Notes under the pieces: model-generated
The model's database searches: none
Seen by the model: the letters and a program-made list of their open reading frames with translations, nothing else
Told to the model about the DNA's origin: nothing
Shown here: positions 1 through 64,000 of the stretch, one piece after another
Layout of the letters: each line of letters starts with the position of its first letter
How positions within the stretch are numbered: the stretch's first letter is position 1
Origin: Escherichia phage Murica
Sequence record: NC_041871.1
Direction: 5' to 3' (one strand)
DNA: 64,000 nucleotides
Position numbers and translations under genes: made by a program

Positions 1-1
1 G

Positions 2-556
2 AGGATCATAGCATTTTTTACCAACCTTGACAAGTGTAACGTTTGGCAACCCAAAAGGAAACTTGTTAGGGTCAAACCTGAAGCTGGCACGTAGCCAACT
101 GATCCCTCTACCTATCATGTCGGGTGACCATGATGGGCAGTGTGTACCCATGAAAGGATCAGATGTTTTTCTGTCGTTATGTAGCTCCCACGATACCAGA
201 TCTCCATACGAGGAAATAGGATTACCGTCGATAAGTATATCTTCTATACCTTCCAGAGGGTGATTGGCAAGAACAATAGCACAATGGAGGGTTCTGTCGC
301 TATCCTGCTCCAAAAACGCAAGCAATCCGGATGTGCGTGTCTTCCCATACACTACAGAGCAGGGTGCAGCAGAAGATCTGAGAAGCTTTTGTCTATCTTG
401 CTGACTTCTGTAAGATTTGTTGCCCTCAAAAATCTTATCCAGAGTTCTGGTGGTAACAGTGTTCAGGCTGTCAGCCAGAGCTGCCTTGGATGCGTTCCAG
501 TCATAACTTGAAGATCTTGCAGAAGCAACGATGTTATCAATCATTGCAATTGGCAT
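2..556 (-). CDS. tail protein, N-terminal part; gene runs off the window start (3' end missing)
   Basis: ATG at 554-556 overlaps the upstream stop (TAATG coupling); reverse frame has no stop from 556 down to position 2; the ORF track omits it because no stop lies in the window. Confidence 0.5.
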   Translation of the reverse strand, partial: MPIAMIDNIVASARSSSYDWNASKAALADSLNTVTTRTLDKIFEGNKSYRSQQDRQKLLRSSAAPCSVVYGKTRTSGLLAFLEQDSDRTLHCAIVLANHPLEGIEDILIDGNPISSYGDLVSWELHNDRKTSDPFMGTHCPSWSPDMIGRGISWLRASFRFDPNKFPFGLPNVTLVKVGKKCYDP

Positions 557-981
557 TAATACCTCCAGACATCAACAACTATAGAATCTTTCATGTCGAA
601 CATAAAGACCCCTTTATCACCTTTCGCCAAAATCTGGTTGTTCCAGAACACACCAGCGGTGAGCCCGTTCAGACCTTCGAAGATAACAATATCGCCACGC
701 TGAACCTGTTTAGGAGTATCTAGTCGAGTCATAAAGAGATCAAAAACAGTAGGCAGGTGTGTGGTTTTGAAACGGAGCATGCACCATCTTTTGCTTTCCA
801 ACTCTGTTTTATACGTTCCTTCGAAGTTAGAAAGAAAATCTGTTCCGTATTGGGCATCAACACACTTAGCTGCAAAGGTGCAGCAATCGTGGAATCCCCA
901 TTCAAAAGGTATGGTGGCCTCTTCGTCAAACACTTTCCACAATCTTTCTTGCCAATCCACTAAACGAGGGTGTGTGCTCAT
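556..981 (-). CDS. hypothetical tail-associated protein (possible Cys peptidase-like FHDCC motif)
   Basis: ORF track 556..993 trimmed to the ATG at 979-981, which has a GGGAGG RBS and TAATG coupling with the upstream gene. Confidence 0.5.
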   Translation of the reverse strand: MSTHPRLVDWQERLWKVFDEEATIPFEWGFHDCCTFAAKCVDAQYGTDFLSNFEGTYKTELESKRWCMLRFKTTHLPTVFDLFMTRLDTPKQVQRGDIVIFEGLNGLTAGVFWNNQILAKGDKGVFMFDMKDSIVVDVWRY

Positions 982-1532
982 TAAACCTCCCAAATGATCG
1001 GGCGGCTCGCCACCTGATCCACATATTTAAAAAATCTGTCATTATCGTTTCTTGAGCTGTGGCTTTCCTCCGTGTACCGATAAGGAAAACCTCTTAACCA
1101 ACTGTTGAAGATGGAAGAAATGGATATGGACAAAGCACTATTCTCACCCGTCTGAATAGCCATATCTGTTATAAGGCCGTCAAACAAGCCATTGGTTGTA
1201 ACAGGCAGACCATTCTCCATAGCGGTAATGTACAACGTGGCACGACACCCAGAATACTCCGTCTTCAGCAGATCACCCACATACTTAGGATCAAACCCGT
1301 TCAATGTCGCTACCACAGATCCGAAGTTGGTGGCATCTTTCTCAGACACAGCAGTTAATGTTGCTGATCCACCTATCCCTATAAAATGTTGCCCCTCAAT
1401 TACTACAACACCAGTGCCTGAGCACACCCTGACAGTTCCTGTCGGTAGCTCCAGCTTTGCAGCAATTAAGATCTCAACACCATCAAGCTCCAGCTTTTCA
1501 AGAAATAAATTATCTAATGGCGCTCTAATCAT
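981..1532 (-). CDS. hypothetical tail protein
   Basis: ORF track 981..1547 trimmed to ATG at 1530-1532 (GAGGA RBS); lies in the tail gene block. Confidence 0.5.
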   Translation of the reverse strand: MIRAPLDNLFLEKLELDGVEILIAAKLELPTGTVRVCSGTGVVVIEGQHFIGIGGSATLTAVSEKDATNFGSVVATLNGFDPKYVGDLLKTEYSGCRATLYITAMENGLPVTTNGLFDGLITDMAIQTGENSALSISISSIFNSWLRGFPYRYTEESHSSRNDNDRFFKYVDQVASRPIIWEV

Positions 1533-1533
1533 C

Positions 1534-2124
1534 TTAGAAATCCTCAAAGAAGTTGATAACTATATTATCACCTTTTTGCATAGCATCGACTTTTTGCTTA
1601 ATTTTATAAATATCTCTGATATGAAACCTACCCTTTGGGGATTGAGTTATTATCTCCATAGTATCCCCTGCGGCAATAGGTTTTCTAAGTCTTGGAGATA
1701 TGCTTATAACAGCAGACCCAACACCATCGCTACGCACTGGAGCGGTTACCACTTTCAATTCATCATTGACAGATATTTTATCCCCAGCTCTAGCTATGTC
1801 TCTGTTTGGCTCCCACCCAACCGTCTTCAAAAAATCGTCGTTACCAGTAGGCCCAAGGGCGATTGGCTCATTAGCTGTAACTGAGTGACCGTAAGTTTTA
1901 ATAAGAAAGATGTTTCCATCTTTATACACCTGATCAACAAAGCTCTTAAGCTCTAGCAACTGTGACTCGCTGATATTGGAAACCGTCAAAGTGCCTTTCC
2001 AGTTAGGTGTGGCATAGGTTACTTTTTGCGTTTTACCTGTAAACGGACTTTTAAACGTAACAATATCTGCCAGCAGCTCCAATCTAATATCTGGAAGGTA
2101 TCTAGGCCTTTCCCATAAAAACAT
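1534..2124 (-). CDS. hypothetical tail protein
   Basis: 196-aa ORF with GGAGG RBS upstream of ATG; position downstream of the long fibre gene. Confidence 0.5.
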   Translation of the reverse strand: MFLWERPRYLPDIRLELLADIVTFKSPFTGKTQKVTYATPNWKGTLTVSNISESQLLELKSFVDQVYKDGNIFLIKTYGHSVTANEPIALGPTGNDDFLKTVGWEPNRDIARAGDKISVNDELKVVTAPVRSDGVGSAVISISPRLRKPIAAGDTMEIITQSPKGRFHIRDIYKIKQKVDAMQKGDNIVINFFEDF

Positions 2125-2223
2125 TGTGCCTCCAGGTTAAACAATCATGATAGTTATTTTACCAGATTTTAAGTTAATACGCAATACAAACAAAAAGCCC
2201 CCGCCGAAGCGAGGGCAAAACAG

Positions 2224-5200
2224 TTACTTCAGTTTCTCTTGCAACCCAGTAACAACCTCTGTCAATTTTTTAACCTGCTCCTCAAGGGCGGTTATTTTAT
2301 CGTCCTGTTCCCTGCAAACCTGGACAAGCAAGCCTGTTACAGCTGCGTAGTCAACGTTATAGAACCTTTCTTCTGTTATCAAAGGAGTTCCATCTTGATC
2401 AGGATTTGGGATTTCCTTCCTTTTCACGAAAGACCCTACTGCCTCTGGCAATGCTTCCATGACCTCTTGAGCAATTACCCCCGCGTGAGGCATACCATTC
2501 TCTTTTAAAGTGTAGGTATAGCCCTTCATCTTACGGATAGCTTCCAGCGCGTTAGGAATAACCTCTATATTGTCCTTCAGGTCTCTATCAGAGCTCTGGC
2601 TCACAGTGGTGCACTCTACTACACCGTTGACAGCAAAATATCTTGACTTAGCCTCGTCTGACCTAGTGCCACAGTGGAATACCCAGCTAGCAGATGCAGC
2701 GTTGTCGTTTACCTGAAACTCAAGCACGTTCTTCCTGTCTGCGTTACCCCAATAGAACATTCTACCTGTATTGGTAGGTAAGTTATCGGCGTTGCTAGAA
2801 AGACTATTAGCACCGACATGAATTTCCAGTTGATTACTGGTTTCACCAAAAGTGTAATTAGGTCTTAACTGAATGCCTTTACCAGCATCGTGTCTCCATT
2901 CTTCCCAAGTAAAGACATCGCCAACGTAGTTACCAGCACGAGTATATCTGTCACCAAAATAGGTGATATATTCCTGCACACAACCTTGAGGTCTGTTAGC
3001 TGTGTTTTTGTAAACAAGCAGTGTACCAGCGTACGGAGCAGGGTAGTGGCGATCTATTACAAGTGCGTCAGCGTTTGAACCTTGGTGATAGAAACCTTCA
3101 CGGCTACCATCGTAGGCATTAAGGTCTTCTGTCCCCAGACCTTGACCACGGTGCTGAATAACTTTGTTCCACGCCCTGTGGTTACCACCCTCAATAGATC
3201 TGGTGTATAACTGATCAAGGCGACCAGCCATTTGGAAAGCATAGTTTCCAGAAAACGCCACAGACAGTCCACCAACAACCATCGAACCTTCCGGTCCGTT
3301 GACATTGCCAGCCATTATCTTGGAGGGGTTTGTATTACCAAACTGATTGTTCCAGTCAGCACCTGTCTGGCAAACATAGCCTCCAGGAGGGAAAAATGTG
3401 CCGTCTTTGTTGAAATTGTAGAACTTATGAGCTGTACCTACAACATCGCGAACGATAACTTGACCAGCTTCCGGAGTAGATCTGAACTCTGCCTGGCCTT
3501 GCAGTCTTGCACCATTACCACATTTAGAGGTAAAGGTGTTGTTGATCAGATCCTCTGTTCCTTCCGATGCAGCTTGGAACCCTGCGTTAGAGAACAGTGC
3601 TTTTCTAGTGGTCTGACTACCAGGACAAATGTAGTCAATACCGTCTGCCCAAAGCTCGACTTTAGGCATGTTCATTTTGCTCATCACTGCATAGCGTTCA
3701 GGAGTCCCCAGGTAGTGCCACATAGTTCCACCACCAGTGTAGAAACCTGATGTTCCTTTGAACTCAACCAGAGGTCTGGTGTTTGTTACATCATCACCTT
3801 TGATTGCAAGACTCAAATCTGCAGATTCCAGAGGAGCACAGAACTTGACACCATCTTGGTTACCTGTCACGTTGCCTACCTGCCAATCAGCCTCCCTGGT
3901 TGACACTTCTATTACAGTAGCGCCAGCATATACCGTAACAGGGAATGCACGTGCCTCTACATAGAATGCAACATACTCCTGCTTACCTCTGGTTGGAGAT
4001 ACACATCCGAGGATTGCTCTCTCGTTTTGGTAGAAATTAATAACCCCTTGGAAAGAATCACCTCTGTCTGTCCAGCCACCAGTTCTGTAGTGACACTGTA
4101 GTGTAGCACAGTTCATTGGGTCGCCGCCAGAAGAAGATCTGGTGACAATGGTTAAATCTGTCCCGATAGTTGCTGCAAAGTTGGGGTCAGTTCTGACGAT
4201 AATAGGATAATACTTACCGTCCTGCATAGCTGCAGTTCTAGGCAGGTTTACATATGGTCTAGCACCTGCTGCCAGAGGGATTCTGAATTGTGCTTGAGCA
4301 TCCCCTACAGTCCTGGCACTGGTACCACCACAAGCTATCGGTAGTGGTTCCCATTTGGCTTTCCGGTTGTTATAAACACCCCACTCAAGCGTTCCTTCAC
4401 CTTGCTCGTCCATACCGCCATCCCAAATGACCATCTTGGCGGCTTTCTTAGATCCCCAGAAACCTCTTTCTGCTCCTGAACTGCGGATCCATTCTCCAAG
4501 TCCCCAGTTTGTCAGCTGACCAGTAAGATCCCCAACCTGCATATATTTAGGGCAGTCTAATACGCCGTCTTCGCGGAAACCTAAATATTTATGAGTTTCA
4601 GATCCTTTTGCACCTTTGTGCAGGTGGATTGTCAGCCAAGCCTTATTGTCGTTTCTTACCTCAGAGTAGATCCTATATCCATGCTCAAGAACACCATCGG
4701 TGTTATATTTATCTCCATGGAGAATACCTGAGGCCGATTTAACATCTCCAGAGTATTGAGCTAAGTAAAGGTGCCCAAAGGCTGGCGAGTTGTTTTTACC
4801 AAGGCCAATATGAGATCTGAAGGTATCATCGTTACGAGGTCTGACCATCGGCTGCCATGCAGTCCACTGATTTGTGTTGGCCTGATAGGTTCTCAAATAC
4901 CAAACATCTACGTTAGAGAATGGATAGTATTCCTGACGACAACCTGTACCTCCGTTAGCATTGTTCTGCCAAACAATCAAGTGACCAGCACCAGAACCTG
5001 CAGGGTAACCATTTGCCTCGGTTGCATAAGCAGTCATCGGCTGGTAGTATACACCATCCTGATTACCAGTCAAGTTATTGATATTGAAATTTGACTCAAG
5101 AGCTGCACGTTGCTTATAGAAAGCCCCTAAGTTAATGCGTGCACCTGCGGCATCTCTGGCCCCCGTACCGCCTTGCTCTATAGCAAGAGGCTGCCACGAG

Positions 5201-6036
5201 GCTGTTTGTTGGTTCCACATGCCCCAACGGCCTGTTGCGTCAAGCTGCAAGTACCCTGCCGTGTTTAAATCATCTCCAGCACGGATAACTGTTCTTGTTG
5301 GGTTGTTTGCCTCCAGGCGTTTAAATTCATCACGAAGTGCTATTCTTTTTGTTGTTGCTACACCGTTGGTTACTGCGATGGTATACATGGCTCCGGATGT
5401 AGCGCCACGGAAAATACCATCAACAGTTGTAGTATCACGACGAGATACCACACCGTTCAGAAATTTTTCACCAGCTGCTACAGAAGGGTAGTTGGTGGTT
5501 CTTCCCTCTTCAATAACTGCAGGACCCACAAAGTTATCAAGGTGAATAACATCACCTACAGTGTGCACCGTACCAAAATCTACACGCTGTGCAAGTGCTT
5601 TAGCATCGTTAGCTGTCTGAACAGTAACATCCATTACATCCTGGACAGACTGCCCTTCGGCTGTCATGATCATAGATGCGCCAATGGTAGATTCCAGCTC
5701 CTCCCTTAGGGACGGGTCAGTATATACCATCCATGCAGCGTCAGTAATCCCACCATCGGAGTACGGTGAAGATAGTGCAGGAACAGTGTGTGGAAATTCG
5801 CCTTTCCAACGCAGGTAGAGATCTTCCTCTTCGAAATAGGCAAAATCCATTGGGCCGTTTAACTTACCACCTTCCTTAAAGGAGATTACATGAGAAACAG
5901 TCCCATCCACATGGACAACATCGCCAATTTTTACACGACGGGTCAGGTCTGGTTGTTGAACAACCAGGTAATCATCCTCTGTCACTGCGGTAGTGGCAGG
6001 AAGAGATTCAATTCTGACAACTTTAATATCAGCCAT
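2224..6036 (-). CDS. long tail fibre protein with C-terminal intramolecular chaperone (peptidase S74-like) domain
   Basis: 1270 aa; N-terminal motif shared with the 8671..9339 protein; C-terminus carries an SDRDLKDNIE...GYTY motif typical of autoproteolytic fibre chaperone domains, followed by a coiled coil. Confidence 0.75.
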   Translation of the reverse strand: MADIKVVRIESLPATTAVTEDDYLVVQQPDLTRRVKIGDVVHVDGTVSHVISFKEGGKLNGPMDFAYFEEEDLYLRWKGEFPHTVPALSSPYSDGGITDAAWMVYTDPSLREELESTIGASMIMTAEGQSVQDVMDVTVQTANDAKALAQRVDFGTVHTVGDVIHLDNFVGPAVIEEGRTTNYPSVAAGEKFLNGVVSRRDTTTVDGIFRGATSGAMYTIAVTNGVATTKRIALRDEFKRLEANNPTRTVIRAGDDLNTAGYLQLDATGRWGMWNQQTASWQPLAIEQGGTGARDAAGARINLGAFYKQRAALESNFNINNLTGNQDGVYYQPMTAYATEANGYPAGSGAGHLIVWQNNANGGTGCRQEYYPFSNVDVWYLRTYQANTNQWTAWQPMVRPRNDDTFRSHIGLGKNNSPAFGHLYLAQYSGDVKSASGILHGDKYNTDGVLEHGYRIYSEVRNDNKAWLTIHLHKGAKGSETHKYLGFREDGVLDCPKYMQVGDLTGQLTNWGLGEWIRSSGAERGFWGSKKAAKMVIWDGGMDEQGEGTLEWGVYNNRKAKWEPLPIACGGTSARTVGDAQAQFRIPLAAGARPYVNLPRTAAMQDGKYYPIIVRTDPNFAATIGTDLTIVTRSSSGGDPMNCATLQCHYRTGGWTDRGDSFQGVINFYQNERAILGCVSPTRGKQEYVAFYVEARAFPVTVYAGATVIEVSTREADWQVGNVTGNQDGVKFCAPLESADLSLAIKGDDVTNTRPLVEFKGTSGFYTGGGTMWHYLGTPERYAVMSKMNMPKVELWADGIDYICPGSQTTRKALFSNAGFQAASEGTEDLINNTFTSKCGNGARLQGQAEFRSTPEAGQVIVRDVVGTAHKFYNFNKDGTFFPPGGYVCQTGADWNNQFGNTNPSKIMAGNVNGPEGSMVVGGLSVAFSGNYAFQMAGRLDQLYTRSIEGGNHRAWNKVIQHRGQGLGTEDLNAYDGSREGFYHQGSNADALVIDRHYPAPYAGTLLVYKNTANRPQGCVQEYITYFGDRYTRAGNYVGDVFTWEEWRHDAGKGIQLRPNYTFGETSNQLEIHVGANSLSSNADNLPTNTGRMFYWGNADRKNVLEFQVNDNAASASWVFHCGTRSDEAKSRYFAVNGVVECTTVSQSSDRDLKDNIEVIPNALEAIRKMKGYTYTLKENGMPHAGVIAQEVMEALPEAVGSFVKRKEIPNPDQDGTPLITEERFYNVDYAAVTGLLVQVCREQDDKITALEEQVKKLTEVVTGLQEKLK

Positions 6037-6071
6037 TCTTTCTCCTGAAAGGGGGCAAACAGCCCCCTATG

Positions 6072-8669
6072 TTAAAGGTACAATCCACGGTATTGAGCAT
6101 AAAGGCCCAGACCGCGAAGGATTTCGCCAGAGTGATAGCCCACCGGATCAGAAACTGCCCAGCAGCCGTTTAAAACATTATCCCCATTGATGAAGTGGTG
6201 CTTTTGCAGTAGCTTCATACAGGCTTCTACAACAATGTCTATTTGAGGTATTGTCTCTGAATACCCGCACAGACCTAGCCAGCAGCAACCTGCAAGCCAT
6301 TCACCTACCACCCACATCCTGTCCCCTCTGTCTTGATAAGAATATCCCCCAGAGGTGTTAAAGTCTGTAGGCAGATTTCCTGAATGAGATGACTGGAATC
6401 TGTTGAGGAACCATGCCCATTTCTGGCAGAACAGGAATAATCTTTCATCAACAGGTTCTTTATGTTTCTTGAGCTCATAGATTGTGCGGCACGCAGCAAC
6501 AAAAGATCTTGACTGGAGCTTAGAGTTATCTACCATCTCCCACCAACCAGTCAGCCCTTCATTACCTCTCTGCCATACATAACGCGAGGCAACTGGACCC
6601 TCTGTCTTAAATGTATTATTATACCAGACTTGAGCGTCATACAGAAAGCCTATTGTATTTGACAATCTATGGCGATCTATGTTTTCTGCACCCATGCAGT
6701 ATACTGCTGGGTATTGCATGCCAGGGTAGGGCCAATTTGGCTTTTCCTCTAAGAGATAGTTTTCCTTATCTATCACCTTTCCGGCAGGGAACACACCTGG
6801 TGTGTGCCTGTATGCACCTTGCTTGTAGTTTCTGACATAGCAATCACCAACCTTAGCGGTTGATTCTGTCTTGCTTGCCATCCATACGCTAAACCATATT
6901 AGATAAGCATCCCTATCTGCAATATAGAACTGCGGCAGCGTGTTTACGCAGTACAGATCAAACAAGCCATTACCTATCTGCCTGTCGCTTAGGCTGAAAT
7001 CTACAGAGGTGAGCCCCTTAGGATTAGCAAAGAAAGGTTTAATCTCTTCTTCGGTGTGATGAGGTTGTGTCGGATCTAGTTTGAAATCTCCTAGAGTAAG
7101 AGTTTCTGTTATCCATTGTCCATTAGTGGCATATAGATCAGCATACCATAACCACCTATCTTTGTCAAGAAATTTGACCCTTACCATCTCATCATCTGAT
7201 CGATAAGTTACTGAGTTTAAAGAAATCTCTCTACCAAAATTGAAAGTTACTTTACCTCTTGCTATATTACAACGGGTGAAGTTGTCAGAGTGGTTGTAAA
7301 TGTCGGTATCATACTGCATACTAACACTAGCGCCACCGCTTACGACAATGTTTTCCTCTTTAGGTAAGAGATACGGATTACCGTCTTTACCAACTACCTC
7401 TACGAAATCAGTAACCTTGGCAACTATTTCTGTTACCTCTGCCCCTCCAAAAGGAACCCCTATCCTGTACTGTTTTTTGTTATTGTTGCCATCATTAAGG
7501 ATGAAATGTGGCTGGAACAGAACCCCTTCTCCTCCGAAATTCATAACAATTTCAGCATCTCTGCCTATTTTGTATGTAGTCCCTTTTTGAATTATTTCGC
7601 AAGGCTGGCGTGCGTTCATTCTAAAATTGATATACCCGTCACTGTCCCTGCTCATGGCAGGAACTGTTCCTGCAACAAGGCAAGTACCATCTGTAAACGG
7701 TGCCTTAATCAACGTGGTCTTCCTAAACAGTTTGTCGTAGGCGTTTATATCACTGAAATTAAGCAATTTGTTGTAAGACTGTTTAAACGCGGTGTAATAC
7801 TTTTCCTCACCTGTCAAGGTGTAGAGTTGATAACAAGCGTCACACCACATTTCTTCCCCGTCCAACTCTGGGGCCTGATTATCTGCAACCACGTTTATAG
7901 GATTTACAATTACAGGGGATCCTGCAGGTATCACCGATCCGCCCTGCTCTTGAGGTAATCTTACACAATAGGTCACCTTGTGGCTGCCTGTAACACCCTT
8001 ATCTTGTAATTGGATTGTGCCGAACTCTACAGACGTATGACCACTGTCGGCTATGCTACCGTTAGCCCAATAGCGGTTACCATCCCATGCTATGTACCAC
8101 TCAACCCACCAACTTAATCCGGATGTTGTCCAATCTGGGTTAGCATCTGTGCCACCGTAAACATCAGAGTCTACAGTGTTTCTTCCTAACACACCGTTAT
8201 ACGCTTGGAATGCCTTGTCAAGGTATTCCCCCCATGTCGGAGATCCAGCTGGGATTTTTCCTCTACCGTTGGTAAAAGACACCACCACATCTTTAAACCC
8301 ACCATGTGATGGAACCCCATCTGTGGATAGAGGGTAGTGGGACAATCTTTGCATTTTACTTTCTACTGCATATGTACCCAGAAGATGGCTATTGTAAGCT
8401 TCCCAAGCATCTTTTGCCCTATCCAGATAGAAATCGCTTTTCGATGCCCTGTATGCTTCAATGTATCCCAGAATCAACACAGCTTGGGACTCATGCATTG
8501 CCCAATCATTATTTATCTTATTACCTGCCCACCCTGCAGCTATAAGACCATCAGGGTTTACTAGCTTATTTTGTGTAGAGGTGTTGGTAATACCTGTGTT
8601 GTTATCGAGGCACTTCCTGTGCCCCTCAATCATCTGAAATACGTTATCAATGTTATGTTGAATACGCAT
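6072..8669 (-). CDS. tail-associated protein, putative polysaccharide-degrading enzyme (depolymerase-like)
   Basis: 865-aa ORF immediately after the short anchor-domain protein; Trp/Tyr/Asp-rich sequence suggestive of a carbohydrate-active fold; no anchor domain of its own. Confidence 0.45.
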   Translation of the reverse strand: MRIQHNIDNVFQMIEGHRKCLDNNTGITNTSTQNKLVNPDGLIAAGWAGNKINNDWAMHESQAVLILGYIEAYRASKSDFYLDRAKDAWEAYNSHLLGTYAVESKMQRLSHYPLSTDGVPSHGGFKDVVVSFTNGRGKIPAGSPTWGEYLDKAFQAYNGVLGRNTVDSDVYGGTDANPDWTTSGLSWWVEWYIAWDGNRYWANGSIADSGHTSVEFGTIQLQDKGVTGSHKVTYCVRLPQEQGGSVIPAGSPVIVNPINVVADNQAPELDGEEMWCDACYQLYTLTGEEKYYTAFKQSYNKLLNFSDINAYDKLFRKTTLIKAPFTDGTCLVAGTVPAMSRDSDGYINFRMNARQPCEIIQKGTTYKIGRDAEIVMNFGGEGVLFQPHFILNDGNNNKKQYRIGVPFGGAEVTEIVAKVTDFVEVVGKDGNPYLLPKEENIVVSGGASVSMQYDTDIYNHSDNFTRCNIARGKVTFNFGREISLNSVTYRSDDEMVRVKFLDKDRWLWYADLYATNGQWITETLTLGDFKLDPTQPHHTEEEIKPFFANPKGLTSVDFSLSDRQIGNGLFDLYCVNTLPQFYIADRDAYLIWFSVWMASKTESTAKVGDCYVRNYKQGAYRHTPGVFPAGKVIDKENYLLEEKPNWPYPGMQYPAVYCMGAENIDRHRLSNTIGFLYDAQVWYNNTFKTEGPVASRYVWQRGNEGLTGWWEMVDNSKLQSRSFVAACRTIYELKKHKEPVDERLFLFCQKWAWFLNRFQSSHSGNLPTDFNTSGGYSYQDRGDRMWVVGEWLAGCCWLGLCGYSETIPQIDIVVEACMKLLQKHHFINGDNVLNGCWAVSDPVGYHSGEILRGLGLYAQYRGLYL

Positions 8670-8670
8670 C

Positions 8671-9339
8671 TTAGATAGCTCCTGCGATAATCAGTGCCCC
8701 GTACCAAGTTAACCCGTTGTCGTAGGTTTCCAACTTGAAAATATCTGTTGCACCAGCTGTAAATGTTAGGATAGGATCTCTTCCGTAGGACCATTTAACA
8801 TTACCAGGCCAATAGACTTTGTTGCCGCCAGAGGTCTGAGTAATGCATACGGTTATAGTTCTCGCCACCCCTTCAAGACCTTCTGTTTGATTTTCAAAAG
8901 AGATTGTGGTATTTGAAGTTAGTCGAACCTTAAAGGTATCCGCAACTTCAAGATCCATATCAAGCTGACCACCGATAGATCCGTAATCAACTATTCTGCC
9001 AGAAGAAGTTGCAGCAAGCTCACCAAAAACAGACCAGGCATTTGCAGACACGCCCCCAGCACCCTCTACGGTGGAGTCTGGGAGGATTATTTTAGGATAA
9101 TCCCCGTTCCACGTGTAGTAGCGCTTAGTCTCTGGGTCATAAGCAAAGTCCTTCTTGCTCTTAAGATAACCACCCTCTGTGAAATAGACTATCTTAGTAA
9201 TACTAAGATCGTTGACAACATCGTCAATCTTAGCCTTTCTTGTCCCATCAGTCTGGTTGACAACCAAGAAGTCATCACTCAGGACTGTTTCTGCATCTTC
9301 AAGATCTGGAATTGGTATTGTAGGATAAGCTACAGCCAT
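8671..9339 (-). CDS. tail fibre-like adaptor protein (N-terminal anchor domain)
   Basis: 222 aa; its N-terminal 100 aa share a conserved pattern with the N-terminus of the 1270-aa fibre. Confidence 0.55.
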   Translation of the reverse strand: MAVAYPTIPIPDLEDAETVLSDDFLVVNQTDGTRKAKIDDVVNDLSITKIVYFTEGGYLKSKKDFAYDPETKRYYTWNGDYPKIILPDSTVEGAGGVSANAWSVFGELAATSSGRIVDYGSIGGQLDMDLEVADTFKVRLTSNTTISFENQTEGLEGVARTITVCITQTSGGNKVYWPGNVKWSYGRDPILTFTAGATDIFKLETYDNGLTWYGALIIAGAI

Positions 9340-9348
9340 GATTTCTCC

Positions 9349-10065
9349 TTAGTTAACATCAATAGCACGACCAGACTGGTTGGCAATAGCCTCATCATTG
9401 GAGGTAGCAATAACACCAGAGTATTCGCGCTCATCTGGAGCAAGCGTCCAGGTATTGCGGTTAATGGTTTGTTCTGCCTCAGTCATCAGCAGATCTTTAT
9501 CCTGAGTCAACAGAGAGCCTACAGGGATCGGGTTTTCCATCTCAGGGCCAGCATACTGGTTCCACCATGTGGCATCTCCTGTTCTAGGCAATCTGAAGTT
9601 GATCAGATAGTACAGTTTATTAGCCCACTTAATCCAACCCTCATCATCACAGAGAGAGGTTGTCCCAGAATCAGGCTGTGGGTAGGTGAACTGATCAAGA
9701 CCTACGAAAGCCAGCCTTACAATCTCGTTCTCTTTGGTAACAACCTCGAAGAACGCTTGGTATGTTCTCGATCTTCGGTCCATGGTAGACTGGAAGTTTA
9801 TGATGTTTAGCACATCCGGCTCTTGTCTTGCCACTTCCATGATCTTGTTATCAAGAACAGTCTTCATGACCTTCTTGCTGAGAAAGTCCATATAAGGGAA
9901 GCCAAACAGCTCGTCAAAGTACCAGCTCCCCTTCCACGTATTAAACCTCATCCACAAGCGCTGGCGCAGACTTACCTGGTTTGAATCTATCAACTCAAGA
10001 CCTTTGTCTATCGCCAAATCGCCTGTCTGCGGGTCCATCAATATATCACTATAAAGCGTAGCCAT
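9349..10065 (-). CDS. hypothetical baseplate/tail protein
   Basis: 238-aa ORF in the tail block, ATG start. Confidence 0.45.
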   Translation of the reverse strand: MATLYSDILMDPQTGDLAIDKGLELIDSNQVSLRQRLWMRFNTWKGSWYFDELFGFPYMDFLSKKVMKTVLDNKIMEVARQEPDVLNIINFQSTMDRRSRTYQAFFEVVTKENEIVRLAFVGLDQFTYPQPDSGTTSLCDDEGWIKWANKLYYLINFRLPRTGDATWWNQYAGPEMENPIPVGSLLTQDKDLLMTEAEQTINRNTWTLAPDEREYSGVIATSNDEAIANQSGRAIDVN

Positions 10066-10077
10066 GAAAGCCCTCTA

Positions 10078-10755
10078 TTAGTGCGGTCCACTTGTCTCGC
10101 CATCAGGGCAAGAGTGGGTATGACCTTTATATTCTGCATAGAATGAATCCAAATCCACGCCAGCAGCAGTTATAATTCTACCAGATGGGTCTATTGTAGC
10201 ACCATTCATTCTGATATTCCCATCCACAGCAGCTCGCAAATTGGCAGCCCCGTTAGTGAAAGAAAACTCCCCGCTGCTGTCGCACCGTAATGTCCCACCA
10301 GGTGTTTGAAGCTCAAAATCGCCAGAAGGTGTCAGTTTAAAATAAACCCTATCATTCCATAACTCTACGTTATCAGGATCGATCTGTAAGGCGTTTGAGT
10401 CTGAATGAACAGAGGTGATTGCCCACCCTGGAAACAGGCCGTGAGTTTGTTGATCGTCGTTATTGTTTTCATTTCTCTCTGAAAACTGCAATCCTACAAC
10501 ATCTCCAGCCTTAATAGGGAGTGTTAACCTTGCCTTTCCGCTGTTTGCAGACATCACCTGAATTGGAACGTCATAGATAAGAGGGTATCTCTCCACATCT
10601 CCGTCATCAAACGTAGTTTCAGCTATTGGCTGCACGGCTGCAGAAGGTATACTGTAGTCTACACTGACAACTCTGGCCCTGATACTGGTGTGGTAGTCCC
10701 TCATTATTTTTTCTATAAAAGATCTTACAGCAGCATCTTTCCTATTTATTGCCAT
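10078..10755 (-). CDS. putative baseplate central spike / puncturing protein
   Basis: 225 aa; C-terminal GHTHSCPDG (HxH) motif resembling the metal-binding spike tip of gpV/gp5-type proteins; sits between tape measure and fibre genes. Confidence 0.45.
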   Translation of the reverse strand: MAINRKDAAVRSFIEKIMRDYHTSIRARVVSVDYSIPSAAVQPIAETTFDDGDVERYPLIYDVPIQVMSANSGKARLTLPIKAGDVVGLQFSERNENNNDDQQTHGLFPGWAITSVHSDSNALQIDPDNVELWNDRVYFKLTPSGDFELQTPGGTLRCDSSGEFSFTNGAANLRAAVDGNIRMNGATIDPSGRIITAAGVDLDSFYAEYKGHTHSCPDGETSGPH

Positions 10756-11759
10756 TATACCTCCTCAGTTTTGTCAACAACTCCACCCACTGTTTCCCCA
10801 AGGCCAAGCTCTGTAGTGTAATCACCACCTTCTATGGTGCCCTTATGATGCACCGTGATCACCTTATAGAAGCCTGTATATTGCTTGCTTTTAAGATAAA
10901 TAGTGGACTCTGGGAGGATAGCTCCGTTAAGGCATGTGGTTACAGTAAGGCCAACATCCTCTCTCGGGTTTTTCTTTTTCTTTTTAGATGTCGAACCACC
11001 TTTGGCAGCAGCTTTAGCTTTTCGTTTTTTAGCAGGTTCTGGGTTTTTAGGGGTAGGAGATCCGTGCATCCCAGACTCTGCACTTATTTCAAACACAGAG
11101 TCTTTGAACCTTTTTCCAACCTTGGTCCAATACAAAGCCCCATCCTGAACGCTAAATGTTGAGTTGGTCAGCCTTGCAAACCTGCGGAGGTTCTCTGCAG
11201 TGTTTCCAGAGAAAGCCATAGAGTATTGCAAAGTCTGGTTTCCAAAACCAACAACCCTACCTTTTGGCAAGTTCATATCCTTCAGTAGGTCATTAAGCAC
11301 AGAGTTCAGAGGTGTACCTTTCTGATAAGATCTTGTGCTTTGGCACTTAATGATGTTCTCAGTGCCATCCCCAAAGATGAACTTAGTTTTTCTGGTCGGA
11401 CCTTCCCACCTGTCTTCAACAAACTCCACAGTTCCGGAGAATATCAACTGGTTCTCATTATCATAGCCAGCTTCAAACATAACTGCAAGGGCATCAGCCT
11501 GATGCATATCCAGATAGTTAACTGTATCGTCAGACAGGTTGTAAACTGTCACATAACCTTTGTTTGGCTCTTTGGTATTGTCCTTTTGTATGTCAAACTC
11601 TATATTGGCAGCACCAGTGTCCGAGCTAACTTCATAAACTCCGGAATCACTCTCCCCTTTCTTTTCAACAGATTTTGGGATATTGGTTTTTGATTTACCG
11701 CCATGTTCTACAGGACGACCAAACAATAATCGCCATGTTCTACGTCTGTACTCTGCCAT
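10755..11759 (-). CDS. hypothetical tail/baseplate protein with internal Lys-rich low-complexity segment
   Basis: 334-aa ORF, ATG start; KKRKAKAAAKGG..KKKKK tract. Confidence 0.5.
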   Translation of the reverse strand: MAEYRRRTWRLLFGRPVEHGGKSKTNIPKSVEKKGESDSGVYEVSSDTGAANIEFDIQKDNTKEPNKGYVTVYNLSDDTVNYLDMHQADALAVMFEAGYDNENQLIFSGTVEFVEDRWEGPTRKTKFIFGDGTENIIKCQSTRSYQKGTPLNSVLNDLLKDMNLPKGRVVGFGNQTLQYSMAFSGNTAENLRRFARLTNSTFSVQDGALYWTKVGKRFKDSVFEISAESGMHGSPTPKNPEPAKKRKAKAAAKGGSTSKKKKKNPREDVGLTVTTCLNGAILPESTIYLKSKQYTGFYKVITVHHKGTIEGGDYTTELGLGETVGGVVDKTEEV

Positions 11760-12139
11760 TATTCTAACCCTTGCTGTTCCTTGTAAAGATCAACCGGGGT
11801 GCCGTATACAAGTTGTAGCTCAGATCTCGCCCCAAGGTTATATCTTCCAACTCTACCCCAATATTGATCGTCTTTAAACGACAGCACCATCAGTCTTCCT
11901 TTCGGTAAATCATCTCTGTAATGCAGTCCGTCTAAAATATCTTGACAAGCTGTTACTTTTCTGGTTACTAAAGGGCTATCACCTACTGGACCAAGAGATA
12001 ACCACCAGGACTCATCCCTCTCATTCCATTGCATACGCATTTCATACGTTTCATTGTCTAAAACAACACGCATGGTTTGGTCAGGAAAGCCGTCAATGTC
12101 CCACACAAAGGTGATTATGCACCAATCTTTAAGCTCCAT
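11759..12139 (-). CDS. hypothetical tail protein
   Basis: 126-aa ORF, start/stop coupled with neighbours. Confidence 0.45.
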   Translation of the reverse strand: MELKDWCIITFVWDIDGFPDQTMRVVLDNETYEMRMQWNERDESWWLSLGPVGDSPLVTRKVTACQDILDGLHYRDDLPKGRLMVLSFKDDQYWGRVGRYNLGARSELQLVYGTPVDLYKEQQGLE

Positions 12140-12151
12140 TATACGCTCCCC

Positions 12152-13063
12152 TTATTTCCCGTTAACTTTGTTGTAGTTTCCCTGCTCAGATGGGACTATG
12201 GTAGAAGGTCTTCCATATTCCTGATAATACCAATCCGCAGCCGATTGGGTAACACCGTTTTCATCTGTCCACATCATAGATTTGTATGGCTGCCACTCCT
12301 CTGCAGCGTTTGTGGATGCAGTGTCTGCGAATGCTCCTGTGTCCCTCTTGTTACCTACGTTACTACCATTCTTACAGTCGTTGACAGCGCCTTTTTGTTG
12401 GGTCTTGCCTACTTTCTTAGGATTGCTGTATACAGTTGCATTAACAACCTTATTCAAGTAGAATGTGCGGAACTCTGTAAGTTCTACATCAAACACCATT
12501 GCAGCGCCTTCACCAACAGACTTGTTGGCAGAAAGACTGGTTATGATGTAGTTCTCAAGAAGTCTCTCCTCGGTAACCAAAGAAACCAACTGTCGCTTAT
12601 TGATAATCTCAGTCAAAGCCTCCAATGCAGCGCCTGGTCGCATAGATGCTGCAGGGTTTTTAGAGTCAGTATTCCTATCAATGTAGTTTTGCTCATAGAT
12701 TATGTGTGGGGATGTATTTACCCTACCAGTAAAAGAAAATACACCATCTTTAATTACGGCGTGGTCTGACAGGGTAGATTTATCTTCCACCGCAAACCCA
12801 GTCTTATCAACAGAATGTTTGAAAGAGTAATTCTCAACCTGATCGAAGATAATGGCAAGATCGTTAGTAAAGTTTTTACCCTTCATCTCCGTATTGCGAC
12901 CGCCATAGTTAAGACCGCTGACAAACATAGTGTACTTTACATCGCTTTCAGTTTGCTGCTCTGCCTTTTCAGCCTTTGGAGATTTAACCTCTTGAGGCTT
13001 GTACAGGTCTTTTTCATCAACTATATTGCTTGGCATAACCTCTCCAGGACACTCCGATACCAT
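12152..13063 (-). CDS. hypothetical tail protein (distal tail candidate)
   Basis: 303-aa ORF directly downstream of the tape measure gene. Confidence 0.45.
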   Translation of the reverse strand: MVSECPGEVMPSNIVDEKDLYKPQEVKSPKAEKAEQQTESDVKYTMFVSGLNYGGRNTEMKGKNFTNDLAIIFDQVENYSFKHSVDKTGFAVEDKSTLSDHAVIKDGVFSFTGRVNTSPHIIYEQNYIDRNTDSKNPAASMRPGAALEALTEIINKRQLVSLVTEERLLENYIITSLSANKSVGEGAAMVFDVELTEFRTFYLNKVVNATVYSNPKKVGKTQQKGAVNDCKNGSNVGNKRDTGAFADTASTNAAEEWQPYKSMMWTDENGVTQSAADWYYQEYGRPSTIVPSEQGNYNKVNGK

Positions 13064-13102
13064 CTAGATATTGTATCATAAAATAGCCGTTTTTACAACA
13101 CC

Positions 13103-13130
13103 GATAAAATAAAGGGGGCCGGAGCCCCCC
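13103..13130 (-). terminator. rho-independent terminator-like hairpin after the tape measure gene
   Basis: GGGGGC-N4-GCCCCC stem followed on the minus strand by TTTATTTTATC. Confidence 0.5.
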
Positions 13131-13141
13131 TGCACAGTTTA

Positions 13142-15478
13142 TTACCAAAGGTCGGTAGACATGAAGTTGATATCTTTATTGTTCTCCCACTCAAGTTTTG
13201 CATCAAATATTTTGTTAAACTCACCCTCATCTATTGAAATCGTGATTTTCCCATCACTGATCTCTAAAGGTAGCATTTCCATAGTTCTTAACTGAGAAGC
13301 AAAACCAGGGCCACCCGGCAACGGAAGAGTCCCGCCAGGCAAGGTGTCCAAAGGATTAACAAACCCGTTACCTCCCGATATGATATCTTTGCGAATCATA
13401 TCGCTGATAGTATCCAGCTGCTGATTTCTTTCACTTAGTGGGTTGTAACGGTCATTAAATAATTCCCCGGCGCTTAGTATTGTACCGATAATGCCCAGCT
13501 TACCGAGCAGACCAACTTTGCCACCAGGTGTCTTGAGGCCACCTCCACCTTTTCCTGCCGGAGCTCCACCACCAGATCCTTCTGTAGTAGCGGCACCTGC
13601 TGCTCCAGCTGCACCCCTTAGAGAGTTAAGGAATTTAAAGGTTTTTACAAGCATAGATGCCATGACAAAACCTTTTGTTAGGGCGTTGACGACCAGCATG
13701 ATGGCAGCAGCAAACCCTGCCCATTTAGCATAGCTAAAGGTGTCATGAAGCTCTTCAGAATATTCCTTCGTCTTAGCTGTTATGAACCCCCATTTAATCC
13801 CCCATTCAAGGAAAAACATGCGGATCTTGACTATAGTGTTGTTTAGTTCACCAACTACCCAGTTAAGGCCTCTCACAAACCCGCTAACAAAATCACCAGA
13901 GGCATCCCACACAAATTGCAGAGTCTCGCCCGTGCGGATCAGTGTATAATAGAACTCTGTTAGTTCGTCAGACCAACGGGTGAACAGTTTCTGACGAGTC
14001 AGTTCGATGAAGGTTTTCAGTCTGTTTTCTGCCAGCACGTTAGACTTCTGCATTCTTTCATAACCAGCTGCAGATGCCTCGTTCATGTACTTAGCCACAT
14101 ACTTCATGATCTTGGCTGTTTTAACCTCACCTTTCTTCATCATGTCCATGAACTGATCCATGGAGAGTTCAGAAAGACCAAAAGCCTCTTTGGTGGCCTT
14201 GATAAAAGGTTCGTATGCACCAGGCAATGCTTCGGCAAGTTGTTGCTTCAGTTCTTCGGACATTACTTGTCCTTTCCCAAGCATCTGTTGGATTGCCATG
14301 ATACCACGCTGGTATTTTACCTCATCGGCACCATAAGCAGCAGCATACTGGGAGTATGCAGAGAACAGCTCATGAACCTCCTGATTTGTCATCTGGTTTT
14401 TGGCGTTTACCGACATCTGGGCGTAACCTTGAAGACCAGATTTGAGATCAAAACCAAGACGCATAGCCTCTTGCTGGACAAACGCAACCTCACTGTTGGC
14501 TTTGTTTGGATCTCCAGTAACAGCAGTAAGAGCAGCACTTGCCCCCTCCATCATGTGACCGGATCTGTTAACCGCAGCAAATCCAGAAAAAGCTGTATAC
14601 GCAGCTGTTGCATTAATAACAGATCTACGTAAGTCTCTCATGGCATCGCCTAGTGTAAGCGTTTGGCTGGTGGCGCTTTTAAACCCAGACTGCAGCGCTG
14701 ACAGGTGGGCGTTAAAGGTTGACTTCTTCATCTCCCCGCGAGCAAACCTGGACTCTAACTCTGAGTATCCTGGCAAGCTTCCACGGAATCCGGCCCCATA
14801 CTTGGCAGAAAGTCTTATCGCGGAGTTGTAGAGGTGGGTTCTCCTTGCCTCACGATCCGACATAAGCCTATTATCCATACCAGCTTTACTGTCTCTTCTT
14901 AGCTGTCTATGATAACGATTCATAGCGGCTGTCTGAGCTTTCACAAGGTTAGGGTCGGAAGCCACACCACCCATATTAGGGTTACCGGGGATATATTTGA
15001 AAGATTTGGCATTAGCCAAAACTCTTGCCTTAGGTGCCTTATAACCACCGTAAGACACTGGTGCAGATTTGGCAGCCTTTTTGGCCTCTTTAGCTTGCTG
15101 CTGGTAGAACTTACGCATCCTAGCCATTTCTGGATTTTTAGCGGTAAGATTACCTACAGCTTGTTTACGTCTCGCATTCTCCCTACGTTCTATTGCAGCC
15201 CTTACTGCAGCCTCTTTCTTGGCCTGTGCTACGCTCTCTCTGTGCAGTTTAGCATTTGCCTGAGATTGCTGTCTGGCAACCCTCTGCATTGTCTGCTGGG
15301 TTTTAACAGCTACCGCCTGCCATCTACTCATGGGGTTGGCTGAGTTAAAATCCTCGCCCAGTTTCCTGAACTCCCTCCCAATACTGCGAATTTTCTCTAC
15401 AGCTTTTTTGTAGGAGGAGTTCTCTATCTCAAAGCCAATCTTGTTGACTGTTGTGGCAACTATTTTGTTTGTAGCCAT
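13142..15478 (-). CDS. tail tape measure protein
   Basis: 778 aa, alpha-helical/charged N-terminal part, Gly-rich hydrophobic segment, preceded by chaperone genes; GAGGA RBS. Confidence 0.8.
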   Translation of the reverse strand: MATNKIVATTVNKIGFEIENSSYKKAVEKIRSIGREFRKLGEDFNSANPMSRWQAVAVKTQQTMQRVARQQSQANAKLHRESVAQAKKEAAVRAAIERRENARRKQAVGNLTAKNPEMARMRKFYQQQAKEAKKAAKSAPVSYGGYKAPKARVLANAKSFKYIPGNPNMGGVASDPNLVKAQTAAMNRYHRQLRRDSKAGMDNRLMSDREARRTHLYNSAIRLSAKYGAGFRGSLPGYSELESRFARGEMKKSTFNAHLSALQSGFKSATSQTLTLGDAMRDLRRSVINATAAYTAFSGFAAVNRSGHMMEGASAALTAVTGDPNKANSEVAFVQQEAMRLGFDLKSGLQGYAQMSVNAKNQMTNQEVHELFSAYSQYAAAYGADEVKYQRGIMAIQQMLGKGQVMSEELKQQLAEALPGAYEPFIKATKEAFGLSELSMDQFMDMMKKGEVKTAKIMKYVAKYMNEASAAGYERMQKSNVLAENRLKTFIELTRQKLFTRWSDELTEFYYTLIRTGETLQFVWDASGDFVSGFVRGLNWVVGELNNTIVKIRMFFLEWGIKWGFITAKTKEYSEELHDTFSYAKWAGFAAAIMLVVNALTKGFVMASMLVKTFKFLNSLRGAAGAAGAATTEGSGGGAPAGKGGGGLKTPGGKVGLLGKLGIIGTILSAGELFNDRYNPLSERNQQLDTISDMIRKDIISGGNGFVNPLDTLPGGTLPLPGGPGFASQLRTMEMLPLEISDGKITISIDEGEFNKIFDAKLEWENNKDINFMSTDLW

Positions 15479-15487
15479 GGTTTCCTC

Positions 15488-15529
15488 ATAATAAAAAGGG
15501 CCAGATCCCAGAAAAGGAATCCGGCCCTT
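15488..15529 (-). terminator. terminator-like hairpin between chaperone and tape measure genes
   Basis: imperfect GC-rich inverted repeat followed on the minus strand by TTTTTATTAT. Confidence 0.4.
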
Positions 15530-15532
15530 AGA

Positions 15533-15907
15533 TTATCCTCTCCTGCGCTTAGCTTTCGCAGCAGCTGCGGCAGCCTTCTGCTCCCGCTCCATTTCCCTGT
15601 TTTGGACGGTATCTAGGAATTCTTCGATATCAAGATACTCACAGAGCTTCAGGAAATACGCCATATCTGCAAGATTTAGCGATTCAAAATTTTCCCCTTT
15701 GAAATTCTTGAGCACCCTACACCAAAGAAAGTCGAACCAGTTGAGTGAACTGTTCTTGGCTGCCCACTCACTGGCCCTCACAACAACCTTGCTTATTCCT
15801 GCTCTTCCGGAGTCTGATCCAGGTTGTTCACCTGCTGAATCATACCCATCTGCTGTAACATCTCCAGAAGGCTTCCTAAACCGTCTTGTGTGAAAAAACA
15901 GCCGTAG
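15533..15907 (-). CDS. -1 frame extension of the tail assembly chaperone (putative frameshift product C-terminal part)
   Basis: the frame of ORF 15533..15781 is open upstream to 15907 and is the -1 frame relative to the chaperone ORF. Confidence 0.4.
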   Translation of the reverse strand, partial: LRLFFHTRRFRKPSGDVTADGYDSAGEQPGSDSGRAGISKVVVRASEWAAKNSSLNWFDFLWCRVLKNFKGENFESLNLADMAYFLKLCEYLDIEEFLDTVQNREMEREQKAAAAAAKAKRRRG

Positions 15908-16266
15908 TTAACCTCCAGAACCTTACCTGCCAGCTTAATCATCTCCAGCAGATGCCCTGCAAACACAACATCTGGGTTAAGCTTATCCACACCATCTACG
16001 GTAATATCTTCGAACAAGATTTTAAATAACTCTTCAATAGAGCTATCATCAAGTTCTTGGAACAGGTAAGCCAGAGCAGTAGGAAGGACCTCTGCCATAT
16101 TCTGACCACCAGAGATAATAGATCCACCGATAGCACCTAGCGGGACAGCCACAATCTTACCGATTTTAGGCATGTTTTTCATTGCTTTCATCGGTCCCCA
16201 GTGGGTGATCACAAAGTTGTGCCCTGCTAAATCAATCTCTGTTGTAGGTCTAAAGTTTATAGCCAT
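15793..16266 (-). CDS. tail assembly chaperone
   Basis: 157-aa acidic protein immediately upstream of the tape measure gene; AAGGATG RBS. Confidence 0.6.
   Translation of the reverse strand: MAINFRPTTEIDLAGHNFVITHWGPMKAMKNMPKIGKIVAVPLGAIGGSIISGGQNMAEVLPTALAYLFQELDDSSIEELFKILFEDITVDGVDKLNPDVVFAGHLLEMIKLAGKVLEVNYGCFFTQDGLGSLLEMLQQMGMIQQVNNLDQTPEEQE
15892..15898 (-). other. candidate -1 programmed ribosomal frameshift slippery heptamer T_TTT_TTC
   Basis: heptamer in the 0 frame of the chaperone ORF (codons C-F-F-T); the -1 frame stays open to 15533. Confidence 0.45.
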
Positions 16267-16293
16267 TTTATAGCATCCTTATTAGTCATGTTG

Positions 16294-16337
16294 TGCACCA
16301 TATTTGTGTATTTTACCATGATTATGGTGCATTGTCA
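16294..16337 (-). promoter_or_regulatory. minus-strand promoter (TTGACA-17-TAAAAT) overlapped by a 9-bp inverted repeat TGCACCATA/TATGGTGCA
   Basis: -35 at 16332-16337 and -10 at 16309-16314 on the minus strand; inverted repeat arms at 16294-16302 and 16323-16331. Confidence 0.5.
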
Positions 16338-16377
16338 ATTTAACCTTTCAAGCAATTCAAGAACGTGTGTCAAAACC

Positions 16378-16411
16378 ATAAAAGCAAAAAGCCCCACCCG
16401 AAGGTGAGGCT
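16378..16411 (-). terminator. rho-independent terminator after the tail tube/sheath genes
   Basis: AGCCTCACC-TTCG-GGTGGGGCT hairpin followed by TTTTTGCTTT on the minus strand. Confidence 0.6.
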
Positions 16412-16428
16412 TATGCTAAAGTGTGCCC

Positions 16429-16902
16429 TTAGATAATACCTGCAAGACCTGCGAGGCCAGTAAGAGCACCAGTGATGTTATCACGGTTGAGCCATGCATC
16501 CAGAATACCGATATCCCAGTCCAGCTGACCTACTTCGGTTCCGTAAGTCAGGTCAGGCTGTTTCTGGATCCAACCAATTGTGGAAATACCAGGACCCTGG
16601 CTACCTTCCAGCAGAACTGGGAAGAATACCAGACCAGTAATCGATGCCTGTTTCTGCCAGTCAGAAAGGTAAGCGTTCCATACAGAAGTGTTCTGCAAAG
16701 ATACAGTCATAACACCAGATTGGTTACGAGACAGGGCCGCAGACATTTCGCCATCCACACCAACGTGAGGGTAGATGTTGTCTTCGTTTCTTGAAACAAC
16801 GATCTTGGTGTCAGCAGCGAAGCCAGTGACACGCTGCTGCATCAGGTACAGTTTGACCTTTTTAGGGTCATACGCATAAGGAGTTAAAATTTGAGTTTCC
16901 AT
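16429..16902 (-). CDS. putative tail tube protein
   Basis: 157-aa ORF immediately after the major tail protein gene; AAGGAAG RBS. Confidence 0.45.
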   Translation of the reverse strand: METQILTPYAYDPKKVKLYLMQQRVTGFAADTKIVVSRNEDNIYPHVGVDGEMSAALSRNQSGVMTVSLQNTSVWNAYLSDWQKQASITGLVFFPVLLEGSQGPGISTIGWIQKQPDLTYGTEVGQLDWDIGILDAWLNRDNITGALTGLAGLAGII

Positions 16903-16912
16903 CTAGTCTTCC

Positions 16913-18289
16913 TTATTCAGTCATTGCAACAGCATTGGTGGATTTAGAACCAACTTTGTCCAGAAGAACGTTGATCCGGATACGAACGAAGTGCAGGGCG
17001 TTGTTATACACCAGTTCTACTTTCACACCTTCCAGAACACGAGCAGCCAACTGATTGGTTGGGATTTCTGCACGTTTAGGAACTGTGATGATCGGGTCGT
17101 AGAATACATTATTGTCTTCGTCGAAACCTGTCAGGATCGCACCATTCTTAATGCCAGTGTTGATTGGGTTGTTCATCAGGACAGACTTGATAACCGGAAG
17201 ATCATCATCAGACATCTTCATGCTTAAACCCATGTTGGAGCGACGATGCATGTACCCAAACATAGATTCTTCAGATCTGAACTTGATCCAGTGTGCAAAA
17301 CGAATAGCGTCTGCATACTGACCTGAAGCACACTTACCTTCCCAGAAAGCGCCAACACCGTTAATCATTCTGTAGAAGTTAACGTGGTTTTCCCAAATAG
17401 CCATACGCTGAGTTAAAGTCAGAGACGGTGCAATCACACCTGGCATCTGTTTTAAGTGCAAGCTGTCGCCGTAAGACGGATCGTTGGATGCCATAGCACC
17501 TATGATACCACCCTCCGGGAAGTCCTTATCTGCACGAGGATCGTACATGCCGACACTGTCATATTGTGCAGCTTTCAGTTTGGTGGCGATGTTATTATCT
17601 TTACCAGTCACATCTTCTGCAGTAGAGTAGACATGCAGCTTGTAGTTAGCCTGAGCCCACTTAGCACATGCTTCAATGTCGGTGTGGTCTTCATGGCACA
17701 GGAAGTACCAATTGTCACGCTCAGCATTGATCTTATCAACTACTGTAGAAGGTTTTTCAGCATTGGCGATATTTTTGATTGTATAGTTACCAGTATGGTA
17801 ACCAACAGTACAGTCACCAGTGATGGTGATAACACCATCAGCAGCCTCTACAGTGATATCGTCCAAGTTATCATCTGCTTCGATTTTAGTCTTCATTGAC
17901 TCTGCAATCTGAGTTGCAGCTGTTCCACCAGAGATAGGGACTATCAAAGAGGTATTGTAGCTACCTTTTGCAATAGTCATTACGACATCGGTATCAGCTG
18001 CGGCAGCAATACCTTTAAAATCTACAGTGGTCTTTTCTTTGGCCTGTCTGCCGATCATAACGTATTGTGGAGGGAATACACCACCAAAAGCTTTTGCTGC
18101 AAACTCATACGCTGCAGAGCCTTGTGCGAAACCATCTTCCACCATCTGATCCAGCTCTGCATATACGCGAGCTCGCTCAGTAAAGTTGTTGTGGATAGCG
18201 ATGAACAGGGGAGTTTCGAAACCTACAGTGTCAATAGGCTGGGTTCCGAGGTTAACTGTAACATCTACCACTTTATCTAAATATGGCAT
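16913..18289 (-). CDS. major tail protein (sheath-like structural protein)
   Basis: 458-aa ORF with a strong RBS, between head and tube/chaperone genes; by recollection resembles phage sheath-like structural proteins. Confidence 0.5.
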   Translation of the reverse strand: MPYLDKVVDVTVNLGTQPIDTVGFETPLFIAIHNNFTERARVYAELDQMVEDGFAQGSAAYEFAAKAFGGVFPPQYVMIGRQAKEKTTVDFKGIAAAADTDVVMTIAKGSYNTSLIVPISGGTAATQIAESMKTKIEADDNLDDITVEAADGVITITGDCTVGYHTGNYTIKNIANAEKPSTVVDKINAERDNWYFLCHEDHTDIEACAKWAQANYKLHVYSTAEDVTGKDNNIATKLKAAQYDSVGMYDPRADKDFPEGGIIGAMASNDPSYGDSLHLKQMPGVIAPSLTLTQRMAIWENHVNFYRMINGVGAFWEGKCASGQYADAIRFAHWIKFRSEESMFGYMHRRSNMGLSMKMSDDDLPVIKSVLMNNPINTGIKNGAILTGFDEDNNVFYDPIITVPKRAEIPTNQLAARVLEGVKVELVYNNALHFVRIRINVLLDKVGSKSTNAVAMTE

Positions 18290-18329
18290 TTGTTTCCTCT
18301 TAATATCTGTGCACGGATATCAAACACGC

Positions 18330-18346
18330 AGTGTAATCATTACACT
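18330..18346 (-). promoter_or_regulatory. perfect palindrome AGTGTAAT-C-ATTACACT upstream of the major tail gene
   Basis: 8-bp arms around a single centre base, between a TATAAT-like element (minus strand, 18352-18357) and the RBS. Confidence 0.4.
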
Positions 18347-18361
18347 ACACAATTATAACGA

Positions 18362-18913
18362 TTACTGACCACTGTCTGTAACCGCTTTACCAGAATTGGG
18401 TGAAGGGAAGTGTGTGGTTATTTCAGCCTTAATTCCCTGAAGATCCTCAAAAGCCCCAATGTCTGTTTCAACAAACCTTACGTTAAATGTCAGCATCACA
18501 GTGGCTCTATTTTCATACGTCTGCTTATTCAACGGCACTCTTTGAGGTGAGATTGTTGAATTGTTAGAGTAGGCAAAGCACGATCCCAGAGGGAAATACT
18601 TGTCATAAAACATTGGAAGGTTTATTGCTTGCAATACTCTGCTAAGTGCAGCATATGCTCTGCCACGATAAGCTGTTAGCAGATAGGTAACAGTGTAGCT
18701 GTGGGTGACGTAAGCATTACCCTCCGCATCTTGAAACTCATTATCTTCCCAAGTGGTGGGATTGATCGCCAAGGTTTGTAAGAGTACAAACTCACCTTCC
18801 GGCTTCGGTATGGTAGAGCTTTCTGCCAGAACTACAGTTCTTCCTGTGGCAACCTTGACAAGCTTAGCAATGGTTGTTTCAAGATCAGAAAAAACTTTTT
18901 CGAAAGCTTCCAT
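18362..18913 (-). CDS. hypothetical head-tail joining/neck protein
   Basis: 183-aa ORF with AAGGAG RBS. Confidence 0.4.
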   Translation of the reverse strand: MEAFEKVFSDLETTIAKLVKVATGRTVVLAESSTIPKPEGEFVLLQTLAINPTTWEDNEFQDAEGNAYVTHSYTVTYLLTAYRGRAYAALSRVLQAINLPMFYDKYFPLGSCFAYSNNSTISPQRVPLNKQTYENRATVMLTFNVRFVETDIGAFEDLQGIKAEITTHFPSPNSGKAVTDSGQ

Positions 18914-19338
18914 CAGTTTTCTCCTTCAGGCTCTTCTACCACAAAAAATCTATATCTCCCACCACCAGAGGTAACATATGCATCGCATTTTAAAACAGTA
19001 AACCATTTCAAGTCACCACGGATGTCAGGCAGCTGAATTTGGTCAGCCATTGCATATGTTCCTTCGTCCGGACTATACAACTTGGTTGAGGAGTAAACTG
19101 TAAAAGCCTCGTACTGTCTGTCACCTTCAGGGTTTATTTGAGAGGAGTAATCTTTAGCTGCCCTTCCTGTCAACGGCTGCACAACACACTCTAAGACATC
19201 AAACTCTTCATACTCAAGTTCTAACCCCTCGTTGGCAAAAGGGCCACCAACTGTTTTGTTATACACTCTGTGGCGACCTTTGAATGTTTTACGAGGTATT
19301 AGTCTGTTCTTTCCTATCAGCTTATAACCTGCTGCCAC
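18913..19338 (-). CDS. hypothetical head-tail joining protein
   Basis: 141-aa ORF, GTG start preceded by AAGGGGG. Confidence 0.4.
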   Translation of the reverse strand: MAAGYKLIGKNRLIPRKTFKGRHRVYNKTVGGPFANEGLELEYEEFDVLECVVQPLTGRAAKDYSSQINPEGDRQYEAFTVYSSTKLYSPDEGTYAMADQIQLPDIRGDLKWFTVLKCDAYVTSGGGRYRFFVVEEPEGEN

Positions 19339-19354
19339 TCAACCCCCTTATTTT

Positions 19355-19813
19355 TTACTGTCCGATTTTAAAGGTTGCAGATTCAAGCAGCACATCGTAA
19401 TGCCGCATAGCCTCGTTGAAGCCTTTCTCTTGTGCCCACTGCTCGCTAACAGTAGGATTACTAAACTGCCCAGCCTCAATAACAAACTGGATAGCTTTGG
19501 CCCCTGTGTCCCCCATCTGCTTAAGAATAGCCTCTGCACTTGATCCTCTAGCCATAGCTCTCAACAATTTTTCTGTCAAGGTCTGTAGTTGAGTGCTGTG
19601 AAATGCAAAGGCTGTCTCCATGAAATTGCGAACAGGCAGCCCGTTCCAACCGAAGTTGTGAATGGCTGCCAATGTTGCCATATTTAAGCCTGACGGGTGA
19701 GGTTCATCATAAAAGCCGTAGGTTATTGTTTTACTTTCAAGTCTCACAAGTTCTTTGTAGAAGCTATCTAAACGCTTTAGGTTGAACCTTGTTTGACATT
19801 TAACCTTTAGCAT
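19355..19813 (-). CDS. hypothetical protein (head completion candidate)
   Basis: ORF track 19355..19825 trimmed to ATG at 19811-19813 with GAGGG RBS. Confidence 0.4.
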   Translation of the reverse strand: MLKVKCQTRFNLKRLDSFYKELVRLESKTITYGFYDEPHPSGLNMATLAAIHNFGWNGLPVRNFMETAFAFHSTQLQTLTEKLLRAMARGSSAEAILKQMGDTGAKAIQFVIEAGQFSNPTVSEQWAQEKGFNEAMRHYDVLLESATFKIGQ

Positions 19814-19866
19814 TATATCCCTCACTAATGTATTTTACCACAAAGATACATCAAAAGCAACAATTT

Positions 19867-20487
19867 TTAAAAACTGCGTTTGCGTCTTGGGTGGCGGGGA
19901 GGTTGGTTATTTAGACCACTGATAGGTGTAATACCCTGGACATCGAACGGCCCGTTGCTGTTTTCATTAAATTTAACCCGAATTCCTTCATCTACACGAA
20001 CACCACCAATGATAATCATTCTACTGTAAGCATCTAGCTCAGAATCTACATAGTCGGGGTGTGCCAGCAGCCAATCAAGGAAATCTTTCCATTGAGCGTA
20101 GGAAGATCCACCACGAATCTCTATAGTCTCATCACCTATTTTTTCCAGACGGGAAGTTATACTTGCATTACCGCTGGACACTTCCTGCATCATCAGCCAC
20201 CGCACAAGTTGCACAAGCACATTGTACTTAAGCAGAGGTAGCTTATCAGGATCTGCCGGATAATTTAGTTTCAACTTCTCCATGTCAAGGAATGTTTTAA
20301 TTACCTCATCAGGGAGAGTTTCCTCATCAACATTGCCGAGCAACAACCTCATAATATTAATAAGAGGTTGGTCTGGATCAGGTTCCGGAAGTACAGGATC
20401 TTCTTTTGGTGGTTCTTCTGGGGTATCGACTACACCATCATGGTTAGGCGGTGACGGGATAATCTCTTCATCTTCATACCATGCCAT
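19867..20487 (-). CDS. hypothetical acidic protein
   Basis: ORF track 19867..20544 trimmed to ATG at 20485-20487 (RBS GAGGT). Confidence 0.4.
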   Translation of the reverse strand: MAWYEDEEIIPSPPNHDGVVDTPEEPPKEDPVLPEPDPDQPLINIMRLLLGNVDEETLPDEVIKTFLDMEKLKLNYPADPDKLPLLKYNVLVQLVRWLMMQEVSSGNASITSRLEKIGDETIEIRGGSSYAQWKDFLDWLLAHPDYVDSELDAYSRMIIIGGVRVDEGIRVKFNENSNGPFDVQGITPISGLNNQPPRHPRRKRSF

Positions 20488-20546
20488 TTGAAAATACCTC
20501 GTAAAAATAAAGCCCCATTCCTGATTTGGAAGGGGCCTTAACAAAA

Positions 20547-21392
20547 TTATGCCAGTGCAGCCTCAAAATCTTTCATCATATTTTGGAAAGTTTTTGCCTT
20601 ACTTAAGGTAACACCGTGCTCTTTGGCGAAGGTTTGGAGTGCATCTTTTGAACCACTTTTGTCATCTTCGTTGTTAAGAGCTGCGGCCTGCTGCAGTATG
20701 GCATCAATATCACTGCGAGAAGATCTTGATTCTTGTGCCTGTTCAGGATCCTGCTCAGTGCCTCCCGGTGCAGCCGGATCTGGGGATTCTTCACCGTCAC
20801 CACCAGGTTCAGTAGGACCTACAGGCGGCTCCGGTTCTGGTTCAGGCGGTGGAGCTATTGTAGAAACCAGTCCAAGATTTACAACCTGAGAACGTTTCTT
20901 AGGCCACTCAATGGTGAAAGTTTGGGTATCTTCTTCATAAACAATGTTGCATTGCTCATCGTTTATGGTCACTTTTTTAGGCATCCCTACAGGGTCCCAT
21001 AGATGGCCCTCTGCCACGGAAACTTGGAAAGCAGCATCTACCTCTTTAAACACTGACGGGGTGAGTGTGATATTGACATCCCCGCTTTGCAGTGTTAAAG
21101 TGCTTTCATCAAGGTTCTCTGTGAAGAACAGAAGAATAACACCCATACGGATAGTTGAAATACCAGTATCAATTGGCAGGCCTGTATGTTTTGCAATCTT
21201 CTCGAAGAAGTCTACAATCGTTCTGCACGGATAGTGAACACTGCCAATAACGAATTCTGTTGGTGGCAGCAGGGCTGATAAACCAACATTGATTTCTGGG
21301 TTATATTGTGCTAAAAATTGATAAAAACTTAACTGATTGTTGAAAACTCTTAATAGAGGATCATACTCAACTGGATATACGGCTCTCTTCAC
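20547..21392 (-). CDS. hypothetical structural protein with Pro/Glu-rich linker (PPPEPEPEPP)
   Basis: 281-aa ORF, GTG start with AGGAG RBS; low-complexity linker encoded at 20763-20855. Confidence 0.45.
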   Translation of the reverse strand: MKRAVYPVEYDPLLRVFNNQLSFYQFLAQYNPEINVGLSALLPPTEFVIGSVHYPCRTIVDFFEKIAKHTGLPIDTGISTIRMGVILLFFTENLDESTLTLQSGDVNITLTPSVFKEVDAAFQVSVAEGHLWDPVGMPKKVTINDEQCNIVYEEDTQTFTIEWPKKRSQVVNLGLVSTIAPPPEPEPEPPVGPTEPGGDGEESPDPAAPGGTEQDPEQAQESRSSRSDIDAILQQAAALNNEDDKSGSKDALQTFAKEHGVTLSKAKTFQNMMKDFEAALA

Positions 21393-21411
21393 GGGGCACT
21401 CCTGTTAAACC

Positions 21412-21449
21412 CTAATAAATAAAAAGGGGAGGGGGAGAACCCCCTCCCC
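21412..21449 (-). terminator. strong rho-independent terminator after the major capsid gene
   Basis: GGGGAGGGGG-N4-CCCCCTCCCC hairpin followed on the minus strand by TTTTTATTTATT. Confidence 0.7.
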
Positions 21450-21473
21450 ATATGGGATGAATCACCTTAGTGA

Positions 21474-22481
21474 TTAGTCACCTTTCAGAGTTGCTTTAAC
21501 AACCAGCTCTGGGCGGGTGTTAACTGCCAGCATAGAAGTTTCAGATTCAATCTTCTCTTCACGCAGGTATGCAGAGTGTTTATACCACATGTACAGTTCC
21601 TGTGCTGGAGTGTTTGCTTCGTTAACATCGTCTGCCGGAGCAAAGTGCAGCTGGAACATCTGATCAATACCCATCGGCAGGATGCGGGCCTCTTTCTTAG
21701 GAATATTGCCAGAGATATCTTCGATAAAGGTGATACCTTTATGCTCAAACACACGGTATACGCTGTCTTGACCGCCAGCACCCAGACGGCGACGCAGAGG
21801 TTCCTGAGCAGAGCCGTAATAGGTGTATGCCAGTTCTACCAGCGGGTGATGGGTAATAGCACTGAAGAACTCCGGTGAGCACAGGGCTACGATGCGATAG
21901 CCAGCTGCGTTATCGCCAGCCTGCAGTGCAATGTGCAGACGAGCTTCTTCCAGAACCTCCATGGGATCCTGATCTGCTTTTGCAGGGTCAATTTCAACAG
22001 ATTTCTGAGACACACCCCACAGAGTGTAGTAATCATACTGACAGGTGGTGTCACCAGGTGCATAGGATTTACCCAGAATAGCCTGGAACAGCGCTTTCTC
22101 ACGCAGTGCTTCATGAGAAACACGGATACGGCGAACAACGCGGGTTACTACGTCCTGAACAGTTTTCGGAGCATCAGGAGTGAAGTAACGACGGAAGTTC
22201 TGAACATCTGCGGCAGTGATGCCTTTGTCCAGAGGGAAGAACGGGATGTTCAGGTTTTTAACCTGAGCACGTTCACTACCAACGTAGTTACGCTCACCAC
22301 CACGACGGCGTGCCGGAATGTCGGTTACAACTTCATCAACACGTTCGATCTGAGCAATTGTTGAGGTGCCGAGACGAGTTTCGAACAGATCCATACCAGT
22401 AATCAGGCGGAATTGACGCGGAACAAGGTCCAGAGTAGCACCTAAATCAACAATGCCAAATTCATCTTTACGAGTAATCAT
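21474..22481 (-). CDS. major capsid protein (lambda gpE-like)
   Basis: 335 aa; size, position after scaffold/decoration genes and a strong downstream terminator; sequence pattern recalled as lambda E-like. Confidence 0.75.
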   Translation of the reverse strand: MITRKDEFGIVDLGATLDLVPRQFRLITGMDLFETRLGTSTIAQIERVDEVVTDIPARRRGGERNYVGSERAQVKNLNIPFFPLDKGITAADVQNFRRYFTPDAPKTVQDVVTRVVRRIRVSHEALREKALFQAILGKSYAPGDTTCQYDYYTLWGVSQKSVEIDPAKADQDPMEVLEEARLHIALQAGDNAAGYRIVALCSPEFFSAITHHPLVELAYTYYGSAQEPLRRRLGAGGQDSVYRVFEHKGITFIEDISGNIPKKEARILPMGIDQMFQLHFAPADDVNEANTPAQELYMWYKHSAYLREEKIESETSMLAVNTRPELVVKATLKGD

Positions 22482-22529
22482 TTATTTCTCCAAAATAAAA
22501 CTTAAATATTTTCCCGAACAATTTAGGGC

Positions 22530-22919
22530 TTACTCTTCACCAAGAGTCTGGACCTGAACCTTGTTGCCCAGAGCCTCAAGCTTGTCTAACACAGCCTGTT
22601 CTGCTTTAGCGCCACCAGTTGCCAGCAATTTATCCTTGGCAAAAGTAACACCACGCACAGCAACAACCAGTTTATATTTCTTTGTGCCAAGAGGTTCAGC
22701 GATATGTACTTTACCAGCAGCGTCCGGAATTAAAGCACGATCCACCAGAACGCCATAGGCGTCTGAACCGTCCTGATTGGCAATGCTACCATCTTTGGTC
22801 ACAACCGTGCCAGCATGATGGTGCTCTGTCAGTGTAATTTCCATCTCTTTAAAATTGTAGCCAGCATCGCTAGAATCAACTTTGCCGAGCACGATATCAG
22901 AATATTGAGCGGTAATCAT
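22530..22919 (-). CDS. head decoration protein
   Basis: 129-aa ORF immediately upstream of the major capsid gene, Gly/Ala/Val-rich. Confidence 0.55.
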   Translation of the reverse strand: MITAQYSDIVLGKVDSSDAGYNFKEMEITLTEHHHAGTVVTKDGSIANQDGSDAYGVLVDRALIPDAAGKVHIAEPLGTKKYKLVVAVRGVTFAKDKLLATGGAKAEQAVLDKLEALGNKVQVQTLGEE

Positions 22920-22939
22920 TTATTTCCCCCGTTAATGTC

Positions 22940-23917
22940 TTATTTGTTAGATTCTGCACGTGCACGAGCAAGTGCTTTTGCAACGTTTTCAGCAAGAATT
23001 TCTTCTGCGGATTTTGCAATATCATCCACAACAGGTTCGCCATCATTACCATGTTCAGTGGTGGCAAACTCTTCTTTGGTTTTATGCACCTCTGCTTCCA
23101 GCTCTTCAATTTTTGCTTGAGCTTTCTCCAGCATAGCTACGATAGGTTCGTTAGCTTTTTCCAGCATGAAGTCAACCAGGGTTGCATGATCTTCTTCACC
23201 AACAAAGCTTAAAGCTTGAGCCTTAGTCAGCATTTTAGCTTTTTCAACTTCAACCTGGGCCTTGATGATTTCTTCAGCTTTACTCTGGGTTGCTTTCAGC
23301 TCTTCTACTTGCTTCAGCAGATCCAGATACTCTTTAGTTTTGGTTACGTCCACCGGATTCTCCTCGGTATTTGCGGATTTTGCAATATCATCCACCTCGG
23401 TAGTTTTATCCACCTCAGCAGGTTCCTGTACCGCCTTGATCAGGTTCCCTTCTTTATCGAAGAGATCAGCGGTTACTTGTTCAAAAATCTGTTGTGTTTT
23501 TAACAGGCTGTACTGATCTACCACACTAAGCTGCTTGCCTTCTTTTGCAGCCTTATGAATGGTCACGTTATCACAACGCTCTTCCAGCCATGCAATACAA
23601 GACTCTGCGTCAGCTTGCGCCCATTCCCAATCAGGATGCTCTTTAGCCCAAGCCTCCTCTTCAATCTCAAAACCAAGAATGTGTGCAAGTGCTTTAGCAT
23701 CATCATACCACATATCGAAGAAACGACGCAGGTATTCTTCAAAACTAAGCTCCACAGTAACTTGGCGAAGTGCCTTAACAATATCGTCTGTTAACTGCTC
23801 CGGCTTAAGATCACTCTTCATCAAAAGAGATACAGGTCTGTTGTTAGCGCTATAGCCTTGCGCCTTATGGCACAGGGCGATCCCCTTCTCTTTAATAGTA
23901 ATCGTTTTTTCAGACAT
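22940..23917 (-). CDS. scaffolding protein
   Basis: 325 aa, highly acidic, long predicted coiled coil with E/K/A repeats; between portal and capsid. Confidence 0.6.
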   Translation of the reverse strand: MSEKTITIKEKGIALCHKAQGYSANNRPVSLLMKSDLKPEQLTDDIVKALRQVTVELSFEEYLRRFFDMWYDDAKALAHILGFEIEEEAWAKEHPDWEWAQADAESCIAWLEERCDNVTIHKAAKEGKQLSVVDQYSLLKTQQIFEQVTADLFDKEGNLIKAVQEPAEVDKTTEVDDIAKSANTEENPVDVTKTKEYLDLLKQVEELKATQSKAEEIIKAQVEVEKAKMLTKAQALSFVGEEDHATLVDFMLEKANEPIVAMLEKAQAKIEELEAEVHKTKEEFATTEHGNDGEPVVDDIAKSAEEILAENVAKALARARAESNK

Positions 23918-24348
23918 TATTCATTGCCCTCTTCTACAACACTGATCCCGAAGTTTACGTTGGTAATTTCACCAGTTTCTTCATCAACATTACCTGTTGC
24001 CTGAATGCTTAGGCCACCAACAATGCCAGCCTTCTTAGCTTCCCATAATTCAGGATTATTGTATTTAACTTTAGCAACCCAAGAGCCAGCCTTGATGACC
24101 TGCTCAGTGCCAATTACTACAACATCAAACTCTTCTTGAATCCACGTCTTTTCAATAGTGAAAGCATCTGTAGAGGTCAAGTGGAAAAGGTTTTCAGAAA
24201 CTAGGCCTGCGGCGTATGCTGCGTCCCAGTTATCTTTAGCCTTTTTGATGGTGTCTTTACTCATCCACTCACCGTGAGCATCTTTAGTGTCAGGTTCGTA
24301 GATGATTTCGTAGGAAATCATTTCTTCCTGTGGCATCTTATTCCCCAT
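23917..24348 (-). CDS. head morphogenesis protein (possible XkdF-like/protease-associated)
   Basis: ORF track 23917..24492 trimmed to an internal ATG; overlaps the portal 3' end in the longer form; start uncertain. Confidence 0.35.
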   Translation of the reverse strand: MGNKMPQEEMISYEIIYEPDTKDAHGEWMSKDTIKKAKDNWDAAYAAGLVSENLFHLTSTDAFTIEKTWIQEEFDVVVIGTEQVIKAGSWVAKVKYNNPELWEAKKAGIVGGLSIQATGNVDEETGEITNVNFGISVVEEGNE

Positions 24349-24403
24349 GTGGATTATTTTATCACGCCAAAGGAGGTTTTGCAACCCCCTGTGTTGATAA
24401 TTT

Positions 24404-25960
24404 TTAATTTTCCATGTTGGATATGGAATTATCTCTGGTTGATGACATCTTAGAAGTGCCGTTACCAGTGGATCCTGCAGCCATTCCATCACCAGCTCTA
24501 CTGATGTCCTGGCCCAAGAGCTTCATCAGCTCTTCCTGATCCATGTCCTCGTCAAATCTTTCATCAAACCCACCTACTTCAAGAATCTTATTAATTACTG
24601 CAGGAGTTTTTGGCAAGTAACCTACAGCACCGATCCTCTGGACAAACTTGGAGAAGCTCTCCATGTCCACCTCTTCAATCAGACCAGGTTTCAGTTTAGG
24701 CATATCATCATCTTCAAGGATGATACCATTCAATGCCAGAAGTTGTGGAATAAGATCTTTGTTGAAGGCTTCAGTGATAATATCTATATCACGCTGAACA
24801 AAATGACCATGGATAGACTGTTTTGACTCAGACAGAGAGAAGGATCCAACGTTATCGTTACCGAGGTTAATAAAGCCAGCACCGAAACGGTCAAGAATCG
24901 CCTTCTTACGGGCATCAATCAAATCTTTAGTGGAATACTGCTTACCCATACCGTCAACCCCCTTCAGGGTCATGGAGTAAAGCTCTTTACCAGACTTATC
25001 TCTATCAGACGGAAGTATAAAGAAACTTTGCTCACCACTATGGGCGTTTGCTGCGTCAAGCATAAGGTCTGCAACCATTCTCCCCTCCATTGAATTCGGG
25101 TCAATGCTGGCCTTGTTCAAAATATTGGAAGGAATTTTCAGCTCAAGCACACCACCAAGGTCTTTGGAACAGCCAACAACCTCAAGGTTTTCAATCAGAA
25201 CTTTCTCACGGAAAGATCTGTAGCAACCTATCATAGGTGACACACCTGCAGGGTTAGATTCTGTTCCTGACAGGGTCATGAGCATAAGCTTTTTAGCAGG
25301 GATGAAAATTTCAGGCTCATTAAAGCCTTTTGAAGGCATTGCAGCAAGAGGTCCAGCCCAGCGTGCATTCTGAGTGTTTAGAAATGCATTAGGTGACTGA
25401 TAAATACCTGTCAGTGTTCTACTGTTCTTGTCAAAGACAAACGGCTCTGATCTGGACAAACTGGCCTGAGGTCGGAATGCAATTTTATCAATAAGAAGCA
25501 TCCCGGCGTATTTACCTTCTTTCTCTCTGCGGTATACTTTCTCAAACAGTGAAAAACCATACTCGTTAAAGGTAGCTGCGCTTCTTGCAATATCTCGAAG
25601 AGTTTGTTGGTTTGCCAAATTACGCAAAGAATACTCTATAAGCTCTGCAGCTTTCTTAGAGTCTTCACTTTTAACATTATAAAGGATCTTAAAATCATTG
25701 AATGCTTTCGTGATGAAAACATATTTTGTATCTAAGGCAGTAGCAACTGTGGAATCACATTTCATAGTCTCCACTGTAGCAATCAGCTGAGGCCAACGCA
25801 ATTCCTCAACCATCATAGATTGCGATTCTGCCATAATTTGGGAAAGTGCGCCAGAACCGATCTCACTCATACGAACATTATGAGTTGGTGCGCCTGCGTT
25901 CCCAGATTTATTCACAGTTTTGGCTGTGGCGTTGTGTTTCCTGCGGTTCTTTTTGGACAC
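24404..25960 (-). CDS. portal protein
   Basis: 518-aa ORF immediately downstream of the large terminase; GTG start with GAGGGG RBS. Confidence 0.65.
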   Translation of the reverse strand: MSKKNRRKHNATAKTVNKSGNAGAPTHNVRMSEIGSGALSQIMAESQSMMVEELRWPQLIATVETMKCDSTVATALDTKYVFITKAFNDFKILYNVKSEDSKKAAELIEYSLRNLANQQTLRDIARSAATFNEYGFSLFEKVYRREKEGKYAGMLLIDKIAFRPQASLSRSEPFVFDKNSRTLTGIYQSPNAFLNTQNARWAGPLAAMPSKGFNEPEIFIPAKKLMLMTLSGTESNPAGVSPMIGCYRSFREKVLIENLEVVGCSKDLGGVLELKIPSNILNKASIDPNSMEGRMVADLMLDAANAHSGEQSFFILPSDRDKSGKELYSMTLKGVDGMGKQYSTKDLIDARKKAILDRFGAGFINLGNDNVGSFSLSESKQSIHGHFVQRDIDIITEAFNKDLIPQLLALNGIILEDDDMPKLKPGLIEEVDMESFSKFVQRIGAVGYLPKTPAVINKILEVGGFDERFDEDMDQEELMKLLGQDISRAGDGMAAGSTGNGTSKMSSTRDNSISNMEN

Positions 25961-26062
25961 AAGCTTTACCCCTCAAAACAGTATAACAAAATAGCCCTCG
26001 TGTTAGAGGGCTAGTATCTCCGATTACTCTATTCTACCACATCTAATTAAGATTGGCAACAC

Positions 26063-27610
26063 TTAGATAAAACGCTTGAACATAGAAGGTGATGAGATTG
26101 ATGGAATCACACAAGGAAGTGCTACCTCCTCTTTCTCCAGGAAATTAATCGCAGAAGCTACACAGTCTGCCCAGTCGTCTTTTCTGTTAAATGTTGATCT
26201 TTCTCCGTTGAATTTTTCAAGTTCAGTCAGAAATGCTTCCAGAGTATCAGGATGGAAACTGGATTTTACAATCCTCACCATTCCTTGTTGTGCAAGATTG
26301 GCAAAAGGTGAGAACCTTGTCAGTTTAGATTTGTTGGAAGGCATTGGGTCTTCTTCAACCCTGAACCCTTCGGCGAGCAAGGATCTGGATGAGGTTAAGA
26401 ACTCACTCTTACCTGCCTGACCAGGGTCCACAGAGAATACGATTATGCAATCATCACCATCAAACTGCGCCTGTTTCCTGATGATCACATCTCGTTCACC
26501 AGCCTTTTTACAGAACTTGCCTTCCAGACCTGTGGAATACCTCCCGTCATCCACGTTCTCAGGACAATAATCACCGGACAGGTAATAAAAGCCGTCGCTA
26601 TCTTTACTTACCTTAATACTGGCGGTAAAGTCAGGAAATTTATTACCGGAAGTTCTCTCGGTTCCTGCCTTATCCCATGCCCTGCAAGATACTGATCCAA
26701 TGGGTACTCTATCGGCATCACGAAGGAAAGATCTTTGAAAATAGTTTGCACCCTCAGGCTTTGCAAACCAGTTACCATGAAGAAGCTGAGCTTTTTCCAG
26801 TTCCGGCAGACCTTCAAGGAAAGCAAGGTATTCTGGGTTGTCTCTTAAGCAGACAGGATTATCGAATATTGTTGCGCCTATAAACGAGAATGACAACGGT
26901 CTTGGCTTGATCTCTACGCCAAGTCCGTTAACCGTGGTGTATTTCTCTATCAACTCTTCTTTAGAGTCTCCCCAGATAAATTCACCGTCGCGTCGGATAA
27001 AATATCTTTTCTTACCGCATTTCTCCGGATCTGGATACCCTTCATCGTCCAACCACCATCTAACCAGTTTGGCAAGCATGTGTTCTGAATCGGGGTTACA
27101 GCTGATAACCATTCTTGATGGATACTTTGACTGAGATCGCAGACGAGACATCAGATAGTCTATCTGCTCCCATTCGAACTGCGTGCCCTCATCGAAGCAA
27201 ACCATGGTGTACTCAAGCCCCTGATGGTTAAGCTTATCTTGTACATACTCCATATGGCAGTATTTTACAACAGCTCCCTTTTTGCTTCTATCCCACTTAC
27301 CAGTGTTCGGATCAAACCGTGGAAAAATGAACTTATGATCCTTCTCTCTGAACTTTGGCTTAATGTTTTCAGGCAGATCACTGTAAATAGCTACTGCTTT
27401 AGGCCATAGTCCACCCTCACCTTCCAACTGTGGGGTTGTTCTTCGGAACATAACCACAGAGCTGTGGGGGTCATCAATAATTTTAAGTGGCATCAACTGC
27501 AAGAGGAACGACTTGCCAGACCCTGCGGCACCGCCGATTACCAAAATATCTGCATCGTTTTCTAGGATCATCTTCTGCTTTTCAGAACACGGTCCGTAAA
27601 TCTTAGACAT
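26063..27610 (-). CDS. terL: terminase large subunit
   Basis: 515 aa; N-terminal Walker A GGAAGSGKS, ATPase then nuclease-domain organisation; strong RBS. Confidence 0.85.
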   Translation of the reverse strand: MSKIYGPCSEKQKMILENDADILVIGGAAGSGKSFLLQLMPLKIIDDPHSSVVMFRRTTPQLEGEGGLWPKAVAIYSDLPENIKPKFREKDHKFIFPRFDPNTGKWDRSKKGAVVKYCHMEYVQDKLNHQGLEYTMVCFDEGTQFEWEQIDYLMSRLRSQSKYPSRMVISCNPDSEHMLAKLVRWWLDDEGYPDPEKCGKKRYFIRRDGEFIWGDSKEELIEKYTTVNGLGVEIKPRPLSFSFIGATIFDNPVCLRDNPEYLAFLEGLPELEKAQLLHGNWFAKPEGANYFQRSFLRDADRVPIGSVSCRAWDKAGTERTSGNKFPDFTASIKVSKDSDGFYYLSGDYCPENVDDGRYSTGLEGKFCKKAGERDVIIRKQAQFDGDDCIIVFSVDPGQAGKSEFLTSSRSLLAEGFRVEEDPMPSNKSKLTRFSPFANLAQQGMVRIVKSSFHPDTLEAFLTELEKFNGERSTFNRKDDWADCVASAINFLEKEEVALPCVIPSISSPSMFKRFI

Positions 27611-27897
27611 TAACCTCTCTCCTTTGGAAACAGTGTTCTAATATAGTCTTGCAAAATGATCAATTTAGCTCTATCATTGCTACAAGACAGATTATTATCC
27701 CTCATAATGCCAGAATTCACTGCATCTGGCGCACCTTTCTTCAAAGGCATAGCTTTAGCAGGTGGTTTCATGGCACCTTCCGGGGGTTTAACAATCAACC
27801 TTCCTACATCCGGAGGGTCAATCTTGTATTCTCTCTCAACGCTGGTTGCACACCCACATAATAACAAGCACACAATAAACAGTGTAGCAACTCTCAT
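27610..27897 (-). CDS. outer-membrane spanin lipoprotein (Rz1-like)
   Basis: 95 aa; signal peptide with lipobox LLCGC, Pro-rich mature part; coupled to the upstream i-spanin. Confidence 0.6.
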   Translation of the reverse strand: MRVATLFIVCLLLCGCATSVEREYKIDPPDVGRLIVKPPEGAMKPPAKAMPLKKGAPDAVNSGIMRDNNLSCSNDRAKLIILQDYIRTLFPKERG

Positions 27898-28292
27898 CTA
27901 CCCTCCTGATTAATACTCTCATTATAAATATCTATAAGCTGATCAGGAAGTGTTGACTTCTTACCCTCAGGTGACTGGAGGTAAATAATCTGCTTTTCTT
28001 TACCTGCCTTCTCAGCCATATTTAATTTATCCTGTAGATCAGAAAGGGATTTTTCAAGGTTTTTAACCTCCTCTGCGTGGCCCATTTTAATTTTGTCGGC
28101 CTGCTTTTGTTGCTGATCAAGGATCCGTTCCCACTTTAACTCTGTTGCTGACACACCTTCTTGGTAGGCATCATTAAGCTTAGAGTTAAACCAATACACG
28201 GCCCCAAGATAAGCTGTACCTATCGCAGCTGCAAAAACTAAACCTTTTATGATCCCTCTATACCTGCTCAGCCATGTTAAAACTGAAATCAT
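27894..28292 (-). CDS. inner-membrane spanin (Rz-like)
   Basis: 132 aa; N-terminal TM helix then charged coiled-coil region; overlaps the o-spanin start. Confidence 0.6.
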   Translation of the reverse strand: MISVLTWLSRYRGIIKGLVFAAAIGTAYLGAVYWFNSKLNDAYQEGVSATELKWERILDQQQKQADKIKMGHAEEVKNLEKSLSDLQDKLNMAEKAGKEKQIIYLQSPEGKKSTLPDQLIDIYNESINQEGR

Positions 28293-28304
28293 TTTAAGGC
28301 TCCA

Positions 28305-28340
28305 GAAACGAAAAAACCCCGCAGCTATACAGCTAACGGG
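28305..28340 (-). terminator. rho-independent terminator upstream of the spanin genes
   Basis: CCCCGTTAGCT..AGCTGCGGGG hairpin followed by TTTTTTCGTTTC on the minus strand. Confidence 0.5.
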
Positions 28341-28397
28341 GCGGGTTAAAATTGAGTAACCTAAATAGATCGAAACTAACTAAAAGGAGACTAATAC

Positions 28398-28667
28398 TTA
28401 TCGAGGCACTCGGTGGATGATTCTAACAGTAACTGCGTTTTCATTCATCAAGTATGCATCTACATCTCTGTAAATATAAAACTTCTGCTCACTATCAACA
28501 ACACAAGCTACCGCCCCTTCAGAGTTGTCTTCAAAAAAGACCACCACTGCATCGCAGCTGAGTTCATGATATGACTCTCGAAGATTTACAGCCAGAGGAT
28601 TGAAATCGTCACGAAAATCTACGGTATGGGTTGGATTTACACGCTCTACAATTTTAAGTGTATACAT
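28398..28667 (-). CDS. hypothetical protein
   Basis: ORF track 28398..28757 trimmed to ATG at 28665-28667 (AAGGAAC RBS); the longer form would overlap tRNA-Pro. Confidence 0.45.
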   Translation of the reverse strand: MYTLKIVERVNPTHTVDFRDDFNPLAVNLRESYHELSCDAVVVFFEDNSEGAVACVVDSEQKFYIYRDVDAYLMNENAVTVRIIHRVPR

Positions 28668-28713
28668 TTTAAAGGTTCCTTTTGTTTGTATATGTTTAAA
28701 GTATAACTGAAAG

Positions 28714-28790
28714 TGGTCTCCACGGAGTGATTCGAACACTCGACCTCCTGATCCCAAATCAGGCGCTCTACCAAGCTGAGCTACGCGGAG
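28714..28790 (-). tRNA. tRNA-Pro (anticodon UGG)
   Basis: cloverleaf folded by hand: 7-bp acceptor, T-loop TTCGAAT, anticodon loop TTTGGGA, encoded CCA. Confidence 0.8.
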
Positions 28791-28801
28791 TATTTATTAT
28801 T

Positions 28802-28876
28802 TGGTGGCCCTGGGTGGAATTGAACCACCGTCTGGCGATTATGAGTCGCTTGCTTGAACCTTCCAGCTACAGGGCC
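28802..28876 (-). tRNA. tRNA-Met (anticodon CAU; could be lysidine-modified Ile)
   Basis: acceptor GGCCCTG/CAGGGCC, anticodon loop CTCATAA, T-loop TTCAATT, encoded CCA. Confidence 0.75.
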
Positions 28877-28877
28877 T

Positions 28878-28953
28878 TGGTGCTGATGGCAGGACTTGAA
28901 CCTACAACCTATTGATTACAAATCAATTGCACTACCGATTGTGCTACATCAGC
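28878..28953 (-). tRNA. tRNA-Thr (anticodon UGU)
   Basis: acceptor GCTGATG/CATCAGC, anticodon stem ATTGA/TCAAT with loop TTTGTAA, T-loop TTCAAGT, CCA. Confidence 0.8.
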
Positions 28954-28960
28954 AAAAAGG

Positions 28961-29057
28961 TGCTAGGTGATGGAATCGAACCACCTATGTATTCAACGAC
29001 TACCTCGTCTATTTTCAGGATTAAAAATCCTCGCCCTTGCCAAAGGGCTTACCTAGC
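28961..29057 (-). tRNA. atypical 97-nt tRNA-like element (anticodon unresolved, possibly UUU; very long variable region)
   Basis: perfect 7-bp acceptor pairing GCTAGGT/ACCTAGC, canonical T-arm GGTGG-TTCGATT-CCATC and D-arm, but 65 nt between; no encoded CCA. Confidence 0.45.
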
Positions 29058-29155
29058 TCAGTATGTTGACCATGTTGCTAGTCGGCGATGACGACTGTAA
29101 CATTTGATAATCCGGTTCTGCTTCCGGCTTTCGCTTAATTACAAGGTCAACAATG

Positions 29156-29246
29156 TGGCGGAGAGTAATGGAATCGAACCATCATCGAGTCATCCTCAAC
29201 GGGACGGTTTTCAAGACCGCTTGAGCACCATTGCTCCCTACCCTCC
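29156..29246 (-). tRNA. tRNA-Ser (anticodon UGA), type II
   Basis: 91 nt, acceptor GGAGGGT/ACTCTCC, anticodon loop CTTGAAA, long variable arm, T-loop TTCGATT, CCA. Confidence 0.8.
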
Positions 29247-29360
29247 TTTATAAATTATACTGATAATGACACTGATTTTCGAGCAGTTAGTGACTAGTAT
29301 AAACGACGATAAATATCAATGCCATTATCTGTATTATTTATGCATCTAAAAATATAAATT

Positions 29361-29447
29361 TGGTGGGGAGTGGTGGAGTCGAACCACCCGAGTCGCAATG
29401 ACAATAGATTTACAGTCTACACCGCTACCTCTACGGGATAACTCCCC
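29361..29447 (-). tRNA. tRNA-Tyr (anticodon GUA), type II
   Basis: 87 nt, acceptor GGGGAGT/ACTCCCC, anticodon loop CTGTAAA, long variable arm, T-loop TTCGACT, CCA. Confidence 0.8.
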
Positions 29448-29451
29448 AATT

Positions 29452-29526
29452 TGGCACCCCGTACTGGACTCGAACCAGTGTCAACGGCTTAGAAGGCCGC
29501 TGCTTTATCCACTAAGCTAACAGGGC
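29452..29526 (-). tRNA. tRNA-Arg (anticodon UCU)
   Basis: 75 nt, anticodon loop CTTCTAA, T-arm ACTGG-TTCGAGT-CCAGT, acceptor with two G-U pairs, CCA. Confidence 0.75.
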
Positions 29527-29622
29527 ACTGGGTGGCTTTCTTTTACACCTTAGCCGCCAGAAAAGGTGGGAGACCATGTTTACAATATTACACTGTTAAG
29601 CAAAGTTTGTCAAGAAAATATT

Positions 29623-29961
29623 TTAGCTATTGCTAACAGGCTGTATTTCTGTAGTAAATGGCATAAAAGGTGCTGGTTTTTCAGCCTCTTCCACTACCAC
29701 CTCTTCCTCTTCACCAAACATCTCATCATATTCTTCCTGCATTCGGTCTGCCTTATCAAGAACATACTCTGCAATGCTTTGACGAATATTTTGTTTGGTT
29801 TTCGGGTCCAACATCAGCTCTCTTAAAACTTTGTGAGCTTCTGGAACCATCGCTATAAAAGATTCCTTCATATCAAGGATGTTCTTCTCTAGCTGAATGG
29901 CGTTGGACTCCTCTTTCAGAGGTCTGCCTCTACGGCGACGCTTTTTAGTTGTATCCGCCAT
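29623..29961 (-). CDS. small protein with N-terminal AT-hook-like basic motif (KKRRRRGRP) and acidic C-terminus
   Basis: ORF track 29623..30081 trimmed to the ATG at 29959-29961, preceded by GGAGGAAAC. Confidence 0.45.
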   Translation of the reverse strand: MADTTKKRRRRGRPLKEESNAIQLEKNILDMKESFIAMVPEAHKVLRELMLDPKTKQNIRQSIAEYVLDKADRMQEEYDEMFGEEEEVVVEEAEKPAPFMPFTTEIQPVSNS

Positions 29962-30305
29962 GTTTCCTCCATTATCACGTGATAGGTGGATTTTATCATA
30001 GCAAATACTGATTGTCAAGTTCGCCGCAGGGTGGTATTCCCTGCGACTTGTCCAGCGTCCTGGACCAGCAAGACCCAACAAGTGGGTTACCAGAGCCCAT
30101 TACCGCACTTTGGCTCGACCTTATTACAGGTTGGCCGGGGTCACATCGTCATGTGCTGGCTGCCCCTACCATTTTAAGTGTGGTGCACTATCAAGCCCTC
30201 TAAGGGGAACTCAGCCTTCTCCGAACCCTGTTTCAAAGCATCCGGAGATAAAGCCATCAAATTCATCTTTAAATTGGATATTCATCATGATACACGAAAA
30301 CAACC

Positions 30306-30548
30306 TCATTGTAAAGCACAAATAAATAAAACATACTTAATTTGTTTGTTATCAGGCTCAGGGTAGAAGTAGAAGATCTTGCTATCACCGATCTGAACAC
30401 CACCATCCCAACAGCATAGCCCATAACCAGTATTCATACAAGCTAAGTCGTTGGCAAAATCTATTGCATCATCCAGTGCACGAAATTCACCTTCATCTTC
30501 TAAATAATCCTCATTCATGGAACGAAAAACGAGCTTAACCTTAAACAT
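30306..30548 (-). CDS. hypothetical small protein
   Basis: 80-aa ORF, ATG start, weak RBS. Confidence 0.35.
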   Translation of the reverse strand: MFKVKLVFRSMNEDYLEDEGEFRALDDAIDFANDLACMNTGYGLCCWDGGVQIGDSKIFYFYPEPDNKQIKYVLFICALQ

Positions 30549-30624
30549 AGCATTACCTGTAGACCTCGTAAGTTAAAATTGCATCACATCATATTGCAGA
30601 TCTTATCAGGTAACACTATTTTTG

Positions 30625-30834
30625 TCAACAGATTCCGGCCTTATCCTTCCTGTCTGCGTATTCTTTAATCGCAACCTCATCTGCATTAGTGACCAGGTCT
30701 TCAAAGTAACTCTCAAGCTCCTCGTCAATGTCAGGAGACCAGCTCTTTTTCCTGTCAGTGTGAATTGCAGACTTGTTGAACTTATTACAGTTCTTTGCTA
30801 CCGGGTTGTTCATTAAGCGCTCCTCAGCGTTCAT
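30625..30834 (-). CDS. hypothetical small protein
   Basis: 69-aa ORF, coupled to the upstream gene. Confidence 0.35.
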   Translation of the reverse strand: MNAEERLMNNPVAKNCNKFNKSAIHTDRKKSWSPDIDEELESYFEDLVTNADEVAIKEYADRKDKAGIC

Positions 30835-31402
30835 AGTAAATCTTATTTAACATTACCTCATCCTTTGCAGAAAGGATATCAAGATATGCATCACCAAATC
30901 TTCCTGCAACAACCTCTGCATGATACATCACTTCGTTAACATCGTCAAGAGTGATAACCGGATGACCATATCTTTCTGAATATTGTCTCAGGGTGCGATG
31001 TAACGAGTCGTCATCATATGCAGACTTTTTAATATCACAAACACGACGAATAGCCTTGATGTCGAAAAAACCTGTGCGATACCACCCAAGAAAAAGGTTT
31101 CGTGCAGTGTCAACATCTACATTGATACCATCAAGAACCTTATCTACAAGATAGCTGTCATCCTTTGGACCAGCGTCCTTAGTGCGAATGTAGTTGCCAT
31201 CTTTTCCAGGCGACATCTCCTTCTCATCCCCAACATGCATGCCATCATTTGGCGGTGTTAGCCACTTATCCGGATGCTTACGATCACGAGCGTTAGAATG
31301 ATTACGCTGGAAACCTGGCTTCCACTTGAAAGTTTTCTCCATCTGTTCTTCATTCTGATAACGTTTTGCAATCTTTTCACGGTCATCTTTGCGTGGACTC
31401 AT
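30824..31402 (-). CDS. hypothetical protein
   Basis: 192-aa ORF with a strong GAGGAGG RBS. Confidence 0.5.
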   Translation of the reverse strand: MSPRKDDREKIAKRYQNEEQMEKTFKWKPGFQRNHSNARDRKHPDKWLTPPNDGMHVGDEKEMSPGKDGNYIRTKDAGPKDDSYLVDKVLDGINVDVDTARNLFLGWYRTGFFDIKAIRRVCDIKKSAYDDDSLHRTLRQYSERYGHPVITLDDVNEVMYHAEVVAGRFGDAYLDILSAKDEVMLNKIYYER

Positions 31403-31884
31403 AGCTGCCTCCTCTTCAAGTTATAGAAAAACTCGCTGTATCGCTTTGTAACGAGCTTTTCTATCAAACTGGTGCGATTGCCTTACTTGGTATAGTTTAT
31501 ATGGCTGTGGAGCGATTTAGGGGCCTCATTGTCCGTTTCCACACATAAACTTTATCCAAACTCGCGCGGGAGGCTCTCAACCGACTCCTTACGGCGCTGG
31601 CAAGCTTTCGTCGGTGGTCCACATTAGTGCTCGGCCTTTGGCCTGCGCCGCTTCGCTCCCACACATGTTAACAGACCTGCATGTGTGCACTATGGAGGCC
31701 CGGCATCTCGCCCCTCGTAGGCGAGTGCCAATGAAGGGCCGACACTACCTATAGAAAGTAATAAATTTAAAACATGGTACTTAGGATCTAGTATATTCTA
31801 CATAAGTTAAGTATATGTACTTAGTACCATAAGTACTAGATCTTTTATTTTTTATTATTTAGTTATTTTAGTTATATTCTTTAT

Positions 31885-31967
31885 GTGTCCGTATCACGGA
31901 CAGTTAGTGTCCGTATTACGGGCAGATGTGTCCGCGTGACGGACAGTGGTGTCCGTATCACGGACAG
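31885..31967. repeat. four tandem copies of a palindromic 19-bp iteron (GTGTCCGTATCACGGACAG), period 21-22 bp
   Basis: copies at 31885-31903, 31907-31925, 31928-31946 and 31949-31967; each contains inverted half-sites GTCCG-N5-CGGAC. Confidence 0.85.
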
Positions 31968-32041
31968 TTAATAGTTTCTGTTCCATGGTGAACATAAAAC
32001 ATACAAACCCTTATAGTACAGATATTTAAGTTTTTACTGGT

Positions 32042-32392
32042 CTAACCAGTTGTTGACATTCGAATAACTTCTTCTGGTGGCAAAACTTTGGAAAATGTGC
32101 ATCTTTTACCTCTCCCTTGTGTGGATGTTTCAACCACTCCTGCACATTCTAAAGTTTTAACGCACGCTGCTGCTTTTGTTTTCTTTATCCCAACATCTGC
32201 TGCAATTTTCCTTGTGCTTGGTGTGAAGCGGGAATTTCCTCCAAGCTTATACCAGTTGTGCAGGTAGCAGTATACAATCTTGTCATACAAGTCAAGAACA
32301 ACAACCTCCCCAGTTGTGTCATTCAAAACTTTTGACATAGATAGTATTTCAAGGGGGACTTTAAGATATAGCAGCTTATCCCCATCTTTCAT
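32042..32392 (-). CDS. putative helix-turn-helix DNA-binding protein
   Basis: 116 aa with AGGAGAT RBS; HTH-like segment STRKIAADVGIKKTKAAACVKTLECAGVV; lies next to the iteron array. Confidence 0.4.
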   Translation of the reverse strand: MKDGDKLLYLKVPLEILSMSKVLNDTTGEVVVLDLYDKIVYCYLHNWYKLGGNSRFTPSTRKIAADVGIKKTKAAACVKTLECAGVVETSTQGRGKRCTFSKVLPPEEVIRMSTTG

Positions 32393-32439
32393 ATCTCCTG
32401 ATTCTCCTTGTGTGGCAATTTTCTTTAAAATAGCAGGGA

Positions 32440-32994
32440 TTACTCCCTGCTGTCAATATCAAAACTCATTGCAATACGGTATGCCTCTTCTAATGGTAAG
32501 AGTCTCCCCCACACATCCCAACCGACATCAAGCTGCCTGCCAAACAACTGTTGTGTGGTTCCGTGAGCATGACCGAACAGTTGGACTGATCCGTGAGGCT
32601 TTCTGTTCCACTTTGCAAACTGGTAATGGCTCATACAGATCAAATTCTTGTTGTGGCGAAGCTCGTAATAATCTACAACCTCATGACCGAACTCTTTCAT
32701 AATTCTGACAGTCGTCCTTGTGTCATGGTTGCCACGAACAAGAATAATATGTCCGTTCAACATATTTAGAATATCTGGAAGTAAGTTGTTGATATTCTTA
32801 TCATTAGTGCACGCAATATCTCCCAGGTGGAACACAGTGTCTGCAGGTGACACAACGGAGTTCCACTCGGTGATGATTCCCGCATTCATACTGTCAAGAT
32901 TGTGATCATATTGAGATCTGTGTTTTTGACATGAATCAAACTCCATGACCCGCTGGTGGAGAAAGTGCGTATCGCTTGTTACAAAGTATTTCAT
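32440..32994 (-). CDS. calcineurin-like metallophosphoesterase (putative polynucleotide 2',3'-phosphatase)
   Basis: motifs SDTHF, GDIACT and GNHD; ORF track 32440..33099 trimmed to ATG at 32992-32994 with GAGGAA RBS. Confidence 0.65.
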   Translation of the reverse strand: MKYFVTSDTHFLHQRVMEFDSCQKHRSQYDHNLDSMNAGIITEWNSVVSPADTVFHLGDIACTNDKNINNLLPDILNMLNGHIILVRGNHDTRTTVRIMKEFGHEVVDYYELRHNKNLICMSHYQFAKWNRKPHGSVQLFGHAHGTTQQLFGRQLDVGWDVWGRLLPLEEAYRIAMSFDIDSRE

Positions 32995-33001
32995 ACATTC
33001 C

Positions 33002-33412
33002 TCATTTAAGTTTAATGCAGTTTTTAAGCTGGCGTTCCATACGATCCACAACCTTGTCTGGAACATCATGAATGCTTTTATTACCGTGGCGGTTTTCAAC
33101 CACGATTACGGTATAACTATACCCATGACTGATTGCCATGTCAACATATTCCTGCACATGTTTTTCTTTTGTAAACGTATTACTTACCACGATACGGTCG
33201 TATCCCATACGCATCATATCTTCTACGTTATCTTTGCACCATTTTGCTGCGAGTGTTACTTTACTTGCATCCCAGTTGTAATTGCCGTCATCGTCATACC
33301 AAAACATGTCATTCTCAAAATGTGGATACAGACCTTCTAAAGATAGCGCATTTGCCAGTGTTGATTTGCCAGACCCTGGCAGACCACGCACGATATATAG
33401 CATTTTAGACAT
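33002..33412 (-). CDS. P-loop polynucleotide 5'-kinase-like protein
   Basis: Walker A GLPGSGKST at the N-terminus; ORF track 33002..33469 trimmed to ATG at 33410-33412 with GGAGGATTGCT RBS. Confidence 0.6.
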   Translation of the reverse strand: MSKMLYIVRGLPGSGKSTLANALSLEGLYPHFENDMFWYDDDGNYNWDASKVTLAAKWCKDNVEDMMRMGYDRIVVSNTFTKEKHVQEYVDMAISHGYSYTVIVVENRHGNKSIHDVPDKVVDRMERQLKNCIKLK

Positions 33413-33440
33413 AGCAATCCTCCGTTTTAATTTTAATGAT

Positions 33441-33469
33441 AGTATACCTAACTGTTTTGTTAATTTCAA
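33441..33469 (-). promoter_or_regulatory. minus-strand early promoter (TTGAAA-17-TATACT) for the kinase/phosphatase operon
   Basis: -10 TATACT is the complement of 33441-33446, -35 TTGAAA of 33464-33469; RBS and ATG follow. Confidence 0.5.
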
Positions 33470-33472
33470 GTG

Positions 33473-33501
33473 TTGACACTAGGTTATTTGTGTGGCAGGA
33501 T
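33473..33501 (+). promoter_or_regulatory. plus-strand early promoter (TTGACA-17-TGTGG-CAGGAT, extended -10-like)
   Basis: consensus -35 TTGACA at 33473-33478; TG-containing element before a weak -10; back-to-back with the minus promoter. Confidence 0.4.
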
Positions 33502-33530
33502 AGACTGACAAAATGACAAATGAGGAACGT

Positions 33531-34448
33531 ATGATGAAGTATTTTAATGCAGATGACCTAGTAGACAAAGGTCTTGTAACCAGTCGGTATTATCCAGATC
33601 TTGGATTAAAGATCTATAAATATGCCAGAAAAGTATTCTACAACGATCTGTGGCATTTGTCTCCGCGTTTACTGGAGTGCCGAGGTATTGTTGTTGGCAA
33701 TGAGGGGAATGTTGTGGCATGGCCTTTCACAAAAGTATTCAACTTAGGAGAAAACTCCACCAACCTACCGGACAGTAAACTTGTTACTGCGGTAGAGAAA
33801 AAGAACGGATTCCTCGGTGTGGTATCATCTCATAAAGGTGAACTATTGTTCTCAACAACCGGGTCTCTTGATTCCCCATATTGTAACCTCGCAAAAGAAA
33901 CCATCAGGGAGCAATGTGGTAATTTAGATCTTATCAAGAAGGTTATGGGCAATGAAAACATGACATTCATGTTTGAAATTTGCCACCCTTCAGATCCGCA
34001 TATTGTTCAGGAAGATCATGGCGCATATTTGATAGGTTGCAGATATAATGATTCTGGAATAATGCTACCAGAAGCAGCTTTAGATGGGATTGCCAAATAC
34101 CTTGGTGCAAAACGTCCTCACACTGTGCGTGAAATTCCGTTCAGCTATGCAAAAGAATTAGCTGCAGAAACAAGAGGTGAAGGGTATATGATTCGTAAGC
34201 CTTACTACCCTTATGATCTGCAGCTGAAGATCAAGTCTCCATACTATCTGGCACGGAAGGCAGTAATGAGGGGTAAAGCTTGGAAGATTTGGGATGATGA
34301 TATCTTTAAACGTGTTGACGAAGAGTTTTACGGTATGGTAAAATTTATTCGTAGCAACTATACAGAAGATGTGTGGAATTGCTTATTAGAGCAGGAGCGT
34401 CGTGAGATACTGGACTACTATTTCCACAACGAGGACTATATGCAATGA
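33531..34448 (+). CDS. RNA ligase, T4 RnlA (Rnl1)-like
   Basis: N-terminal pattern LLECRGIVV...WPFTKVFNLGEN recalled as matching T4 RNA ligase 1; KxNG nucleotidyl-transferase motif (EKKNGF); start chosen at ATGATG after GAGGAA (track start 33513). Confidence 0.65.
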   Translation: MMKYFNADDLVDKGLVTSRYYPDLGLKIYKYARKVFYNDLWHLSPRLLECRGIVVGNEGNVVAWPFTKVFNLGENSTNLPDSKLVTAVEKKNGFLGVVSSHKGELLFSTTGSLDSPYCNLAKETIREQCGNLDLIKKVMGNENMTFMFEICHPSDPHIVQEDHGAYLIGCRYNDSGIMLPEAALDGIAKYLGAKRPHTVREIPFSYAKELAAETRGEGYMIRKPYYPYDLQLKIKSPYYLARKAVMRGKAWKIWDDDIFKRVDEEFYGMVKFIRSNYTEDVWNCLLEQERREILDYYFHNEDYMQ

Positions 34449-34795
34449 AGAAGTGGATTGTGTGGCTGGATGATTTGAGAGATCCGTCAAATTATGGACT
34501 CCCAGACGCTATTTGGCTGAAGAATTCCTCAGAGTTTATGGATTTTATTAACGATAAGGGAAAGCTCTACAGACGCGTTTCTGAGTGGCATATGGACAAC
34601 GACCTAGGAGAAGTATTCGAAGGATACGATTGCCTATCCATGTTGGAGGAAAAATTTGTATTCGGTAAGCCTCCAGTGATTGACAACGTGAAGATTTTCG
34701 TACATACTTCTAATCCATCGGCAGCTCGTAAATTTATGCTTGCTGCTGACTCATTCAAGAAGTTTGGAATAGAGATTAAACAAAACATCTACTGA
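34445..34795 (+). CDS. hypothetical small protein (possible receiver/flavodoxin-like fold)
   Basis: 116 aa, coupled to the ligase stop; pattern WLDD...D-DLG...HTS loosely resembles a CheY-like receiver domain. Confidence 0.35.
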   Translation: MKKWIVWLDDLRDPSNYGLPDAIWLKNSSEFMDFINDKGKLYRRVSEWHMDNDLGEVFEGYDCLSMLEEKFVFGKPPVIDNVKIFVHTSNPSAARKFMLAADSFKKFGIEIKQNIY

Positions 34796-34803
34796 GGACA
34801 CTT

Positions 34804-35565
34804 ATGCGACGACTGATTATTATCTCCGGTGCTGGTTTGAGCGCTGAATCTGGTATTCCCACTTTCCGATCTGGTAGCACTGCAATGTGGGAGAATTTCA
34901 GCATCGATGAGGTGTGCAACATCCACACCTTTGCCAAGAACTACTATAAGGTGCATGACTTTTACAATGCACGTCGTGTAGCTCTGGGCAGTGTTGATCC
35001 TAACCTTGCACATCTTCGGATCGCTGAGTGGTATTCCCGCTGGTCTGGTCGTGTGATCAACCTTACCACCAATGTAGATGATTTGCTGGAGCGTGCTGGT
35101 GTAAAACATGAAGATATTTTACATGTCCACGGGTATTTGCCTGAAATCACCTACGAAGATGCTGAAGGTAACGATGTAATTAAAAATATCGGATACACGG
35201 AGGTAGATACAGGCAAGTATACCTGGGTTAAGCCTAATGTAGTGTTCTTCGGTGAGGTTGCTCCTAAGTATACAGACATGTATGACCTGTTGACATCTCT
35301 CACAAGCAATGATATGGTGATCCTGGTGGGTTGTTCTAACACAGTTATTAATTTTAACTGGGAATTGTTTCCTGCTACTTGTAAAGGCACAAAACTGCTG
35401 ATTGTAAACAAGTATGACTCGCAGAGTGCAGATGGAAGTGGCATTTCACGTAGCGACCTTTATCAATATGAGGATCGCGGGATCCCTGTATGGTTTAACG
35501 GTGCTGTTGACGCTTTCTCTGATAAAGCATTTATTGAAACTGTAGAAAACTTTATGGAACTTTAA
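34804..35565 (+). CDS. Sir2-family (sirtuin-like) NAD-dependent enzyme lacking a Zn-ribbon
   Basis: GAGLSAESGIPTFR NAD-binding motif, TTNVDDLLERAG and HVHG catalytic His motif; no CxxC pairs. Confidence 0.8.
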   Translation: MRRLIIISGAGLSAESGIPTFRSGSTAMWENFSIDEVCNIHTFAKNYYKVHDFYNARRVALGSVDPNLAHLRIAEWYSRWSGRVINLTTNVDDLLERAGVKHEDILHVHGYLPEITYEDAEGNDVIKNIGYTEVDTGKYTWVKPNVVFFGEVAPKYTDMYDLLTSLTSNDMVILVGCSNTVINFNWELFPATCKGTKLLIVNKYDSQSADGSGISRSDLYQYEDRGIPVWFNGAVDAFSDKAFIETVENFMEL

Positions 35566-35578
35566 AAGGAGACCTTTA

Positions 35579-36292
35579 ATGCTGAATACTAAACTGATCG
35601 ACAACCTGGAAAAACTGTCTCAGCCTGAAAACTACCTTTGGTCTGCCAACTGGGTGGAAAACTGGAACCGTGTGGCAGCTAAAGTGAAAAAATCATACAC
35701 ACCATTCGAATTACAGCTTAGCTTCATTGAGGAAGAGTTCAATGAGGTTTTGGAAGAGCTGGAGAAAGGTGATGGTGGAGATCACCTGTTAAAAGAGGCC
35801 TGCGATCTTCACGTTGTCACAAGTTATGCCGCCTATCTTGTTAATGACAATCACGAAAAGTGGTCAAACCTGTTTGATAATCCACGAGGTCTTAAGTTCA
35901 AGATCGGTGAGTTCTATGATACACTGATCGCTGCGAAAAACACATCCAAGCAAAGAGCGTCAGCTTACCGCTTAGCGGAGTTGTCAACAGCTTTGCTGTT
36001 CCAGCTTCGCGGCGATGTGTGTGGGATGATGCGGAAGGTTCTCAAATCTAATGACAGTAAGTTTGCACGGATCAACCATCTACGGCATTCACACGGTGCC
36101 AGTGCAGATATGCCTGCTGAACAACTCATCGAGTTGGAGATTAAAGATCTTGAGCGTCGTTTTGGTGGTCGCTACGAAGGTTTTGTTGCTAAGGAAGAGT
36201 TCTACAACGGTAATAAAGTTATCATATTCCTTGACAGTAAAGGTAAGATCATGAAGCCTTCGAGCTTCAAGGATGTAACAGAGTATATTTGA
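35579..36292 (+). CDS. putative MazG-like nucleotide pyrophosphohydrolase
   Basis: 237 aa; EEEFNEVLEELEK...D acidic helix pattern typical of all-alpha NTP pyrophosphatases; AAGGAG RBS. Confidence 0.4.
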   Translation: MLNTKLIDNLEKLSQPENYLWSANWVENWNRVAAKVKKSYTPFELQLSFIEEEFNEVLEELEKGDGGDHLLKEACDLHVVTSYAAYLVNDNHEKWSNLFDNPRGLKFKIGEFYDTLIAAKNTSKQRASAYRLAELSTALLFQLRGDVCGMMRKVLKSNDSKFARINHLRHSHGASADMPAEQLIELEIKDLERRFGGRYEGFVAKEEFYNGNKVIIFLDSKGKIMKPSSFKDVTEYI

Positions 36293-36298
36293 CAACAT

Positions 36299-36322
36299 AG
36301 CCGGGTAATCCCGGCTTTACTT
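36299..36322 (+). terminator. terminator-like hairpin AGCCGGG-TAAT-CCCGGCT followed by TTACTTATTAT
   Basis: perfect 7-bp stem directly after the stop codon of the preceding gene. Confidence 0.45.
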
Positions 36323-36354
36323 ATTATGGAAAGTATGCAGCGAGGTAGTTAGTT

Positions 36355-36663
36355 ATGTACAAGCATTCCAGAGATCTTGAAAAAGATGCTGTGTTTGGCG
36401 ACCAGATGAAGGAGCTGATCAAACTTATAGGTAGAATGGAAGATAAGTTTGACACTAAAATCTACATCGATAGCAAGATCTTCAACCACAAAATATGGAC
36501 AAATGTGTGTGTTGGGCTACATGGTGATAAAGATATTGTAAATTTGGTTGTAATAAAGTTCATAGTGTGGCAGAATAAGACTATACGTTATTCCGATCCA
36601 CACTTACTTGTTTATCCTATAAAAGACCTACTACAGAAGGAGGACTGCAATGCCGTTATTTAA
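36355..36663 (+). CDS. hypothetical protein
   Basis: 102-aa ORF with RBS. Confidence 0.4.
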   Translation: MYKHSRDLEKDAVFGDQMKELIKLIGRMEDKFDTKIYIDSKIFNHKIWTNVCVGLHGDKDIVNLVVIKFIVWQNKTIRYSDPHLLVYPIKDLLQKEDCNAVI

Positions 36664-36919
36664 TCTTGCTAAACCTGTAGAAGCCCACCAGTTTGACGGA
36701 AGCTCTTCATCAGTATCTGATCTGCAACGGTGGATTGATACAGGTGTGTTTACATCGTCACCTGTTCGGACCAGAGATCTTCGTCGCATGTGTGAGCTTG
36801 TCGAGCCTTTTGGTAACCTTGTCTTGTACCAGGGAGATTGGCTAGTTGACTTTATGGGAGACTGGTTGGTAATGAGTAAAGAAGAGATGTTTAAAATTTT
36901 TAAGGAAGAGGCCGAGTAA
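36650..36919 (+). CDS. hypothetical protein
   Basis: 89-aa ORF with AAGGAGG RBS. Confidence 0.4.
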   Translation: MPLFNLAKPVEAHQFDGSSSSVSDLQRWIDTGVFTSSPVRTRDLRRMCELVEPFGNLVLYQGDWLVDFMGDWLVMSKEEMFKIFKEEAE

Positions 36920-38202
36920 TGCATCAAATCAAAACAACACTGTACGCACTGAACAAAGATGGCAGCTACCAACAGTGGAAAGTATTCACTGATGGCGAAA
37001 AGGTTATCGTAGAGTTTGGCAAGCTTGACGGTAAATTGCAGTACAAAGAGACGGTATGCACACCTAAGAACGTAGGTCGTGCCAATGAGACTACAGCTGA
37101 GCAACAGGCCGAGCTTGAGGCTATCAGCAAGTGGGAAAAACAAGTCCGTCTGGGGTATGTTGAAAACATGGAAGATTGCGAGCAGGGTGTTGACCTTTTA
37201 CCCATGCTGGTGCATGACTACCTGAAGCGTGGCAAGGCACTTAAATTACCTTGCTGGATCTTGCGTAAGTTAGATGGCCTTCGTCTGCTTGTTGTTTTCC
37301 AAAATGGTGAGCCTAAATTTATTTCCCGTGGTAATAAGTCCTACCCTATTCAAGGAAAGCTTTTAGAGCAACTTCGTTCTTTCCATTCTACCACTGGGAT
37401 TAAACAACTTGATGGGGAACTATACATTCATGGTCTTCCTTTGCAGAAAATAGTGTCTCTTGCTAAACGGTGGCGCACACAGGAAGAGATTCAGGCCGAG
37501 ATCGATAAAGACTATGAGGCAGATAAAAAACGCCGTCATGCCGCAATTAAGGCAGGCTTATCAACATACAAAAACTTCAACAAGGTAGATATTCCTGTCG
37601 ATGTTGAGCCTGTTCGTGATGATTTGCGTTACGGTGGGTACTGTAGCTACGATCTGGAGTATCACATTTTTGATATTCCTAGCGACAAGGTGTGGTGGGA
37701 TCCAGAAACAGAGTCTGGACGCTGCAAGGATCTTATGGATGCAGAGGATACCGTTACCACTCTGATGCTTGATCATATCAAGGTTGTTGACGCAGAGCTT
37801 GCGTACACAGTTGATCATTGCGAAGAATCTGTTGGTATATTCATGTCCGAAGGATATGAAGGTACTATCATGCGTAATTTCTGCGGTAAATACGAGTACG
37901 GTCAGCGAACATCTGAAGCATTGAAATGGAAAAAGTTCAACGACGCAGAGGTGAAAGTTATTGACGTTGAGAAAGATAAGAATGATGAAGGTGTTCTTAT
38001 CTGTGTTGACAAGGAAGGTGTTGTTGTTAAAATGAAGATGAAAGGCACGCACGAGGAGCGTAGCTATGACAGGATGCAGGAAATGATCGGCAAGTTTGTC
38101 ACCTTCAAATACCAAGCAAGGACAGAAGACAACAACTACCAATTCCCTGTCGGTATCTGCGTCCGAAATGTTAACCCAGACACTTGGGAGGTGCTTGAAT
38201 GA
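36919..38202 (+). CDS. ATP-dependent DNA ligase
   Basis: motif I KLDGLR, motif III DGELYI, motif IV EGTIM, motif V LKWKK in correct order. Confidence 0.7.
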   Translation: MHQIKTTLYALNKDGSYQQWKVFTDGEKVIVEFGKLDGKLQYKETVCTPKNVGRANETTAEQQAELEAISKWEKQVRLGYVENMEDCEQGVDLLPMLVHDYLKRGKALKLPCWILRKLDGLRLLVVFQNGEPKFISRGNKSYPIQGKLLEQLRSFHSTTGIKQLDGELYIHGLPLQKIVSLAKRWRTQEEIQAEIDKDYEADKKRRHAAIKAGLSTYKNFNKVDIPVDVEPVRDDLRYGGYCSYDLEYHIFDIPSDKVWWDPETESGRCKDLMDAEDTVTTLMLDHIKVVDAELAYTVDHCEESVGIFMSEGYEGTIMRNFCGKYEYGQRTSEALKWKKFNDAEVKVIDVEKDKNDEGVLICVDKEGVVVKMKMKGTHEERSYDRMQEMIGKFVTFKYQARTEDNNYQFPVGICVRNVNPDTWEVLE

Positions 38203-38325
38203 TGTAGGAAGGTTCAGTAGGTAACGGTAGCCAATTGAATGATGGTTTTCAATCGGCACATACATAACCACACTGTGTAGTGTTGTTGATCGTGTTAGTT
38301 ATGAGTAAACTGGAGAGTATGAAAA

Positions 38326-38796
38326 ATGAAACTTGATAAAAATGTTCAACGAAAAGCTTTCTTGGATATGATCGCATATTCGGAAGGCACAGATAATGGT
38401 AGGCAACCCACTAAGGATCGTGGATACGATGTCATAGTTGGTGGCAAGCTGTTTAGCGATTACAGCAAGCATCCAGGTGTGTACGTTAAGCTAAATGCTA
38501 AACTTACCTCCTCCGCTGCTGGTCGTTACCAGGTTTTGGAGAAGTTTGCTAAACACTACATGGAACAGTTAGGATTGCCAGATTTTGGCCCTGCCAGTCA
38601 GGACAAGATTGCGTTGCAACTGATCCGTGAGTGCAAGGCTCTCGCCGACATTGACGAAGGGCGTATCCACGAGGCTATCCATAAATGCCGTTCCCGCTGG
38701 GCTTCGTTACCTGGTGCTGGATATGGTCAGCATGAACAGAAGATCGAGAAGTTGATCGAGGTGTTTAAAAAGGCAGGCGGTGTTGTCCTTGATTGA
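38326..38796 (+). CDS. endolysin, lambda R-like lytic transglycosylase
   Basis: QRKAFLDMIAYSEGTDNGRQ...YDVIVGG is near-identical in pattern to the lambda R N-terminus, including the catalytic Glu. Confidence 0.85.
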   Translation: MKLDKNVQRKAFLDMIAYSEGTDNGRQPTKDRGYDVIVGGKLFSDYSKHPGVYVKLNAKLTSSAAGRYQVLEKFAKHYMEQLGLPDFGPASQDKIALQLIRECKALADIDEGRIHEAIHKCRSRWASLPGAGYGQHEQKIEKLIEVFKKAGGVVLD

Positions 38797-38799
38797 TCA

Positions 38800-38828
38800 T
38801 TGACATAACCACACGGACGTGGTATTGT
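38800..38828 (+). promoter_or_regulatory. promoter TTGACA-17-TATTGT with CCAC-N6-GTGG palindrome in the spacer
   Basis: -35 at 38800-38805, -10 at 38823-38828, TG-containing extended -10; upstream of the 38860 gene. Confidence 0.5.
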
Positions 38829-38859
38829 TACCTCATAAAATGTTTAGGAGGGCTTAACC

Positions 38860-39066
38860 ATGAAAGATTTTCTGTTGGCAATTTTGTTCATGGCAGCATG
38901 TCTGGCCTGTGGTGTCGTGTTTGCAGGTGAAACAGCGTATCTTGTCGATGTATATCGGGACAATGGTAAACGTATTTGCCTTTATGAGACAAGTCAAGGT
39001 GAGCTCTACGAGCTTGTGAAACAAGGCGAGGCTGGATCTTGTCCTCGCACCCATTTCTTTGAATGA
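38860..39066 (+). CDS. small membrane/secreted protein adjacent to the endolysin (holin or lipoprotein candidate)
   Basis: 68 aa, strong AGGAGG RBS, N-terminal hydrophobic segment LLAILFMAACLACGVVFA. Confidence 0.4.
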   Translation: MKDFLLAILFMAACLACGVVFAGETAYLVDVYRDNGKRICLYETSQGELYELVKQGEAGSCPRTHFFE

Positions 39067-39075
39067 GGAGAATAC

Positions 39076-39540
39076 GTGGAAGACGGACGTTTAATGAAGT
39101 CTGAACGCAGGCTTATTGTGCAACTGATCCCAGAAACAGCTTGGTATAATAACCTCCGAAACGCTGTGAAGAAGAGTGAGTGGGATAAGATCCGTAAGAA
39201 GTGCTACAGAGAAGCCAACTACACTTGCGAGGTGTGCGGAGGTAAAGGCAGCAAACATCCAGTTGAGTGTCATGAACTTTACACTTTCGAAGAAGGAGTG
39301 ATCCGGCTTGTCGGACTGATAGCGTTGTGCCCAGATTGTCACACATCGGTGCATCCTGGGTTAGCAAATATCCGTGGAAAGTATGCTCAGGCAGTTAATC
39401 AGTTGGCTAAGGTGAATAAGATCACCAAGGGTATGGCAGAGGCGTATTACCGAGACTGCTTTGCAGAGTGGCGTGAGCTTAGTAAAGTTCCAGAATGGAA
39501 GACTGACTTTTCGTGGATAGAGGGTTACCTTGATGGCTAA
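39076..39540 (+). CDS. putative HNH-like zinc-binding endonuclease
   Basis: CEVCGG...ECHE...CPDCH arrangement; GTG start after GAGGAG. Confidence 0.4.
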   Translation: MEDGRLMKSERRLIVQLIPETAWYNNLRNAVKKSEWDKIRKKCYREANYTCEVCGGKGSKHPVECHELYTFEEGVIRLVGLIALCPDCHTSVHPGLANIRGKYAQAVNQLAKVNKITKGMAEAYYRDCFAEWRELSKVPEWKTDFSWIEGYLDG

Positions 39541-39823
39541 GAAACCTGTAAAAGAGAAATTTGATAAGACAGCTTTTGTATTCGATACACCTTTGGACGA
39601 TATCATCAGAGGTATGCAAGCCTTGTATCGGAAGTCTGAATCTGAGCAGCTGTCGGAATCAGAGCTTTACTGGTTAGGTTGGTGGGAGCTTAATCTACCT
39701 AAAGCTGAAAGCTCTGATCTAAAAACCGTTAAAACGTGTGCCCAAGAAAATGCTGCACTTGGAATTTACCACAAAAGAAAAAGATCAACAAAAAGCTCTC
39801 CAAGAAAGACTAAAAAGTCTTGA
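39533..39823 (+). CDS. hypothetical basic protein
   Basis: ATG at 39533 after GAGGG; Lys-rich C-terminus. Confidence 0.35.
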   Translation: MAKKPVKEKFDKTAFVFDTPLDDIIRGMQALYRKSESEQLSESELYWLGWWELNLPKAESSDLKTVKTCAQENAALGIYHKRKRSTKSSPRKTKKS

Positions 39824-39849
39824 CAAATGAGTCTCTGATCTGATATTAT
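39820..39849 (+). promoter_or_regulatory. promoter TTGACA-17/18-TATTAT
   Basis: consensus -35 and near-consensus -10 hexamers upstream of the 39883 gene. Confidence 0.55.
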
Positions 39850-39882
39850 CAGTTAACTATTTATTAACTAGGAGAACTAGGT

Positions 39883-40191
39883 ATGCTTAAAATTTTTATT
39901 GTTGAAGATAAAGATATCGTCCAGTTGTATGCAAACGAGAATCACAAAGGTATGATTCTGAAGAAGGCAAAAAACCTTCATGAAAACACAATTCAACCGG
40001 GTGATGTAATTAAGATCTGTGGTTATATGATACCAGACTCCTTGATGAAAATAACCCACCACTGGGGGTCTAATCCGTTCCTTTTTGAAAAGTATTGGGA
40101 TGTTGAGTCACTTATTGCAGAGAGTGATGATGCATTTCATTACAGCATCCAACCATCTTGCAGAATAACTAACAGGAGGGGCTTTGAGTAG
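39883..40191 (+). CDS. hypothetical protein
   Basis: 102-aa ORF with AGGAG RBS. Confidence 0.4.
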   Translation: MLKIFIVEDKDIVQLYANENHKGMILKKAKNLHENTIQPGDVIKICGYMIPDSLMKITHHWGSNPFLFEKYWDVESLIAESDDAFHYSIQPSCRITNRRGFE

Positions 40192-41323
40192 AGAATATCC
40201 ACTTATTGAATCTGTAGATTGTCTTGCTGATCTTCTCGAACCTGACGCTATAGTTTATTATGACTTCGACCAGGTTGCATATCAAGCTGCGGCAAGTTGT
40301 GAAAAAAGGACAATTGAGGTAACACACAAAGCCTCCGGACGTAAGAAGATGTTTAAAACACGAACAGAGTTCTGGGGTCGGCAGAAGAACACCGTTGGTG
40401 GTTGGTTAAAAGCTGAGAATACCAACCGTGAAGCCGCATGTAAAAAGTCTGGTAAGGAGTTTATTCCGTGGACACGTGAAGATTTTGATGTCTTGGATAT
40501 ACAAACACCTGACCCTGTAGAGAACTGCTTGCACACAATAAAATGTAAGGCAAATGCAGTTCTTAACTATCTTGGTATTCCGGAAGAGCGATGCGTCGGG
40601 GTGTTGGGAGGCACAGGTAACTTCAGACTAGATCTTCCAATGCCGGAAAGATACAAAGCCAACCGTAACAATACCCTTCGACCACTGCTGCTTGGAGATG
40701 CAAGACAGTATCTCCAAAAGCAGTATAATGCTCAAGTGATCAACGGTATCGAGGCTGACGACTGGTTAGCTATCCAGCAATTTGAAGGTTGGAACCACTA
40801 CCAAAAAACAGGTAAGTTCAACAAGTTTATTATCTCTATTGATAAGGACCAAAGAACACTACCGGGGCTTGTGTTCGATCCTATGCGAAACGATAAGGGA
40901 GATTTTGTAAGGGAAACCCCTATGCTGATCGATAACGGTATGGGGAACATCTTCATGAAGCCTAATGGAGAGGTTGGTGGTTACGGAATGCTGTTCTTCG
41001 GATACCAAATGCTGTGTGGTGACTCTGCTGACAATATCAAGCCGTATCAAGGACTTATCGGTAAAGGTAAGTTCGGGGATGCCTCAGCATTCTACCTGCT
41101 GTCTCAGTGCAGCACTCCAAAAGAGATGTGGGTGGCTATTATTGATCAGTACAAGAAGTGGTTCCCGAAAGGTGTTGTTAAGTATACTGACTTCAATGGT
41201 ATTGATCGTAGAATTTCCGTAGGTCAATGGATGAGTATAATTTTTGACTGTTTGTATATGAAGCGAACATTCAATGATCAAACAAAACTTGTTAACGTTC
41301 TTAGAAATGTTGGAGCAATTTGA
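40184..41323 (+). CDS. 5'-3' exonuclease / flap endonuclease (FEN/RNase H-like)
   Basis: GIEADDW acidic motif and H3TH motif CGDSADNIKPYQGLIG; TTG start after AGGAGGGG. Confidence 0.65.
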   Translation: MSREYPLIESVDCLADLLEPDAIVYYDFDQVAYQAAASCEKRTIEVTHKASGRKKMFKTRTEFWGRQKNTVGGWLKAENTNREAACKKSGKEFIPWTREDFDVLDIQTPDPVENCLHTIKCKANAVLNYLGIPEERCVGVLGGTGNFRLDLPMPERYKANRNNTLRPLLLGDARQYLQKQYNAQVINGIEADDWLAIQQFEGWNHYQKTGKFNKFIISIDKDQRTLPGLVFDPMRNDKGDFVRETPMLIDNGMGNIFMKPNGEVGGYGMLFFGYQMLCGDSADNIKPYQGLIGKGKFGDASAFYLLSQCSTPKEMWVAIIDQYKKWFPKGVVKYTDFNGIDRRISVGQWMSIIFDCLYMKRTFNDQTKLVNVLRNVGAI

Positions 41324-41646
41324 TGACTAAAAATTCTGTAGATAGTGCAATTATGGAAGCTGTTTTTGAGGATGATCATACAACAGGGACCATTAAAACA
41401 AAAAATACATTTATTGTTGCCACAGGTATGTGGCGGTTGTATGAAGATGACACTATTGCATACATCTTGTATACTGATGATTACGCAGATGATCGTGTAT
41501 GGTCTGCTGTGTTAAAAGAGGATTGTGAGCTGATTGAGGGCGAGCGGCTATGCATGTTTACCAGCGTGGAAACAGACGTTAAGCTTTGCTCTCTTGTGCT
41601 GTTCAAAGACAAAGCTTATTCCCCAGATGAAGAGGAAACAGTATGA
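41320..41646 (+). CDS. hypothetical protein
   Basis: 108-aa ORF coupled to neighbours. Confidence 0.4.
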   Translation: MMTKNSVDSAIMEAVFEDDHTTGTIKTKNTFIVATGMWRLYEDDTIAYILYTDDYADDRVWSAVLKEDCELIEGERLCMFTSVETDVKLCSLVLFKDKAYSPDEEETV

Positions 41647-42272
41647 GAGAAAGACTGCTGTCTATAGATCAGTCTCTTACCCACACAGCCTGCGTTGTAT
41701 GGGACGATGGAAAGCCTGTTCATAAGGTTGTGTTACGAACTCAAAGCTCATCTGCAAAAGAAAAGAAACCAGGGACGGTTTCTTTTGCAACAGCTGCTGA
41801 GCGTATTGACTGGATCTGCAAACAGGTCAGATATTATATCCACACGCACGGAGTTGACACCGTGGTTATGGAAGGGCTTTCCTTTGGATCACGCGGGGAT
41901 GCCACACGTGAACTGGCCGGGTTGTTTTACGGTCTTGAAATTATGCTTTGGGATGCCTTAGCTGATTGTGCAAATGACGGCCTGTTTAAGGTCCACACAG
42001 TGACACCAACAACTGCCAAAAAGTTTGCTCGTAGTCATCTTCCTGAAGAACTTGCTTTTGAGGAGAAGAAAAAGCTTGACAAAAAGACAGGTAAAGAGCA
42101 TACTGTGAAGAAACCTGTTACAATGGATAAAAAGTTGATGGTTAAGGCCTGCGAAGTATCTGAACCTGGGTTCCTAGACGGGATCAATTTGGTACAAGGT
42201 AAGGCCGATCTCGCAGATGCTTATTGGATAGGCAGGGCTCATCTGGAGGGATTATCGCAAAGCGTAAAATAA
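41643..42272 (+). CDS. putative RuvC-like Holliday junction resolvase
   Basis: N-terminal LSIDQSLTHTACVV resembles the RuvC catalytic start IDPGxxxTGxxV. Confidence 0.4.
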   Translation: MRERLLSIDQSLTHTACVVWDDGKPVHKVVLRTQSSSAKEKKPGTVSFATAAERIDWICKQVRYYIHTHGVDTVVMEGLSFGSRGDATRELAGLFYGLEIMLWDALADCANDGLFKVHTVTPTTAKKFARSHLPEELAFEEKKKLDKKTGKEHTVKKPVTMDKKLMVKACEVSEPGFLDGINLVQGKADLADAYWIGRAHLEGLSQSVK

Positions 42273-42829
42273 GAAAGAAAGCTGTCAAAGCCCCAGTTCA
42301 TAACGGGTGGTTAAAAGATTCTAAGGACATAGCCAACTTTCGAAAAGAATTGTCAGAGGAGCAGGATGGTCTTGATCCGATCTTGTGCGAGCCACTTCGT
42401 AAGCCTTGTTTAGATCATGATCATCTGACTGGTCGTTGCAGGGGTGTTTTGTCTCAATGCACTAATACCTTTGAGGGGTATGTGCTTAAATACTGGATGA
42501 AATACTGTAACGAGTATACAGATTGCAGTTTATCAGAGGCGTTGCGCCGGATGGCTGACTATTTGGAGAAAGACTACAGCGACTTCCCACTCCACAAAAA
42601 CTACAGAGATGATATGACAAAGTTCTTGAGGAGATGCTCTAAAGCTACGATTATTGCACGAGCAGAATCAGATCTCAATCTTGTCATTAATCCGGAGTGC
42701 ACCAAGCATGAGGCTATTGAGTTCTACATGCAGGAGTTTATAAAGAAAACTGAGGAGAGAGATTTCTATGGGGATGAAAAAGGTATTCAATCCTTGCGAC
42801 TCAGTCCTGATCAGGATGAAATACCGTAA
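42224..42829 (+). CDS. endonuclease VII-like junction-resolving enzyme (T4 gp49-like)
   Basis: CLDHDHLTGRCRGVLSQCTN matches the endo VII zinc/catalytic motif HLDHDH..G..RGLLC..CN; start codon uncertain (TTG at 42224). Confidence 0.65.
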   Translation: MDRQGSSGGIIAKRKIRKKAVKAPVHNGWLKDSKDIANFRKELSEEQDGLDPILCEPLRKPCLDHDHLTGRCRGVLSQCTNTFEGYVLKYWMKYCNEYTDCSLSEALRRMADYLEKDYSDFPLHKNYRDDMTKFLRRCSKATIIARAESDLNLVINPECTKHEAIEFYMQEFIKKTEERDFYGDEKGIQSLRLSPDQDEIP

Positions 42830-42989
42830 CTGGAAAGGTGTTGTTGCAGATCGCTGCGTTACTGAGCCTAATTTATGGTTTGGCTCTACAGAGTATCATA
42901 AAGAAGAGCAGTGGTTGATGCGTGCCTTCGATGTAGACAAGGGCGAATATCGTGACTTCGCTTTAAAAGACATTCTTCAGTTTTACTAA
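42768..42989 (+). CDS. hypothetical small protein
   Basis: 73-aa ORF. Confidence 0.35.
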   Translation: MGMKKVFNPCDSVLIRMKYRNWKGVVADRCVTEPNLWFGSTEYHKEEQWLMRAFDVDKGEYRDFALKDILQFY

Positions 42990-43001
42990 GGAATCTTAAC
43001 G

Positions 43002-43985
43002 ATGATGACAAAGTTAACTCTTGAGCAAATTTTAACACTAAAGCAACAGGGATACACTAATAGACAAATTGCTCGTGAATTTTTAGGCCGTGAGTCACGT
43101 GAGAGCTGGATCCGACTACAGCTTAAACGTGCACAAGATAATATGTCAGAGATTGTAGGAGAAGCAACGGAGCGCTTCCTTGAAGAGCACAAAGGTGCTA
43201 AAGTTTGGGTGTATGATACAGAGACATCCCCAACAAACGGCTGGTTCTTTGGGCACTATAAGACCAACATTCAAACCTGCGGTATTGAAGTTATGCCCTA
43301 TATGCTAACTTTCGCAGGTAAGTGGTTAGACAGCCCTAGTGTGGTTGACTGCGCTCTTCCAGATTACAAAATGTGGGATGAAGATATTCACAATGATCTC
43401 GAATTGATTCAGGATTTGTGGTATTATCTGGATAAATGCGATGTCGCAGTAGCCCACAATTCAGGTTTTGACTGCGGGTGGGCCAACCAACGATTTGCAT
43501 TTCACGGGTTGCCTCCAACAAGCCCTTACAAAGAGGTTGACACCCTTAAAATGATCAAGAAGGCATTCCGTTTGAATGCAAACACTTTGGAGTATGCATG
43601 CAAATACTTCCAACTGGCCCGACAGAAACTGATTGATCACACATTTGAAATGTGGATCAAGTGTGTCCATGGCGATCTTGAGGCATTTAAACAGATGCGA
43701 GAGTATAATGTTGGTGATATCCTGTCTCTGGAAGGACTGTATTTGCTGGCTCGCCCGTTTGCTAAGCAGCACCCAAACATGTCATTGTACTACCAAGACG
43801 AGGAGCCAAAGGTTCGTTGCCCACGCTGTGGTGGAGAACACTTTCACGAGGAAGAAGCTTTGGCATATACTCAGCTGAGTGCATTTAAAACATACCGCTG
43901 TGAAGGTTGTGGATCTGTTGTTCGTGACCGTAACAACATCCGTACCAGAGAAGAAATGAAAAACACCCTGATTCAGATAATCTAA
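43002..43985 (+). CDS. DEDD-family 3'-5' exonuclease with N-terminal HTH and C-terminal zinc ribbon
   Basis: Exo I VYDTET, Exo II HNSGFD; HTH-like YTNRQIAREF; CPRCGG...CEGCG. Confidence 0.55.
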   Translation: MMTKLTLEQILTLKQQGYTNRQIAREFLGRESRESWIRLQLKRAQDNMSEIVGEATERFLEEHKGAKVWVYDTETSPTNGWFFGHYKTNIQTCGIEVMPYMLTFAGKWLDSPSVVDCALPDYKMWDEDIHNDLELIQDLWYYLDKCDVAVAHNSGFDCGWANQRFAFHGLPPTSPYKEVDTLKMIKKAFRLNANTLEYACKYFQLARQKLIDHTFEMWIKCVHGDLEAFKQMREYNVGDILSLEGLYLLARPFAKQHPNMSLYYQDEEPKVRCPRCGGEHFHEEEALAYTQLSAFKTYRCEGCGSVVRDRNNIRTREEMKNTLIQII

Positions 43986-43993
43986 CAATTATA

Positions 43994-44021
43994 GGGAGGC
44001 TTGCGCCTCCCTTTTCCTTTT
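43994..44021 (+). terminator. rho-independent terminator
   Basis: GGGAGGC-TTGC-GCCTCCC hairpin followed by TTTTCCTTTT. Confidence 0.65.
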
Positions 44022-44030
44022 GGAGGCACT

Positions 44031-44849
44031 TTGAGCAAGAAAGAGTCCAACGACAAATATTACACAAACCCTAAGTATGCAGAATATCTTGTTGGTAAAG
44101 TAAAAGACAAGTATGGGAATTGTGCATACGTTGAGCCTTCTGCTGGAAGGGGTTCTTTTTCAAAACTATTTTCAGAGATACTGTCGTACGATCTAGTACC
44201 AGATCCTGAATTTGAAGGACCAACACAGTGCATTCAGGCAAACTTCTTGGAGGTGCATCCTAAGGCAGATGTCTTCATAGGTAACCCACCATTTGGCAAG
44301 AATTCATCTTTAGCTTGCAAATTCTTTAACCATTGTGCATCATTGCTAGAGCTTGGCGGGGCTATAGCCTTCATCTTGCCACGGACATTTGAAAAAATAT
44401 TTTTTGCAAACAAACTGGACATGTCTATGCACCTTGTCTACAGCGAAAGGTGCCCTAAGAACTCGTTTTTACTTAATGGCAAACCTTACGACGTGCCATG
44501 TGTTTTCCAAATTTGGGAGAAAAAGGCGTGCAATAGGGATCCTGTAGAGATTGGAGAGAATAAGTTATTTTCTTTTAGCACACCGGATGACTACGACTTC
44601 TGTGTAAGACGTGTTGGGTATAACGCTGGAAAAGTATTGGGTGATGATGATCCAAAATCTGAAGAATCTACGTATTTCATAAAATCTTTAGTTGACGGTG
44701 TTGACAGAGTGTTTGCTGAATGCTATTCTTCTTTTCAAGAAGAAGCAGGTAAGACTGCTGGAATGAAGAGTATAGGCAAGAAAGAACTACAATACATTTT
44801 GGAGACCTGGTATGATCAAAAGCATAGACTTGACAAAAGAACTTACTGA
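44031..44849 (+). CDS. N6-adenine DNA methyltransferase (gamma-class, NPPF motif)
   Basis: YYTNP...EPSAGRGSF...IGNPPFG motif order; TTG start after GGAGG (track start 44001 lies inside the terminator hairpin). Confidence 0.6.
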   Translation: MSKKESNDKYYTNPKYAEYLVGKVKDKYGNCAYVEPSAGRGSFSKLFSEILSYDLVPDPEFEGPTQCIQANFLEVHPKADVFIGNPPFGKNSSLACKFFNHCASLLELGGAIAFILPRTFEKIFFANKLDMSMHLVYSERCPKNSFLLNGKPYDVPCVFQIWEKKACNRDPVEIGENKLFSFSTPDDYDFCVRRVGYNAGKVLGDDDPKSEESTYFIKSLVDGVDRVFAECYSSFQEEAGKTAGMKSIGKKELQYILETWYDQKHRLDKRTY

Positions 44850-45270
44850 TGCAAAAGCTTTTGGTGAGACAGCGGTACAAAGAGGCCAGGCGATGGGACT
44901 GGCACTACCTTTCGTCTTAAAAGAGCACTTTACAGATTTTCAACTTATCAAAGGTGATAAGGGAATGCTTATCCTGGAGCATAAGTTGAGTAAGAAACGC
45001 TACAAAGTTGTTTTTAATTCTAAAGCCCCAACAAAACTTGGATTCAGAACTTACAATCTCAACCCATCCTATACTAAGGGTGTTGGAAGGGTAGAACAAC
45101 AGCATTTCAGCGCTAGAGCTTCTTTAGCTCCTTTGATGCTAAATTTCTCAGGGGTGGCTTTAGGATACCTTGATAAGAAAAGAGTTCTTCATGTCCGTTT
45201 CACAGACTTTGTAACGCTTTTAGCTAACAACGAAGTTGATGAAAAGGGACGTGTAAAAACAAACTTCTAA
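44812..45270 (+). CDS. hypothetical protein
   Basis: 152-aa ORF with GGAGAC RBS. Confidence 0.4.
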   Translation: MIKSIDLTKELTDAKAFGETAVQRGQAMGLALPFVLKEHFTDFQLIKGDKGMLILEHKLSKKRYKVVFNSKAPTKLGFRTYNLNPSYTKGVGRVEQQHFSARASLAPLMLNFSGVALGYLDKKRVLHVRFTDFVTLLANNEVDEKGRVKTNF

Positions 45271-45285
45271 TAACGCATAGTATGA

Positions 45286-45489
45286 TTGGAGACTACAATG
45301 ACACTAAAGTTAACAATTCCAGACAGCTTTTCAGAAAACTTTATCCCAGAAATGATGGGTAAGATGCGATCATTGCTTGATCAGATTGAGGAAGCTGTTT
45401 GGGAAGACGATGCTGTAGTGGCTAACGAGCTAGTAGATAAGTGTAAAAGTATTATTGATGCAGTTGAAGAATACCACGGAGGTTTTTGA
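45286..45489 (+). CDS. hypothetical small acidic protein
   Basis: 67-aa ORF. Confidence 0.35.
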   Translation: METTMTLKLTIPDSFSENFIPEMMGKMRSLLDQIEEAVWEDDAVVANELVDKCKSIIDAVEEYHGGF

Positions 45490-46103
45490 TGGATATTATT
45501 GTTCTTAACGCCCCACCCAGCAGTGGTAAGGATCACATTGCAGATCTCTTGTTGGAAGCTATTCCTAACTCACACCACCGTGAGGTTAAGGAGATGCTCT
45601 TCAGTGTGGCAATTAAGGCAGCTGGTGTAACTCCTCAACTCTGGAATGCACTTTATGACCGCCACTACAAAGAAGATCCTTGCCCTTTCTTAATGATAGA
45701 CGGCAAGCATGTTTCTCCGCGAGAGTGGATGATCCATTGTAGTGAAAATCTGATTAAACCTATCTTTGGTGAAGATGCTTTCGGTAAGGCCGCAGTCACA
45801 TCCTTGAAGAAAGATTTCCCTAAAGGTAAAGGGGTTGTTGTTTACTCCGATGGTGGATTCAAAGAGGAGCTGGCATGCCTTAGTGAGTACGCATACAGCA
45901 CAGGTGGAGATCTGTTGTTGTTCCGTATTCACCGTGTAGGATATGACTGGGGAAATGATTCCAGAACCTATCTAAGTCTGGAAAAGAACGGAATAAAAGG
46001 GGTTGAGTTTGATGTTGTAAACCCTGAAGGTGCACCTTGGGAGTGTGCATCGGAGATTGTGTGCAAGTATATTGATGCTAAAGAGGCCCAAGAAGAATGT
46101 TAA
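45486..46103 (+). CDS. putative deoxynucleoside monophosphate kinase
   Basis: N-terminal IVLNAPPSSGKDHIAD resembles the T4 gp1 P-loop LSGVKRSGKDTTAD. Confidence 0.5.
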   Translation: MMDIIVLNAPPSSGKDHIADLLLEAIPNSHHREVKEMLFSVAIKAAGVTPQLWNALYDRHYKEDPCPFLMIDGKHVSPREWMIHCSENLIKPIFGEDAFGKAAVTSLKKDFPKGKGVVVYSDGGFKEELACLSEYAYSTGGDLLLFRIHRVGYDWGNDSRTYLSLEKNGIKGVEFDVVNPEGAPWECASEIVCKYIDAKEAQEEC

Positions 46104-46690
46104 TCGGAATTGATGTAGATCTGACACTGGTAGATTCAGGAACAGCATGGTGGGAGTGGTTGGAGCGTTTGTATGGTCCAGCCAGTAAGACAGTAGCTAA
46201 ACCTTCTAATGGGCTAATGTATTACGATCTGTCAAAGTATTGGCCTGATCGTCCCAAAGAAAACATCATAGGACCTTTTGATTTCTGGAGTGATCCGTTC
46301 CTCTACGACTTCCTTAAGCCTGAAGAGGGGGCTATTGAGGTTATGAAAGATTTGGTGGCTCGTGGTCACAAGCTTGCATTTATCTCGGTATGCAAGAAAG
46401 GTCACCTTGCATCTAAATCAAGGTTCTTAAAGCGTTGGACCAGTGATTTTATGGATCTGGACGATCACACCCAAGGCCACGGCTTCTACGCCACACATTT
46501 CAAAGGGAATGTGGCTGTAGATGTTATAATTGACGACAGGCATGAATACCTGAACCAATTCGCTTCACGACCTGAAGTTATTAAAATCCTAAAAGATACA
46601 CCTTATGAGCAATTCGAGGAGTTAAAGGTCAGTGTTGACTATACCGCTAATAGCTGGTATAAAATAGGAAAATTTTTAGAAGGTATTTGA
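46097..46690 (+). CDS. HAD-family phosphatase (possible 5'-deoxynucleotidase)
   Basis: N-terminal DxDxT motif IGIDVDLTLVD. Confidence 0.45.
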   Translation: MLIGIDVDLTLVDSGTAWWEWLERLYGPASKTVAKPSNGLMYYDLSKYWPDRPKENIIGPFDFWSDPFLYDFLKPEEGAIEVMKDLVARGHKLAFISVCKKGHLASKSRFLKRWTSDFMDLDDHTQGHGFYATHFKGNVAVDVIIDDRHEYLNQFASRPEVIKILKDTPYEQFEELKVSVDYTANSWYKIGKFLEGI

Positions 46691-46691
46691 A

Positions 46692-46892
46692 ATGGGCAGA
46701 TGTTCTAAAGGTGGCGATCCTGTAGTCAGATACGGTGACTGGCTAGAGGTGTATGATCTAGGAGGTAAGCTAGTGTATGCCTCCAGGATCACCCAAGACA
46801 TGTGCTCCGATATGTTCAACAGATACCTTGCATTTAAGGCCAACATAAACCCAGACGAAATTTCCAAAATTAAAACAAGGAGAGCTAAATAA
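46692..46892 (+). CDS. hypothetical small protein
   Basis: 66-aa ORF with RBS. Confidence 0.35.
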   Translation: MGRCSKGGDPVVRYGDWLEVYDLGGKLVYASRITQDMCSDMFNRYLAFKANINPDEISKIKTRRAK

Positions 46893-47875
46893 TGCTAAAA
46901 CTGTGCACTGCAAAGATCATTGCTGACAGCATTTCCGAGAAAGGTAAGCGCATCACCACTTTTGAGCTAGAGTATCCTCGAATTATTCACTCAGAGCTTA
47001 TGACGCACCGAGTGTTCAGCCGAAACGCCATGTCTTCCCGTGCAGTGCCTGTCGGAAAGATGCTGCAACAGATTGTGGAGAATCCGGCAATGCCAGTTCG
47101 CTTCGGTGTAAATAAGCGAGGAATGGAAGATGGTGGGGAACACGATCAAAAGATCCGTGTAGAGTACACTGATATGGAGCTAACTCCGGAAGAGTTTTGG
47201 AAAGAAGCTGCAAAAAACGCCGCTTGGCATGCAGAGAAGTTTGCCCTTGCTGGTTACCATAAGCAAGTATGTAACCGCTTAGTGGAGCCTTTTCAGCGCA
47301 TGAAAACAGTTGTAACAAGCACCGAGTGGAATAATTTTTTCCACCTCCGTTGCTGGCACGATGCGGATCCTACGATTCAGATGTTAGCTAATTGTATGTG
47401 GGAGGCTCTTGTGAATAGCACTCCTGAAATCCTTAAACCGGGTCAATGGCACACTCCATATGTAGAGCACGTTTATTTGGACGGGGAGTTTAACTACGCT
47501 GTACGTGACACAGAAGGAAAGCTCTGCATTCTCGATACTAAAGAAGCTCTGTCTATCAGTGCTAGTTGCTGTGCACAAGTATCTTATCGAAATATTGACA
47601 GCACGTTTGAAAAGGCAGACAGTGTGGCTAAAAAATTGATTGGTGGGGATCGTATTCATGCAAGCCCTTACGAGCACCAGGCAACACCTATGGATCACGA
47701 TAACGCAATGGAACGTTTAAACTACTACCTGTCTTCATGTGAAATCACACAAGACATCAGTACTTGGCAGGAAGGTGTAACCCATCAAGACCGTGATGGT
47801 AAATTCTGGTCTGCCAACTTTTGTGGGTGGGTTCAGCACAGACAACTGCTTAATAACCACTTCGTGAAAGGTTAA
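46892..47875 (+). CDS. thyX: flavin-dependent thymidylate synthase
   Basis: ThyX-like motif ELMTHRVFSRNAMSSRA (HR-x7-S-x-R); sits in the nucleotide-metabolism block. Confidence 0.6.
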   Translation: MLKLCTAKIIADSISEKGKRITTFELEYPRIIHSELMTHRVFSRNAMSSRAVPVGKMLQQIVENPAMPVRFGVNKRGMEDGGEHDQKIRVEYTDMELTPEEFWKEAAKNAAWHAEKFALAGYHKQVCNRLVEPFQRMKTVVTSTEWNNFFHLRCWHDADPTIQMLANCMWEALVNSTPEILKPGQWHTPYVEHVYLDGEFNYAVRDTEGKLCILDTKEALSISASCCAQVSYRNIDSTFEKADSVAKKLIGGDRIHASPYEHQATPMDHDNAMERLNYYLSSCEITQDISTWQEGVTHQDRDGKFWSANFCGWVQHRQLLNNHFVKG

Positions 47876-47904
47876 TCCTATCACAGCGATAGGTAACTTT
47901 TGTG

Positions 47905-47933
47905 TTGACTAATAGTATTAGATAATCTATAAT
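47905..47933 (+). promoter_or_regulatory. promoter TTGACT-17-TATAAT
   Basis: near-consensus hexamers with 17-bp AT-rich spacer; the downstream gene start was moved accordingly. Confidence 0.6.
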
Positions 47934-47973
47934 AATGGCTCACTTTGTTGGTGAGCCAGAAATGGAGACAGAT

Positions 47974-48435
47974 ATGAGTAATGTTATGATTCCTAAAAAG
48001 ACATTTATTTCAGTTACTTTGGATTTCCTATCTACCGTTCCCGGGTTTAACGTTCGCACACGAAACGGTCTCCGAGCTGCACTCTTTGCCGTAGGGTTTG
48101 ATTTAAAAAGTATTGATGTTCTTCGTGGAAAAAACGTTCGATGCAAAAATAAGCCAACACATTATCGAAAGGCAGATGTATTTGCTGGTGTCATGCGTGC
48201 AGACTTTAGATACCCGCAAATGTATAACGGTGTAGATATTTTAGATGTGGATAAAGCACCTGGTGAGGCAATGCTTGTTCAAGATCTTCCGTATGATATT
48301 CCTGTAGAGGATCGTGTTAATGTAAGAAAGTATACAAAACAATCTGAAAAGGCTGAAGATATTCATATTGTTGATGAACCTTTCAATTTTGAAGATCTGC
48401 ATCGCCTGGAAAAATTATTCGGTATTGAAAGCTAA
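47974..48435 (+). CDS. hypothetical protein
   Basis: ORF track 47935..48435 trimmed to the ATG after GGAGACAGAT, downstream of the promoter. Confidence 0.4.
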   Translation: MSNVMIPKKTFISVTLDFLSTVPGFNVRTRNGLRAALFAVGFDLKSIDVLRGKNVRCKNKPTHYRKADVFAGVMRADFRYPQMYNGVDILDVDKAPGEAMLVQDLPYDIPVEDRVNVRKYTKQSEKAEDIHIVDEPFNFEDLHRLEKLFGIES

Positions 48436-48445
48436 GGTGGTGAAG

Positions 48446-48676
48446 ATGAGTCATAACTCCAAGTGGAAGGATCTTGGTTTTGCAAGTCGGTCAGAGTATG
48501 TTGGTTGGCTTTGGTTCAACGGCCTGACAAACGATATTAAAATGTATGATGATGTTTATTATGACGAGTATACAGGCAAAATTATAAATATCTCTGTAGA
48601 AGAGGATACCTTTATCCAGCAAGATACTGATACCTGCCTTGATAAATACGTTGATGAAGTGGAGGAAGCAAATTGA
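48446..48676 (+). CDS. hypothetical small protein
   Basis: ATG after AAGGTGGTGAAG; coupled to the nrdA start. Confidence 0.35.
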   Translation: MSHNSKWKDLGFASRSEYVGWLWFNGLTNDIKMYDDVYYDEYTGKIINISVEEDTFIQQDTDTCLDKYVDEVEEAN

Positions 48677-50988
48677 TCACCAAGGTAATTAAAAGCAACG
48701 GATGTGAAGTGGCATTCGATCCAGAACGTTTAAATAAGGCAGCTATTTTCGGTGACGACGGTAACGGCAATTGGTCACATATTGCACTGGATGCATACAA
48801 ACGACTGTATGATGGATGTACAACCAAAGAAGTTAACCAAGCTATCATAGACTCCTGTGTTAGCCGTAAAGACGAAGCACATTCCCGTATGGCTGGTCGT
48901 GTTCTTATTGGTCAGATTTATAAAGAGGCTTTTGGAGGGTTTACAAAGATCCCTTCCTTACCATCATTTTACAACGACATGGTTGAGAAAGGGTATTGGG
49001 AGGATATGGGATATAGCTTTACCGAGCTAAACACTTTAGACGCTGTTATTGACCACAGTAAAGATCTCGGTTATGGCTATGCAGTCCTTAAACAGTTTCG
49101 CGACAAATACGGGATCAAGGATACTCTTAAAGACACCTTGTTTGAATCTCCCCAGATGATGTTTATGGGGATAGCAATGGCTGTCATGAAGAATATGCCG
49201 AAAGAACGTCGTATCAACGATGTTGTAAAATTATACACTTATCTGTCCGACTTAAAGATCAATGCCCCGACACCGTACTTAAACGGGCTGCGCACAGGTA
49301 AGACAGGGTATGCATCTTGTTGTGTAATAAAAGCTGACGATACAGCAAAATCTATTGGTGTGGCACGTGAAGTTGCGTACACAATGACGGTTAACCAAGC
49401 AGGTATCGGCTACTATTTATCATCAAGATCTGCAGGTGATGGTGTTCGCGGTAACACTATTAAACACATGGGTAAGATTCCATATTATCGAGGTATTGAC
49501 GCTGGGGTTAAGGAGAACAGGCAACAATCACGTGGCGGTTCTGCAACAGTATCATTCCTTGCACTAGACCCGCAGATTGATGAGCTAATCCGCTTGAGAA
49601 ACCCTATGACTGTTGCTTCAAAAAGAATCAACACCATGGACTACTCCATCGGTATTAATAGGTCGTTTATCAACCGTGTGGCTAAGAATTTAGATTGGAT
49701 GCTTGTTTCTTATAAGCACGCTCCTCAACTGCATGAGGGTATCTTCACCATGTCTATGGAGGAGTTTGATGCAGAGGTTGATCGTATTGCTAAAGATGAC
49801 AGTATCCCTAAAACATGGATCCGAGCCAGAGATCTTGCTGTTGAACTGATCACGCAGCGTACTGAGGTGGGAAGGCTGTATGTATACTGGACAGATGAGA
49901 TGAATAGACATACACCTTTTAAAGATGTGATCTATTCAAGTAACCTGTGTGCAGAAATAGCCCTCCCTACAAAAGGCTATTCAGATATGCGTAATATCTT
50001 CAAGTACGATGCTGATGATGGAGAGGTTGCATTGTGCTTCCTGTCATCTCTTGTAGCTGGAAGGGTTACTCCAGAGGAGTATGAGGATGTTGCATACTAC
50101 ACGGTGCTTATGATTGACAATGTTATGGAAATCATGACATATCCGTATGAAAATATGGAAAGCACAGTTAAAAAACGCAGATCCATCGGGGTTGGCCTTA
50201 CCAATGTTGCACATTTTATTGCCAGCCACAAGGTTACTTACGGATCTCCTGAAAGTAAACAGCTTGTTCACGATCTTGCAGAACTTCACAGCTACAGCTT
50301 GCATAAGGCAAGTTTACGGTTGGCAAAAGAGCGTGGTGTCTGCGAGTGGATGCATAAAACAAAATATCCAGAAGGTTGGTTACCAATCGACACCTATAAC
50401 AAAGAGGTCGATAGCGTGGTGAAAGATCCTTCTCTTAAACAGGATTGGGAAGGGTTACGTAAAGAAATTATTGAAAATGGTGGGCTACGTAATAGCGTTC
50501 TTGAAGCATATATGCCTAATGAAAGCTCTTCGCTGGCAACAAACACCACTAACGGGGTTTATCCTGTCCGTGAGCACATTATCTTTAAAAAGTCGCCACA
50601 AGGGCAGGTGCTGTTTATCGTTCCTGACTATGATGAGTTGAAAGAGTATTACACCTCGGCTTGGGACGTTGATACTAACGACATGATCGATATGTATGCT
50701 GTGATTCAAAAATTTACAGGTCAGGCAATCAGCGCGGATTTATACATAGATTACACCAAGTTGAAAGATGGTAAAATTTCAATGAAGGAGCAGCTAGGGT
50801 ACCTTATCCGTGCCACTAAATTCGGGATGAAGACATGGTATTATTTAAACTCCAGGGTTGGTGCTGGTGACTCATTGGCAGAGGAACTTCATGCCAAGAA
50901 ACAGGCTGAAGATGAAACCAGAAAGAACTACCCTTTGATTGCAGATAGTTCGGTTGAAGATCCGTATTGCGAAAGTTGTGCACTATAA
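48673..50988 (+). CDS. nrdA: ribonucleotide reductase class I large subunit
   Basis: N-terminal ATP-cone, NLCAEI active-site region, C-terminal CESCAL tail; TTG start with GGAGGAAG RBS. Confidence 0.9.
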   Translation: MITKVIKSNGCEVAFDPERLNKAAIFGDDGNGNWSHIALDAYKRLYDGCTTKEVNQAIIDSCVSRKDEAHSRMAGRVLIGQIYKEAFGGFTKIPSLPSFYNDMVEKGYWEDMGYSFTELNTLDAVIDHSKDLGYGYAVLKQFRDKYGIKDTLKDTLFESPQMMFMGIAMAVMKNMPKERRINDVVKLYTYLSDLKINAPTPYLNGLRTGKTGYASCCVIKADDTAKSIGVAREVAYTMTVNQAGIGYYLSSRSAGDGVRGNTIKHMGKIPYYRGIDAGVKENRQQSRGGSATVSFLALDPQIDELIRLRNPMTVASKRINTMDYSIGINRSFINRVAKNLDWMLVSYKHAPQLHEGIFTMSMEEFDAEVDRIAKDDSIPKTWIRARDLAVELITQRTEVGRLYVYWTDEMNRHTPFKDVIYSSNLCAEIALPTKGYSDMRNIFKYDADDGEVALCFLSSLVAGRVTPEEYEDVAYYTVLMIDNVMEIMTYPYENMESTVKKRRSIGVGLTNVAHFIASHKVTYGSPESKQLVHDLAELHSYSLHKASLRLAKERGVCEWMHKTKYPEGWLPIDTYNKEVDSVVKDPSLKQDWEGLRKEIIENGGLRNSVLEAYMPNESSSLATNTTNGVYPVREHIIFKKSPQGQVLFIVPDYDELKEYYTSAWDVDTNDMIDMYAVIQKFTGQAISADLYIDYTKLKDGKISMKEQLGYLIRATKFGMKTWYYLNSRVGAGDSLAEELHAKKQAEDETRKNYPLIADSSVEDPYCESCAL

Positions 50989-50995
50989 TTTTAAA

Positions 50996-51014
50996 GGGGC
51001 TTCGGCCCCATTTT
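50996..51014 (+). terminator. terminator-like hairpin after nrdA
   Basis: GGGGC-TTCG-GCCCC followed by ATTTTAG. Confidence 0.5.
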
Positions 51015-51027
51015 AGAGGTTAGAATA

Positions 51028-52116
51028 ATGGCTGTATTTAATGCTGAGAACACCGCTCATAAAACTGGTGACTATCCGCTGTTTCTAGGACAGCAAATGG
51101 GTATGTATGACTCTATCAACAAAAAATATCCACAACTGTTTGAACTATACAAAAAACAAAAAGAGCAAGATTGGGCAGAGGATGAAGTGGATTTGTCGCA
51201 ATCTATTTCAGATTTTGTAACATGCTCCAAGTCAACTTATGACGTGATGGTGCAGACCTTGATGTGGCAATGGGAGGCTGATAGCGTTGCGGCAAGATCG
51301 ATCATCTGCCTCTTTTCACCATTCATCACTAATAGTGAGCTTTTCACTCTATTGATGAAACAGTCAGAGATTGAAGTTCTTCACGCACTAACTTACTCAG
51401 AGATTGTTAGACAATGCCTCCCAAATGCCCGTGAGATTATAGAAGAGATTCAGGAAAACCAAAACGTTCTGAGCAGATCTGGCGTTATTGTCAAATACAT
51501 GCAAGAGCTTGAGGTTATTGGTGCAAAATACCGACTGGATCCTTCTAGTGTTGAAGAAGATATTGTGCGGAAATGCATTCTTAGAGCGCTTTTTGCACTT
51601 TTAGCCCTGGAAAGTATTGAGTTTATTGCAAGTTTTGCATGCACTTTCGCAGTAGCTGAACAGGGTATCTTTGTTCAGGTGGCGCAGCTTGTTCAAAAAA
51701 TCATGCTTGACGAAATGCTGCATTCGAAAGGTGATTTTGCCATCATTGATATCCTGCTTAATGATCCCGCATGGGAGAAAAGCTTCCTTGAGATAAAGGG
51801 GGAGTTAAAAGAGATTCTTGATGAAGTACGAACCAAAGAGTACGGTTGGAGTGACTATATTTTCAGCGAAGGAAGAGCGATTATAGGTCTTAACTCACCG
51901 TTGCTTAAAGAATGGGTTGACTATAACTGCTCACCGATTTATGATTACTACGACATCGACAAAGACTTTGTGCCGCCAACAAAGGACCCGCTACCGTTTA
52001 TGCAGGTGTGGATGAAACCTTCATTGCAACAGACGGCAAACCAAGAAATGTCGAACACTGACTACCGCGTCAACACAACTGTTAATGACGCTGAAGAAGA
52101 AATTTGGGAGTTTTAA
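51028..52116 (+). CDS. nrdB: ribonucleotide reductase class I small subunit
   Basis: N-terminal pattern FN...P.F.G...G.Y....F.EL...Q..DW..DEVDL recalled as T4 NrdB-like. Confidence 0.85.
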   Translation: MAVFNAENTAHKTGDYPLFLGQQMGMYDSINKKYPQLFELYKKQKEQDWAEDEVDLSQSISDFVTCSKSTYDVMVQTLMWQWEADSVAARSIICLFSPFITNSELFTLLMKQSEIEVLHALTYSEIVRQCLPNAREIIEEIQENQNVLSRSGVIVKYMQELEVIGAKYRLDPSSVEEDIVRKCILRALFALLALESIEFIASFACTFAVAEQGIFVQVAQLVQKIMLDEMLHSKGDFAIIDILLNDPAWEKSFLEIKGELKEILDEVRTKEYGWSDYIFSEGRAIIGLNSPLLKEWVDYNCSPIYDYYDIDKDFVPPTKDPLPFMQVWMKPSLQQTANQEMSNTDYRVNTTVNDAEEEIWEF

Positions 52117-52119
52117 TAC

Positions 52120-52398
52120 ATGAGCTGTGAAAAATCTTTTTTCTTTATTATTTACGGTAAAGATAACTGCCCACATTGTGTAAGAGCAAAAGAATTTGCA
52201 GTCAGTAAAGGTCTGCCTTTTGTATATAAGACACTTGGCGAGGGTTACACAAAAGAAGAGCTTATTGAGAAGTGCAGTCCAATCGTACCCAGAACGTTGC
52301 CGCAGATCTTCTTAGAAAGCAATCTTGAAAGTGTCCATATAGGCGGTGCCGACGATTTCATCTCTTTTGTTAAGAATGGTTTTGGAGAGAAAAAGTGA
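52120..52398 (+). CDS. glutaredoxin-like redoxin
   Basis: 92 aa with CPHC active-site motif after a beta strand. Confidence 0.65.
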   Translation: MSCEKSFFFIIYGKDNCPHCVRAKEFAVSKGLPFVYKTLGEGYTKEELIEKCSPIVPRTLPQIFLESNLESVHIGGADDFISFVKNGFGEKK

Positions 52399-54518
52399 AA
52401 GTTGTAAAACGGGACGGTAGAGAAGAGGTCTATAACGGAATTAAGGTGATCAAGGCGGCAGAGTCCGCCTTACTTGAGTCTGGACATACTGAAGAAGAAG
52501 CTTACCGGATCGCTTGTGCGGTTAATGAAGTTGTTGCTAACAATCTACCAACCGACCAGTGCACAATCTCTGTAAAAAATATCCATATCCTTGTTGAAGA
52601 TGCTCTTATGGATATGGGTTTAAAATGTGCAGCCAGAGAATACATCCAGTATAGACAGACAAGAGATAATAACAGAGAGGCAGGTGGAAAACTGCTTGCA
52701 GATATTAGTGGCTTCTTGGATCGAACTTGTGATGAATTTACAAAAGAAAACGCAAATAAGCCTACCAATCATGTACACACTCATCGTGACCTGCTTGCAG
52801 GCATCCTTAGCAAACACCTTGCATCAACACAGATCCTGCCAGACCGTGTCTCAGAAGAGCACAATAAAGGCTTCATCCATGTGCATGATCTTGACTACTT
52901 GATCAGTCCGTTAACAAACTGTTGTTTGGTAAATTATCCAGATATGTTGGAAAACGGATTCAACATTGGTAACGCCCATGTCAGTAAGCCGAAGTCAATA
53001 GGGGTTGCAACAACAATCCTTAGCCAAATCTCTAGTGCGGTAGCTAGTGCTCAATATGGGGGTCAGACTATGAGCCATATTGATCATTATCTGGCACAGT
53101 ATGCTGAGGCGACTTATGAGAAGAACCTTAAATTTTGCCAGGAACATTGGTTGCCAGATGCTGAGACTGTTGCAATGCAGATGACAGATAAAGACGTATT
53201 TGACAGCATGCAGACTTTACTCTATCAAATCAATACGTTAACTTCTGTCAACGGGCAAACCCCATTCATCACATTAAGTTTAGGTCTGGACACCTCAGTC
53301 TTTGGTAGAATGATTACCAAAAACTACTTGAAAGTCCACAAAATGGGTCTTGGTGAAGAACGTATCACACCTGTGTTCCCTAAAGTGTTGTTCTTCCTAG
53401 AAGAGGGTGTCAACATGAACCCTGGAGATCCTAACTATGATTTGAAACGATTAGCTCTGGAATGCTCTGCAGAGCGGATTTATCCTGACTTTGTTTCTGT
53501 TCCACTAAATCGTAAAGTGACAGGCTCGACAGATGGCAAAGTAACGAGCATGGGTTGCCGGAGTTTTCTTAGCAAATACAGTGACTTGGAAACAGGCGAG
53601 GAGAAATATCTTGGCAGATTTAACTTAGGCGTTGTTAGCCTTAACCTACCAATGATTGCGGCAAAAGCTAAGACGGAAGGTGTTGATTTCTTTGCAGTTC
53701 TTGACGAATACTTGGATCTTGCATACGAGGCTCACCTTGTAAGGGTTAACCGTCTAAAAGGAACAAAGGCAGGGCAGAACCCCATCATGTGGTGTGAAGG
53801 AGCTCTTGCTCGCCTGGATCCTGAAGAGAGTGTTGATAAACTCTTCTATGACGGGTACGCTTCCATCAGTATTGGGTATATTGGTGTGTATGAAACCTGT
53901 CAGATTTTGGGTAGAGAGGGTGACAAGGCTTTAGCTCTTGGAATCCTTCAGCACATGAGAGATGCTTGTGAGCGATACAAGAAGGAAAGTAGACTAGCGT
54001 TTAGCTTGTACGGCACTCCTTCTGAGAGTCTATGCTATAAAGCTGCAACCTGTCTGGATCGTGAATATCCGGAAGTGTTGAAGCACGAGCATGAATATCT
54101 CACCAACAGTTTCCATCAGCCAGTATGGATAAATAGCTCTCCTTTTGATAAGTGGGAGTATGAGGAAGGTTTTGCTATGATCTCCTCTGGTGGCAACATC
54201 GGATACGTAGAGACACCTAACCTGAAAAACAACTTGGATGCTTTAGAGGCTCTTGTTGACTTCGGGTATAAACACATTATGTATTTTGGTATTAACCAAC
54301 CTGTGGATAAATGTCTCAAGTGTGGTTTCTCTGGTGAGTTCAGTGCAACAGCTAAAGGGTTCTGCTGCCCTGCGTGCGGATGCCACGATGAACAATATAT
54401 CTCAGTGATCCGAAGAGTGTCTGGATATCTTTCCAGTCCTAACTCCCGTCCTTACAATAAAGGTAAGCAAGCGGAAGTTATCGAGCGAGTTAAGCACTAC
54501 GGAAGTTGTGGTTGCTGA
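52395..54518 (+). CDS. nrdD: anaerobic ribonucleotide reductase class III
   Basis: N-terminal ATP-cone; C-terminal Cys cluster CLKCGF...CCPACGC and glycyl-radical motif RRVSGYL. Confidence 0.85.
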   Translation: MKVVKRDGREEVYNGIKVIKAAESALLESGHTEEEAYRIACAVNEVVANNLPTDQCTISVKNIHILVEDALMDMGLKCAAREYIQYRQTRDNNREAGGKLLADISGFLDRTCDEFTKENANKPTNHVHTHRDLLAGILSKHLASTQILPDRVSEEHNKGFIHVHDLDYLISPLTNCCLVNYPDMLENGFNIGNAHVSKPKSIGVATTILSQISSAVASAQYGGQTMSHIDHYLAQYAEATYEKNLKFCQEHWLPDAETVAMQMTDKDVFDSMQTLLYQINTLTSVNGQTPFITLSLGLDTSVFGRMITKNYLKVHKMGLGEERITPVFPKVLFFLEEGVNMNPGDPNYDLKRLALECSAERIYPDFVSVPLNRKVTGSTDGKVTSMGCRSFLSKYSDLETGEEKYLGRFNLGVVSLNLPMIAAKAKTEGVDFFAVLDEYLDLAYEAHLVRVNRLKGTKAGQNPIMWCEGALARLDPEESVDKLFYDGYASISIGYIGVYETCQILGREGDKALALGILQHMRDACERYKKESRLAFSLYGTPSESLCYKAATCLDREYPEVLKHEHEYLTNSFHQPVWINSSPFDKWEYEEGFAMISSGGNIGYVETPNLKNNLDALEALVDFGYKHIMYFGINQPVDKCLKCGFSGEFSATAKGFCCPACGCHDEQYISVIRRVSGYLSSPNSRPYNKGKQAEVIERVKHYGSCGC

Positions 54519-54521
54519 TTC

Positions 54522-54551
54522 TTGACAAAAGCCACAAGGATGTGGCATATT
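54522..54551 (+). promoter_or_regulatory. promoter TTGACA-18-CATATT with CCACA-N4-TGTGG palindrome in the spacer
   Basis: -35 at 54522-54527; palindrome 54532-54545 ends in a TG-containing extended -10. Confidence 0.45.
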
Positions 54552-54581
54552 ATTGACACACAGTGAGCTAGGAGGTGCAGT

Positions 54582-54698
54582 ATGTCATCAGGTATTTATA
54601 AAATTTGCAAGTGCGGCTGTAGTTGCAATCTTCGTTGGTGCAAGGCACTAGACGATTTTATTTGGCATTGCCCTAAATGTGATGCGGAGTATCTATGA
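54582..54698 (+). CDS. small Cys-rich zinc-ribbon-like protein (38 aa)
   Basis: not in the ORF track (below 60 aa); GGAGG RBS then ATG; CKCGCSC...CPKCD; stop overlaps the nrdG ATG. Confidence 0.35.
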   Translation: MSSGIYKICKCGCSCNLRWCKALDDFIWHCPKCDAEYL

Positions 54699-55168
54699 AC
54701 ATTGTCGGATACGCAGAAATATCTTACACCGAAGGGCCAGGTATTAGAACTGCCTTGTGGGTATCTGGGTGCCCACACGCTTGCCCTGGTTGCTTTAATC
54801 AGGCATTTTGGTCAAAAGATAAGGGGAGGGAGTTCACTGAAGAAGACTTGCAAAAAATCTTGTCAGGTTTAGATAACCCGTCTGTGTGCGGTATCTCTCT
54901 GCTGGGTGGAGAACCCTTAGCATACTATAATGAGCCAGATATTATTAGCCTGATGGAGAAAATTAAGGAAAAATTTGGTGACAAGAAAACTATTCTTGTA
55001 TATACTGGGTTCACATTTGACCATATCTCTAGTGATGTTCTTAAACTGGCTGATATCATCATTGACGGTAAGTATGTAAAAGATTTACCAACCAAGAAAC
55101 CGTTCCGAGGCAGTGATAACCAAAGAATGTTTAAAAAAGTATCAGGCGGTTGGGTTCAGGTAGACTAG
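54695..55168 (+). CDS. nrdG: anaerobic ribonucleotide reductase activating protein (radical SAM)
   Basis: N-terminal Cys cluster GCPHACPGC characteristic of NrdG. Confidence 0.8.
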   Translation: MNIVGYAEISYTEGPGIRTALWVSGCPHACPGCFNQAFWSKDKGREFTEEDLQKILSGLDNPSVCGISLLGGEPLAYYNEPDIISLMEKIKEKFGDKKTILVYTGFTFDHISSDVLKLADIIIDGKYVKDLPTKKPFRGSDNQRMFKKVSGGWVQVD

Positions 55169-55171
55169 TTG

Positions 55172-55201
55172 TTGACAAAGCTTTGTTTAGATAGGTATAA
55201 T
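55172..55201 (+). promoter_or_regulatory. promoter TTGACA-18-TATAAT
   Basis: consensus hexamers immediately after the nrdG stop. Confidence 0.6.
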
Positions 55202-55232
55202 TATCGTAAAATGAAAGCAGAGGAGGTGCCAA

Positions 55233-55346
55233 ATGGCTAAAAAAGCCTTGAAGAAGGCGTACAAGAAAGAGATTGCGCTTGAGCTTAAGAAAAAACACAA
55301 GCGTGAAAAGAAACATCATGAAGATGAAGAGGGGGTGCAACAGTGA
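55233..55346 (+). CDS. small basic protein (37 aa)
   Basis: not in the ORF track; GAGGAGG RBS; Lys-rich MAKKALKKAYKKE... Confidence 0.3.
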   Translation: MAKKALKKAYKKEIALELKKKHKREKKHHEDEEGVQQ

Positions 55347-55693
55347 CACAAGAACGTATCGATTTGGCTAATAAGTTTGTAGATCTCATTTTGCCACGGT
55401 TAGTTACTCAACATGCAGATGCTATTTCTACTAATCTTGATGGCTTACGCCTAATGCTGAATCGCACAGATGACCCTCGTATTCGGGCTGATTTAGAAGC
55501 CTCTGCCAACAAACTGGAAAAGTTCTTGCAAGTAGACACGCAAGAAGCCTTGCACAAGATTATGGTGGAAGGTTTCTCTAAAGAATTTACCATTAAAGAG
55601 CTTAAGGAGCTGATCCACCAAGAAGAGATGAATATCCGAGTTCAGGCTGTTGCAAGCAGCATGGAAGCGGCTATTGAAAAACTGTTGCAGTAA
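55343..55693 (+). CDS. hypothetical protein
   Basis: 116-aa ORF, GTG start. Confidence 0.4.
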   Translation: MTQERIDLANKFVDLILPRLVTQHADAISTNLDGLRLMLNRTDDPRIRADLEASANKLEKFLQVDTQEALHKIMVEGFSKEFTIKELKELIHQEEMNIRVQAVASSMEAAIEKLLQ

Positions 55694-55731
55694 AAGTACT
55701 TGGCACATCTCAATCTGAAAGGAGTCCCAAC

Positions 55732-56520
55732 ATGGGTCGAGCTAAAGAAACAAAACGCATGCGTGATGAAGCTAGAGAGGCTCGCAAATCTGATCGCCTG
55801 CGTAAGGCTGCTGAGAAATTTGCTGACGAAAGAGAGCACACCGCTCCAGCTCTCCGACCAATGAATAAGAAGCAGCAAAAGTATCTTGATTATCTAGGGT
55901 CACGTAAGATTATTATTGTAAACGGTGTGTTTGGATCCGGTAAGACATTCATGGCATCTGCATATGCAGGTGATCTTCTGCGTAAGAACGAGATTGATAA
56001 GATTATTGTTGCACGTCCTTACGTTCAGACAGGAAAGACTTCAGGATTTAAACCTGGAAATGCAATGCAGAAACTGTGGCCCTATCTTCGAAGCATGATG
56101 GACACGATTTGTCGTCGTGTTGGCAAAGGTGCTTTTGCCGCAATGCTGGGAGACGGTCAGAACAGCCGTATCGAGATTTGTGAAGTTGAAAGCATTCGTG
56201 GTCGTAGTTTCGATGAGCGATGCTTTGTCCTGATTGACGAGGCACAGCAAACTAACCCTGAAGAAATGTTGTCAATTATCACAAGGATCTCTGATCAAGC
56301 CACCCTTGTAATTATGGGTGATAATAGCCAACGTGACATCCCTGGTAAATCTGGCCTTGCATGGGTGACGGATTTCTTTACTCGTCATCCAGATCCTGAG
56401 GTTGGAATGATCAGCTTTGATAGTCCAGACGATGTCGTTCGTTCCGGGTTGGGTCGTCAGATCGCACTCAATCTTATTGATGATCGTGCAAATCATATTT
56501 GGACCCCTGTTTCCGAGTAA
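55732..56520 (+). CDS. phoH: PhoH-like ATPase
   Basis: Walker A GVFGSGKTF, Walker B LIDEAQ; AAGGAG RBS. Confidence 0.8.
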   Translation: MGRAKETKRMRDEAREARKSDRLRKAAEKFADEREHTAPALRPMNKKQQKYLDYLGSRKIIIVNGVFGSGKTFMASAYAGDLLRKNEIDKIIVARPYVQTGKTSGFKPGNAMQKLWPYLRSMMDTICRRVGKGAFAAMLGDGQNSRIEICEVESIRGRSFDERCFVLIDEAQQTNPEEMLSIITRISDQATLVIMGDNSQRDIPGKSGLAWVTDFFTRHPDPEVGMISFDSPDDVVRSGLGRQIALNLIDDRANHIWTPVSE

Positions 56521-56525
56521 TACAG

Positions 56526-56546
56526 AAGGGTGGTTATTCCACCCTT
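56526..56546 (+). terminator. hairpin after phoH (no U-tract; weak terminator or RNA processing site)
   Basis: 8-bp stem AAGGGTGG/CCACCCTT with 5-nt loop. Confidence 0.3.
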
Positions 56547-56564
56547 AAATATCTAAAACAGTTG

Positions 56565-56593
56565 TTGACAAATAGGTAAGCTTTAGATATTAT
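56565..56593 (+). promoter_or_regulatory. promoter TTGACA-17-TATTAT
   Basis: consensus -35 and near-consensus -10 upstream of the 56622 gene. Confidence 0.55.
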
Positions 56594-56621
56594 TATCGGA
56601 CAAAACAGAGAGAAGGACAGT

Positions 56622-56933
56622 ATGGCTACAATACAAGAGAAACTGAATAAAATATACTGCCTGTTTGTCTATAACGGCGAGACAATTTTGGCAAATAAGG
56701 GATCCAAGAATGTGTGGACCAAGGACAGCGGTGGTAATATAATTAACTTAGCGTTGCTACGTGAGCGCCGACACAGATTCTTTATCGAGTCTAGAATTAT
56801 TGAAAGCAGCACTTGCTACAGAACAGGCGATAAAGTAATTGTTGACAATGATACGTGGTATGTGGTAGACTGGCAATCATTGAGTTGTGATGCTTCTGAC
56901 AATCGTAAGTATTCCATAGTGATTGCTAAATAA
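56622..56933 (+). CDS. hypothetical protein
   Basis: 103-aa ORF with RBS; contains an internal promoter-like element at 56842-56871. Confidence 0.4.
   Translation: MATIQEKLNKIYCLFVYNGETILANKGSKNVWTKDSGGNIINLALLRERRHRFFIESRIIESSTCYRTGDKVIVDNDTWYVVDWQSLSCDASDNRKYSIVIAK
56842..56871 (+). promoter_or_regulatory. promoter-like TTGACA-18-TGTGG-TAGACT inside the 3' end of the preceding ORF
   Basis: same TTGACA..TGTGG architecture as at 33473 and 38800; about 120 bp upstream of the ClpP-like gene. Confidence 0.35.
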
Positions 56934-56993
56934 AGGTAAATGTGAATCAGGTTTAAATAAATAGCTTTCAACTTCCAATATTAAGGATTTCTC

Positions 56994-58043
56994 ATGAATT
57001 TAACACCTCGCAGAACCATGGTACACGGCATGAAAGAAAAACAGAACGGTTTCGAACCTATGAGTAATAAAATGTTTGGTATGCCGGGCGGTATCATGGA
57101 AACATACAGCTACCCAACACCTGTTGTTGACCACGTTCTTTATATCGACGATTTGGAAGACTTACAAGATCATATGTCTCGCCTGCAGACGATCCGTATG
57201 GCTCAGCCTGAAGAAAGCATTCGAGTGATCATTAACAGCCCTGGTGGTTGCGTGCACATTGCGATGGCTTATCTGCAGGCATTCCGCGAGTCTCAGGCAA
57301 GCGTTGTTGCACATGCTGAAGGAATGTGCTGCTCTGCGGGAACAATCTTATGGCTGGGTTGCAAAGAACGCACTGTGGCTCCGGACACAGAGTTTATGTT
57401 CCACTACTATCAAGGTGGCACTTATGGTAACGGTGTGAACATGAATACTCAGGTCAGCTACTGGAAAAAACGTTTTGAACGCCTGATTGAAAAATACTAC
57501 GGTGGGGTGCTGACAGAAGATGAGATCGCATCCATCACAGCTGGTGGCGAAGTGTGGTTGGACGGAGAAGAGCTGGCAGCACGCACTGGAGCTATTATTC
57601 TGGATGAAGGCAACATACAACGCATCCAGAACGGACAAAAACCGAAAAAGCTTCTGGCAAAAGGTGATGAAGAAGGCGTGTTAGGTGAAGCAGGTCTCCC
57701 GGAGATTCACCAGTGCACATCTTTAGATGAGTTAGTTCATGCTGTTGAATCTGCAAAAGCGGGTGGTTCGAAAGGTGATGTTCACACTGTGTTCCTGAAT
57801 CTGCAGATGGAAAGTGGCGAGACCGTCAGAATTGCCCTGGGTGAGATTACTTCAGAAGATCTGCAGAGATTCTCTGTCGTTGAACTTCAGGATATTCTGT
57901 CTCAATTGAAGACTACTCTGAACGGCGGTGAAGAGGTTAAGGTGAAAGATAAGACTCGCAAGCGTCTGGTGGACAATATTATTAAAACAGCAAAAGAGCT
58001 CAATGAAAAAATCCTGGGTGCAGGAATTGTCGAAGAAGCTTAA
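56994..58043 (+). CDS. ClpP-family serine protease-like protein with C-terminal extension
   Basis: IINSPGG, GMCCSAG (Ser) and MFH (His) motifs in ClpP order within the first 180 aa; about 170 aa of extra charged C-terminal sequence. Confidence 0.6.
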   Translation: MNLTPRRTMVHGMKEKQNGFEPMSNKMFGMPGGIMETYSYPTPVVDHVLYIDDLEDLQDHMSRLQTIRMAQPEESIRVIINSPGGCVHIAMAYLQAFRESQASVVAHAEGMCCSAGTILWLGCKERTVAPDTEFMFHYYQGGTYGNGVNMNTQVSYWKKRFERLIEKYYGGVLTEDEIASITAGGEVWLDGEELAARTGAIILDEGNIQRIQNGQKPKKLLAKGDEEGVLGEAGLPEIHQCTSLDELVHAVESAKAGGSKGDVHTVFLNLQMESGETVRIALGEITSEDLQRFSVVELQDILSQLKTTLNGGEEVKVKDKTRKRLVDNIIKTAKELNEKILGAGIVEEA

Positions 58044-58057
58044 ACATTAATTCTAAA

Positions 58058-58079
58058 GCCCTCTTCGGAGGGCTTTTAT
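58058..58079 (+). terminator. rho-independent terminator
   Basis: AGCCCTC-TTCG-GAGGGCT followed by TTTAT. Confidence 0.6.
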
Positions 58080-58094
58080 GATCTGGAGATTTGC

Positions 58095-58628
58095 ATGACT
58101 TGTGCTAGAAAACCTGATGAACAACGTAACGCCTACGATGAGTATGTGACACCGGAGTGGTGTGCAGAAGGGCTGTATGACCTTATTCAGTTCCCAGAAG
58201 ACTGGACCTACTTAGAGCCTTGCAGGAATAGTGCCTCAGGTGTGTTCTACTCCCGTATGCCGTTAGGATCTGCATGGGGAGAAATACAAGAAGGTGTTGA
58301 CTATCTGAATACAGAATACAACCATGTTGACTGTATTATCACCAACCCACCATACAGCCTGGCTCGTGAGTTTGTAGACAAGGCGTTGAAAGATGCTGAC
58401 GTAGTTATTATGCTTTTGCGTCTTAATTTTCTGGAAAGCAAAGCCAGATTTGAATGGTGGCTTGATAATGCACCTACTACTGTGATCACAATATCTAAGC
58501 GTCCATCATTTCAATCAAACGGCAGAACTGACGGGCAAGCATATGCATATTTTGTGTGGGATAAGAAAAACCGTTTAGACTTGCCGCCGTTTATGTGGTT
58601 GGCACCCCCAGAGGTAGACCTGAAATGA
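58095..58628 (+). CDS. small N6-adenine methyltransferase-like protein (NPPY motif)
   Basis: 177 aa with TNPPY motif IV. Confidence 0.5.
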   Translation: MTCARKPDEQRNAYDEYVTPEWCAEGLYDLIQFPEDWTYLEPCRNSASGVFYSRMPLGSAWGEIQEGVDYLNTEYNHVDCIITNPPYSLAREFVDKALKDADVVIMLLRLNFLESKARFEWWLDNAPTTVITISKRPSFQSNGRTDGQAYAYFVWDKKNRLDLPPFMWLAPPEVDLK

Positions 58629-58909
58629 AAATGAGTGCTAAGGACAAATTACACCATCTAGCGCTAAAACGCCCTGTAACGCTCCCTGACGAACTTAACT
58701 CCATTTATGATGCGATTGTAGGGGAGATACAAAATAAAGCGTTAGCAGGCTTTCTGGGGTGCGGATTTTCGATAAATCTACCCTCGCATCTCTCAGATTA
58801 CTTCCCGCACATTGTTGGAGATTTAAGGGCAGGAGGTCTGCAGGTAGATGTTGTTGGCATCTCCCCAGAGAAAAATAATACGGTTGCCTACTTGACAGTA
58901 ACCTGGTAG
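58625..58909 (+). CDS. hypothetical protein
   Basis: ATG overlapping the preceding stop (ATGA), RBS GAGGTAGACC. Confidence 0.35.
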   Translation: MKMSAKDKLHHLALKRPVTLPDELNSIYDAIVGEIQNKALAGFLGCGFSINLPSHLSDYFPHIVGDLRAGGLQVDVVGISPEKNNTVAYLTVTW

Positions 58910-58945
58910 TTGTGTATTGTTGTTTTCAACAAGAGGGGGTCATTT

Positions 58946-59185
58946 ATGTACAAGTCATTTTCAATCTACTCAAGACAGGCGAAACACTACACAGAGATCC
59001 TGATCACTCAGAAAAAATCTGTGGAAGGTGAGTGGGAATATCACCATAAAATGTTGCGTCCAGACTGGGTTTTTGATAGACTTATTGCTATGATCCCTCT
59101 CGGAGAAGTATACCCTCTGACAGCCCATCGCGATGCTTGGGATTTAATTGATTACATAGATTCATTTAAGGAGCCTAGATTATGA
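58946..59185 (+). CDS. hypothetical protein
   Basis: ATG after AAGAGGGGG (track start 58910 is TTG). Confidence 0.35.
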   Translation: MYKSFSIYSRQAKHYTEILITQKKSVEGEWEYHHKMLRPDWVFDRLIAMIPLGEVYPLTAHRDAWDLIDYIDSFKEPRL

Positions 59186-59580
59186 AGATTGAGATTACTA
59201 AAGAAGGTAAGAAAGTGTCCGGCAACTATGCAACAGTAATTCGGGATTTAATGTTTGAAGCCACCAAGATCGGTACATCTAAAGTTGGTCAAACTGTTAG
59301 TGTGAAAAGTAATATCTCCACAGGAGAGAAGGTATTCATTGTGGTCAAAGGGCAGGATCCCGTGGAAGGAACAGTGGGCCGAGGTGGCTACCTGTGCATT
59401 TCTGAAGAGCCGCGTATGTTAGTGGCTGACGCTACTATGGGTGGGAAACGTGTGTGCGAGGCGGATGAGGTAATGATTATCCAACCTGTTGATCCAGATG
59501 ACCCAGCAACTTGGGTGGTAGGAAATGAAATCTTCTCTTTAGAAGAGTTATCCTTCCCAGCACCGCGCTCTGTTCAGTAA
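59182..59580 (+). CDS. hypothetical protein
   Basis: 132-aa ORF with AAGGAG RBS. Confidence 0.4.
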   Translation: MKIEITKEGKKVSGNYATVIRDLMFEATKIGTSKVGQTVSVKSNISTGEKVFIVVKGQDPVEGTVGRGGYLCISEEPRMLVADATMGGKRVCEADEVMIIQPVDPDDPATWVVGNEIFSLEELSFPAPRSVQ

Positions 59581-59617
59581 TAATTTATCTTACCAGGGAC
59601 GGTAGGTAGGAGGTAGC

Positions 59618-59851
59618 ATGAAAGTTAAATTTCTTACAGATTTAGGGTACCCTTCCTTGGTTGACTGTGTTGGTAAAATTGTGGAAGCAAAACGGCTATC
59701 TGCAAACGAGAATGTTGTCCTGGTTAAAGGGAAGGATTTACTAGCTGCAGGTGCAGAGTCTGGCAGGATCTCTCCTGATTATATGTATTACCTATCTTTA
59801 AGTAATCTGCCAGAGCGAGGCGGTAAAGGCCTTGAAGTTGTGGAGGAGTGA
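59618..59851 (+). CDS. small protein, member of a three-copy paralogous family (MKVK-L...DLLAAGA)
   Basis: 77 aa; shares N-terminal MKVKxL and central G(K/A)DL(I/L)AAGA motif with 63180..63404 and 63394..63648. Confidence 0.45.
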   Translation: MKVKFLTDLGYPSLVDCVGKIVEAKRLSANENVVLVKGKDLLAAGAESGRISPDYMYYLSLSNLPERGGKGLEVVEE

Positions 59852-59856
59852 CAGGT

Positions 59857-60381
59857 ATGCTTCTGATTAACTGGGAAGACCTCTATGGGGACAAAGACCC
59901 TGTTGCGTTTGTTGATCGTAGGTGGAGATACACTGAAGAACAACTGGCGGCAAAAAATTTAACTGCAAAACGCAGAAAGATCATCCAGTGCAAGTACAAA
60001 TACGCACAGTTTGCTGCAAAAGTGTCTCCACAAATCGAGAGCTTTGTGCTTAAATTGTATGACGAGTACCTCAAATTCAAATTGGATTTTGTGCAGGTGT
60101 ACCGTGCACAGGTACGACCAGATACCAACATATGTAGATGGAAGGTTGTTTGTGAAGGTAAAGATTTGCCGCTCAGCTTGACAATTGAGTGGCGTTATGG
60201 GTATCATGAGTGTGGTCTGTATGATATTTGGGATGTCATTGTAGATCCTGCTAAGCATCTGAACACAGAGGAGCTGGAATATATCAATAAGGTTATTCTC
60301 GATATGTTTTTCAGCTACACACATGAAAACTCTGAGAAAGAACGGGATAATTTTCTTGACACCCTCAGCGACCATTTGTAG
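59857..60381 (+). CDS. hypothetical protein
   Basis: ATG after GGAGGAG (track start GTG 59848). Confidence 0.4.
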   Translation: MLLINWEDLYGDKDPVAFVDRRWRYTEEQLAAKNLTAKRRKIIQCKYKYAQFAAKVSPQIESFVLKLYDEYLKFKLDFVQVYRAQVRPDTNICRWKVVCEGKDLPLSLTIEWRYGYHECGLYDIWDVIVDPAKHLNTEELEYINKVILDMFFSYTHENSEKERDNFLDTLSDHL

Positions 60382-60411
60382 TATACAATTTAACCTACAA
60401 AGGGAGGACCA

Positions 60412-60639
60412 ATGAGTATAAATGTTGTGCTAATAGGTTACCTGGTAATGTCCGTTATAACAGCGGTATTCTTGACAGGTGTATGCATCGTGTCCAGACG
60501 AAGGGTGAAGTTTGATGATTTTATCACCATCATCACTGCTGCACCTTTTTGGCCTGTTGTTATCTTCATCGTAATAATGTGCCTAGTTGATTACTACAAG
60601 AATATCAGGAAGGAGAGTAGGGATGGAGACCGCACCTAA
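60412..60639 (+). CDS. small membrane protein (two predicted TM helices)
   Basis: 75 aa with two hydrophobic stretches; RBS AGGGAGG. Confidence 0.4.
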   Translation: MSINVVLIGYLVMSVITAVFLTGVCIVSRRRVKFDDFITIITAAPFWPVVIFIVIMCLVDYYKNIRKESRDGDRT

Positions 60640-60858
60640 AACTATCTATACTGTTCTTAAAGAGATTGCGTTCTACGCAGATCTTAGCCAGGCACCTTTA
60701 TGGGAAAAGAGCATGTATTTAAAATGGTGCGTTAATTTAGGGAGACCTTCCAGTGTTTCAAGCCATGTTTATTGAGATGCTATCTGGGATATTGTTACTA
60801 GTAGCCATCTTAGGTGGTGCAGTTCTGATGTATAACTATCTTGAAAAAGGAGACAGCA

Positions 60859-61044
60859 ATGGTAAAAAATAAATCTTTAGAGCAGGCTGAAAACCTTCTC
60901 CACGAGCTGGTAAAGGAGTGGAAAGTTGAATACTCAGATTTTAATGCACGAGAGGGTGAAGATTATTGGCCTACGGAGCGCTCAGAGGGCGAATGGTATC
61001 AAGATTTTATAGAGTGGTTATATCAGACGTGCGATGAGGGGTGA
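60859..61044 (+). CDS. hypothetical small acidic protein
   Basis: ATG after AAAAGGAGACAGCA (track start TTG 60841). Confidence 0.35.
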   Translation: MVKNKSLEQAENLLHELVKEWKVEYSDFNAREGEDYWPTERSEGEWYQDFIEWLYQTCDEG

Positions 61045-61046
61045 CG

Positions 61047-61511
61047 ATGTTTGTTAAATATGTAAAAACGTGCCTCAACAGTCTTGGCAGAGAGCATTGG
61101 TACACCTTGCTTGAAAAAGGGGAAATTTTAACAAAATCTGGAAAGATAACTTTGATACCTCTTGATAGTAAAGGTAAAGACCCGTCACGACTTGTTATAG
61201 ATGATTACGTTACAGGTGTGACGTTCGAGGTCTCTGTGGAGAGGTTAATACGCAGAGCTGGCGGCCCTTATGACCGAAGAGAGTATGTTTTCGATTCCGT
61301 TACAGAGATGGGGGAGCATCCGTCTTTAATGTTCAGGATGGTAATCAGAGATATGAGGTCATCTATAGATAGGATCGTAAAGGACATTAAGGAACCTTTT
61401 AGAGTAAAAGTTAAGAAGTTTTTCGATTCTAAGATTAACATACTCGCCGTTGCACTAGGTGTAGTTCAACTTCTGTTAATTTTGCACTATTTTGAACTAC
61501 TATTTAAGTAG
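61047..61511 (+). CDS. hypothetical protein with C-terminal hydrophobic helix
   Basis: ATG just after the upstream stop; C-terminal ILAVALGVVQLLLIL. Confidence 0.4.
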   Translation: MFVKYVKTCLNSLGREHWYTLLEKGEILTKSGKITLIPLDSKGKDPSRLVIDDYVTGVTFEVSVERLIRRAGGPYDRREYVFDSVTEMGEHPSLMFRMVIRDMRSSIDRIVKDIKEPFRVKVKKFFDSKINILAVALGVVQLLLILHYFELLFK

Positions 61512-61573
61512 TAGTTGAGATATGGCACAAAGGATGTGCCATAGTGAAATAAACTAAGAAAGAGGTAGAGAGA

Positions 61574-61921
61574 ATGCCAAAGATTAAAACGTTATTACTG
61601 TGGGTAGCTGTTTTAGCTTTTATAGGGTACTGGACTTGGGAAACTGAATTAAAAGATATCGGATATACCAGTCTTGAGAGCAAGGCGTGCATTGGCATAA
61701 CCGATGCGTTCAGGCAAAATGCTATGGATCACGAATGTGTTGATGCAGATATAGATGAGAAACTGTCTAAGGACAAAGATTTTTACCATGGGCATGCTTT
61801 ACTTGATAGTGGTGACACTGTAGAGTTCTGGTCGTGGTTTCGTGAAGATGGAACAATAAAAACAGCAGTAAAGATCTCTAACAAAGAGTTAATGCTGTTG
61901 CAGCAAAAGGAGGCTCAATGA
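61574..61921 (+). CDS. hypothetical secreted/membrane-anchored protein
   Basis: N-terminal hydrophobic segment LLLWVAVLAFIGYW; RBS AAGAGG. Confidence 0.4.
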   Translation: MPKIKTLLLWVAVLAFIGYWTWETELKDIGYTSLESKACIGITDAFRQNAMDHECVDADIDEKLSKDKDFYHGHALLDSGDTVEFWSWFREDGTIKTAVKISNKELMLLQQKEAQ

Positions 61922-62205
61922 TCTGGATATCCTATGCTGATGGCACCATGCTGTATACTGCAGGTACCAGATATGAAGTTCAGGAGAACGATAAAAAATT
62001 TATCGTAAAAACATTTGACAAGGACGACAACCTTTTGCTAGAATTGACTTACAAAGTTGGAGAGGTATCCAATATCCAGTTGGATTGTGGTCATAAAGAT
62101 AATCCACTCAAAAAACCTGGAGTAGGTAAGGCTTCAGAAGAACGTCTGTCTCGTATTGCAGAAAGCGTTTCTCCCCAAAAATCTAAGAAGAGGACTAGAA
62201 AATGA
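61918..62205 (+). CDS. hypothetical protein
   Basis: 95-aa ORF, ATGA coupling, AAGGAGG RBS. Confidence 0.4.
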   Translation: MIWISYADGTMLYTAGTRYEVQENDKKFIVKTFDKDDNLLLELTYKVGEVSNIQLDCGHKDNPLKKPGVGKASEERLSRIAESVSPQKSKKRTRK

Positions 62206-62396
62206 AAAACTTACGTTTTAACACTTATTACTACAACACATTGAATGATTTGTATTATATTGTTCGAAGTAAAAGTCCTGAAACAGTCCTATTCTGCCGC
62301 GAACCTTTCAAAGGGGAGGAAGTAGAGTCTGAGATGAATGTTAGCCAGATCACCTCTTTGTTGCTCTCAGGCGCAATGGAAGAAGCAATATTCTAA
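62202..62396 (+). CDS. hypothetical small protein
   Basis: 64-aa ORF coupled to the upstream gene. Confidence 0.35.
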   Translation: MKNLRFNTYYYNTLNDLYYIVRSKSPETVLFCREPFKGEEVESEMNVSQITSLLLSGAMEEAIF

Positions 62397-62414
62397 ACCA
62401 GGCAGGAGGGTTTT

Positions 62415-62603
62415 ATGAAGCACTATTGCCTGTCTGGTAGAATGGGTGCAGATTGTGATTGGGTTTTCTTAAAACTTGTCAGCATTCGAGAGTTCATCCC
62501 AGAGGAAGAGCAAGAAAGCGAGCTGATGTCATGGATCAACCATTACGGTAACACTTTTCGGCATGTTAAGGTAGAAGAGTTGCCAAGCGAGGCTGAATTA
62601 TGA
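62415..62603 (+). CDS. hypothetical small protein
   Basis: 62-aa ORF with AGGAGGG RBS. Confidence 0.35.
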   Translation: MKHYCLSGRMGADCDWVFLKLVSIREFIPEEEQESELMSWINHYGNTFRHVKVEELPSEAEL

Positions 62604-62896
62604 AACTTTTTGAGTGGTTTAAAAAGTTTAAATATAAAGCTGTAGCCATCGTGCCGTGGTCCATTCAGTGGGTTGATGAAGGTGGTCTACCGATACCTGG
62701 TGACAAAGATACTGGGTACTGGATTATGATGGAGAACGGGTTTGGAAAGCGAAAGTATACGTGCACAAACTCTACTCGATCTGCACTTAATAGAGTGCCC
62801 GGTTACAAACTTATGGTTGTGTGGAAAATGTCAGGCGTGCCTCCAGCCAATGCTCAATTTCTTACTGACAATCCGACCACGGTAGAGGGAGATTGA
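62600..62896 (+). CDS. hypothetical protein
   Basis: 98-aa ORF, ATGA coupling. Confidence 0.35.
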   Translation: MKLFEWFKKFKYKAVAIVPWSIQWVDEGGLPIPGDKDTGYWIMMENGFGKRKYTCTNSTRSALNRVPGYKLMVVWKMSGVPPANAQFLTDNPTTVEGD

Positions 62897-62898
62897 TA

Positions 62899-63180
62899 AT
62901 GAAAAAGATTAACAGTAGTGAAGTAGAGTTTAAACTTGTCGGAAAAGGCACTTACTGGGAAGTTCGTCAAAAGGTATATTTGTTCGGTCTTATTCCCTAC
63001 TGGTCTAAATTCTACTGGGGAGCTAACGAGTTGGGAAGATATGCCACCAAATCAATGGCACTTATTGGTATAGCAGAGTACATTGCAGCCCGAGACAGGG
63101 TTGGAACCACTTATTACTACACTGCTGACGATATTCGTAACAGTGTTTACGTCCCACAACCACCTGATGGAGACCGTTGA
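62899..63180 (+). CDS. hypothetical protein
   Basis: ATG after GAGGGAG (track start TTG 62893). Confidence 0.35.
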   Translation: MKKINSSEVEFKLVGKGTYWEVRQKVYLFGLIPYWSKFYWGANELGRYATKSMALIGIAEYIAARDRVGTTYYYTADDIRNSVYVPQPPDGDR

Positions 63181-63404
63181 TGAAAGTTAAAGTTTTAGAT
63201 TCAAGCTTCTATATTGGTCAGGAGCCTTTAGTAGGAAAAGTGTTTACTGCTGTCCCTAACGAAGATTACCCTGACCTTTTAAAAATAAAAGGAGCAGATC
63301 TTATTGCCGCTGGTGCATCTCAGGAATGCTTTGACAGTCAGTGGACCTATAACTTTGCCCTAGGTGAGGATGTAGAGGTAGTGGAGGACGATCATGAAGG
63401 TTAA
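63180..63404 (+). CDS. small protein, paralogous family member (MKVKVL...DLIAAGA)
   Basis: ATG at 63180; motif shared with 59618..59851 and 63394..63648. Confidence 0.45.
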   Translation: MKVKVLDSSFYIGQEPLVGKVFTAVPNEDYPDLLKIKGADLIAAGASQECFDSQWTYNFALGEDVEVVEDDHEG

Positions 63405-63648
63405 AATTCTTGATTCTAACGTCTACTTGGGGCAATCCTTCCTGAATGGAAAGGTCGTTCCTGCGGTATACTTTGAAGGGTTGCCGTGGGATGATCCTGT
63501 GCGGCAACATCACAATTATGTAGGCCACAACGTGGTGTTTATCTTGGGATCAGACCTGATCACCGCTGGTGCACCTGAATATTATTTCGGGGAAGAGTCC
63601 TACTATGCCTTTGGGGTAGGGTCAGATGCAGATATTGTAGAGCTGTGA
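63394..63648 (+). CDS. small protein, paralogous family member (MKVKIL...DLITAGA)
   Basis: overlaps the previous paralogue by 11 nt; RBS GGAGGACG. Confidence 0.45.
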   Translation: MKVKILDSNVYLGQSFLNGKVVPAVYFEGLPWDDPVRQHHNYVGHNVVFILGSDLITAGAPEYYFGEESYYAFGVGSDADIVEL

Positions 63649-63687
63649 TGGGTAACCGTTGTGAAAAATAAACTGTTTAAAGTTACA

Positions 63688-64000
63688 ATGAAAATTCGCG
63701 GGGCTTGGAGCGTAAAGCAAGGGCGTATTCCAGAATTTGAGAAAGACTTCTACGTAGTCTCCACCTCTGAGGAGGCTGCATGCTGGCAGGCTGGCTATGC
63801 CTATGCAAGAACCTGGTACGAAGGATACCAGACTGGGGGCTATGACGGAGAAATTATCAGCAAGGGTGTAGAAGAAATTAATGTGTTGACAAGTGAAAAA
63901 GTTTTTGTTATAGTGCATCCAGATTCCAGAGTGAAGCATTACTGGAATGCCAGAACAAAAACTTGGACACCGTTTGCAGATTCTGCTACGCCACTTTTAA
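63688..64000 (+). CDS. hypothetical protein, 5' part (open to the window end)
   Basis: ATG at 63688 opens a frame with no stop to position 64000; weak RBS; contains a promoter-like element. Confidence 0.3.
   Translation, partial: MKIRGAWSVKQGRIPEFEKDFYVVSTSEEAACWQAGYAYARTWYEGYQTGGYDGEIISKGVEEINVLTSEKVFVIVHPDSRVKHYWNARTKTWTPFADSATPLL
63886..63914 (+). promoter_or_regulatory. promoter-like TTGACA-17-TATAGT
   Basis: consensus -35 and good -10, but inside the putative ORF at the window end. Confidence 0.35.

Follow-up and report, generated by a model that had tools for sequence, protein, structure and literature searches.

The open reading frame at positions 43002–43985 (+) of the analysed window, a 64,000-nucleotide stretch of the Escherichia phage Murica sequence record NC_041871.1, encodes a 327-residue protein in which a helix-turn-helix (HTH) domain, a linker, a DEDDy 3'-5' exonuclease core and a zinc ribbon follow one another. 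We propose, with a probability of about 0.55, that the protein is a DEDDy exonuclease held on DNA by its HTH and ribbon, and that it belongs to the DNA-processing nuclease set of the phage and is not an obligatory proofreading subunit.

The reading frame and its protein family

The reading frame is complete, with 327 codons and a stop. It starts with ATG and is preceded by the ribosome-binding site AAGGAA, which can be read in the sequence 8 nucleotides upstream of the start codon (42988–42993, +). Its location and strand are exactly those given in an earlier sequence-only reading of the window, and the motifs quoted there, YDTETS, HNSGFD, CPRC and CEGC, are all present. A consensus scan and the sequence itself place a terminator-like hairpin, AGGGAGGC-TTGC-GCCTCCCT, followed by a T-rich run, 8 nucleotides past the stop codon (43993–44021, +). 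The predicted hairpin overlaps the ribosome-binding site region of the next gene.

The source of the window is an rV5-like Vequintavirus of E. coli, with 99.8% identity to phage vB_EcoM-Pr121LW over 4 kb. The protein is 100% identical to the product of vB_EcoM-Pr121LW and to a product in MH752840, and versions with at least 95% amino-acid identity occur in 119 phage records. Matches to Pfam in a single-sequence scan of the protein all fell below the gathering thresholds, and therefore family-level profiles were needed. The phrog_403 profile aligns to residues 2–326 over positions 2–320 of its 321 (E = 8.9e-110), an exhaustive HMMER search identified 3,448 homologous clusters at 50% identity (E ≤ 1e-3), and tblastn located the family gene in 1,526 phage records. 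Conservation was counted over the best 150 of the 3,448 clusters. Residues D72, E74, D157, Y235 and D239 and the four cysteines of the ribbon are invariant or present in 149–150 of these 150 representatives, a few fragmentary entries aside. The exonuclease core and the zinc ribbon in near-invariant form are therefore hallmarks of a constrained family, and judged by this conservation the features of the reading frame are not due to chance.

By profile and sequence identity, the protein is an ordinary member of phrog_403, a very large and already catalogued phage family. The novelty of the locus is accordingly low, because the protein is identical to a database entry and its family is large and catalogued. 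The sequence-only reading had described the architecture as unusual. This holds in comparison with DnaQ and DexA, but within phrog_403, and within the phage cluster of PF13482, the layout is standard. The matching group is the uncharacterised cluster F.23, "PF13482 from phages", of Majorek et al. 2014 (PMC3985635). Literature searches on the family yielded annotation-level statements and one overexpression result, and no published enzyme assay for any member. The sole experimental datum found is that overexpression of gp37 of mycobacteriophage Girr is moderately toxic in M. smegmatis (PMC11075535).

Exonuclease core

Residues 67–255 (43200–43766, +) form a predicted DEDDy 3'-5' exonuclease core that resembles the exonuclease domains of family-B DNA polymerases. 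Motif Exo I, D72-T-E74 (43215–43223, +), has its aspartate and glutamate in all 144 non-fragmentary sequences of the 150 representatives. Exo II, N153-SGF-D157 (43458–43472, +), retains the asparagine in 140 of 150 and the aspartate in 148 of 150, and the tyrosine and aspartate of Exo III, Y235-NVG-D239 (43704–43718, +), are found in every one of them. The sequence-only reading had recognised a DEDD 3'-5' exonuclease core from the first two motifs, and both the residues read in the sequence and their conservation across the family bear this out. The Exo III motif EYNVGD, with Y235 and D239, was absent from that description; it completes the DEDD active site, and its Y-x3-D spacing assigns the core to the DEDDy type.

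The exonuclease domain has a predicted RNase H-like α/β fold, to which the exonuclease domains of family-B polymerases are a better structural match than DnaQ. The query alone reached 21.8 bits against the Pfam model RNase_T (cut-off 24) and did not match PF13482 (RNase_H_2) or PF10108 (DNA_pol_B_exo2) even at E ≤ 10. Among 118 homologues, 113 match PF13482 and 67 match PF10108 at E ≤ 0.01, and 31 match PF03104. Since the homologues match and the query itself does not, its membership in PF13482 and PF10108 is one of transitive homology only.

A conventional DnaQ orthologue was considered and ruled out. Exo III is of the DEDDy type, the family-B polymerase domains are structurally closer, and the NCBIfam DnaQ models score about one tenth of their cut-offs (NF004316, 26.8 bits against 196; TIGR01406, 23 bits against 222.7). 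Thus the alternative that the sequence-only reading had set against its own proposal, a conventional DnaQ-like exonuclease, does not apply. By motif, profile and fold comparison, the core is a putative 3'-5' exonuclease of the DEDDy type that resembles those of family-B polymerases.

N-terminal helix-turn-helix domain

The core is preceded by a predicted three-helix HTH domain of residues 6–47 (43017–43142, +), with helix 2 reading TNRQIAREF and ESWIRLQLKRAQ as the recognition helix. AlphaFold2 (AF2) placed helices at residues 7–15, 20–28 and 34–47 with pLDDT values of 78–93, in the model of the whole protein as well as in one of the isolated 66 residues, and the three-helix core has helix-turn-helix geometry. 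The top structural matches of the isolated model are LuxR-type and sigma region-4 domains. The N-terminal approximately 60 residues alone gave weak Pfam matches, to HTH_38 (17.4 bits, cut-off 27) and HTH_7 (16.5 bits, cut-off 23.8). A profile built from 30 homologous sequences, with the consensus L...G.S.R.IA...G...STV...L, matched the solved HTH domains of NarL (E = 6e-5), the Sleeping Beauty PAI subdomain (E = 2e-4) and the Tn3 (E = 9e-4) and gamma-delta (E = 5.5e-3) resolvases. Profile comparison and structure modelling thus both point to an HTH, in agreement with the sequence-only reading, which had likened the segment to sigma-70 region 4 and LuxR-type domains. On this evidence the N-terminal domain is of the HTH class, with no one HTH family that can be named. 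A predicted acidic linker helix of residues 48–66 (43143–43199, +; AF2 helix 53–62, pLDDT 47–72) connects it to the core and is little conserved among the homologues.

HTH domains similar to sigma region 4 can also act as protein-interaction surfaces. We consider it quite unlikely that the HTH serves for contacts between proteins or for transcriptional (auto)regulation and is attached to an untargeted exonuclease. The recognition-helix region is basic, with a net charge of +4 over residues 20–45, and other family members fill the corresponding position with NUMOD1, Myb, zinc-ribbon or Fis-type HTH modules, the shared property of which is nucleic-acid binding.

Zinc ribbon

The C-terminal part of the protein contains a putative Cys4 ribbon of residues 270–313 (43809–43940, +), with the knuckles C273-PR-C276 and C300-EG-C303 and three predicted β-strands. 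AF2 placed the strands at residues 281–289, 293–300 and 306–312, followed by a terminal helix, with low confidence (pLDDT 51–71), and the C-terminus weakly matches at least eight zinc-ribbon families of Pfam. All four cysteines are present in 149–150 of the 150 representative clusters. The CxxC...CxxC ribbon proposed from the sequence alone is thus corroborated by near-invariant cysteines and a predicted zinc-ribbon topology. The profile search also identified a large, mostly marine clade in which serine replaces the second cysteine of each knuckle. Since two of the four cysteines are missing in this clade, the putative metal site is not universal in the family. From the folds and their occurrence in the family, we infer that the HTH, and probably also the ribbon, binds DNA.

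The N-terminal extension as an exchangeable slot

The exonuclease core is preceded by at least 40 residues in 117 of the 150 representative clusters (approximately 78%), and by fewer than 20 residues in about 28, some of which are fragments. The HTH profile of the Murica type matched 49 of the 117 extensions, all with E < 1e-3, and 19 of the 49 lay outside the set from which the profile had been built. In the other 68 extensions, Pfam searches identified NUMOD1 in three members (best E = 5e-6), a NUMOD-like module of the I-HmuI type, Myb (E = 1e-8), a Fis-type HTH_8, matches to HTH_23, HTH_28, HTH_7 and HTH_3, and several N-terminal zinc ribbons of the transposase or TFIIS type. All of the recognisable modules in this position are small nucleic-acid-binding types. 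The N-terminal extension is a swappable slot, which supports a role in anchoring the protein to DNA. That DNA-binding folds unrelated to each other were independently gained in the same place suggests selection on DNA binding and not on a specific protein contact. DNA-targeted recruitment, as the sequence-only reading had put forward, is plausible, and the slot pattern is its strongest in silico support, a pattern that is silent on sequence specificity.

Pairwise comparisons indicate that recombination exchanges the N-terminal module and the body separately. Between the family members P0006 and P0007, identity reaches 72% in the exonuclease body and 70% in the ribbon, with only 20% in the HTH, and P0002 and P0004 have the reverse pattern, with 98% identity in the HTH against 51% and 41% in the body and ribbon. 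The contigs of P0002 and P0004 are approximately 93% identical upstream of the gene. Within the gene, identity is 95.5% as far as codon ~77, shortly after Exo I. The remainder of the gene cannot be aligned, and identity is 100% directly after the stop codon. We interpret this pattern as the replacement of one allele by another through recombination in the conserved stretch coding for Exo I. An open reading frame resembling HNH_3/AP2 homing endonucleases lies directly 5' of the family gene in the P0002 contig, and it may have promoted the exchange of alleles. Selection on the HTH as the cause of its near-identity in P0002, P0003 and P0004 was rejected, as the HTH is part of a longer block of approximately 93–95% identity. 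This shared block ends just past the Exo I coding stretch, which indicates ordinary recombinational mosaicism.

The swap of a body allele with about 50% identity between phage genomes that are otherwise 93–100% identical is of a kind often seen under diversifying pressure. It could be taken to speak for a function in counter-defence or competition, in which the enzyme would remove chain-terminating or damaged 3' nucleotides or destroy the DNA of the host or a rival. The gene of Girr, the overexpression of which is toxic, is located in an accessory region between the lysis genes and the integrase, which would fit such a role. Ordinary homologous recombination at the Exo I stretch, or the neighbouring homing-endonuclease-like gene, would explain the swap equally well. 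PADLOC returned one weak match, to a generic DEDDh model (25.7 bits), which lends no support to a relationship with defence systems. We regard a counter-defence function as very improbable.

A further, doubtful possibility is that phrog_403 consists of modular "addressed" 3'-5' exonucleases, in which a constant body of DEDDy core and ribbon is combined with an exchangeable N-terminal DNA reader. If so, HTH, Myb, NUMOD1 and ribbon readers would deliver the body to particular DNA sequences or structures in the manner of homing endonucleases. In a role separate from proofreading, the HTH of the rV5-like phages would then guide the enzyme to specific sites on the DNA of the phage or of its host; genome ends, intermediates of replication or recombination, and an element of the host or of a rival would all be candidates.

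Genomic neighbourhood and proposed function

The gene is located downstream of a group of nuclease genes on the same strand. A gene for a 5'-3' exonuclease similar to FEN or RNase H (40184–41323, +; phrog_107, E = 2.4e-71; relatives carry the annotation exonuclease or RNaseH) is followed by those for a RuvC-like Holliday junction resolvase (41643–42272, +; phrog_159, E = 5.5e-39) and endonuclease VII (42224–42829, +; phrog_423, E = 6.4e-37), then by a small open reading frame and the exonuclease gene itself. Downstream, a methyltransferase-like gene is followed by a block of nucleotide-metabolism genes, which opens with a dNMP kinase gene (45486–46103, +; E = 4.5e-44) and continues with ThyA and Nrd genes. 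The assignment also draws on the annotation of relatives.

The order of 5'-3' exonuclease, endonuclease VII, an optional small open reading frame and the family gene recurs in other phages. It is found as gp22-gp23-gp24 in the phiKMV-like LKD16, and as gp37-gp36-gp35 in the Xp10-like Xop411. JG068 also keeps this order, in gp21-gp22-gp23-gp24 (PMC3765740). The arrangement is thus common to three virion types with a T7-like replication module. The synteny of the family gene with the FEN-like and endonuclease VII genes is not kept in the ICP1-like, Saclayvirus and mycobacteriophage genomes examined.

Based on the predicted domains and the gene neighbourhood, a mechanism for the DNA-bound exonuclease can be proposed. 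Using two-metal-ion catalysis, the phrog_403 enzyme would release nucleotides from the 3' ends of DNA. Its basic HTH, probably together with the ribbon, would tether the enzyme to DNA, which may raise its local concentration or position the 3' end. It would join the 5'-3' FEN-like exonuclease, the RuvC-like resolvase and endonuclease VII in DNA processing, and its likely task would be the trimming of 3' ends and flaps of replication and recombination intermediates.

The position of the gene at the junction of the nuclease and nucleotide-metabolism clusters could also fit nucleotide salvage. Similarly to T4 DexA, the enzyme would then convert fragments of host DNA released by the neighbouring endonucleases to dNMPs, for use by dNMP kinase, ThyA and ribonucleotide reductase (RNR). 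The family gene of a phi92-like phage and that of Saclayvirus likewise lie near genes for TK, ThyA or RNR. Against salvage, the family is also present in podoviruses and temperate mycobacteriophages that lack nucleotide-metabolism blocks, and bulk degradation has no obvious need for a sequence-reading HTH. We consider salvage an unlikely function.

Relationship to the phage DNA polymerase

Databases commonly label the family "DNA polymerase exonuclease subunit". The polymerase of rV5-type phages is a family-A enzyme (PolA), gp228 of rV5 (PMC3606486), and the family-A polymerase gene lies approximately 50 kb from the reading frame at 43002–43985. A profile of the PolA N-terminus, with sequences drawn from tblastn on phage records, aligns to residues 2–248 of T7 DNA polymerase (E = 5e-15). 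In the PolA of the rV5 and ICP1 types, the positions of the T7 motifs Exo I–III are occupied by invariant D7, E9, D102 and D205, which indicates that the polymerase has an exonuclease domain of its own. The tyrosine of T7 Exo III is replaced by an invariant arginine in all seven of the rV5- and ICP1-type polymerases sampled. In the genome of Girr, which carries gp37, no DNA polymerase is annotated in the part examined, 25.4–57.7 kb of the record (genes 26–103), to the right of the left arm of approximately 25 kb. The exonuclease domain of PolA and the presence of the family in Girr leave the label "polymerase exonuclease subunit" unproven.

The protein might nevertheless be a trans-acting proofreader that docks on the family-A polymerase or the replisome and edits 3' mismatches, with the HTH and ribbon as docking or primer-template elements. 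Such a role would agree with the widespread label and with a core fold that is nearest to polymerase proofreading domains, and the exchange of tyrosine for arginine in Exo III means that the editing by PolA itself could be atypical. Against this, the four carboxylates that mark a T7-like exonuclease domain are all kept in PolA, the gene for the 327-residue protein is placed among nucleases and at a distance from that of the polymerase, and Girr carries a family member, with no polymerase annotated in the part examined. The label derives from homology only, and the literature yielded no experiment behind it. A proofreading function in trans is therefore improbable in our assessment.

Significance

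With approximately 3,400 clusters at 50% identity and more than 1,500 GenBank phage records, phrog_403 is one of the most frequent nuclease families in tailed phages, and candidates for therapy in the rV5, phiKMV and ICP1 groups carry it. The DEDDy core of the family-B polymerase type, the ribbon, the swappable module and a polymerase with its own exonuclease domain together indicate that annotation as a "polymerase subunit" or "DnaQ" is probably misleading. The interest is at the level of the family, in which an interchangeable N-terminal DNA-binding slot is combined with a near-invariant ribbon, and in its doubtful annotation.

Comparison with known systems

The closest known relatives are other members of phrog_403. 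LKD16 gp24, the LKA1 protein Q0E5Y0, Xop411 gp35, JG068 gp24 and Girr gp37 have the same DEDDy residues and a Cys4 ribbon, and the other annotations in the family are "DnaQ-like exonuclease" and "YprB RNase H-like protein". The LKA1 protein is a structural match to the 327-residue protein over its full length, whereas Xop411 gp35 (245 residues) and JG068 gp24 (264 residues; PMC3765740) are without the N-terminal HTH.

The exonuclease domain of family-B polymerases (PF03104), the stand-alone PF10108 proteins and the PF13482/YprB group share the type of core. In comparison with them, the Murica protein has no polymerase domain and adds an HTH and a Cys4 ribbon. E. coli DnaQ, the epsilon subunit of Pol III, is a DEDDh enzyme with an H-x4-D motif and lacks both an HTH and a ribbon; the Murica protein is of the DEDDy type and does not have the α-binding C-terminal tail of DnaQ. 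T4 DexA likewise belongs to the DEDD 3'-5' exonucleases that phages encode as stand-alone enzymes, and it may be functionally analogous in nucleotide salvage, but it is a single-domain DEDDh enzyme with no HTH or ribbon. None of the homology searches with the Murica protein returned a DexA-like match.

The HTH domains of LuxR/NarL proteins, sigma-70 region 4 and resolvases or transposases are joined to a receiver, a sigma core or a recombinase, whereas that of the Murica protein is joined to a nuclease. It consists of three helices and a linker helix, with a three-residue insertion in the turn that is common to a subset of the family. Accessory nucleic-acid-binding domains are also found in the DEDDy enzymes RNase D and WRN, which carry HRDC domains, a likeness that is an analogy only. 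Modular homing endonucleases such as I-TevI and I-HmuI, with their NUMOD, HTH and zinc-finger modules, have the same design, in which a nuclease body is connected through a linker to interchangeable DNA-binding modules. This, too, is an analogy, as homing endonucleases cut DNA endonucleolytically, whereas the catalytic domain of the Murica protein is a predicted 3'-5' exonuclease.

Alleles of the exonuclease gene and its homologues

The exonuclease genes of two metagenomic contigs from rV5 relatives (L019:5898-7156 and L020:5898-7089) differ in a manner indicating that the catalytic body is replaced within a conserved genome. The contigs are approximately 93-100% identical on either flank of the gene, and the alleles have their first approximately 77 codons in common, with 95.5% nucleotide identity. 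Past this point and up to the stop codon, nucleotide similarity between the two alleles was not detectable, and the amino acid identity is 51% in the body and 41% in the ribbon. An ORF of 336 residues resembling HNH_3/AP2 homing endonucleases (L020:4980-5990) is located directly upstream of the exonuclease gene in L020. It occupies the position at which L019 and the window have a small ORF.

The ribbon varies further in a clade of mostly marine metagenome homologues (proteins P0010-P0121), in which the knuckles read CPxSG and CExS. Each knuckle lacks its second cysteine, and the neighbouring sequence is retained. The ribbon of this clade looks like a version that is probably free of zinc. The N-termini of these proteins also carry a different HTH signature, V..RTIR..A.ELGL.

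Polymerase genes and gene content of related phages

The DNA polymerases of rV5-, ICP1-, and related phages are encoded outside the window, at L004:12631-15057 (- strand) in phage navn and at six further loci (L012-L017). In these family-A enzymes, the N-terminal exonuclease domain resembles that of T7 and retains the four carboxylates D7, E9, D102, and D205 (n = 7 sequences). An invariant arginine (R201) is present in all seven sampled polymerases at the position of the Exo III tyrosine of T7. The polymerase gene of navn, which lies in a region outside the window (L004:12004-15788), may be split or interrupted. As annotated, it encodes 809 residues ending in ...RRIIYYHK. The coding sequence stops short of the region aligning to polymerase motif C in phages LKD16 and Xop411, and its 5' end adjoins an HNH endonuclease gene.

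The left half of the window corresponds to the comparison locus L002 of phage LL12. In relatives, the stretch that the window spans additionally contains a cluster of seven tRNAs and two genes resembling Sir2, together with a gene for the large terminase subunit whose annotation includes an intron.

Sequences flanking the exonuclease gene

Past the exonuclease stop codon, at a distance of 8 nt, is a GC-rich hairpin of 8 bp with TTTTCCTTTT after it (window 43993-44021). The hairpin reads as terminator-like on either strand, and it overlaps the approach to the GGAGG ribosome-binding site and TTG start codon (44031) of a methyltransferase-like gene. On the other side, an ORF of 73 residues (window 42768-42989, + strand) is located between the endonuclease VII and exonuclease genes. 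Since its match to phrog_3715, a family of unknown function, covers just positions 121-189 of the 251-position profile, the ORF may be what is left of a gene that was once longer. Phage JG068 has a small ORF, the 60-residue gp23, in the equivalent position.

Follow-up and report, generated by a model that had tools for sequence, protein, structure and literature searches.

The closest described system is that of Escherichia phage Bas51 (WalterGehring), in which mutants that escape retron defence all map to one adenine methyltransferase gene (PMC12548924). When re-engineered, the escape mutations D69G, D79G and T83P abolished retron triggering; the protein bas51_0176 triggers the retrons Asa1 and Squ1, is toxic when expressed alone and is required for the Gm6ATC mark on virion DNA (PMC12548924). 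Native nanopore sequencing of wild-type Bas51 gave 1405 methylated adenines in GATC, 509 in GTAC and 576 in other contexts, and the corresponding numbers for the T83P mutant were 35, 511 and 349; the GTAC mark was left without an assigned enzyme (PMC12548924). Outside phages, the GTm6AC activity is represented by M.HpyAXII of Helicobacter pylori, a gamma-class, M.TaqI-like enzyme of 331 residues with its motif IV at residue 87 and a PabI-family restriction enzyme as its partner (PMC2588503).

We analysed 64,000 nucleotides of Escherichia phage Murica (NC_041871.1), referred to as the window. Judged by its sequence (97–99.8% nucleotide identity to deposited Vequintavirus genomes), the source of the window is an rV5-like Vequintavirus and so belongs to a group of E. 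coli phages that is well known. A preliminary description had noted two N6-adenine methyltransferase genes, and both ORFs were found where it had placed them on the + strand, ORF A at 44031..44849 and ORF B at 58095..58628. Both very probably encode genuine DNA adenine methyltransferases. The motifs on which they were recognized are not chance matches, as large homologue sets with invariant columns, PHROG matches and confident AlphaFold models are found for each. The observation is correct yet largely known already, since both genes carry a methyltransferase annotation in the deposited genomes; its discovery value is small, the genes being long annotated and one having been the subject of a genetic and native-sequencing study in 2025. 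In rV5-like phages annotations of both genes go back to 2006. The number two holds for the window and is too low for the phage, as close relatives have two further methyltransferase-like genes outside this region. ORF A and ORF B are probably two active orphan SAM-dependent N6-adenine methyltransferases that between them would mark every GATC and GTAC.

ORF B and the methylation of GATC

ORF B (177 aa) is predicted to be a single-domain N6-adenine methyltransferase, with the product Gm6ATC assigned by orthology. All features described below lie on the + strand. The hairpin AAAGCCCTC-ttcg-GAGGGCTTT (58055..58076), read from the sequence, separates the ClpP-like gene from ORF B, and a Shine-Dalgarno element, GGAGA (58085..58089), ends 5 nt before the ATG at 58095. 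The protein has YVTP at residues 17–20, a degenerate motif I, EPCRNSASG (residues 41–49; 58215..58241), which is replaced by EPCxGxG in more distant relatives, and the motif IV NPPY (58344..58355) within IITNPPY (residues 81–87). The segment running from D69 through D79 to IITNPPY (residues 69–87; 58299..58355) holds the three retron-escape residues. Across 313 homologues the TP and TNPP elements are invariant; D69 is conserved in at least 90% of the family and T83-N84-P85-P86 in all.

ORF B and bas51_0176 match over their full length, with 175 of 177 residues identical (98.9%), and the two substitutions, Q32P and V174A, fall at non-conserved positions. The genes occupy the same position between the ClpP-like and ‘glycosidase’ genes and have the same neighbours. 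Among the four methyltransferase-like proteins of Bas51, the combination D69, D79 and T83 occurs in bas51_0176 alone, and ORF B keeps all three residues as well as NPPY. On this orthology ORF B is assigned as the enzyme that writes Gm6ATC in the window's phage. The GATC step has been demonstrated by experiment in this 98.9% identical orthologue; the same identity leads us to infer that ORF B would trigger Asa1 and Squ1 in its own phage.

The Bas51 genome contains 703 GATC sites (1406 adenines) and 258 GTAC sites (516 adenines). The published calls nearly equal these site counts (1405/1406 for GATC, 509–511/516 for GTAC), so both motifs are ~99–100% methylated in Bas51. GATC methylation falls to 35/1406 in T83P; that is, host Dam alone leaves ~97% of these adenines unmethylated. 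During phage replication, ORF B would methylate the GATC adenine on both strands, with host Dam adding almost nothing. Virion DNA free of m6A at any specific motif, which would speak against the preliminary description, is not what is found in Bas51 (98–99% identical), where GATC and GTAC both carry m6A. Its suggestion of two different specificities was also right: GATC is tied genetically to the ORF B orthologue and GTAC is a second mark, the link of which to ORF A we infer. Taken together, the published numbers and the site counts indicate that essentially every copy of two 4 bp motifs is methylated in this phage group, with consequences for restriction mapping, cloning, nanopore basecalling and the prediction of host range for therapeutic rV5-like phages.

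ORF B belongs to phrog_799 (‘DNA methyltransferase’, 1e-66), and its AlphaFold model (pLDDT 89.6) matches solved adenine-N6 methyltransferases; a sequence search of the PDB gave no match. With the T1-type phage Dam family (PF05869; TIGR01712 phage_N6A_met) it shares a small size (~165–180 aa), the lack of a separate target-recognition domain and the order N-terminal xTP, motif I, NPPY. It partially matches the motif IV region of that family, and PF05869 is found in one distant homologue of ORF B. However, ORF B stays far short of both curated cut-offs (19.3 bits against 28.1 for PF05869 and 16.2 bits against 97 for TIGR01712), its motif I is degenerate and it falls in a separate PHROG cluster. 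It would represent a minimal single-Rossmann-domain enzyme that is distantly related to T1-type Dam. E. coli Dam, T4 Dam and DpnM (alpha-class, PF02086) share the product Gm6ATC on both strands, but differ from ORF B in motif order and size, ORF B being only 177 aa long with no insert domain. The Pfam search with ORF B returned no PF02086 match at E ≤ 1, and its best 50 structural matches, among them type I HsdM, CamA, Dim1 and KsgA, contain no Dam-type enzyme. We read the relationship to Dam, T4 Dam and DpnM as functional convergence, not membership.

ORF A and its neighbourhood

ORF A (272 aa) is the orthologue of rV5 ORF100 and of bas51_0200 (98.2% identity). It starts with TTG at 44031, the same start as annotated for rV5 ORF100, 4 nt after a Shine-Dalgarno element, GGAGG (44022..44026). 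Between the exonuclease-subunit gene and ORF A lies the GC-rich hairpin AGGGAGGC-ttgc-GCCTCCCT (43993..44012) with a T-run (together 43993..44022), which looks like an intrinsic terminator. A longer reading frame from the TTG at 44001 was rejected because this start sits within the hairpin.

The protein contains DKYYTN (residues 8–13), motif I VEPSAGRGSF (residues 34–43; 44130..44159), which corresponds to the SAM-binding loop, D54 and the motif IV NPPF (residues 85–88; 44283..44294), the catalytic adenine-binding element. The linear order is that of the gamma class: motif I, then motif IV, then a conserved C-terminal region of ~130 residues. EPSAGxGxF, GNPPFG and other columns are invariant among 782 homologues, and an alignment of 34 diverse members has E35, P36, S37, G39, G41 and F43, as well as G84, N85, P86, P87, F88 and G89, unchanged throughout. 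ORF A matches phrog_5172 (2e-129), which is labelled ‘unknown function’, and falls below the curated cut-offs of Pfam (Eco57I 16 bits against 25.3; N6_Mtase-type also below threshold); searches of NCBIfam and of PDB sequences gave no match. Its homologues appear in some sources as ‘predicted RNA methylase’.

The AlphaFold model of ORF A has a pLDDT of 92.3, and among PDB entries Foldseek ranks three DNA adenine methylases, M.BseCI, CamA and M.TaqI, highest (E ~1e-7). ORF A is thus confidently modelled as a gamma-class SAM-dependent DNA N6-adenine methyltransferase, in which an N-terminal catalytic domain would be followed by a C-terminal target-recognition region, as in these three enzymes. 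Sequence identity to them is only 15–19%, and the recognition region is much smaller, since ORF A has 272 residues and they have 380–580.

The neighbours of ORF A and ORF B encode a DnaQ-like exonuclease subunit, a dNMP kinase, a ClpP-like protease and small conserved phage ORFs. Profile searches of these neighbours found no restriction endonuclease next to either gene, the only nuclease-like product being the DNA-polymerase exonuclease subunit; within the reach of such profiles, the earlier claim that both methylases lack an adjacent restriction enzyme stands. At 17 of 80 bacterial loci, an ORF A homologue is followed by a conserved protein of ~210 aa with D...SxK-like and QRRLQCS motifs, and the two genes are laid out like a putative type II restriction–modification pair. 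This ~210-residue protein is absent from the phage, and no PabI match was found in it. GTAC avoidance around the bacterial homologues that have the putative restriction partner is 0.72, against 0.80, an uninformative difference. The ORF directly downstream of ORF A (152 aa, phrog_9938; 44812..45270, overlapping ORF A by 38 nt) is unrelated to the putative partner in bacteria.

It is very unlikely that ORF A modifies RNA (rRNA or tRNA m6A, as METTL5 or TrmN do) or protein and plays no part in the phage DNA methylome. Structural matches to enzymes of that kind span only the Rossmann core of ~150 residues, whereas M.BseCI, MmeI, CamA and M.TaqI align over 226–251 residues and so beyond it. The two-gene arrangement with a nuclease-like partner at the 17 bacterial loci points to DNA as the substrate, as does one bacterial homologue that adjoins type I HsdM/HsdS genes. 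In addition, the phage DNA carries an unassigned mark for which a maker is required.

Origin of the GTAC mark

The GTAC mark is independent of the ORF B orthologue, as it persists in T83P (509 methylated adenines in the wild type, 511 in the mutant). No GTAC adenine methylase is known from E. coli K-12, so the mark would be made by the phage. By elimination and by its architecture, ORF A is the best candidate for this second, independent enzyme, and we consider the assignment fairly likely to be right. M.HpyAXII offers a functional parallel to the activity that we propose for ORF A; the two are alike in class, with motif IV at residues 87 and 85, respectively, and lengths of 331 and 272 residues. 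ORF A is also a cheap and testable candidate.

The elimination is among three candidates, and the link between ORF A and GTAC is indirect because a third adenine methylase exists elsewhere in the genome of this phage family. This protein, bas51_0070 in Bas51, is a bona fide N6/N4 DNA methylase (PF01555, 4e-42) that is conserved at 95–100% identity in ~85 Vequintavirus records, and it is the only other adenine-methylase candidate in Bas51. Its orthologue, encoded outside the window, may make the GTAC mark, in which case ORF A would have another specificity, perhaps accounting for part of the 349 residual sites, or would be weakly active or inactive on DNA. GTAC is palindromic, so that even an enzyme acting on one strand would mark both, and the 349 methylated adenines outside GATC and GTAC that remain in T83P leave room for a further specificity. 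The closest solved relatives of bas51_0070 are, however, type III Mod subunits (6k0w, 1e-28; EcoP15I Mod, 2e-24), which characteristically recognize short asymmetric sites and modify one strand of them, and ~349 residual sites in 140 kb are roughly the yield of a 5 bp asymmetric motif. ORF A has the M.TaqI/M.BseCI-type architecture of known enzymes for 4 bp palindromes, M.HpyAXII included, and its catalytic motifs are all intact and invariant. We regard bas51_0070 as an unlikely source of the mark, though one to be taken seriously, and favour ORF A.

Restriction pressure and other roles

The two methylases probably benefit the phage by giving its injected and replicating DNA site-specific protection. 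Methylation of GATC would block enzymes of the MboI/DpnII type; that of GTAC would block RsaI/PabI/HpyAXII-type enzymes and those cutting 6 bp sites with GTAC inside them, for example KpnI. No other 4 bp palindrome in the window is as strongly depleted as GTAC (99 observed against 207 expected, ratio 0.48), which is similarly depleted in Bas51 (0.59); E. coli K-12 shows no such depletion (0.94). GATC is at its expected frequency in the phage. An anti-restriction role is made plausible by the two-fold depletion of GTAC, which is seen in the phage and not in its host. The Vequintavirinae have been described as exceptionally susceptible to the restriction–modification systems of the BASEL study, none of which is directed against GATC or GTAC; whatever protection exists can therefore be only site-specific.

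It is possible, though somewhat doubtful, that the methylases are active and serve mainly some other purpose, such as full methylation against host MutH or SeqA acting on un- or hemimethylated GATC, the timing of packaging or transcription, or a self-mark. In other phages, e.g. P1, packaging and regulation are known to depend on Dam. Since host Dam alone leaves most phage GATC unmethylated, the phage actively re-establishes a GATC state like that of the host; the phage does not avoid GATC, and the Vequintavirinae show no general resistance to restriction. On the other hand, methylase mutants appear to plate within a few-fold of the wild-type titre on a laboratory host (PMC12548924), and a role other than anti-restriction explains neither the second mark at GTAC nor the phage-specific GTAC depletion, which points to restriction pressure.

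Simple protection would not lead one to expect strong depletion of GTAC together with its complete methylation. ORF A might found a compact gamma-class GTm6AC family whose bacterial members are paired with the ~210-residue proteins as a restriction-enzyme family. The phage mark could then be a self-label against a phage-encoded methyl-sensitive nuclease that destroys the unmethylated host chromosome, and not only a shield against host enzymes. Chloroviruses destroy the host chromosome in such a manner. This proposal, which rests on near-complete GTAC methylation coexisting with a two-fold, phage-specific GTAC depletion, is speculative and in our view extremely improbable.

The GATC methylase is also a liability, as bas51_0176 triggers two retrons and is toxic by itself. 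Such an enzyme, a possible shield and yet a retron trigger, cuts both ways, and the sensing of GATC methylase by retron defence systems is relevant for choosing or engineering phages against hosts that carry them. A second gene near ORF B (59857..60381) encodes a product that is 100% identical to bas51_0171, annotated as ‘putative glycosidase’ and lacking a Pfam match; the R87* allele of bas51_0171 contributes to escape from retron Asa1 (PMC12548924).

Two adenine methyltransferases and their families

ORF A (44031..44849, + strand, 272 aa) and ORF B (58095..58628, + strand, 177 aa) both encode methyltransferases, as the preliminary description had proposed; the reading frames, start sites, motifs, families and folds all agree. 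ORF A starts at TTG 44031 with GGAGG 4 nt upstream, the start originally chosen and also the one annotated for its rV5 counterpart ORF100 ('putative DNA N6-adenine methyltransferase'). The alternative upstream TTG at 44001 falls within a terminator-like hairpin followed by a T-run (43993..44022, + strand; hairpin 43993..44012) that closes the gene of an exonuclease subunit. ORF B starts at ATG 58095 (+ strand), preceded by a hairpin (58055..58076) and then GGAGA. Each gene has its own Shine-Dalgarno sequence and a GC-rich hairpin upstream, which suggests that, within the replication and nucleotide-metabolism module, they are transcribed or translated as units of their own.

ORF A carries DKYYTN, motif I (VEPSAGRGSF), D54 and motif IV (NPPF). 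Its AlphaFold model (pLDDT 92.3) matches the gamma-class enzymes M.BseCI, CamA and M.TaqI (Foldseek E ~1e-7); fold, motifs and the order of the motifs place ORF A among the gamma-class DNA adenine methylases. ORF B contains YVTP, a degenerate motif I (EPCRNSASG) and IITNPPY; its model (pLDDT 89.6) is one Rossmann domain without a separate recognition domain and resembles type I HsdM, CamA, Dim1 and KsgA. Neither protein reaches the curated Pfam or NCBIfam cut-offs, the matches being sub-threshold only [ORF A: Eco57I, 16 bits; ORF B: EcoRI_methylase, 20 bits, the phage Dam family PF05869, 19 bits, and TIGR01712, 16 against a cut-off of 97]. The PF26055 assignment that some ORF A homologues carry was not reproduced with the local Pfam copy, and a PDB sequence search gave no match for ORF A and, for ORF B, nothing above noise. 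ORF A falls in phrog_5172 ('unknown function', 2e-129), a compact subfamily without curated annotation, and ORF B in phrog_799 ('DNA methyltransferase', 1e-66); since each matches the PHROG family of the other weakly, the two are distant relatives. Database homologues number 782 for ORF A and 313 for ORF B, and the SAM-binding and catalytic residues are invariant in the alignments. Although the predicted activity of ORF B is Dam-like, the protein is not a member of the alpha class, and no Dam-type enzyme is found among its top 50 structural matches. The T1-type phage Dam family is its nearest, yet ORF B lies below the curated thresholds of that family; it is best filed under phrog_799 and as the orthologue of bas51_0176, a methylase gene of the close relative Bas51.

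Examination of the neighbouring genes bore out the early observation that nothing resembling a restriction enzyme adjoins either gene, and neither belongs to a restriction–modification system in the phage. By megablast, the regions 43000–46000 and 57000–60000 match ~119 phage records, all rV5-like Vequintaviruses with 90–99.8% identity [best match Escherichia phage vB_EcoM-Pr121LW, 99.8%; rV5, 97.6%]. The ORF B counterpart is labelled N6-adenine or DNA methyltransferase in many of these; with both already annotated in a well-studied phage group, the finding concerns two long-annotated genes. The count of two methylases is right for the window, but the phage family has four methyltransferase-like genes. 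The two further genes (64456..65781 and 67042..67806 of Bas51) lie outside the window; one, a type III Mod-like PF01555 enzyme, is present in ~85 of the ~119 Vequintavirus records, and the other, which carries the annotation 'Dcm-like C5 cytosine methyltransferase', matches no Pfam family.

Proposed assignment of the GATC and GTAC marks

Mutants of the BASEL phage Bas51 that escape the retrons Asa1 and Squ1 have been selected, and re-engineered D69G, D79G and T83P alleles of a Bas51 methylase abolish defence; the methylase is toxic by itself on expression and sets off Retron-Squ1 in the native Serratia host (PMC12548924, PLoS Biology 2025). Native nanopore data for Bas51 revealed a GATC m6A motif that is almost lost in T83P, and the source table lists 1405 methylated adenines in GATC, 509 in GTAC and 576 in other contexts for the wild type, against 35, 511 and 349, respectively, for T83P (PMC12548924). 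Counted over the whole Bas51 genome (phage WalterGehring, MZ501111), there are 703 GATC sites (1406 adenines) and 258 GTAC sites (516 adenines), so both motifs are ~99–100% methylated in Bas51 virions. With 35 GATC adenines left in T83P, the share of phage GATC adenines methylated by host Dam in infection is only ~2.5%. Among the four methyltransferase-like genes of Bas51, bas51_0176 (177 aa) is alone in having D at position 69, D at 79 and T at 83. ORF B shares 175 of its 177 residues and departs from it by Q32P and V174A, both at non-conserved positions; across the ORF B family the conservation of D69 is at least 90%, and T83-N84-P85-P86 is invariant. Given the unique fit of the escape residues, the near-identity and the conservation of the key residues, ORF B is predicted with high confidence to write Gm6ATC. 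The window also encodes (59857..60381, + strand) a protein 100% identical to bas51_0171, a 'putative glycosidase' whose R87* allele contributes to Bas51 escape from retron Asa1 (PMC12548924). This protein has no Pfam match and belongs to a PHROG family of unknown function, which leaves the 'glycosidase' label unsupported.

E. coli K-12 is not known to have a GTAC adenine methylase, so the GTm6AC mark would be made by a phage enzyme. In Bas51 this second mark is unchanged by mutation of the ORF B orthologue and was attributed to no gene (PMC12548924); a search of the literature on Vequintavirus methylomes, RsaI or KpnI resistance and GTAC-specific phage enzymes yielded nothing beyond that study. 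The enzyme is probably ORF A, whose Bas51 orthologue (bas51_0200) is 98.2% identical, with five substitutions, none of them in invariant columns. Its catalytic motifs are intact and strongly conserved, and its M.TaqI/M.BseCI architecture is typical of short-palindrome enzymes including M.HpyAXII. The latter, a characterized GTAC enzyme of the gamma class, can be threaded on M.TaqI, and its motif IV lies at residue 87 (PMC2588503); ORF A shares its class and M.TaqI-like architecture. The other candidate is bas51_0070, a 441-aa PF01555 methylase encoded outside the window, which among solved structures is closest to type III Mod subunits [6k0w, 1e-28; EcoP15I Mod, 2e-24]. Mod-like enzymes normally take asymmetric sites whereas GTAC is a palindrome, and the ~349 residual sites are close to the yield of a 5-bp asymmetric motif in 140 kb, both of which favour ORF A as the source of GTm6AC. 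If PDB entry 1EG2 were the GTAC enzyme M.RsaI, it would speak for the beta-class third methylase (bas51_0070), but the entry is M.RsrI and this lead was rejected; the product of M.RsaI is m4C (PMC2588503). The suggestion of two specificities in the preliminary description thus holds in that the GATC and GTAC marks are both real in Bas51, while the link from ORF A to GTAC is one that we infer.

Bacterial homologues of ORF A

In 17 of 80 bacterial loci a conserved ~210-aa protein is encoded directly 3' of the ORF A homologue on the same strand (about 4770..5450 of each of loci L012, L031, L034, L036, L039, L042, L043, L049, L050, L055-L057, L063, L064, L067, L076 and L087). It carries the motifs HGKxFE, D...PTSIK and LNPKxDSKxQRRLQCS, and one homologue–partner pair adjoins type I hsdM/hsdS and a transposase gene. 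The layout is that of a type II restriction–modification pair, which further supports the ORF A family acting on DNA, and the partner is a candidate for a new family of restriction endonucleases. Searches of Pfam, NCBIfam and the PDB, profile searches included, gave no match for the partner and therefore no hint on specificity. Around the bacterial loci, the observed/expected ratio of GTAC is 0.72 where the partner is present and 0.80 where it is absent, and in ~140 kb no 6-bp palindrome is convincingly avoided. The ORF downstream of ORF A (44812..45270) was considered as a phage copy of the partner and proved unrelated (hhalign probability 0.1); a profile search across all six reading frames of the window and Bas51 found no copy.

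Possible roles of methylation and genome context

Protection from host restriction, the purpose first put forward for these genes, is plausible. m6A at GATC would block MboI/DpnII-type enzymes; at GTAC it would block RsaI and the PabI/HpyAXII family (PMC2588503) and would also cover 6-bp sites containing GTAC, such as KpnI. No 4-bp palindrome in the window is depleted more strongly than GTAC, with 99 occurrences for 207 expected (ratio 0.48, z ~-7.5), and its depletion in Bas51 is comparable (ratio 0.59, z ~-8.7); E. coli K-12, sampled over 100 kb, shows no depletion (ratio 0.94), and GATC is at expectation in the window (1.01) and Bas51 (0.99). Composition points to GTAC-directed pressure. 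The depletion coexists with full methylation of GTAC by the phage. Against a broad protective role, the susceptibility of Vequintavirinae to restriction–modification systems was 'exceptionally' high in the BASEL study. On a laboratory host the titres of methylase mutants appear to differ from wild type by no more than a few-fold (PMC12548924), as expected of an accessory function, and methylation carries a cost, since retrons Asa1 and Squ1 detect the GATC enzyme. The marks may instead serve to avoid MutH or SeqA acting on unmethylated GATC, to control packaging or transcription, or in self-marking, but none of these explains the GTAC mark.

There is little novelty, as both genes carry annotations, one of them has been characterized experimentally and a methylome has been published for a near-identical phage; what is new is the proposed assignment of GTAC to ORF A and the candidate restriction-enzyme family reached through its bacterial relatives. 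Some 20 GenBank records (MG0656xx) named 'Campylobacter phage' (host C. jejuni) have 97–99% nucleotide identity to this E. coli rV5-like phage over 43000..46000 and 57000..60000 and are probably mislabelled or contaminant isolates. The GC skew changes sign near 34 kb of the window, with genes on the - strand leftward and on the + strand rightward, and ~34000 is the point from which the structural gene block and the replication/nucleotide-metabolism block diverge. In the window, the gene of the anaerobic ribonucleotide reductase (52395..54518, + strand) is a single unbroken 707-aa ORF; that of Bas51 (113603..116310) is annotated as two joined pieces flanking a homing-endonuclease gene, and the Bas51 terminase and DNA polymerase genes are likewise annotated as split around homing-endonuclease genes. 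The mobile-intron content of this phage is not the same as that of its close relative.

What the first reader, a model, noticed from the sequence alone, without database searches (positions are those of the whole stretch)
56994..58043. ClpP-like protease with a long C-terminal extension encoded among early/replication genes
Prohead proteases are expected next to the portal and scaffold genes. This ClpP-fold protein (INSPGG, Ser-containing GMCCSAG and His-containing MFH motifs) is on the opposite strand among nucleotide-metabolism genes, has its own promoter-like element and terminator, and carries about 170 extra residues. Inference: it may act on host proteins (takeover or anti-defence) rather than in capsid maturation, or be a relocated maturation protease.
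Basis: partly seen in the sequence, partly recalled or inferred. Interest (0 to 1): 0.6.

Follow-up and report, generated by a model that had tools for sequence, protein, structure and literature searches.

The report
Orphan ClpP-like protease of rV5-like phage
This is the already-annotated gene 122 of rV5-like coliphages: a ClpP-fold serine protease with a family-specific extra tail domain, encoded among nucleotide-metabolism genes, that is not the phage's capsid protease and whose real job is still unknown.

Summary
The ORF at 56994-58043 (+, 349 aa) is real. The window is about 99% identical to rV5-like Vequintavirus genomes, where this gene is gp122, annotated since 2013 as a ClpP protease subunit.

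What was confirmed:
- It has a ClpP-fold core (residues ~44-205). Ser114 and His137 are invariant, and Glu186 sits at the ClpP Asp position.
- It carries a disordered 43-residue leader and a ~110-residue C-terminal alpha/beta domain found only in Vequintavirinae, with no detectable fold relative.
- It is the second gene of a unit already predicted in the rV5 paper: sigma-70 promoter P121, gp121, gp122, terminator t122.
- The head module on the other strand has its own XkdF-type protease between the portal and capsid genes. That protease, not gp122, was found in virions of related phages.

Homologous "orphan" ClpP-like genes sit in the early or replication regions of T5-like, ICP1, Pakpunavirus, KVP40-like and other large lytic phages. 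A PhoH-like ATPase gene often lies just upstream.

The residues that form the ClpX/ClpA docking pocket in E. coli ClpP are replaced by polar residues, so the "ATP-dependent" label is unsupported.

Most likely it is a self-contained oligomeric peptidase acting in the infected cytoplasm. Its substrates are unknown, and host takeover or anti-defence roles remain pure speculation. The gene is already known, with moderate-to-low interest.

The parts
56565..56593 (+). Sigma-70-type promoter P121 (TTGACA, 17-nt spacer, TATTAT) that drives the two-gene unit
   Evidence: Consensus scan gives 11 of 12 matches. It is the same element as P121 in Table S4 of the rV5 paper, with one base different.
56622..56933 (+). 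gp121: a 103-aa protein of unknown function, co-transcribed upstream of the protease
   Evidence: ORF listed. It matches phrog_5456 (unknown function) at E = 2e-39. Homologues lie upstream of the protease only in Vequintavirus-like loci (L008-L011, L023), so it is not a conserved partner across the wider family.
56994..58043 (+). gp122: ClpP-like serine peptidase, 349 aa (leader 1-43, ClpP core ~44-205, linker ~205-240, C-terminal domain ~241-343)
57123..57608 (+). ClpP-fold catalytic core (residues ~44-205), with Ser114, His137 and Glu186 and an intact handle region
   Evidence: AlphaFold2 pLDDT is about 90 across the core. Ser and His are conserved in 152 of 152 family representatives; the Asp171 position is D in 102, E in 34 and Q in 11. 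The alignment to E. coli ClpP is.
57714..58022 (+). C-terminal alpha/beta domain (residues ~241-343), conserved across Vequintavirinae, with nearly invariant F293, E297, L298 and R322
58055..58079 (+). Intrinsic terminator t122 (AAAGCCCUC-UUCG-GAGGGCUUU followed by UAU)
   Evidence: Sequence. Fold energy is -14.7 kcal/mol with z = -3.9. Listed as t122 in Table S4 of the rV5 paper.
55732..56520 (+). PhoH-like P-loop ATPase gene, the conserved upstream neighbour of the protease unit
   Evidence: Matches phrog_170 at E = 7e-75. PhoH is upstream and on the same strand in all 41 loci where it lies within the flank.
23917..24492 (-). XkdF-type (Peptidase_S78_2) protease in the canonical prohead-protease slot. 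It is not part of the feature, but it shows that slot is already occupied.
   Evidence: Pfam PF14550 at E = 1e-17, 64.6 bits against a cut-off of 24. It lies between the portal gene (24404-25960) and the capsid genes. Its orthologues were detected in W70 and CB7 virions.

Best explanation
gp122 is an 'orphan' phage ClpP-fold serine peptidase. It belongs to a broad group of ClpP-like proteins that large lytic phages encode in their early, replication or nucleotide-metabolism regions, alongside a separate, dedicated prohead protease.

Shown here:
- It keeps the ClpP nucleophile Ser114, the general base His137 and an acidic residue (Glu186) at the Asp position.
- It keeps the Gly-rich strand and long helix of the ClpP handle, so it is expected to assemble into ClpP-like rings.
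- It is transcribed with gp121 from a sigma-70-type promoter and ends at an intrinsic terminator.

Inferred:
- It is made at early or middle times by unmodified host RNA polymerase and acts in the cytoplasm of the infected cell, not inside the procapsid.
- It does not dock host ClpX or ClpA in the canonical way, because the hydrophobic pocket that receives the IGF/IGL loops is replaced by polar and charged residues and the N-terminal axial-loop sequence is unrelated.
- The Vequintavirinae-specific C-terminal domain, seven copies per ring and probably on the apical face where the ClpP C-terminus emerges, supplies substrate or partner recognition.

The substrates (host or phage proteins, or peptides) are unknown.
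For: Identity:
- Pfam CLP_protease, E = 2e-12, above the cut-off.
- Full-length match to phrog_5410, E = 5e-155, and to phrog_1827 'ATP-dependent protease', E = 3e-40.
- Only ClpP among PDB sequence hits.
- AlphaFold2 core pLDDT about 90.

Catalytic residues: Ser and His are conserved in 152 of 152 representatives. The Asp position is D, E or Q; the window protein has Glu186.

Not the head protease:
- An XkdF-type protease sits between the portal and capsid genes and is found in W70 and CB7 virions.
- gp122 is absent from the rV5 virion MS table.
- In the T5-like phage BF23, the prohead protease (ORF164) and the orphan Clp protease (ORF45) are distinct genes.

Transcription unit: promoter P121 and terminator t122. 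No exact late-promoter motif lies nearby.

Orphan class, by context:
- ICP1: NrdAB-PhoH-ClpP.
- Otagovirus: PhoH-ClpP.
- Pakpunavirus.
- KVP40-like: frd-ClpP-uvsX.
- T5-like: dNMP kinase-ClpP-holin.
- Barbavirus, Ab5 and vB_CoeS_P1.
- 22 of 23 Vequintavirinae-like IMG/VR loci.

Docking pocket: E. coli ClpP residues L48, F49, Y60, Y62, F82, I90, M92, F112, L114 and L189 align with Q65, T66, R77, I79, E99, H107, E109, T127, A129 and I202. The list of pocket residues comes from my own knowledge of ClpP-ADEP and ClpX work, not from a tool.

Curated ClpP equivalog models are missed by a wide margin (33 bits against a cut-off of 309).
Against: - There is no experimental datum on activity, oligomeric state, timing or substrates for this protein or any orphan homologue in the literature searched.
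- The promoter-based timing is inference. The rV5 authors note that sigma-70-like promoters are spread over the whole genome.
- The virion proteomes are shallow (19 proteins for rV5), and proteases often leave or self-digest, so absence is weak evidence.
- The BF23 orphan homologue was detected at low level in purified virions.
- The nearest curated models are head-maturation families.
- The pocket argument rests on a sequence alignment at about 20% identity and a residue list recalled from memory.
Confidence: 0.55

Rival explanations
1. Accessory morphogenetic protease. gp122 is carried into the procapsid by its C-terminal domain, which would act like the scaffold-like tails of ClpP-scaffold fusion proteases. 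There it helps the XkdF-type enzyme degrade internal or scaffold proteins, or it is delivered with the DNA.
For: - The best curated and PHROG relatives outside its own group are head-maturation ClpP-related proteases: NF045542 at E = 2e-16, NF045540 at E = 5e-14, phrog_1684 at E = 9e-22.
- ClpP-like genes with long C-terminal extensions do sit between the portal and major capsid genes in other phages: L076 encodes a 527-aa protein with CLP_protease at E = 2.5e-44, and L032 has the order TerL-x-ClpP-portal-MCP.
- The T5-like orphan Clp protease was detected in purified BF23 virions.
Against: - It is not among the virion proteins found for rV5, W70 or CB7, while the XkdF-type protease is.
- It is encoded 30 kb from the head module, on the other strand, behind a sigma-70-type promoter and without the late motif.
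- The C-terminal domain shows no similarity to any other protein in the window or to viral scaffold models.
- There is no nested in-frame start that could give a lambda C/Nu3-type scaffold product.
- The BF23 signal was low and came together with dihydrofolate reductase, so carry-over is possible.
Confidence: 0.2
2. Genuine ATP-dependent Clp subunit, as the annotations say. gp122 rings would dock host ClpX or ClpA, or co-assemble with host ClpP, to redirect or boost host Clp proteolysis during infection.
For: - It is a Pfam CLP_protease member with the ClpP-type handle motif (HYYQGGTYGNG, compared with HQPLGGYQGQA in E. coli ClpP) and conserved Ser and His.
- Database names say so.
Against: - Docking-pocket residues are replaced by polar or charged ones that are conserved in the phage family.
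- The N-terminal axial-loop region is unrelated and predicted disordered.
- The oligomerisation-sensor Arg is replaced by Gly185.
- It scores 33-39 bits against ClpP equivalog or subfamily models whose cut-offs are 228-309 bits.
- A bulky C-terminal domain follows the core.
Confidence: 0.12
3. Functional module with the phage PhoH-like ATPase. The ClpP-like peptidase and the upstream PhoH-like P-loop ATPase would work together, for example as a new ATPase-peptidase pair or in a shared RNA/protein turnover pathway.
For: PhoH is upstream and on the same strand in 41 of 41 loci where it lies within the fetched flank, with gaps from -79 to 4351 bp. These loci span Vequintavirinae, ICP1, vB_CoeS_P1, Otagovirus, Barbavirus, Acinetobacter phage Ab5 and several IMG/VR groups. 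The genes are also adjacent in Alteromonas phage V22. The adjacency survives insertions of homing endonucleases.
Against: - The shared order (Nrd...PhoH...ClpP...ligase) may simply be inherited synteny of a replication/nucleotide module among distantly related myoviruses.
- T5-like, KVP40-like, N4-like and Pakpunavirus orphans lack an adjacent PhoH.
- A hairpin and a promoter separate PhoH from the protease unit in this window.
- No known PhoH-family protein is a protease partner (own knowledge).
Confidence: 0.08

Closest known systems
rV5 gp122 and its orthologues in Vequintavirinae (PHROG 5410; annotated 'ClpP ATP-dependent protease subunit' or 'ClpP-like protease')
   Same: It is essentially the same gene. 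The DNA is 99% identical to slur16, rV5_ev147, EmilHeitz and others. It has the same 349-aa length, neighbours, promoter P121 and terminator t122. The PHROG match covers the full length.
   Different: Nothing of substance differs. The published annotation carries no function beyond the domain name.
Orphan ClpP-like proteases of other large lytic phages (PHROG 1827: ICP1 gp211, T5/BF23 ORF45, Pakpunavirus, Otagovirus, KVP40-like and Barbavirus proteins)
   Same: They share the ClpP core at 25-36% identity with invariant Ser and His. They are located among replication or nucleotide-metabolism genes, often downstream of PhoH. They coexist with a separate prohead protease. Their function is unknown.
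   Different: Their C-terminal tails are absent, short and acidic, or unrelated. The 130-residue tail of ICP1 shows no profile similarity (hhalign probability 0.4%). The folded C-terminal domain seen here is restricted to Vequintavirinae.
ClpP-related phage head-maturation proteases (NCBIfam NF045542 Clp_rel_HeadMat; PHROGs 1684, 94, 133 and 2976; protease-scaffold fusions)
   Same: Same fold and Ser-His chemistry. These are the closest curated families by score. Some also carry long C-terminal extensions (L076).
   Different: The score is below the family cut-off (60 bits against 120). The gene is not in the head module. The protein was not found in virions of the group. The head module has a different protease.
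Bacterial ClpP (MEROPS S14; E. coli ClpP; TIGR00493)
   Same: Same fold, the NSPGG oxyanion motif, Ser and His, the handle-region motif, and an acidic residue at the Asp171 position.
   Different: Sequence identity is about 20%, and it scores 33 bits against a cut-off of 309. The hydrophobic ATPase-docking pocket and the N-terminal loops are not conserved, and the sensor Arg is Gly. It also has an extra leader and C-terminal domain.

Membership tests
ClpP/crotonase-fold Clp protease superfamily (Pfam PF00574 CLP_protease) | Profile match above Pfam's gathering score | tested here: met
   47.7 bits against a cut-off of 20.2, E = 2e-12, residues 59-168.
ClpP/crotonase-fold Clp protease superfamily (Pfam PF00574 CLP_protease) | Catalytic Ser and His at the ClpP positions, and an acidic third residue | tested here: met
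   Ser114 and His137 align with E. coli Ser97 and His122 and are conserved in 152 of 152 relatives. Glu186 aligns with Asp171; the family has D in 102, E in 34 and Q in 11.
ClpP/crotonase-fold Clp protease superfamily (Pfam PF00574 CLP_protease) | Heptameric ring or tetradecameric barrel assembly | not testable with these tools
   Only a monomer model could be made. The handle strand and helix (residues 138-169) are present.
Bacterial ATP-dependent ClpP proper (TIGR00493 / PRK00277 equivalogs) | Score above the curated equivalog cut-off | tested here: not met
   33.2 bits against 308.6 for TIGR00493, and 38.2 bits against 249 for PRK00277.
Bacterial ATP-dependent ClpP proper (TIGR00493 / PRK00277 equivalogs) | Hydrophobic apical pocket that docks the IGF/IGL loops of ClpX or ClpA | tested here: not met
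   Pocket positions L48, F49, Y60, Y62, F82, I90, M92, F112 and L114 align with Q, T, R, I, E, H, E, T and A. The pocket residue list comes from my own knowledge, and the alignment is at low identity.
Bacterial ATP-dependent ClpP proper (TIGR00493 / PRK00277 equivalogs) | ATP-dependent degradation with an AAA+ partner | not testable with these tools
   This needs biochemistry.
ClpP-related phage head-maturation protease (NCBIfam NF045542) | Score above the curated cut-off | tested here: not met
   60.4 bits against a cut-off of 120, although it is the best NCBIfam hit at E = 2e-16.
ClpP-related phage head-maturation protease (NCBIfam NF045542) | Gene located in the head module next to the portal, scaffold or capsid genes | tested here: not met
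   The gene is about 30 kb away on the opposite strand. The slot is occupied by a Peptidase_S78_2 gene.
ClpP-related phage head-maturation protease (NCBIfam NF045542) | Presence in proheads and a requirement for capsid or scaffold processing | tested here: inconclusive
   It is not listed in the rV5, W70 or CB7 virion proteomes, but these cover mature virions at shallow depth. The T5-like orphan homologue was seen in BF23 virions. No genetics is available.
Orphan phage ClpP-like proteases (PHROG 5410 / 1827) | Profile match | tested here: met
   phrog_5410 at E = 5e-155, full length; phrog_1827 at E = 3e-40.
Orphan phage ClpP-like proteases (PHROG 5410 / 1827) | Encoded in a replication or nucleotide-metabolism region of a genome that also has a separate head protease | tested here: met
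   The same holds in ICP1, Otagovirus, KVP40-like and T5-like phages.

The most novel reading that the evidence does not exclude
The orphan ClpP-like peptidase and the PhoH-like ATPase that lies upstream of it in many unrelated large phages form a previously unrecognised functional pair: a phage-encoded energy-dependent degradation or RNA-protein turnover machine used for host takeover. In this reading, the Vequintavirinae C-terminal domain is the coupling or substrate-selection element.
Probability: 0.08. Interest if true: 0.75.

Novelty: already known. Interest (0 to 1): 0.33.

Why it matters
Phage proteases outside the capsid module are almost unstudied. Yet this class occurs in roughly a thousand sequenced phages: 969 records matched the core of this protein and 1132 matched the T5-like homologue. 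These include model and therapeutic phages such as T5-like, rV5-like, ICP1 and the PAK_P-type Pseudomonas phages.

Knowing whether these proteases remodel the host proteome, recycle amino acids, mature non-capsid phage proteins or counter host defences would fill a real gap in understanding host takeover.

For annotation, the result is practical. The labels 'ATP-dependent' and 'head maturation protease' that pipelines attach to this gene are both unsupported here.

Tried and rejected
- **ICP1 tail.** Profile comparison of the C-terminal domain with the 130-residue tail of ICP1 gp211 gave no similarity.
- **Other window proteins.** An HMM of the C-terminal domain was run against all ORFs of the window, looking for a scaffold or capsid relative or a second copy. 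Only the gene itself matched.
- **Nested product.** I looked for an in-frame start that would give a lambda C/Nu3-like nested product. None lies in the linker.
- **Defence-system models.** PADLOC gave no hit for gp121 or gp122.
- **Broad locus search.** The search for related loci with a 41-sequence family alignment failed for lack of a conserved stretch. A narrower alignment worked.
- **Metagenome contexts.** The look-up of encoding contigs on distant representatives returned only 2-4 kb contigs, which were uninformative.
- **Literature.** Searches for a characterised phage-encoded ClpP, for ICP1 ClpP, for T5 Clp protease, for PhoH plus Clp, and for ClpP-like plus defence found no functional study. 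No transcriptome of a Vequintavirus was found either.
- **Pseudo-enzyme idea.** Rejected because Ser and His are invariant in 152 of 152 relatives.
Full report
**What the window is.**
- Megablast of 56500-58700 against GenBank phages finds 120 records. 114 of them cover at least 80% of the query, and the best are 99% identical: Escherichia phages slur16, slur12, rV5_ev147, nimi, EmilHeitz and others, all Vequintavirus.
- The window is therefore part of an rV5-like myovirus genome.
- GC skew changes sign near 34 kb. Structural genes run on the - strand up to about 33 kb, and replication and nucleotide-metabolism genes run on the + strand after it.

**The observation.**
- The ORF is at 56994..58043 on the + strand and encodes 349 aa. 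It has an ATG start and an AAGGA ribosome-binding site.
- Pfam CLP_protease matches residues 59-168 with E = 2e-12, above the gathering score. A sequence search of the PDB returns 110 distinct sequences, and every one listed is ClpP.
- An AlphaFold2 model built on a 16-sequence alignment gives four regions:
  - a confident ClpP-like core (residues ~44-220, pLDDT about 90);
  - a disordered leader (1-43);
  - a disordered linker (223-240);
  - a separately folded C-terminal domain (about 241-343, pLDDT 80-90).
- The 'extra' residues are thus about 43 at the N-terminus and about 145 at the C-terminus.

**It is already annotated.**
[quoted passage not shown] Vibrio phage ICP1 ClpP was its best outside hit.
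- Table S4 of that paper lists promoter P121 (TTGACAAACAGGTAAGCTTTAGATATTAT) upstream of gene 121, and terminator t122 (GCCCTCTTCGGAGGGCTTTTAT, -14.9 kcal/mol) after gene 122.
- Both elements are present in the window:
  - the promoter at 56565-56593, with 11 of 12 consensus matches;
  - the terminator at 58055-58079, at -14.7 kcal/mol and z = -3.9.
- A second hairpin without a U-run follows the PhoH stop codon at 56526-56546.
- The unit is therefore promoter, gp121 (56622-56933, 103 aa, PHROG 5456, unknown function), gp122, terminator.
- The late-promoter-like motif proposed for rV5 (TGGTAAAATA) occurs exactly three times in the window, all in the - strand structural arm. No exact copy lies near this unit.

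**Not the protease in the capsid slot.**
- The - strand carries, in order:
  - large terminase (26063-27610);
  - portal (24404-25960);
  - a 191-aa Peptidase_S78_2 / XkdF-type protease (23917-24492; Pfam E = 1e-17, 64.6 bits against a cut-off of 24);
  - a PHROG 2970 protein;
  - a decoration protein;
  - a lambda-E-type major capsid protein (21474-22481).
- The canonical position is therefore occupied by a different protease.
- Orthologues of that XkdF-type protein were found by mass spectrometry in virions of W70 (PMC11370258) and CB7 (PMC7344957). No ClpP-like protein is listed in either.
- The rV5 virion MS table lists 19 proteins and does not include the 38,541-Da gp122.
- These are shallow data sets on mature virions, so absence is only weak evidence.

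**The protein family.**
- A word-indexed search found 41 relatives. Almost all are 300-355 aa and come from 120-150 kb contigs or from named Vequintavirinae-type phages such as 4MG, SalP219, Hena1 and pEa_SNUABM_56. The C-terminal domain is conserved in them, with F293, E297, L298 and R322 nearly invariant.
- An exhaustive HMMER search found 3239 representatives at E <= 1e-3. Among the 150 best listed, lengths are mostly 190-330 aa (median 230) and the match falls on the ClpP-like core at about 26-57% identity.
- In an alignment of 150 of these with E. coli ClpP, Ser97 and His122 are conserved in all 152 rows. Asp171 is D in 102, E in 34, Q in 11 and T in 4. The window protein has Glu186, and many Vequintavirinae relatives have Gln.
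- The ClpP handle motif is retained: HYYQGGTYGNG against HQPLGGYQGQA.
- The positions that, from my own knowledge of ClpP-ADEP and ClpX work, form the hydrophobic IGF-loop docking pocket are not conserved. L48, F49, Y60, Y62, F82, I90, M92, F112, L114 and L189 align with Q65, T66, R77, I79, E99, H107, E109, T127, A129 and I202. Several of these polar residues are the family consensus.
- The Arg next to the catalytic Asp is Gly185, and the N-terminal region is unrelated to the ClpP axial loops.
- Curated models agree:
  - ClpP equivalogs are missed by a wide margin (33-39 bits against cut-offs of 228-309).
  - The best NCBIfam hits are the phage 'head maturation protease, ClpP-related' model (60 bits against 120) and a ClpP-like prohead protease/capsid fusion model. 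Both are below their cut-offs.
- PHROG scores give the same order: own family, then PHROG 1827 'ATP-dependent protease', then head-maturation families, then cellular ClpP.

**The C-terminal domain.**
- Modelled alone, with 13 sequences, it folds as helix, beta-hairpin, short helix and two long helices (pLDDT 80-90 over residues 30-105 of the fragment).
- It resembles no other ORF of the window. It shows no profile similarity to the 130-residue tail of ICP1 gp211.
- There is no in-frame internal start that could give a nested scaffold-like product.
- In other orphan ClpP-like proteins the tail is absent (T5-like, Pakpunavirus, N4-like VBP47), short and acidic (Barbavirus, Ab5, KVP40-like) or unrelated (ICP1). 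The domain is therefore a lineage-specific addition.

**Genomic context elsewhere.** tblastn of the core finds 969 phage records. The contexts sampled were:

| Phage or group | Context |
|---|---|
| ICP1 | NrdA-NrdB ... PhoH-HNH-small-ClpP ... ligase |
| vB_CoeS_P1 | PhoH-2 small genes-ClpP ... ligase |
| Otagovirus phiPsa315 | PhoH overlapping ClpP ... dCMP deaminase ... ligase |
| Pakpunavirus | ClpP ... dCMP deaminase-ligase |
| Barbavirus | PhoH-ClpP-Dam methylase |
| Acinetobacter phage Ab5 | PhoH ... two endonucleases-ClpP |
| Certrevirus phiTE | PhoH-NrdD-NrdG-2 small genes-ClpP-MTase-like |
| KVP40-like | frd-ClpP-uvsX |
| T5-like Sugarlandvirus | dNMP kinase-ClpP-holin-endolysin |
| N4-like VBP47 | first gene of a block of small genes |

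- In 78 IMG/VR loci, 22 of 23 Vequintavirinae-like contigs have the order Nrd ... PhoH ... ClpP-MTase-like.
- With a PhoH HMM, PhoH was upstream and on the same strand in all 41 loci where it occurred within the flank, with gaps from -79 to 4351 bp. It was never downstream.
- Alteromonas phage V22 also lists PhoH and Clp protease as consecutive genes.
- More distant ClpP-like genes (25-31% identity) occur in other settings:
  - true head modules: L032 has TerL-x-ClpP-portal ... HK97-type capsid, and L076 has a Mu-type portal, a 527-aa ClpP fusion and a gpT capsid;
  - between primase and DnaB-type helicase genes (L031).

**What is known about the class.**
- The T5-like orphan is homologous to the window protein (reciprocal tblastn).
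- The BF23 paper (PMC10644984) states that the prohead protease (ORF164) is required for capsid processing. It says the function of the Clp protease (ORF45) 'is currently unknown'. That paper detected ORF45 at low intensity in purified virions, next to dihydrofolate reductase.
- No paper in the searchable library reports activity, substrates, timing or mutant phenotypes for any orphan phage ClpP-like protein.
- A Keio screen with the rV5-like phage LL12 does not mention Clp genes.

**Interpretation.**
- Shown:
  - a real, conserved ClpP-fold protein with an intact Ser/His/acid set and handle;
  - a lineage-specific C-terminal domain;
  - a discrete sigma-70-type transcription unit shared with gp121;
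  - a separate head protease in the same genome;
  - membership of a widespread orphan class with conserved PhoH-side synteny.
- Inferred:
  - cytoplasmic action at early or middle times;
  - ring assembly;
  - independence from canonical ClpX/ClpA docking;
  - a recognition role for the C-terminal domain.
- Unknown: the substrates.
- The main rival is an accessory morphogenetic or packaged protease. It is kept at about 0.2 because the nearest curated relatives are head-maturation enzymes and because of the BF23 virion signal.
- The 'true ATP-dependent ClpP subunit' reading is kept at about 0.12.
- A functional PhoH-ClpP pair is the most novel reading that the evidence does not exclude (about 0.08). 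Shared ancestry of the replication module explains the synteny more simply.

**Verdict.**
This is not the capsid-slot protease, and it is evolutionarily nearest to maturation-type ClpP proteases. Nothing supports host takeover or anti-defence.
- The gene is already known and annotated in more than 100 genomes. What remains open is its function, which is a genuine but long-recognised gap. Interest is modest.

Noticed in passing
window 55732-56520 with 56994-58043; loci L002, L005, L007-L030, L052, L061, L070-L075, L088, L090, L091: A PhoH-like ATPase gene lies upstream and on the same strand as the orphan ClpP-like gene in all 41 loci where it falls within the fetched flank. Gaps range from -79 to 4351 bp, across several unrelated phage groups, and PhoH is never downstream. 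Homing endonucleases are sometimes inserted between the two genes.
   Followed up: partly
window 58095-58628 (+): The MTase-like gene directly downstream (gp123, PHROG 799) is conserved next to the ClpP-like gene in 22 of 23 Vequintavirinae-like loci. Barbavirus likewise has a Dam methylase directly after its ClpP-like gene. In this window, terminator t122 separates the two genes.
   Followed up: partly
window 23917-24492 (-): The head-module protease is an XkdF-type Peptidase_S78_2 protein whose ORF overlaps the 3' end of the portal gene. PHROG files it under a family named 'DNA methyltransferase' (phrog_1530), which looks like a misleading family label.
   Followed up: partly
window 56500-58700 compared with GenBank MG0656xx records: Nineteen unannotated GenBank records named 'Campylobacter phage' (C12, C14, A140 and others) are 98.5-99% identical to this E. 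coli rV5-like region. They are probably mislabelled or contaminant coliphages.
   Followed up: no
window 52395-54518 (+): The anaerobic ribonucleotide reductase gene nrdD is uninterrupted here (707 aa). In phage EmilHeitz the same gene is annotated as two joined pieces, with a homing endonuclease gene inside.
   Followed up: no
window 26063-27610 (-): The large-terminase ORF matches only positions 147-621 of its PHROG profile, so the N-terminal part must be encoded separately. This fits the terminase introns described for rV5.
   Followed up: no
window 2155, 16309, 19831 (- strand) and 17 near-matches: The proposed rV5 late-promoter motif TGGTAAAATA is over-represented: 20 hits with at most one mismatch, against about 6 expected. 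All three exact copies lie in the structural arm.
   Followed up: partly
window 56526-56546 (+): A stable hairpin (-13.7 kcal/mol, z = -3.8) lies directly after the PhoH stop codon but has no U-run. It is not in the published rV5 terminator list, and it sits just before promoter P121.
   Followed up: partly
L003 5848-6459 (Klebsiella phage vB_Kpl_K32PH164C1): In this T5-like genome the orphan ClpP-like gene, flanked by dNMP kinase and holin genes, is auto-annotated 'head maturation protease'. This is probably an annotation error carried over from PHROG category names.
   Followed up: partly
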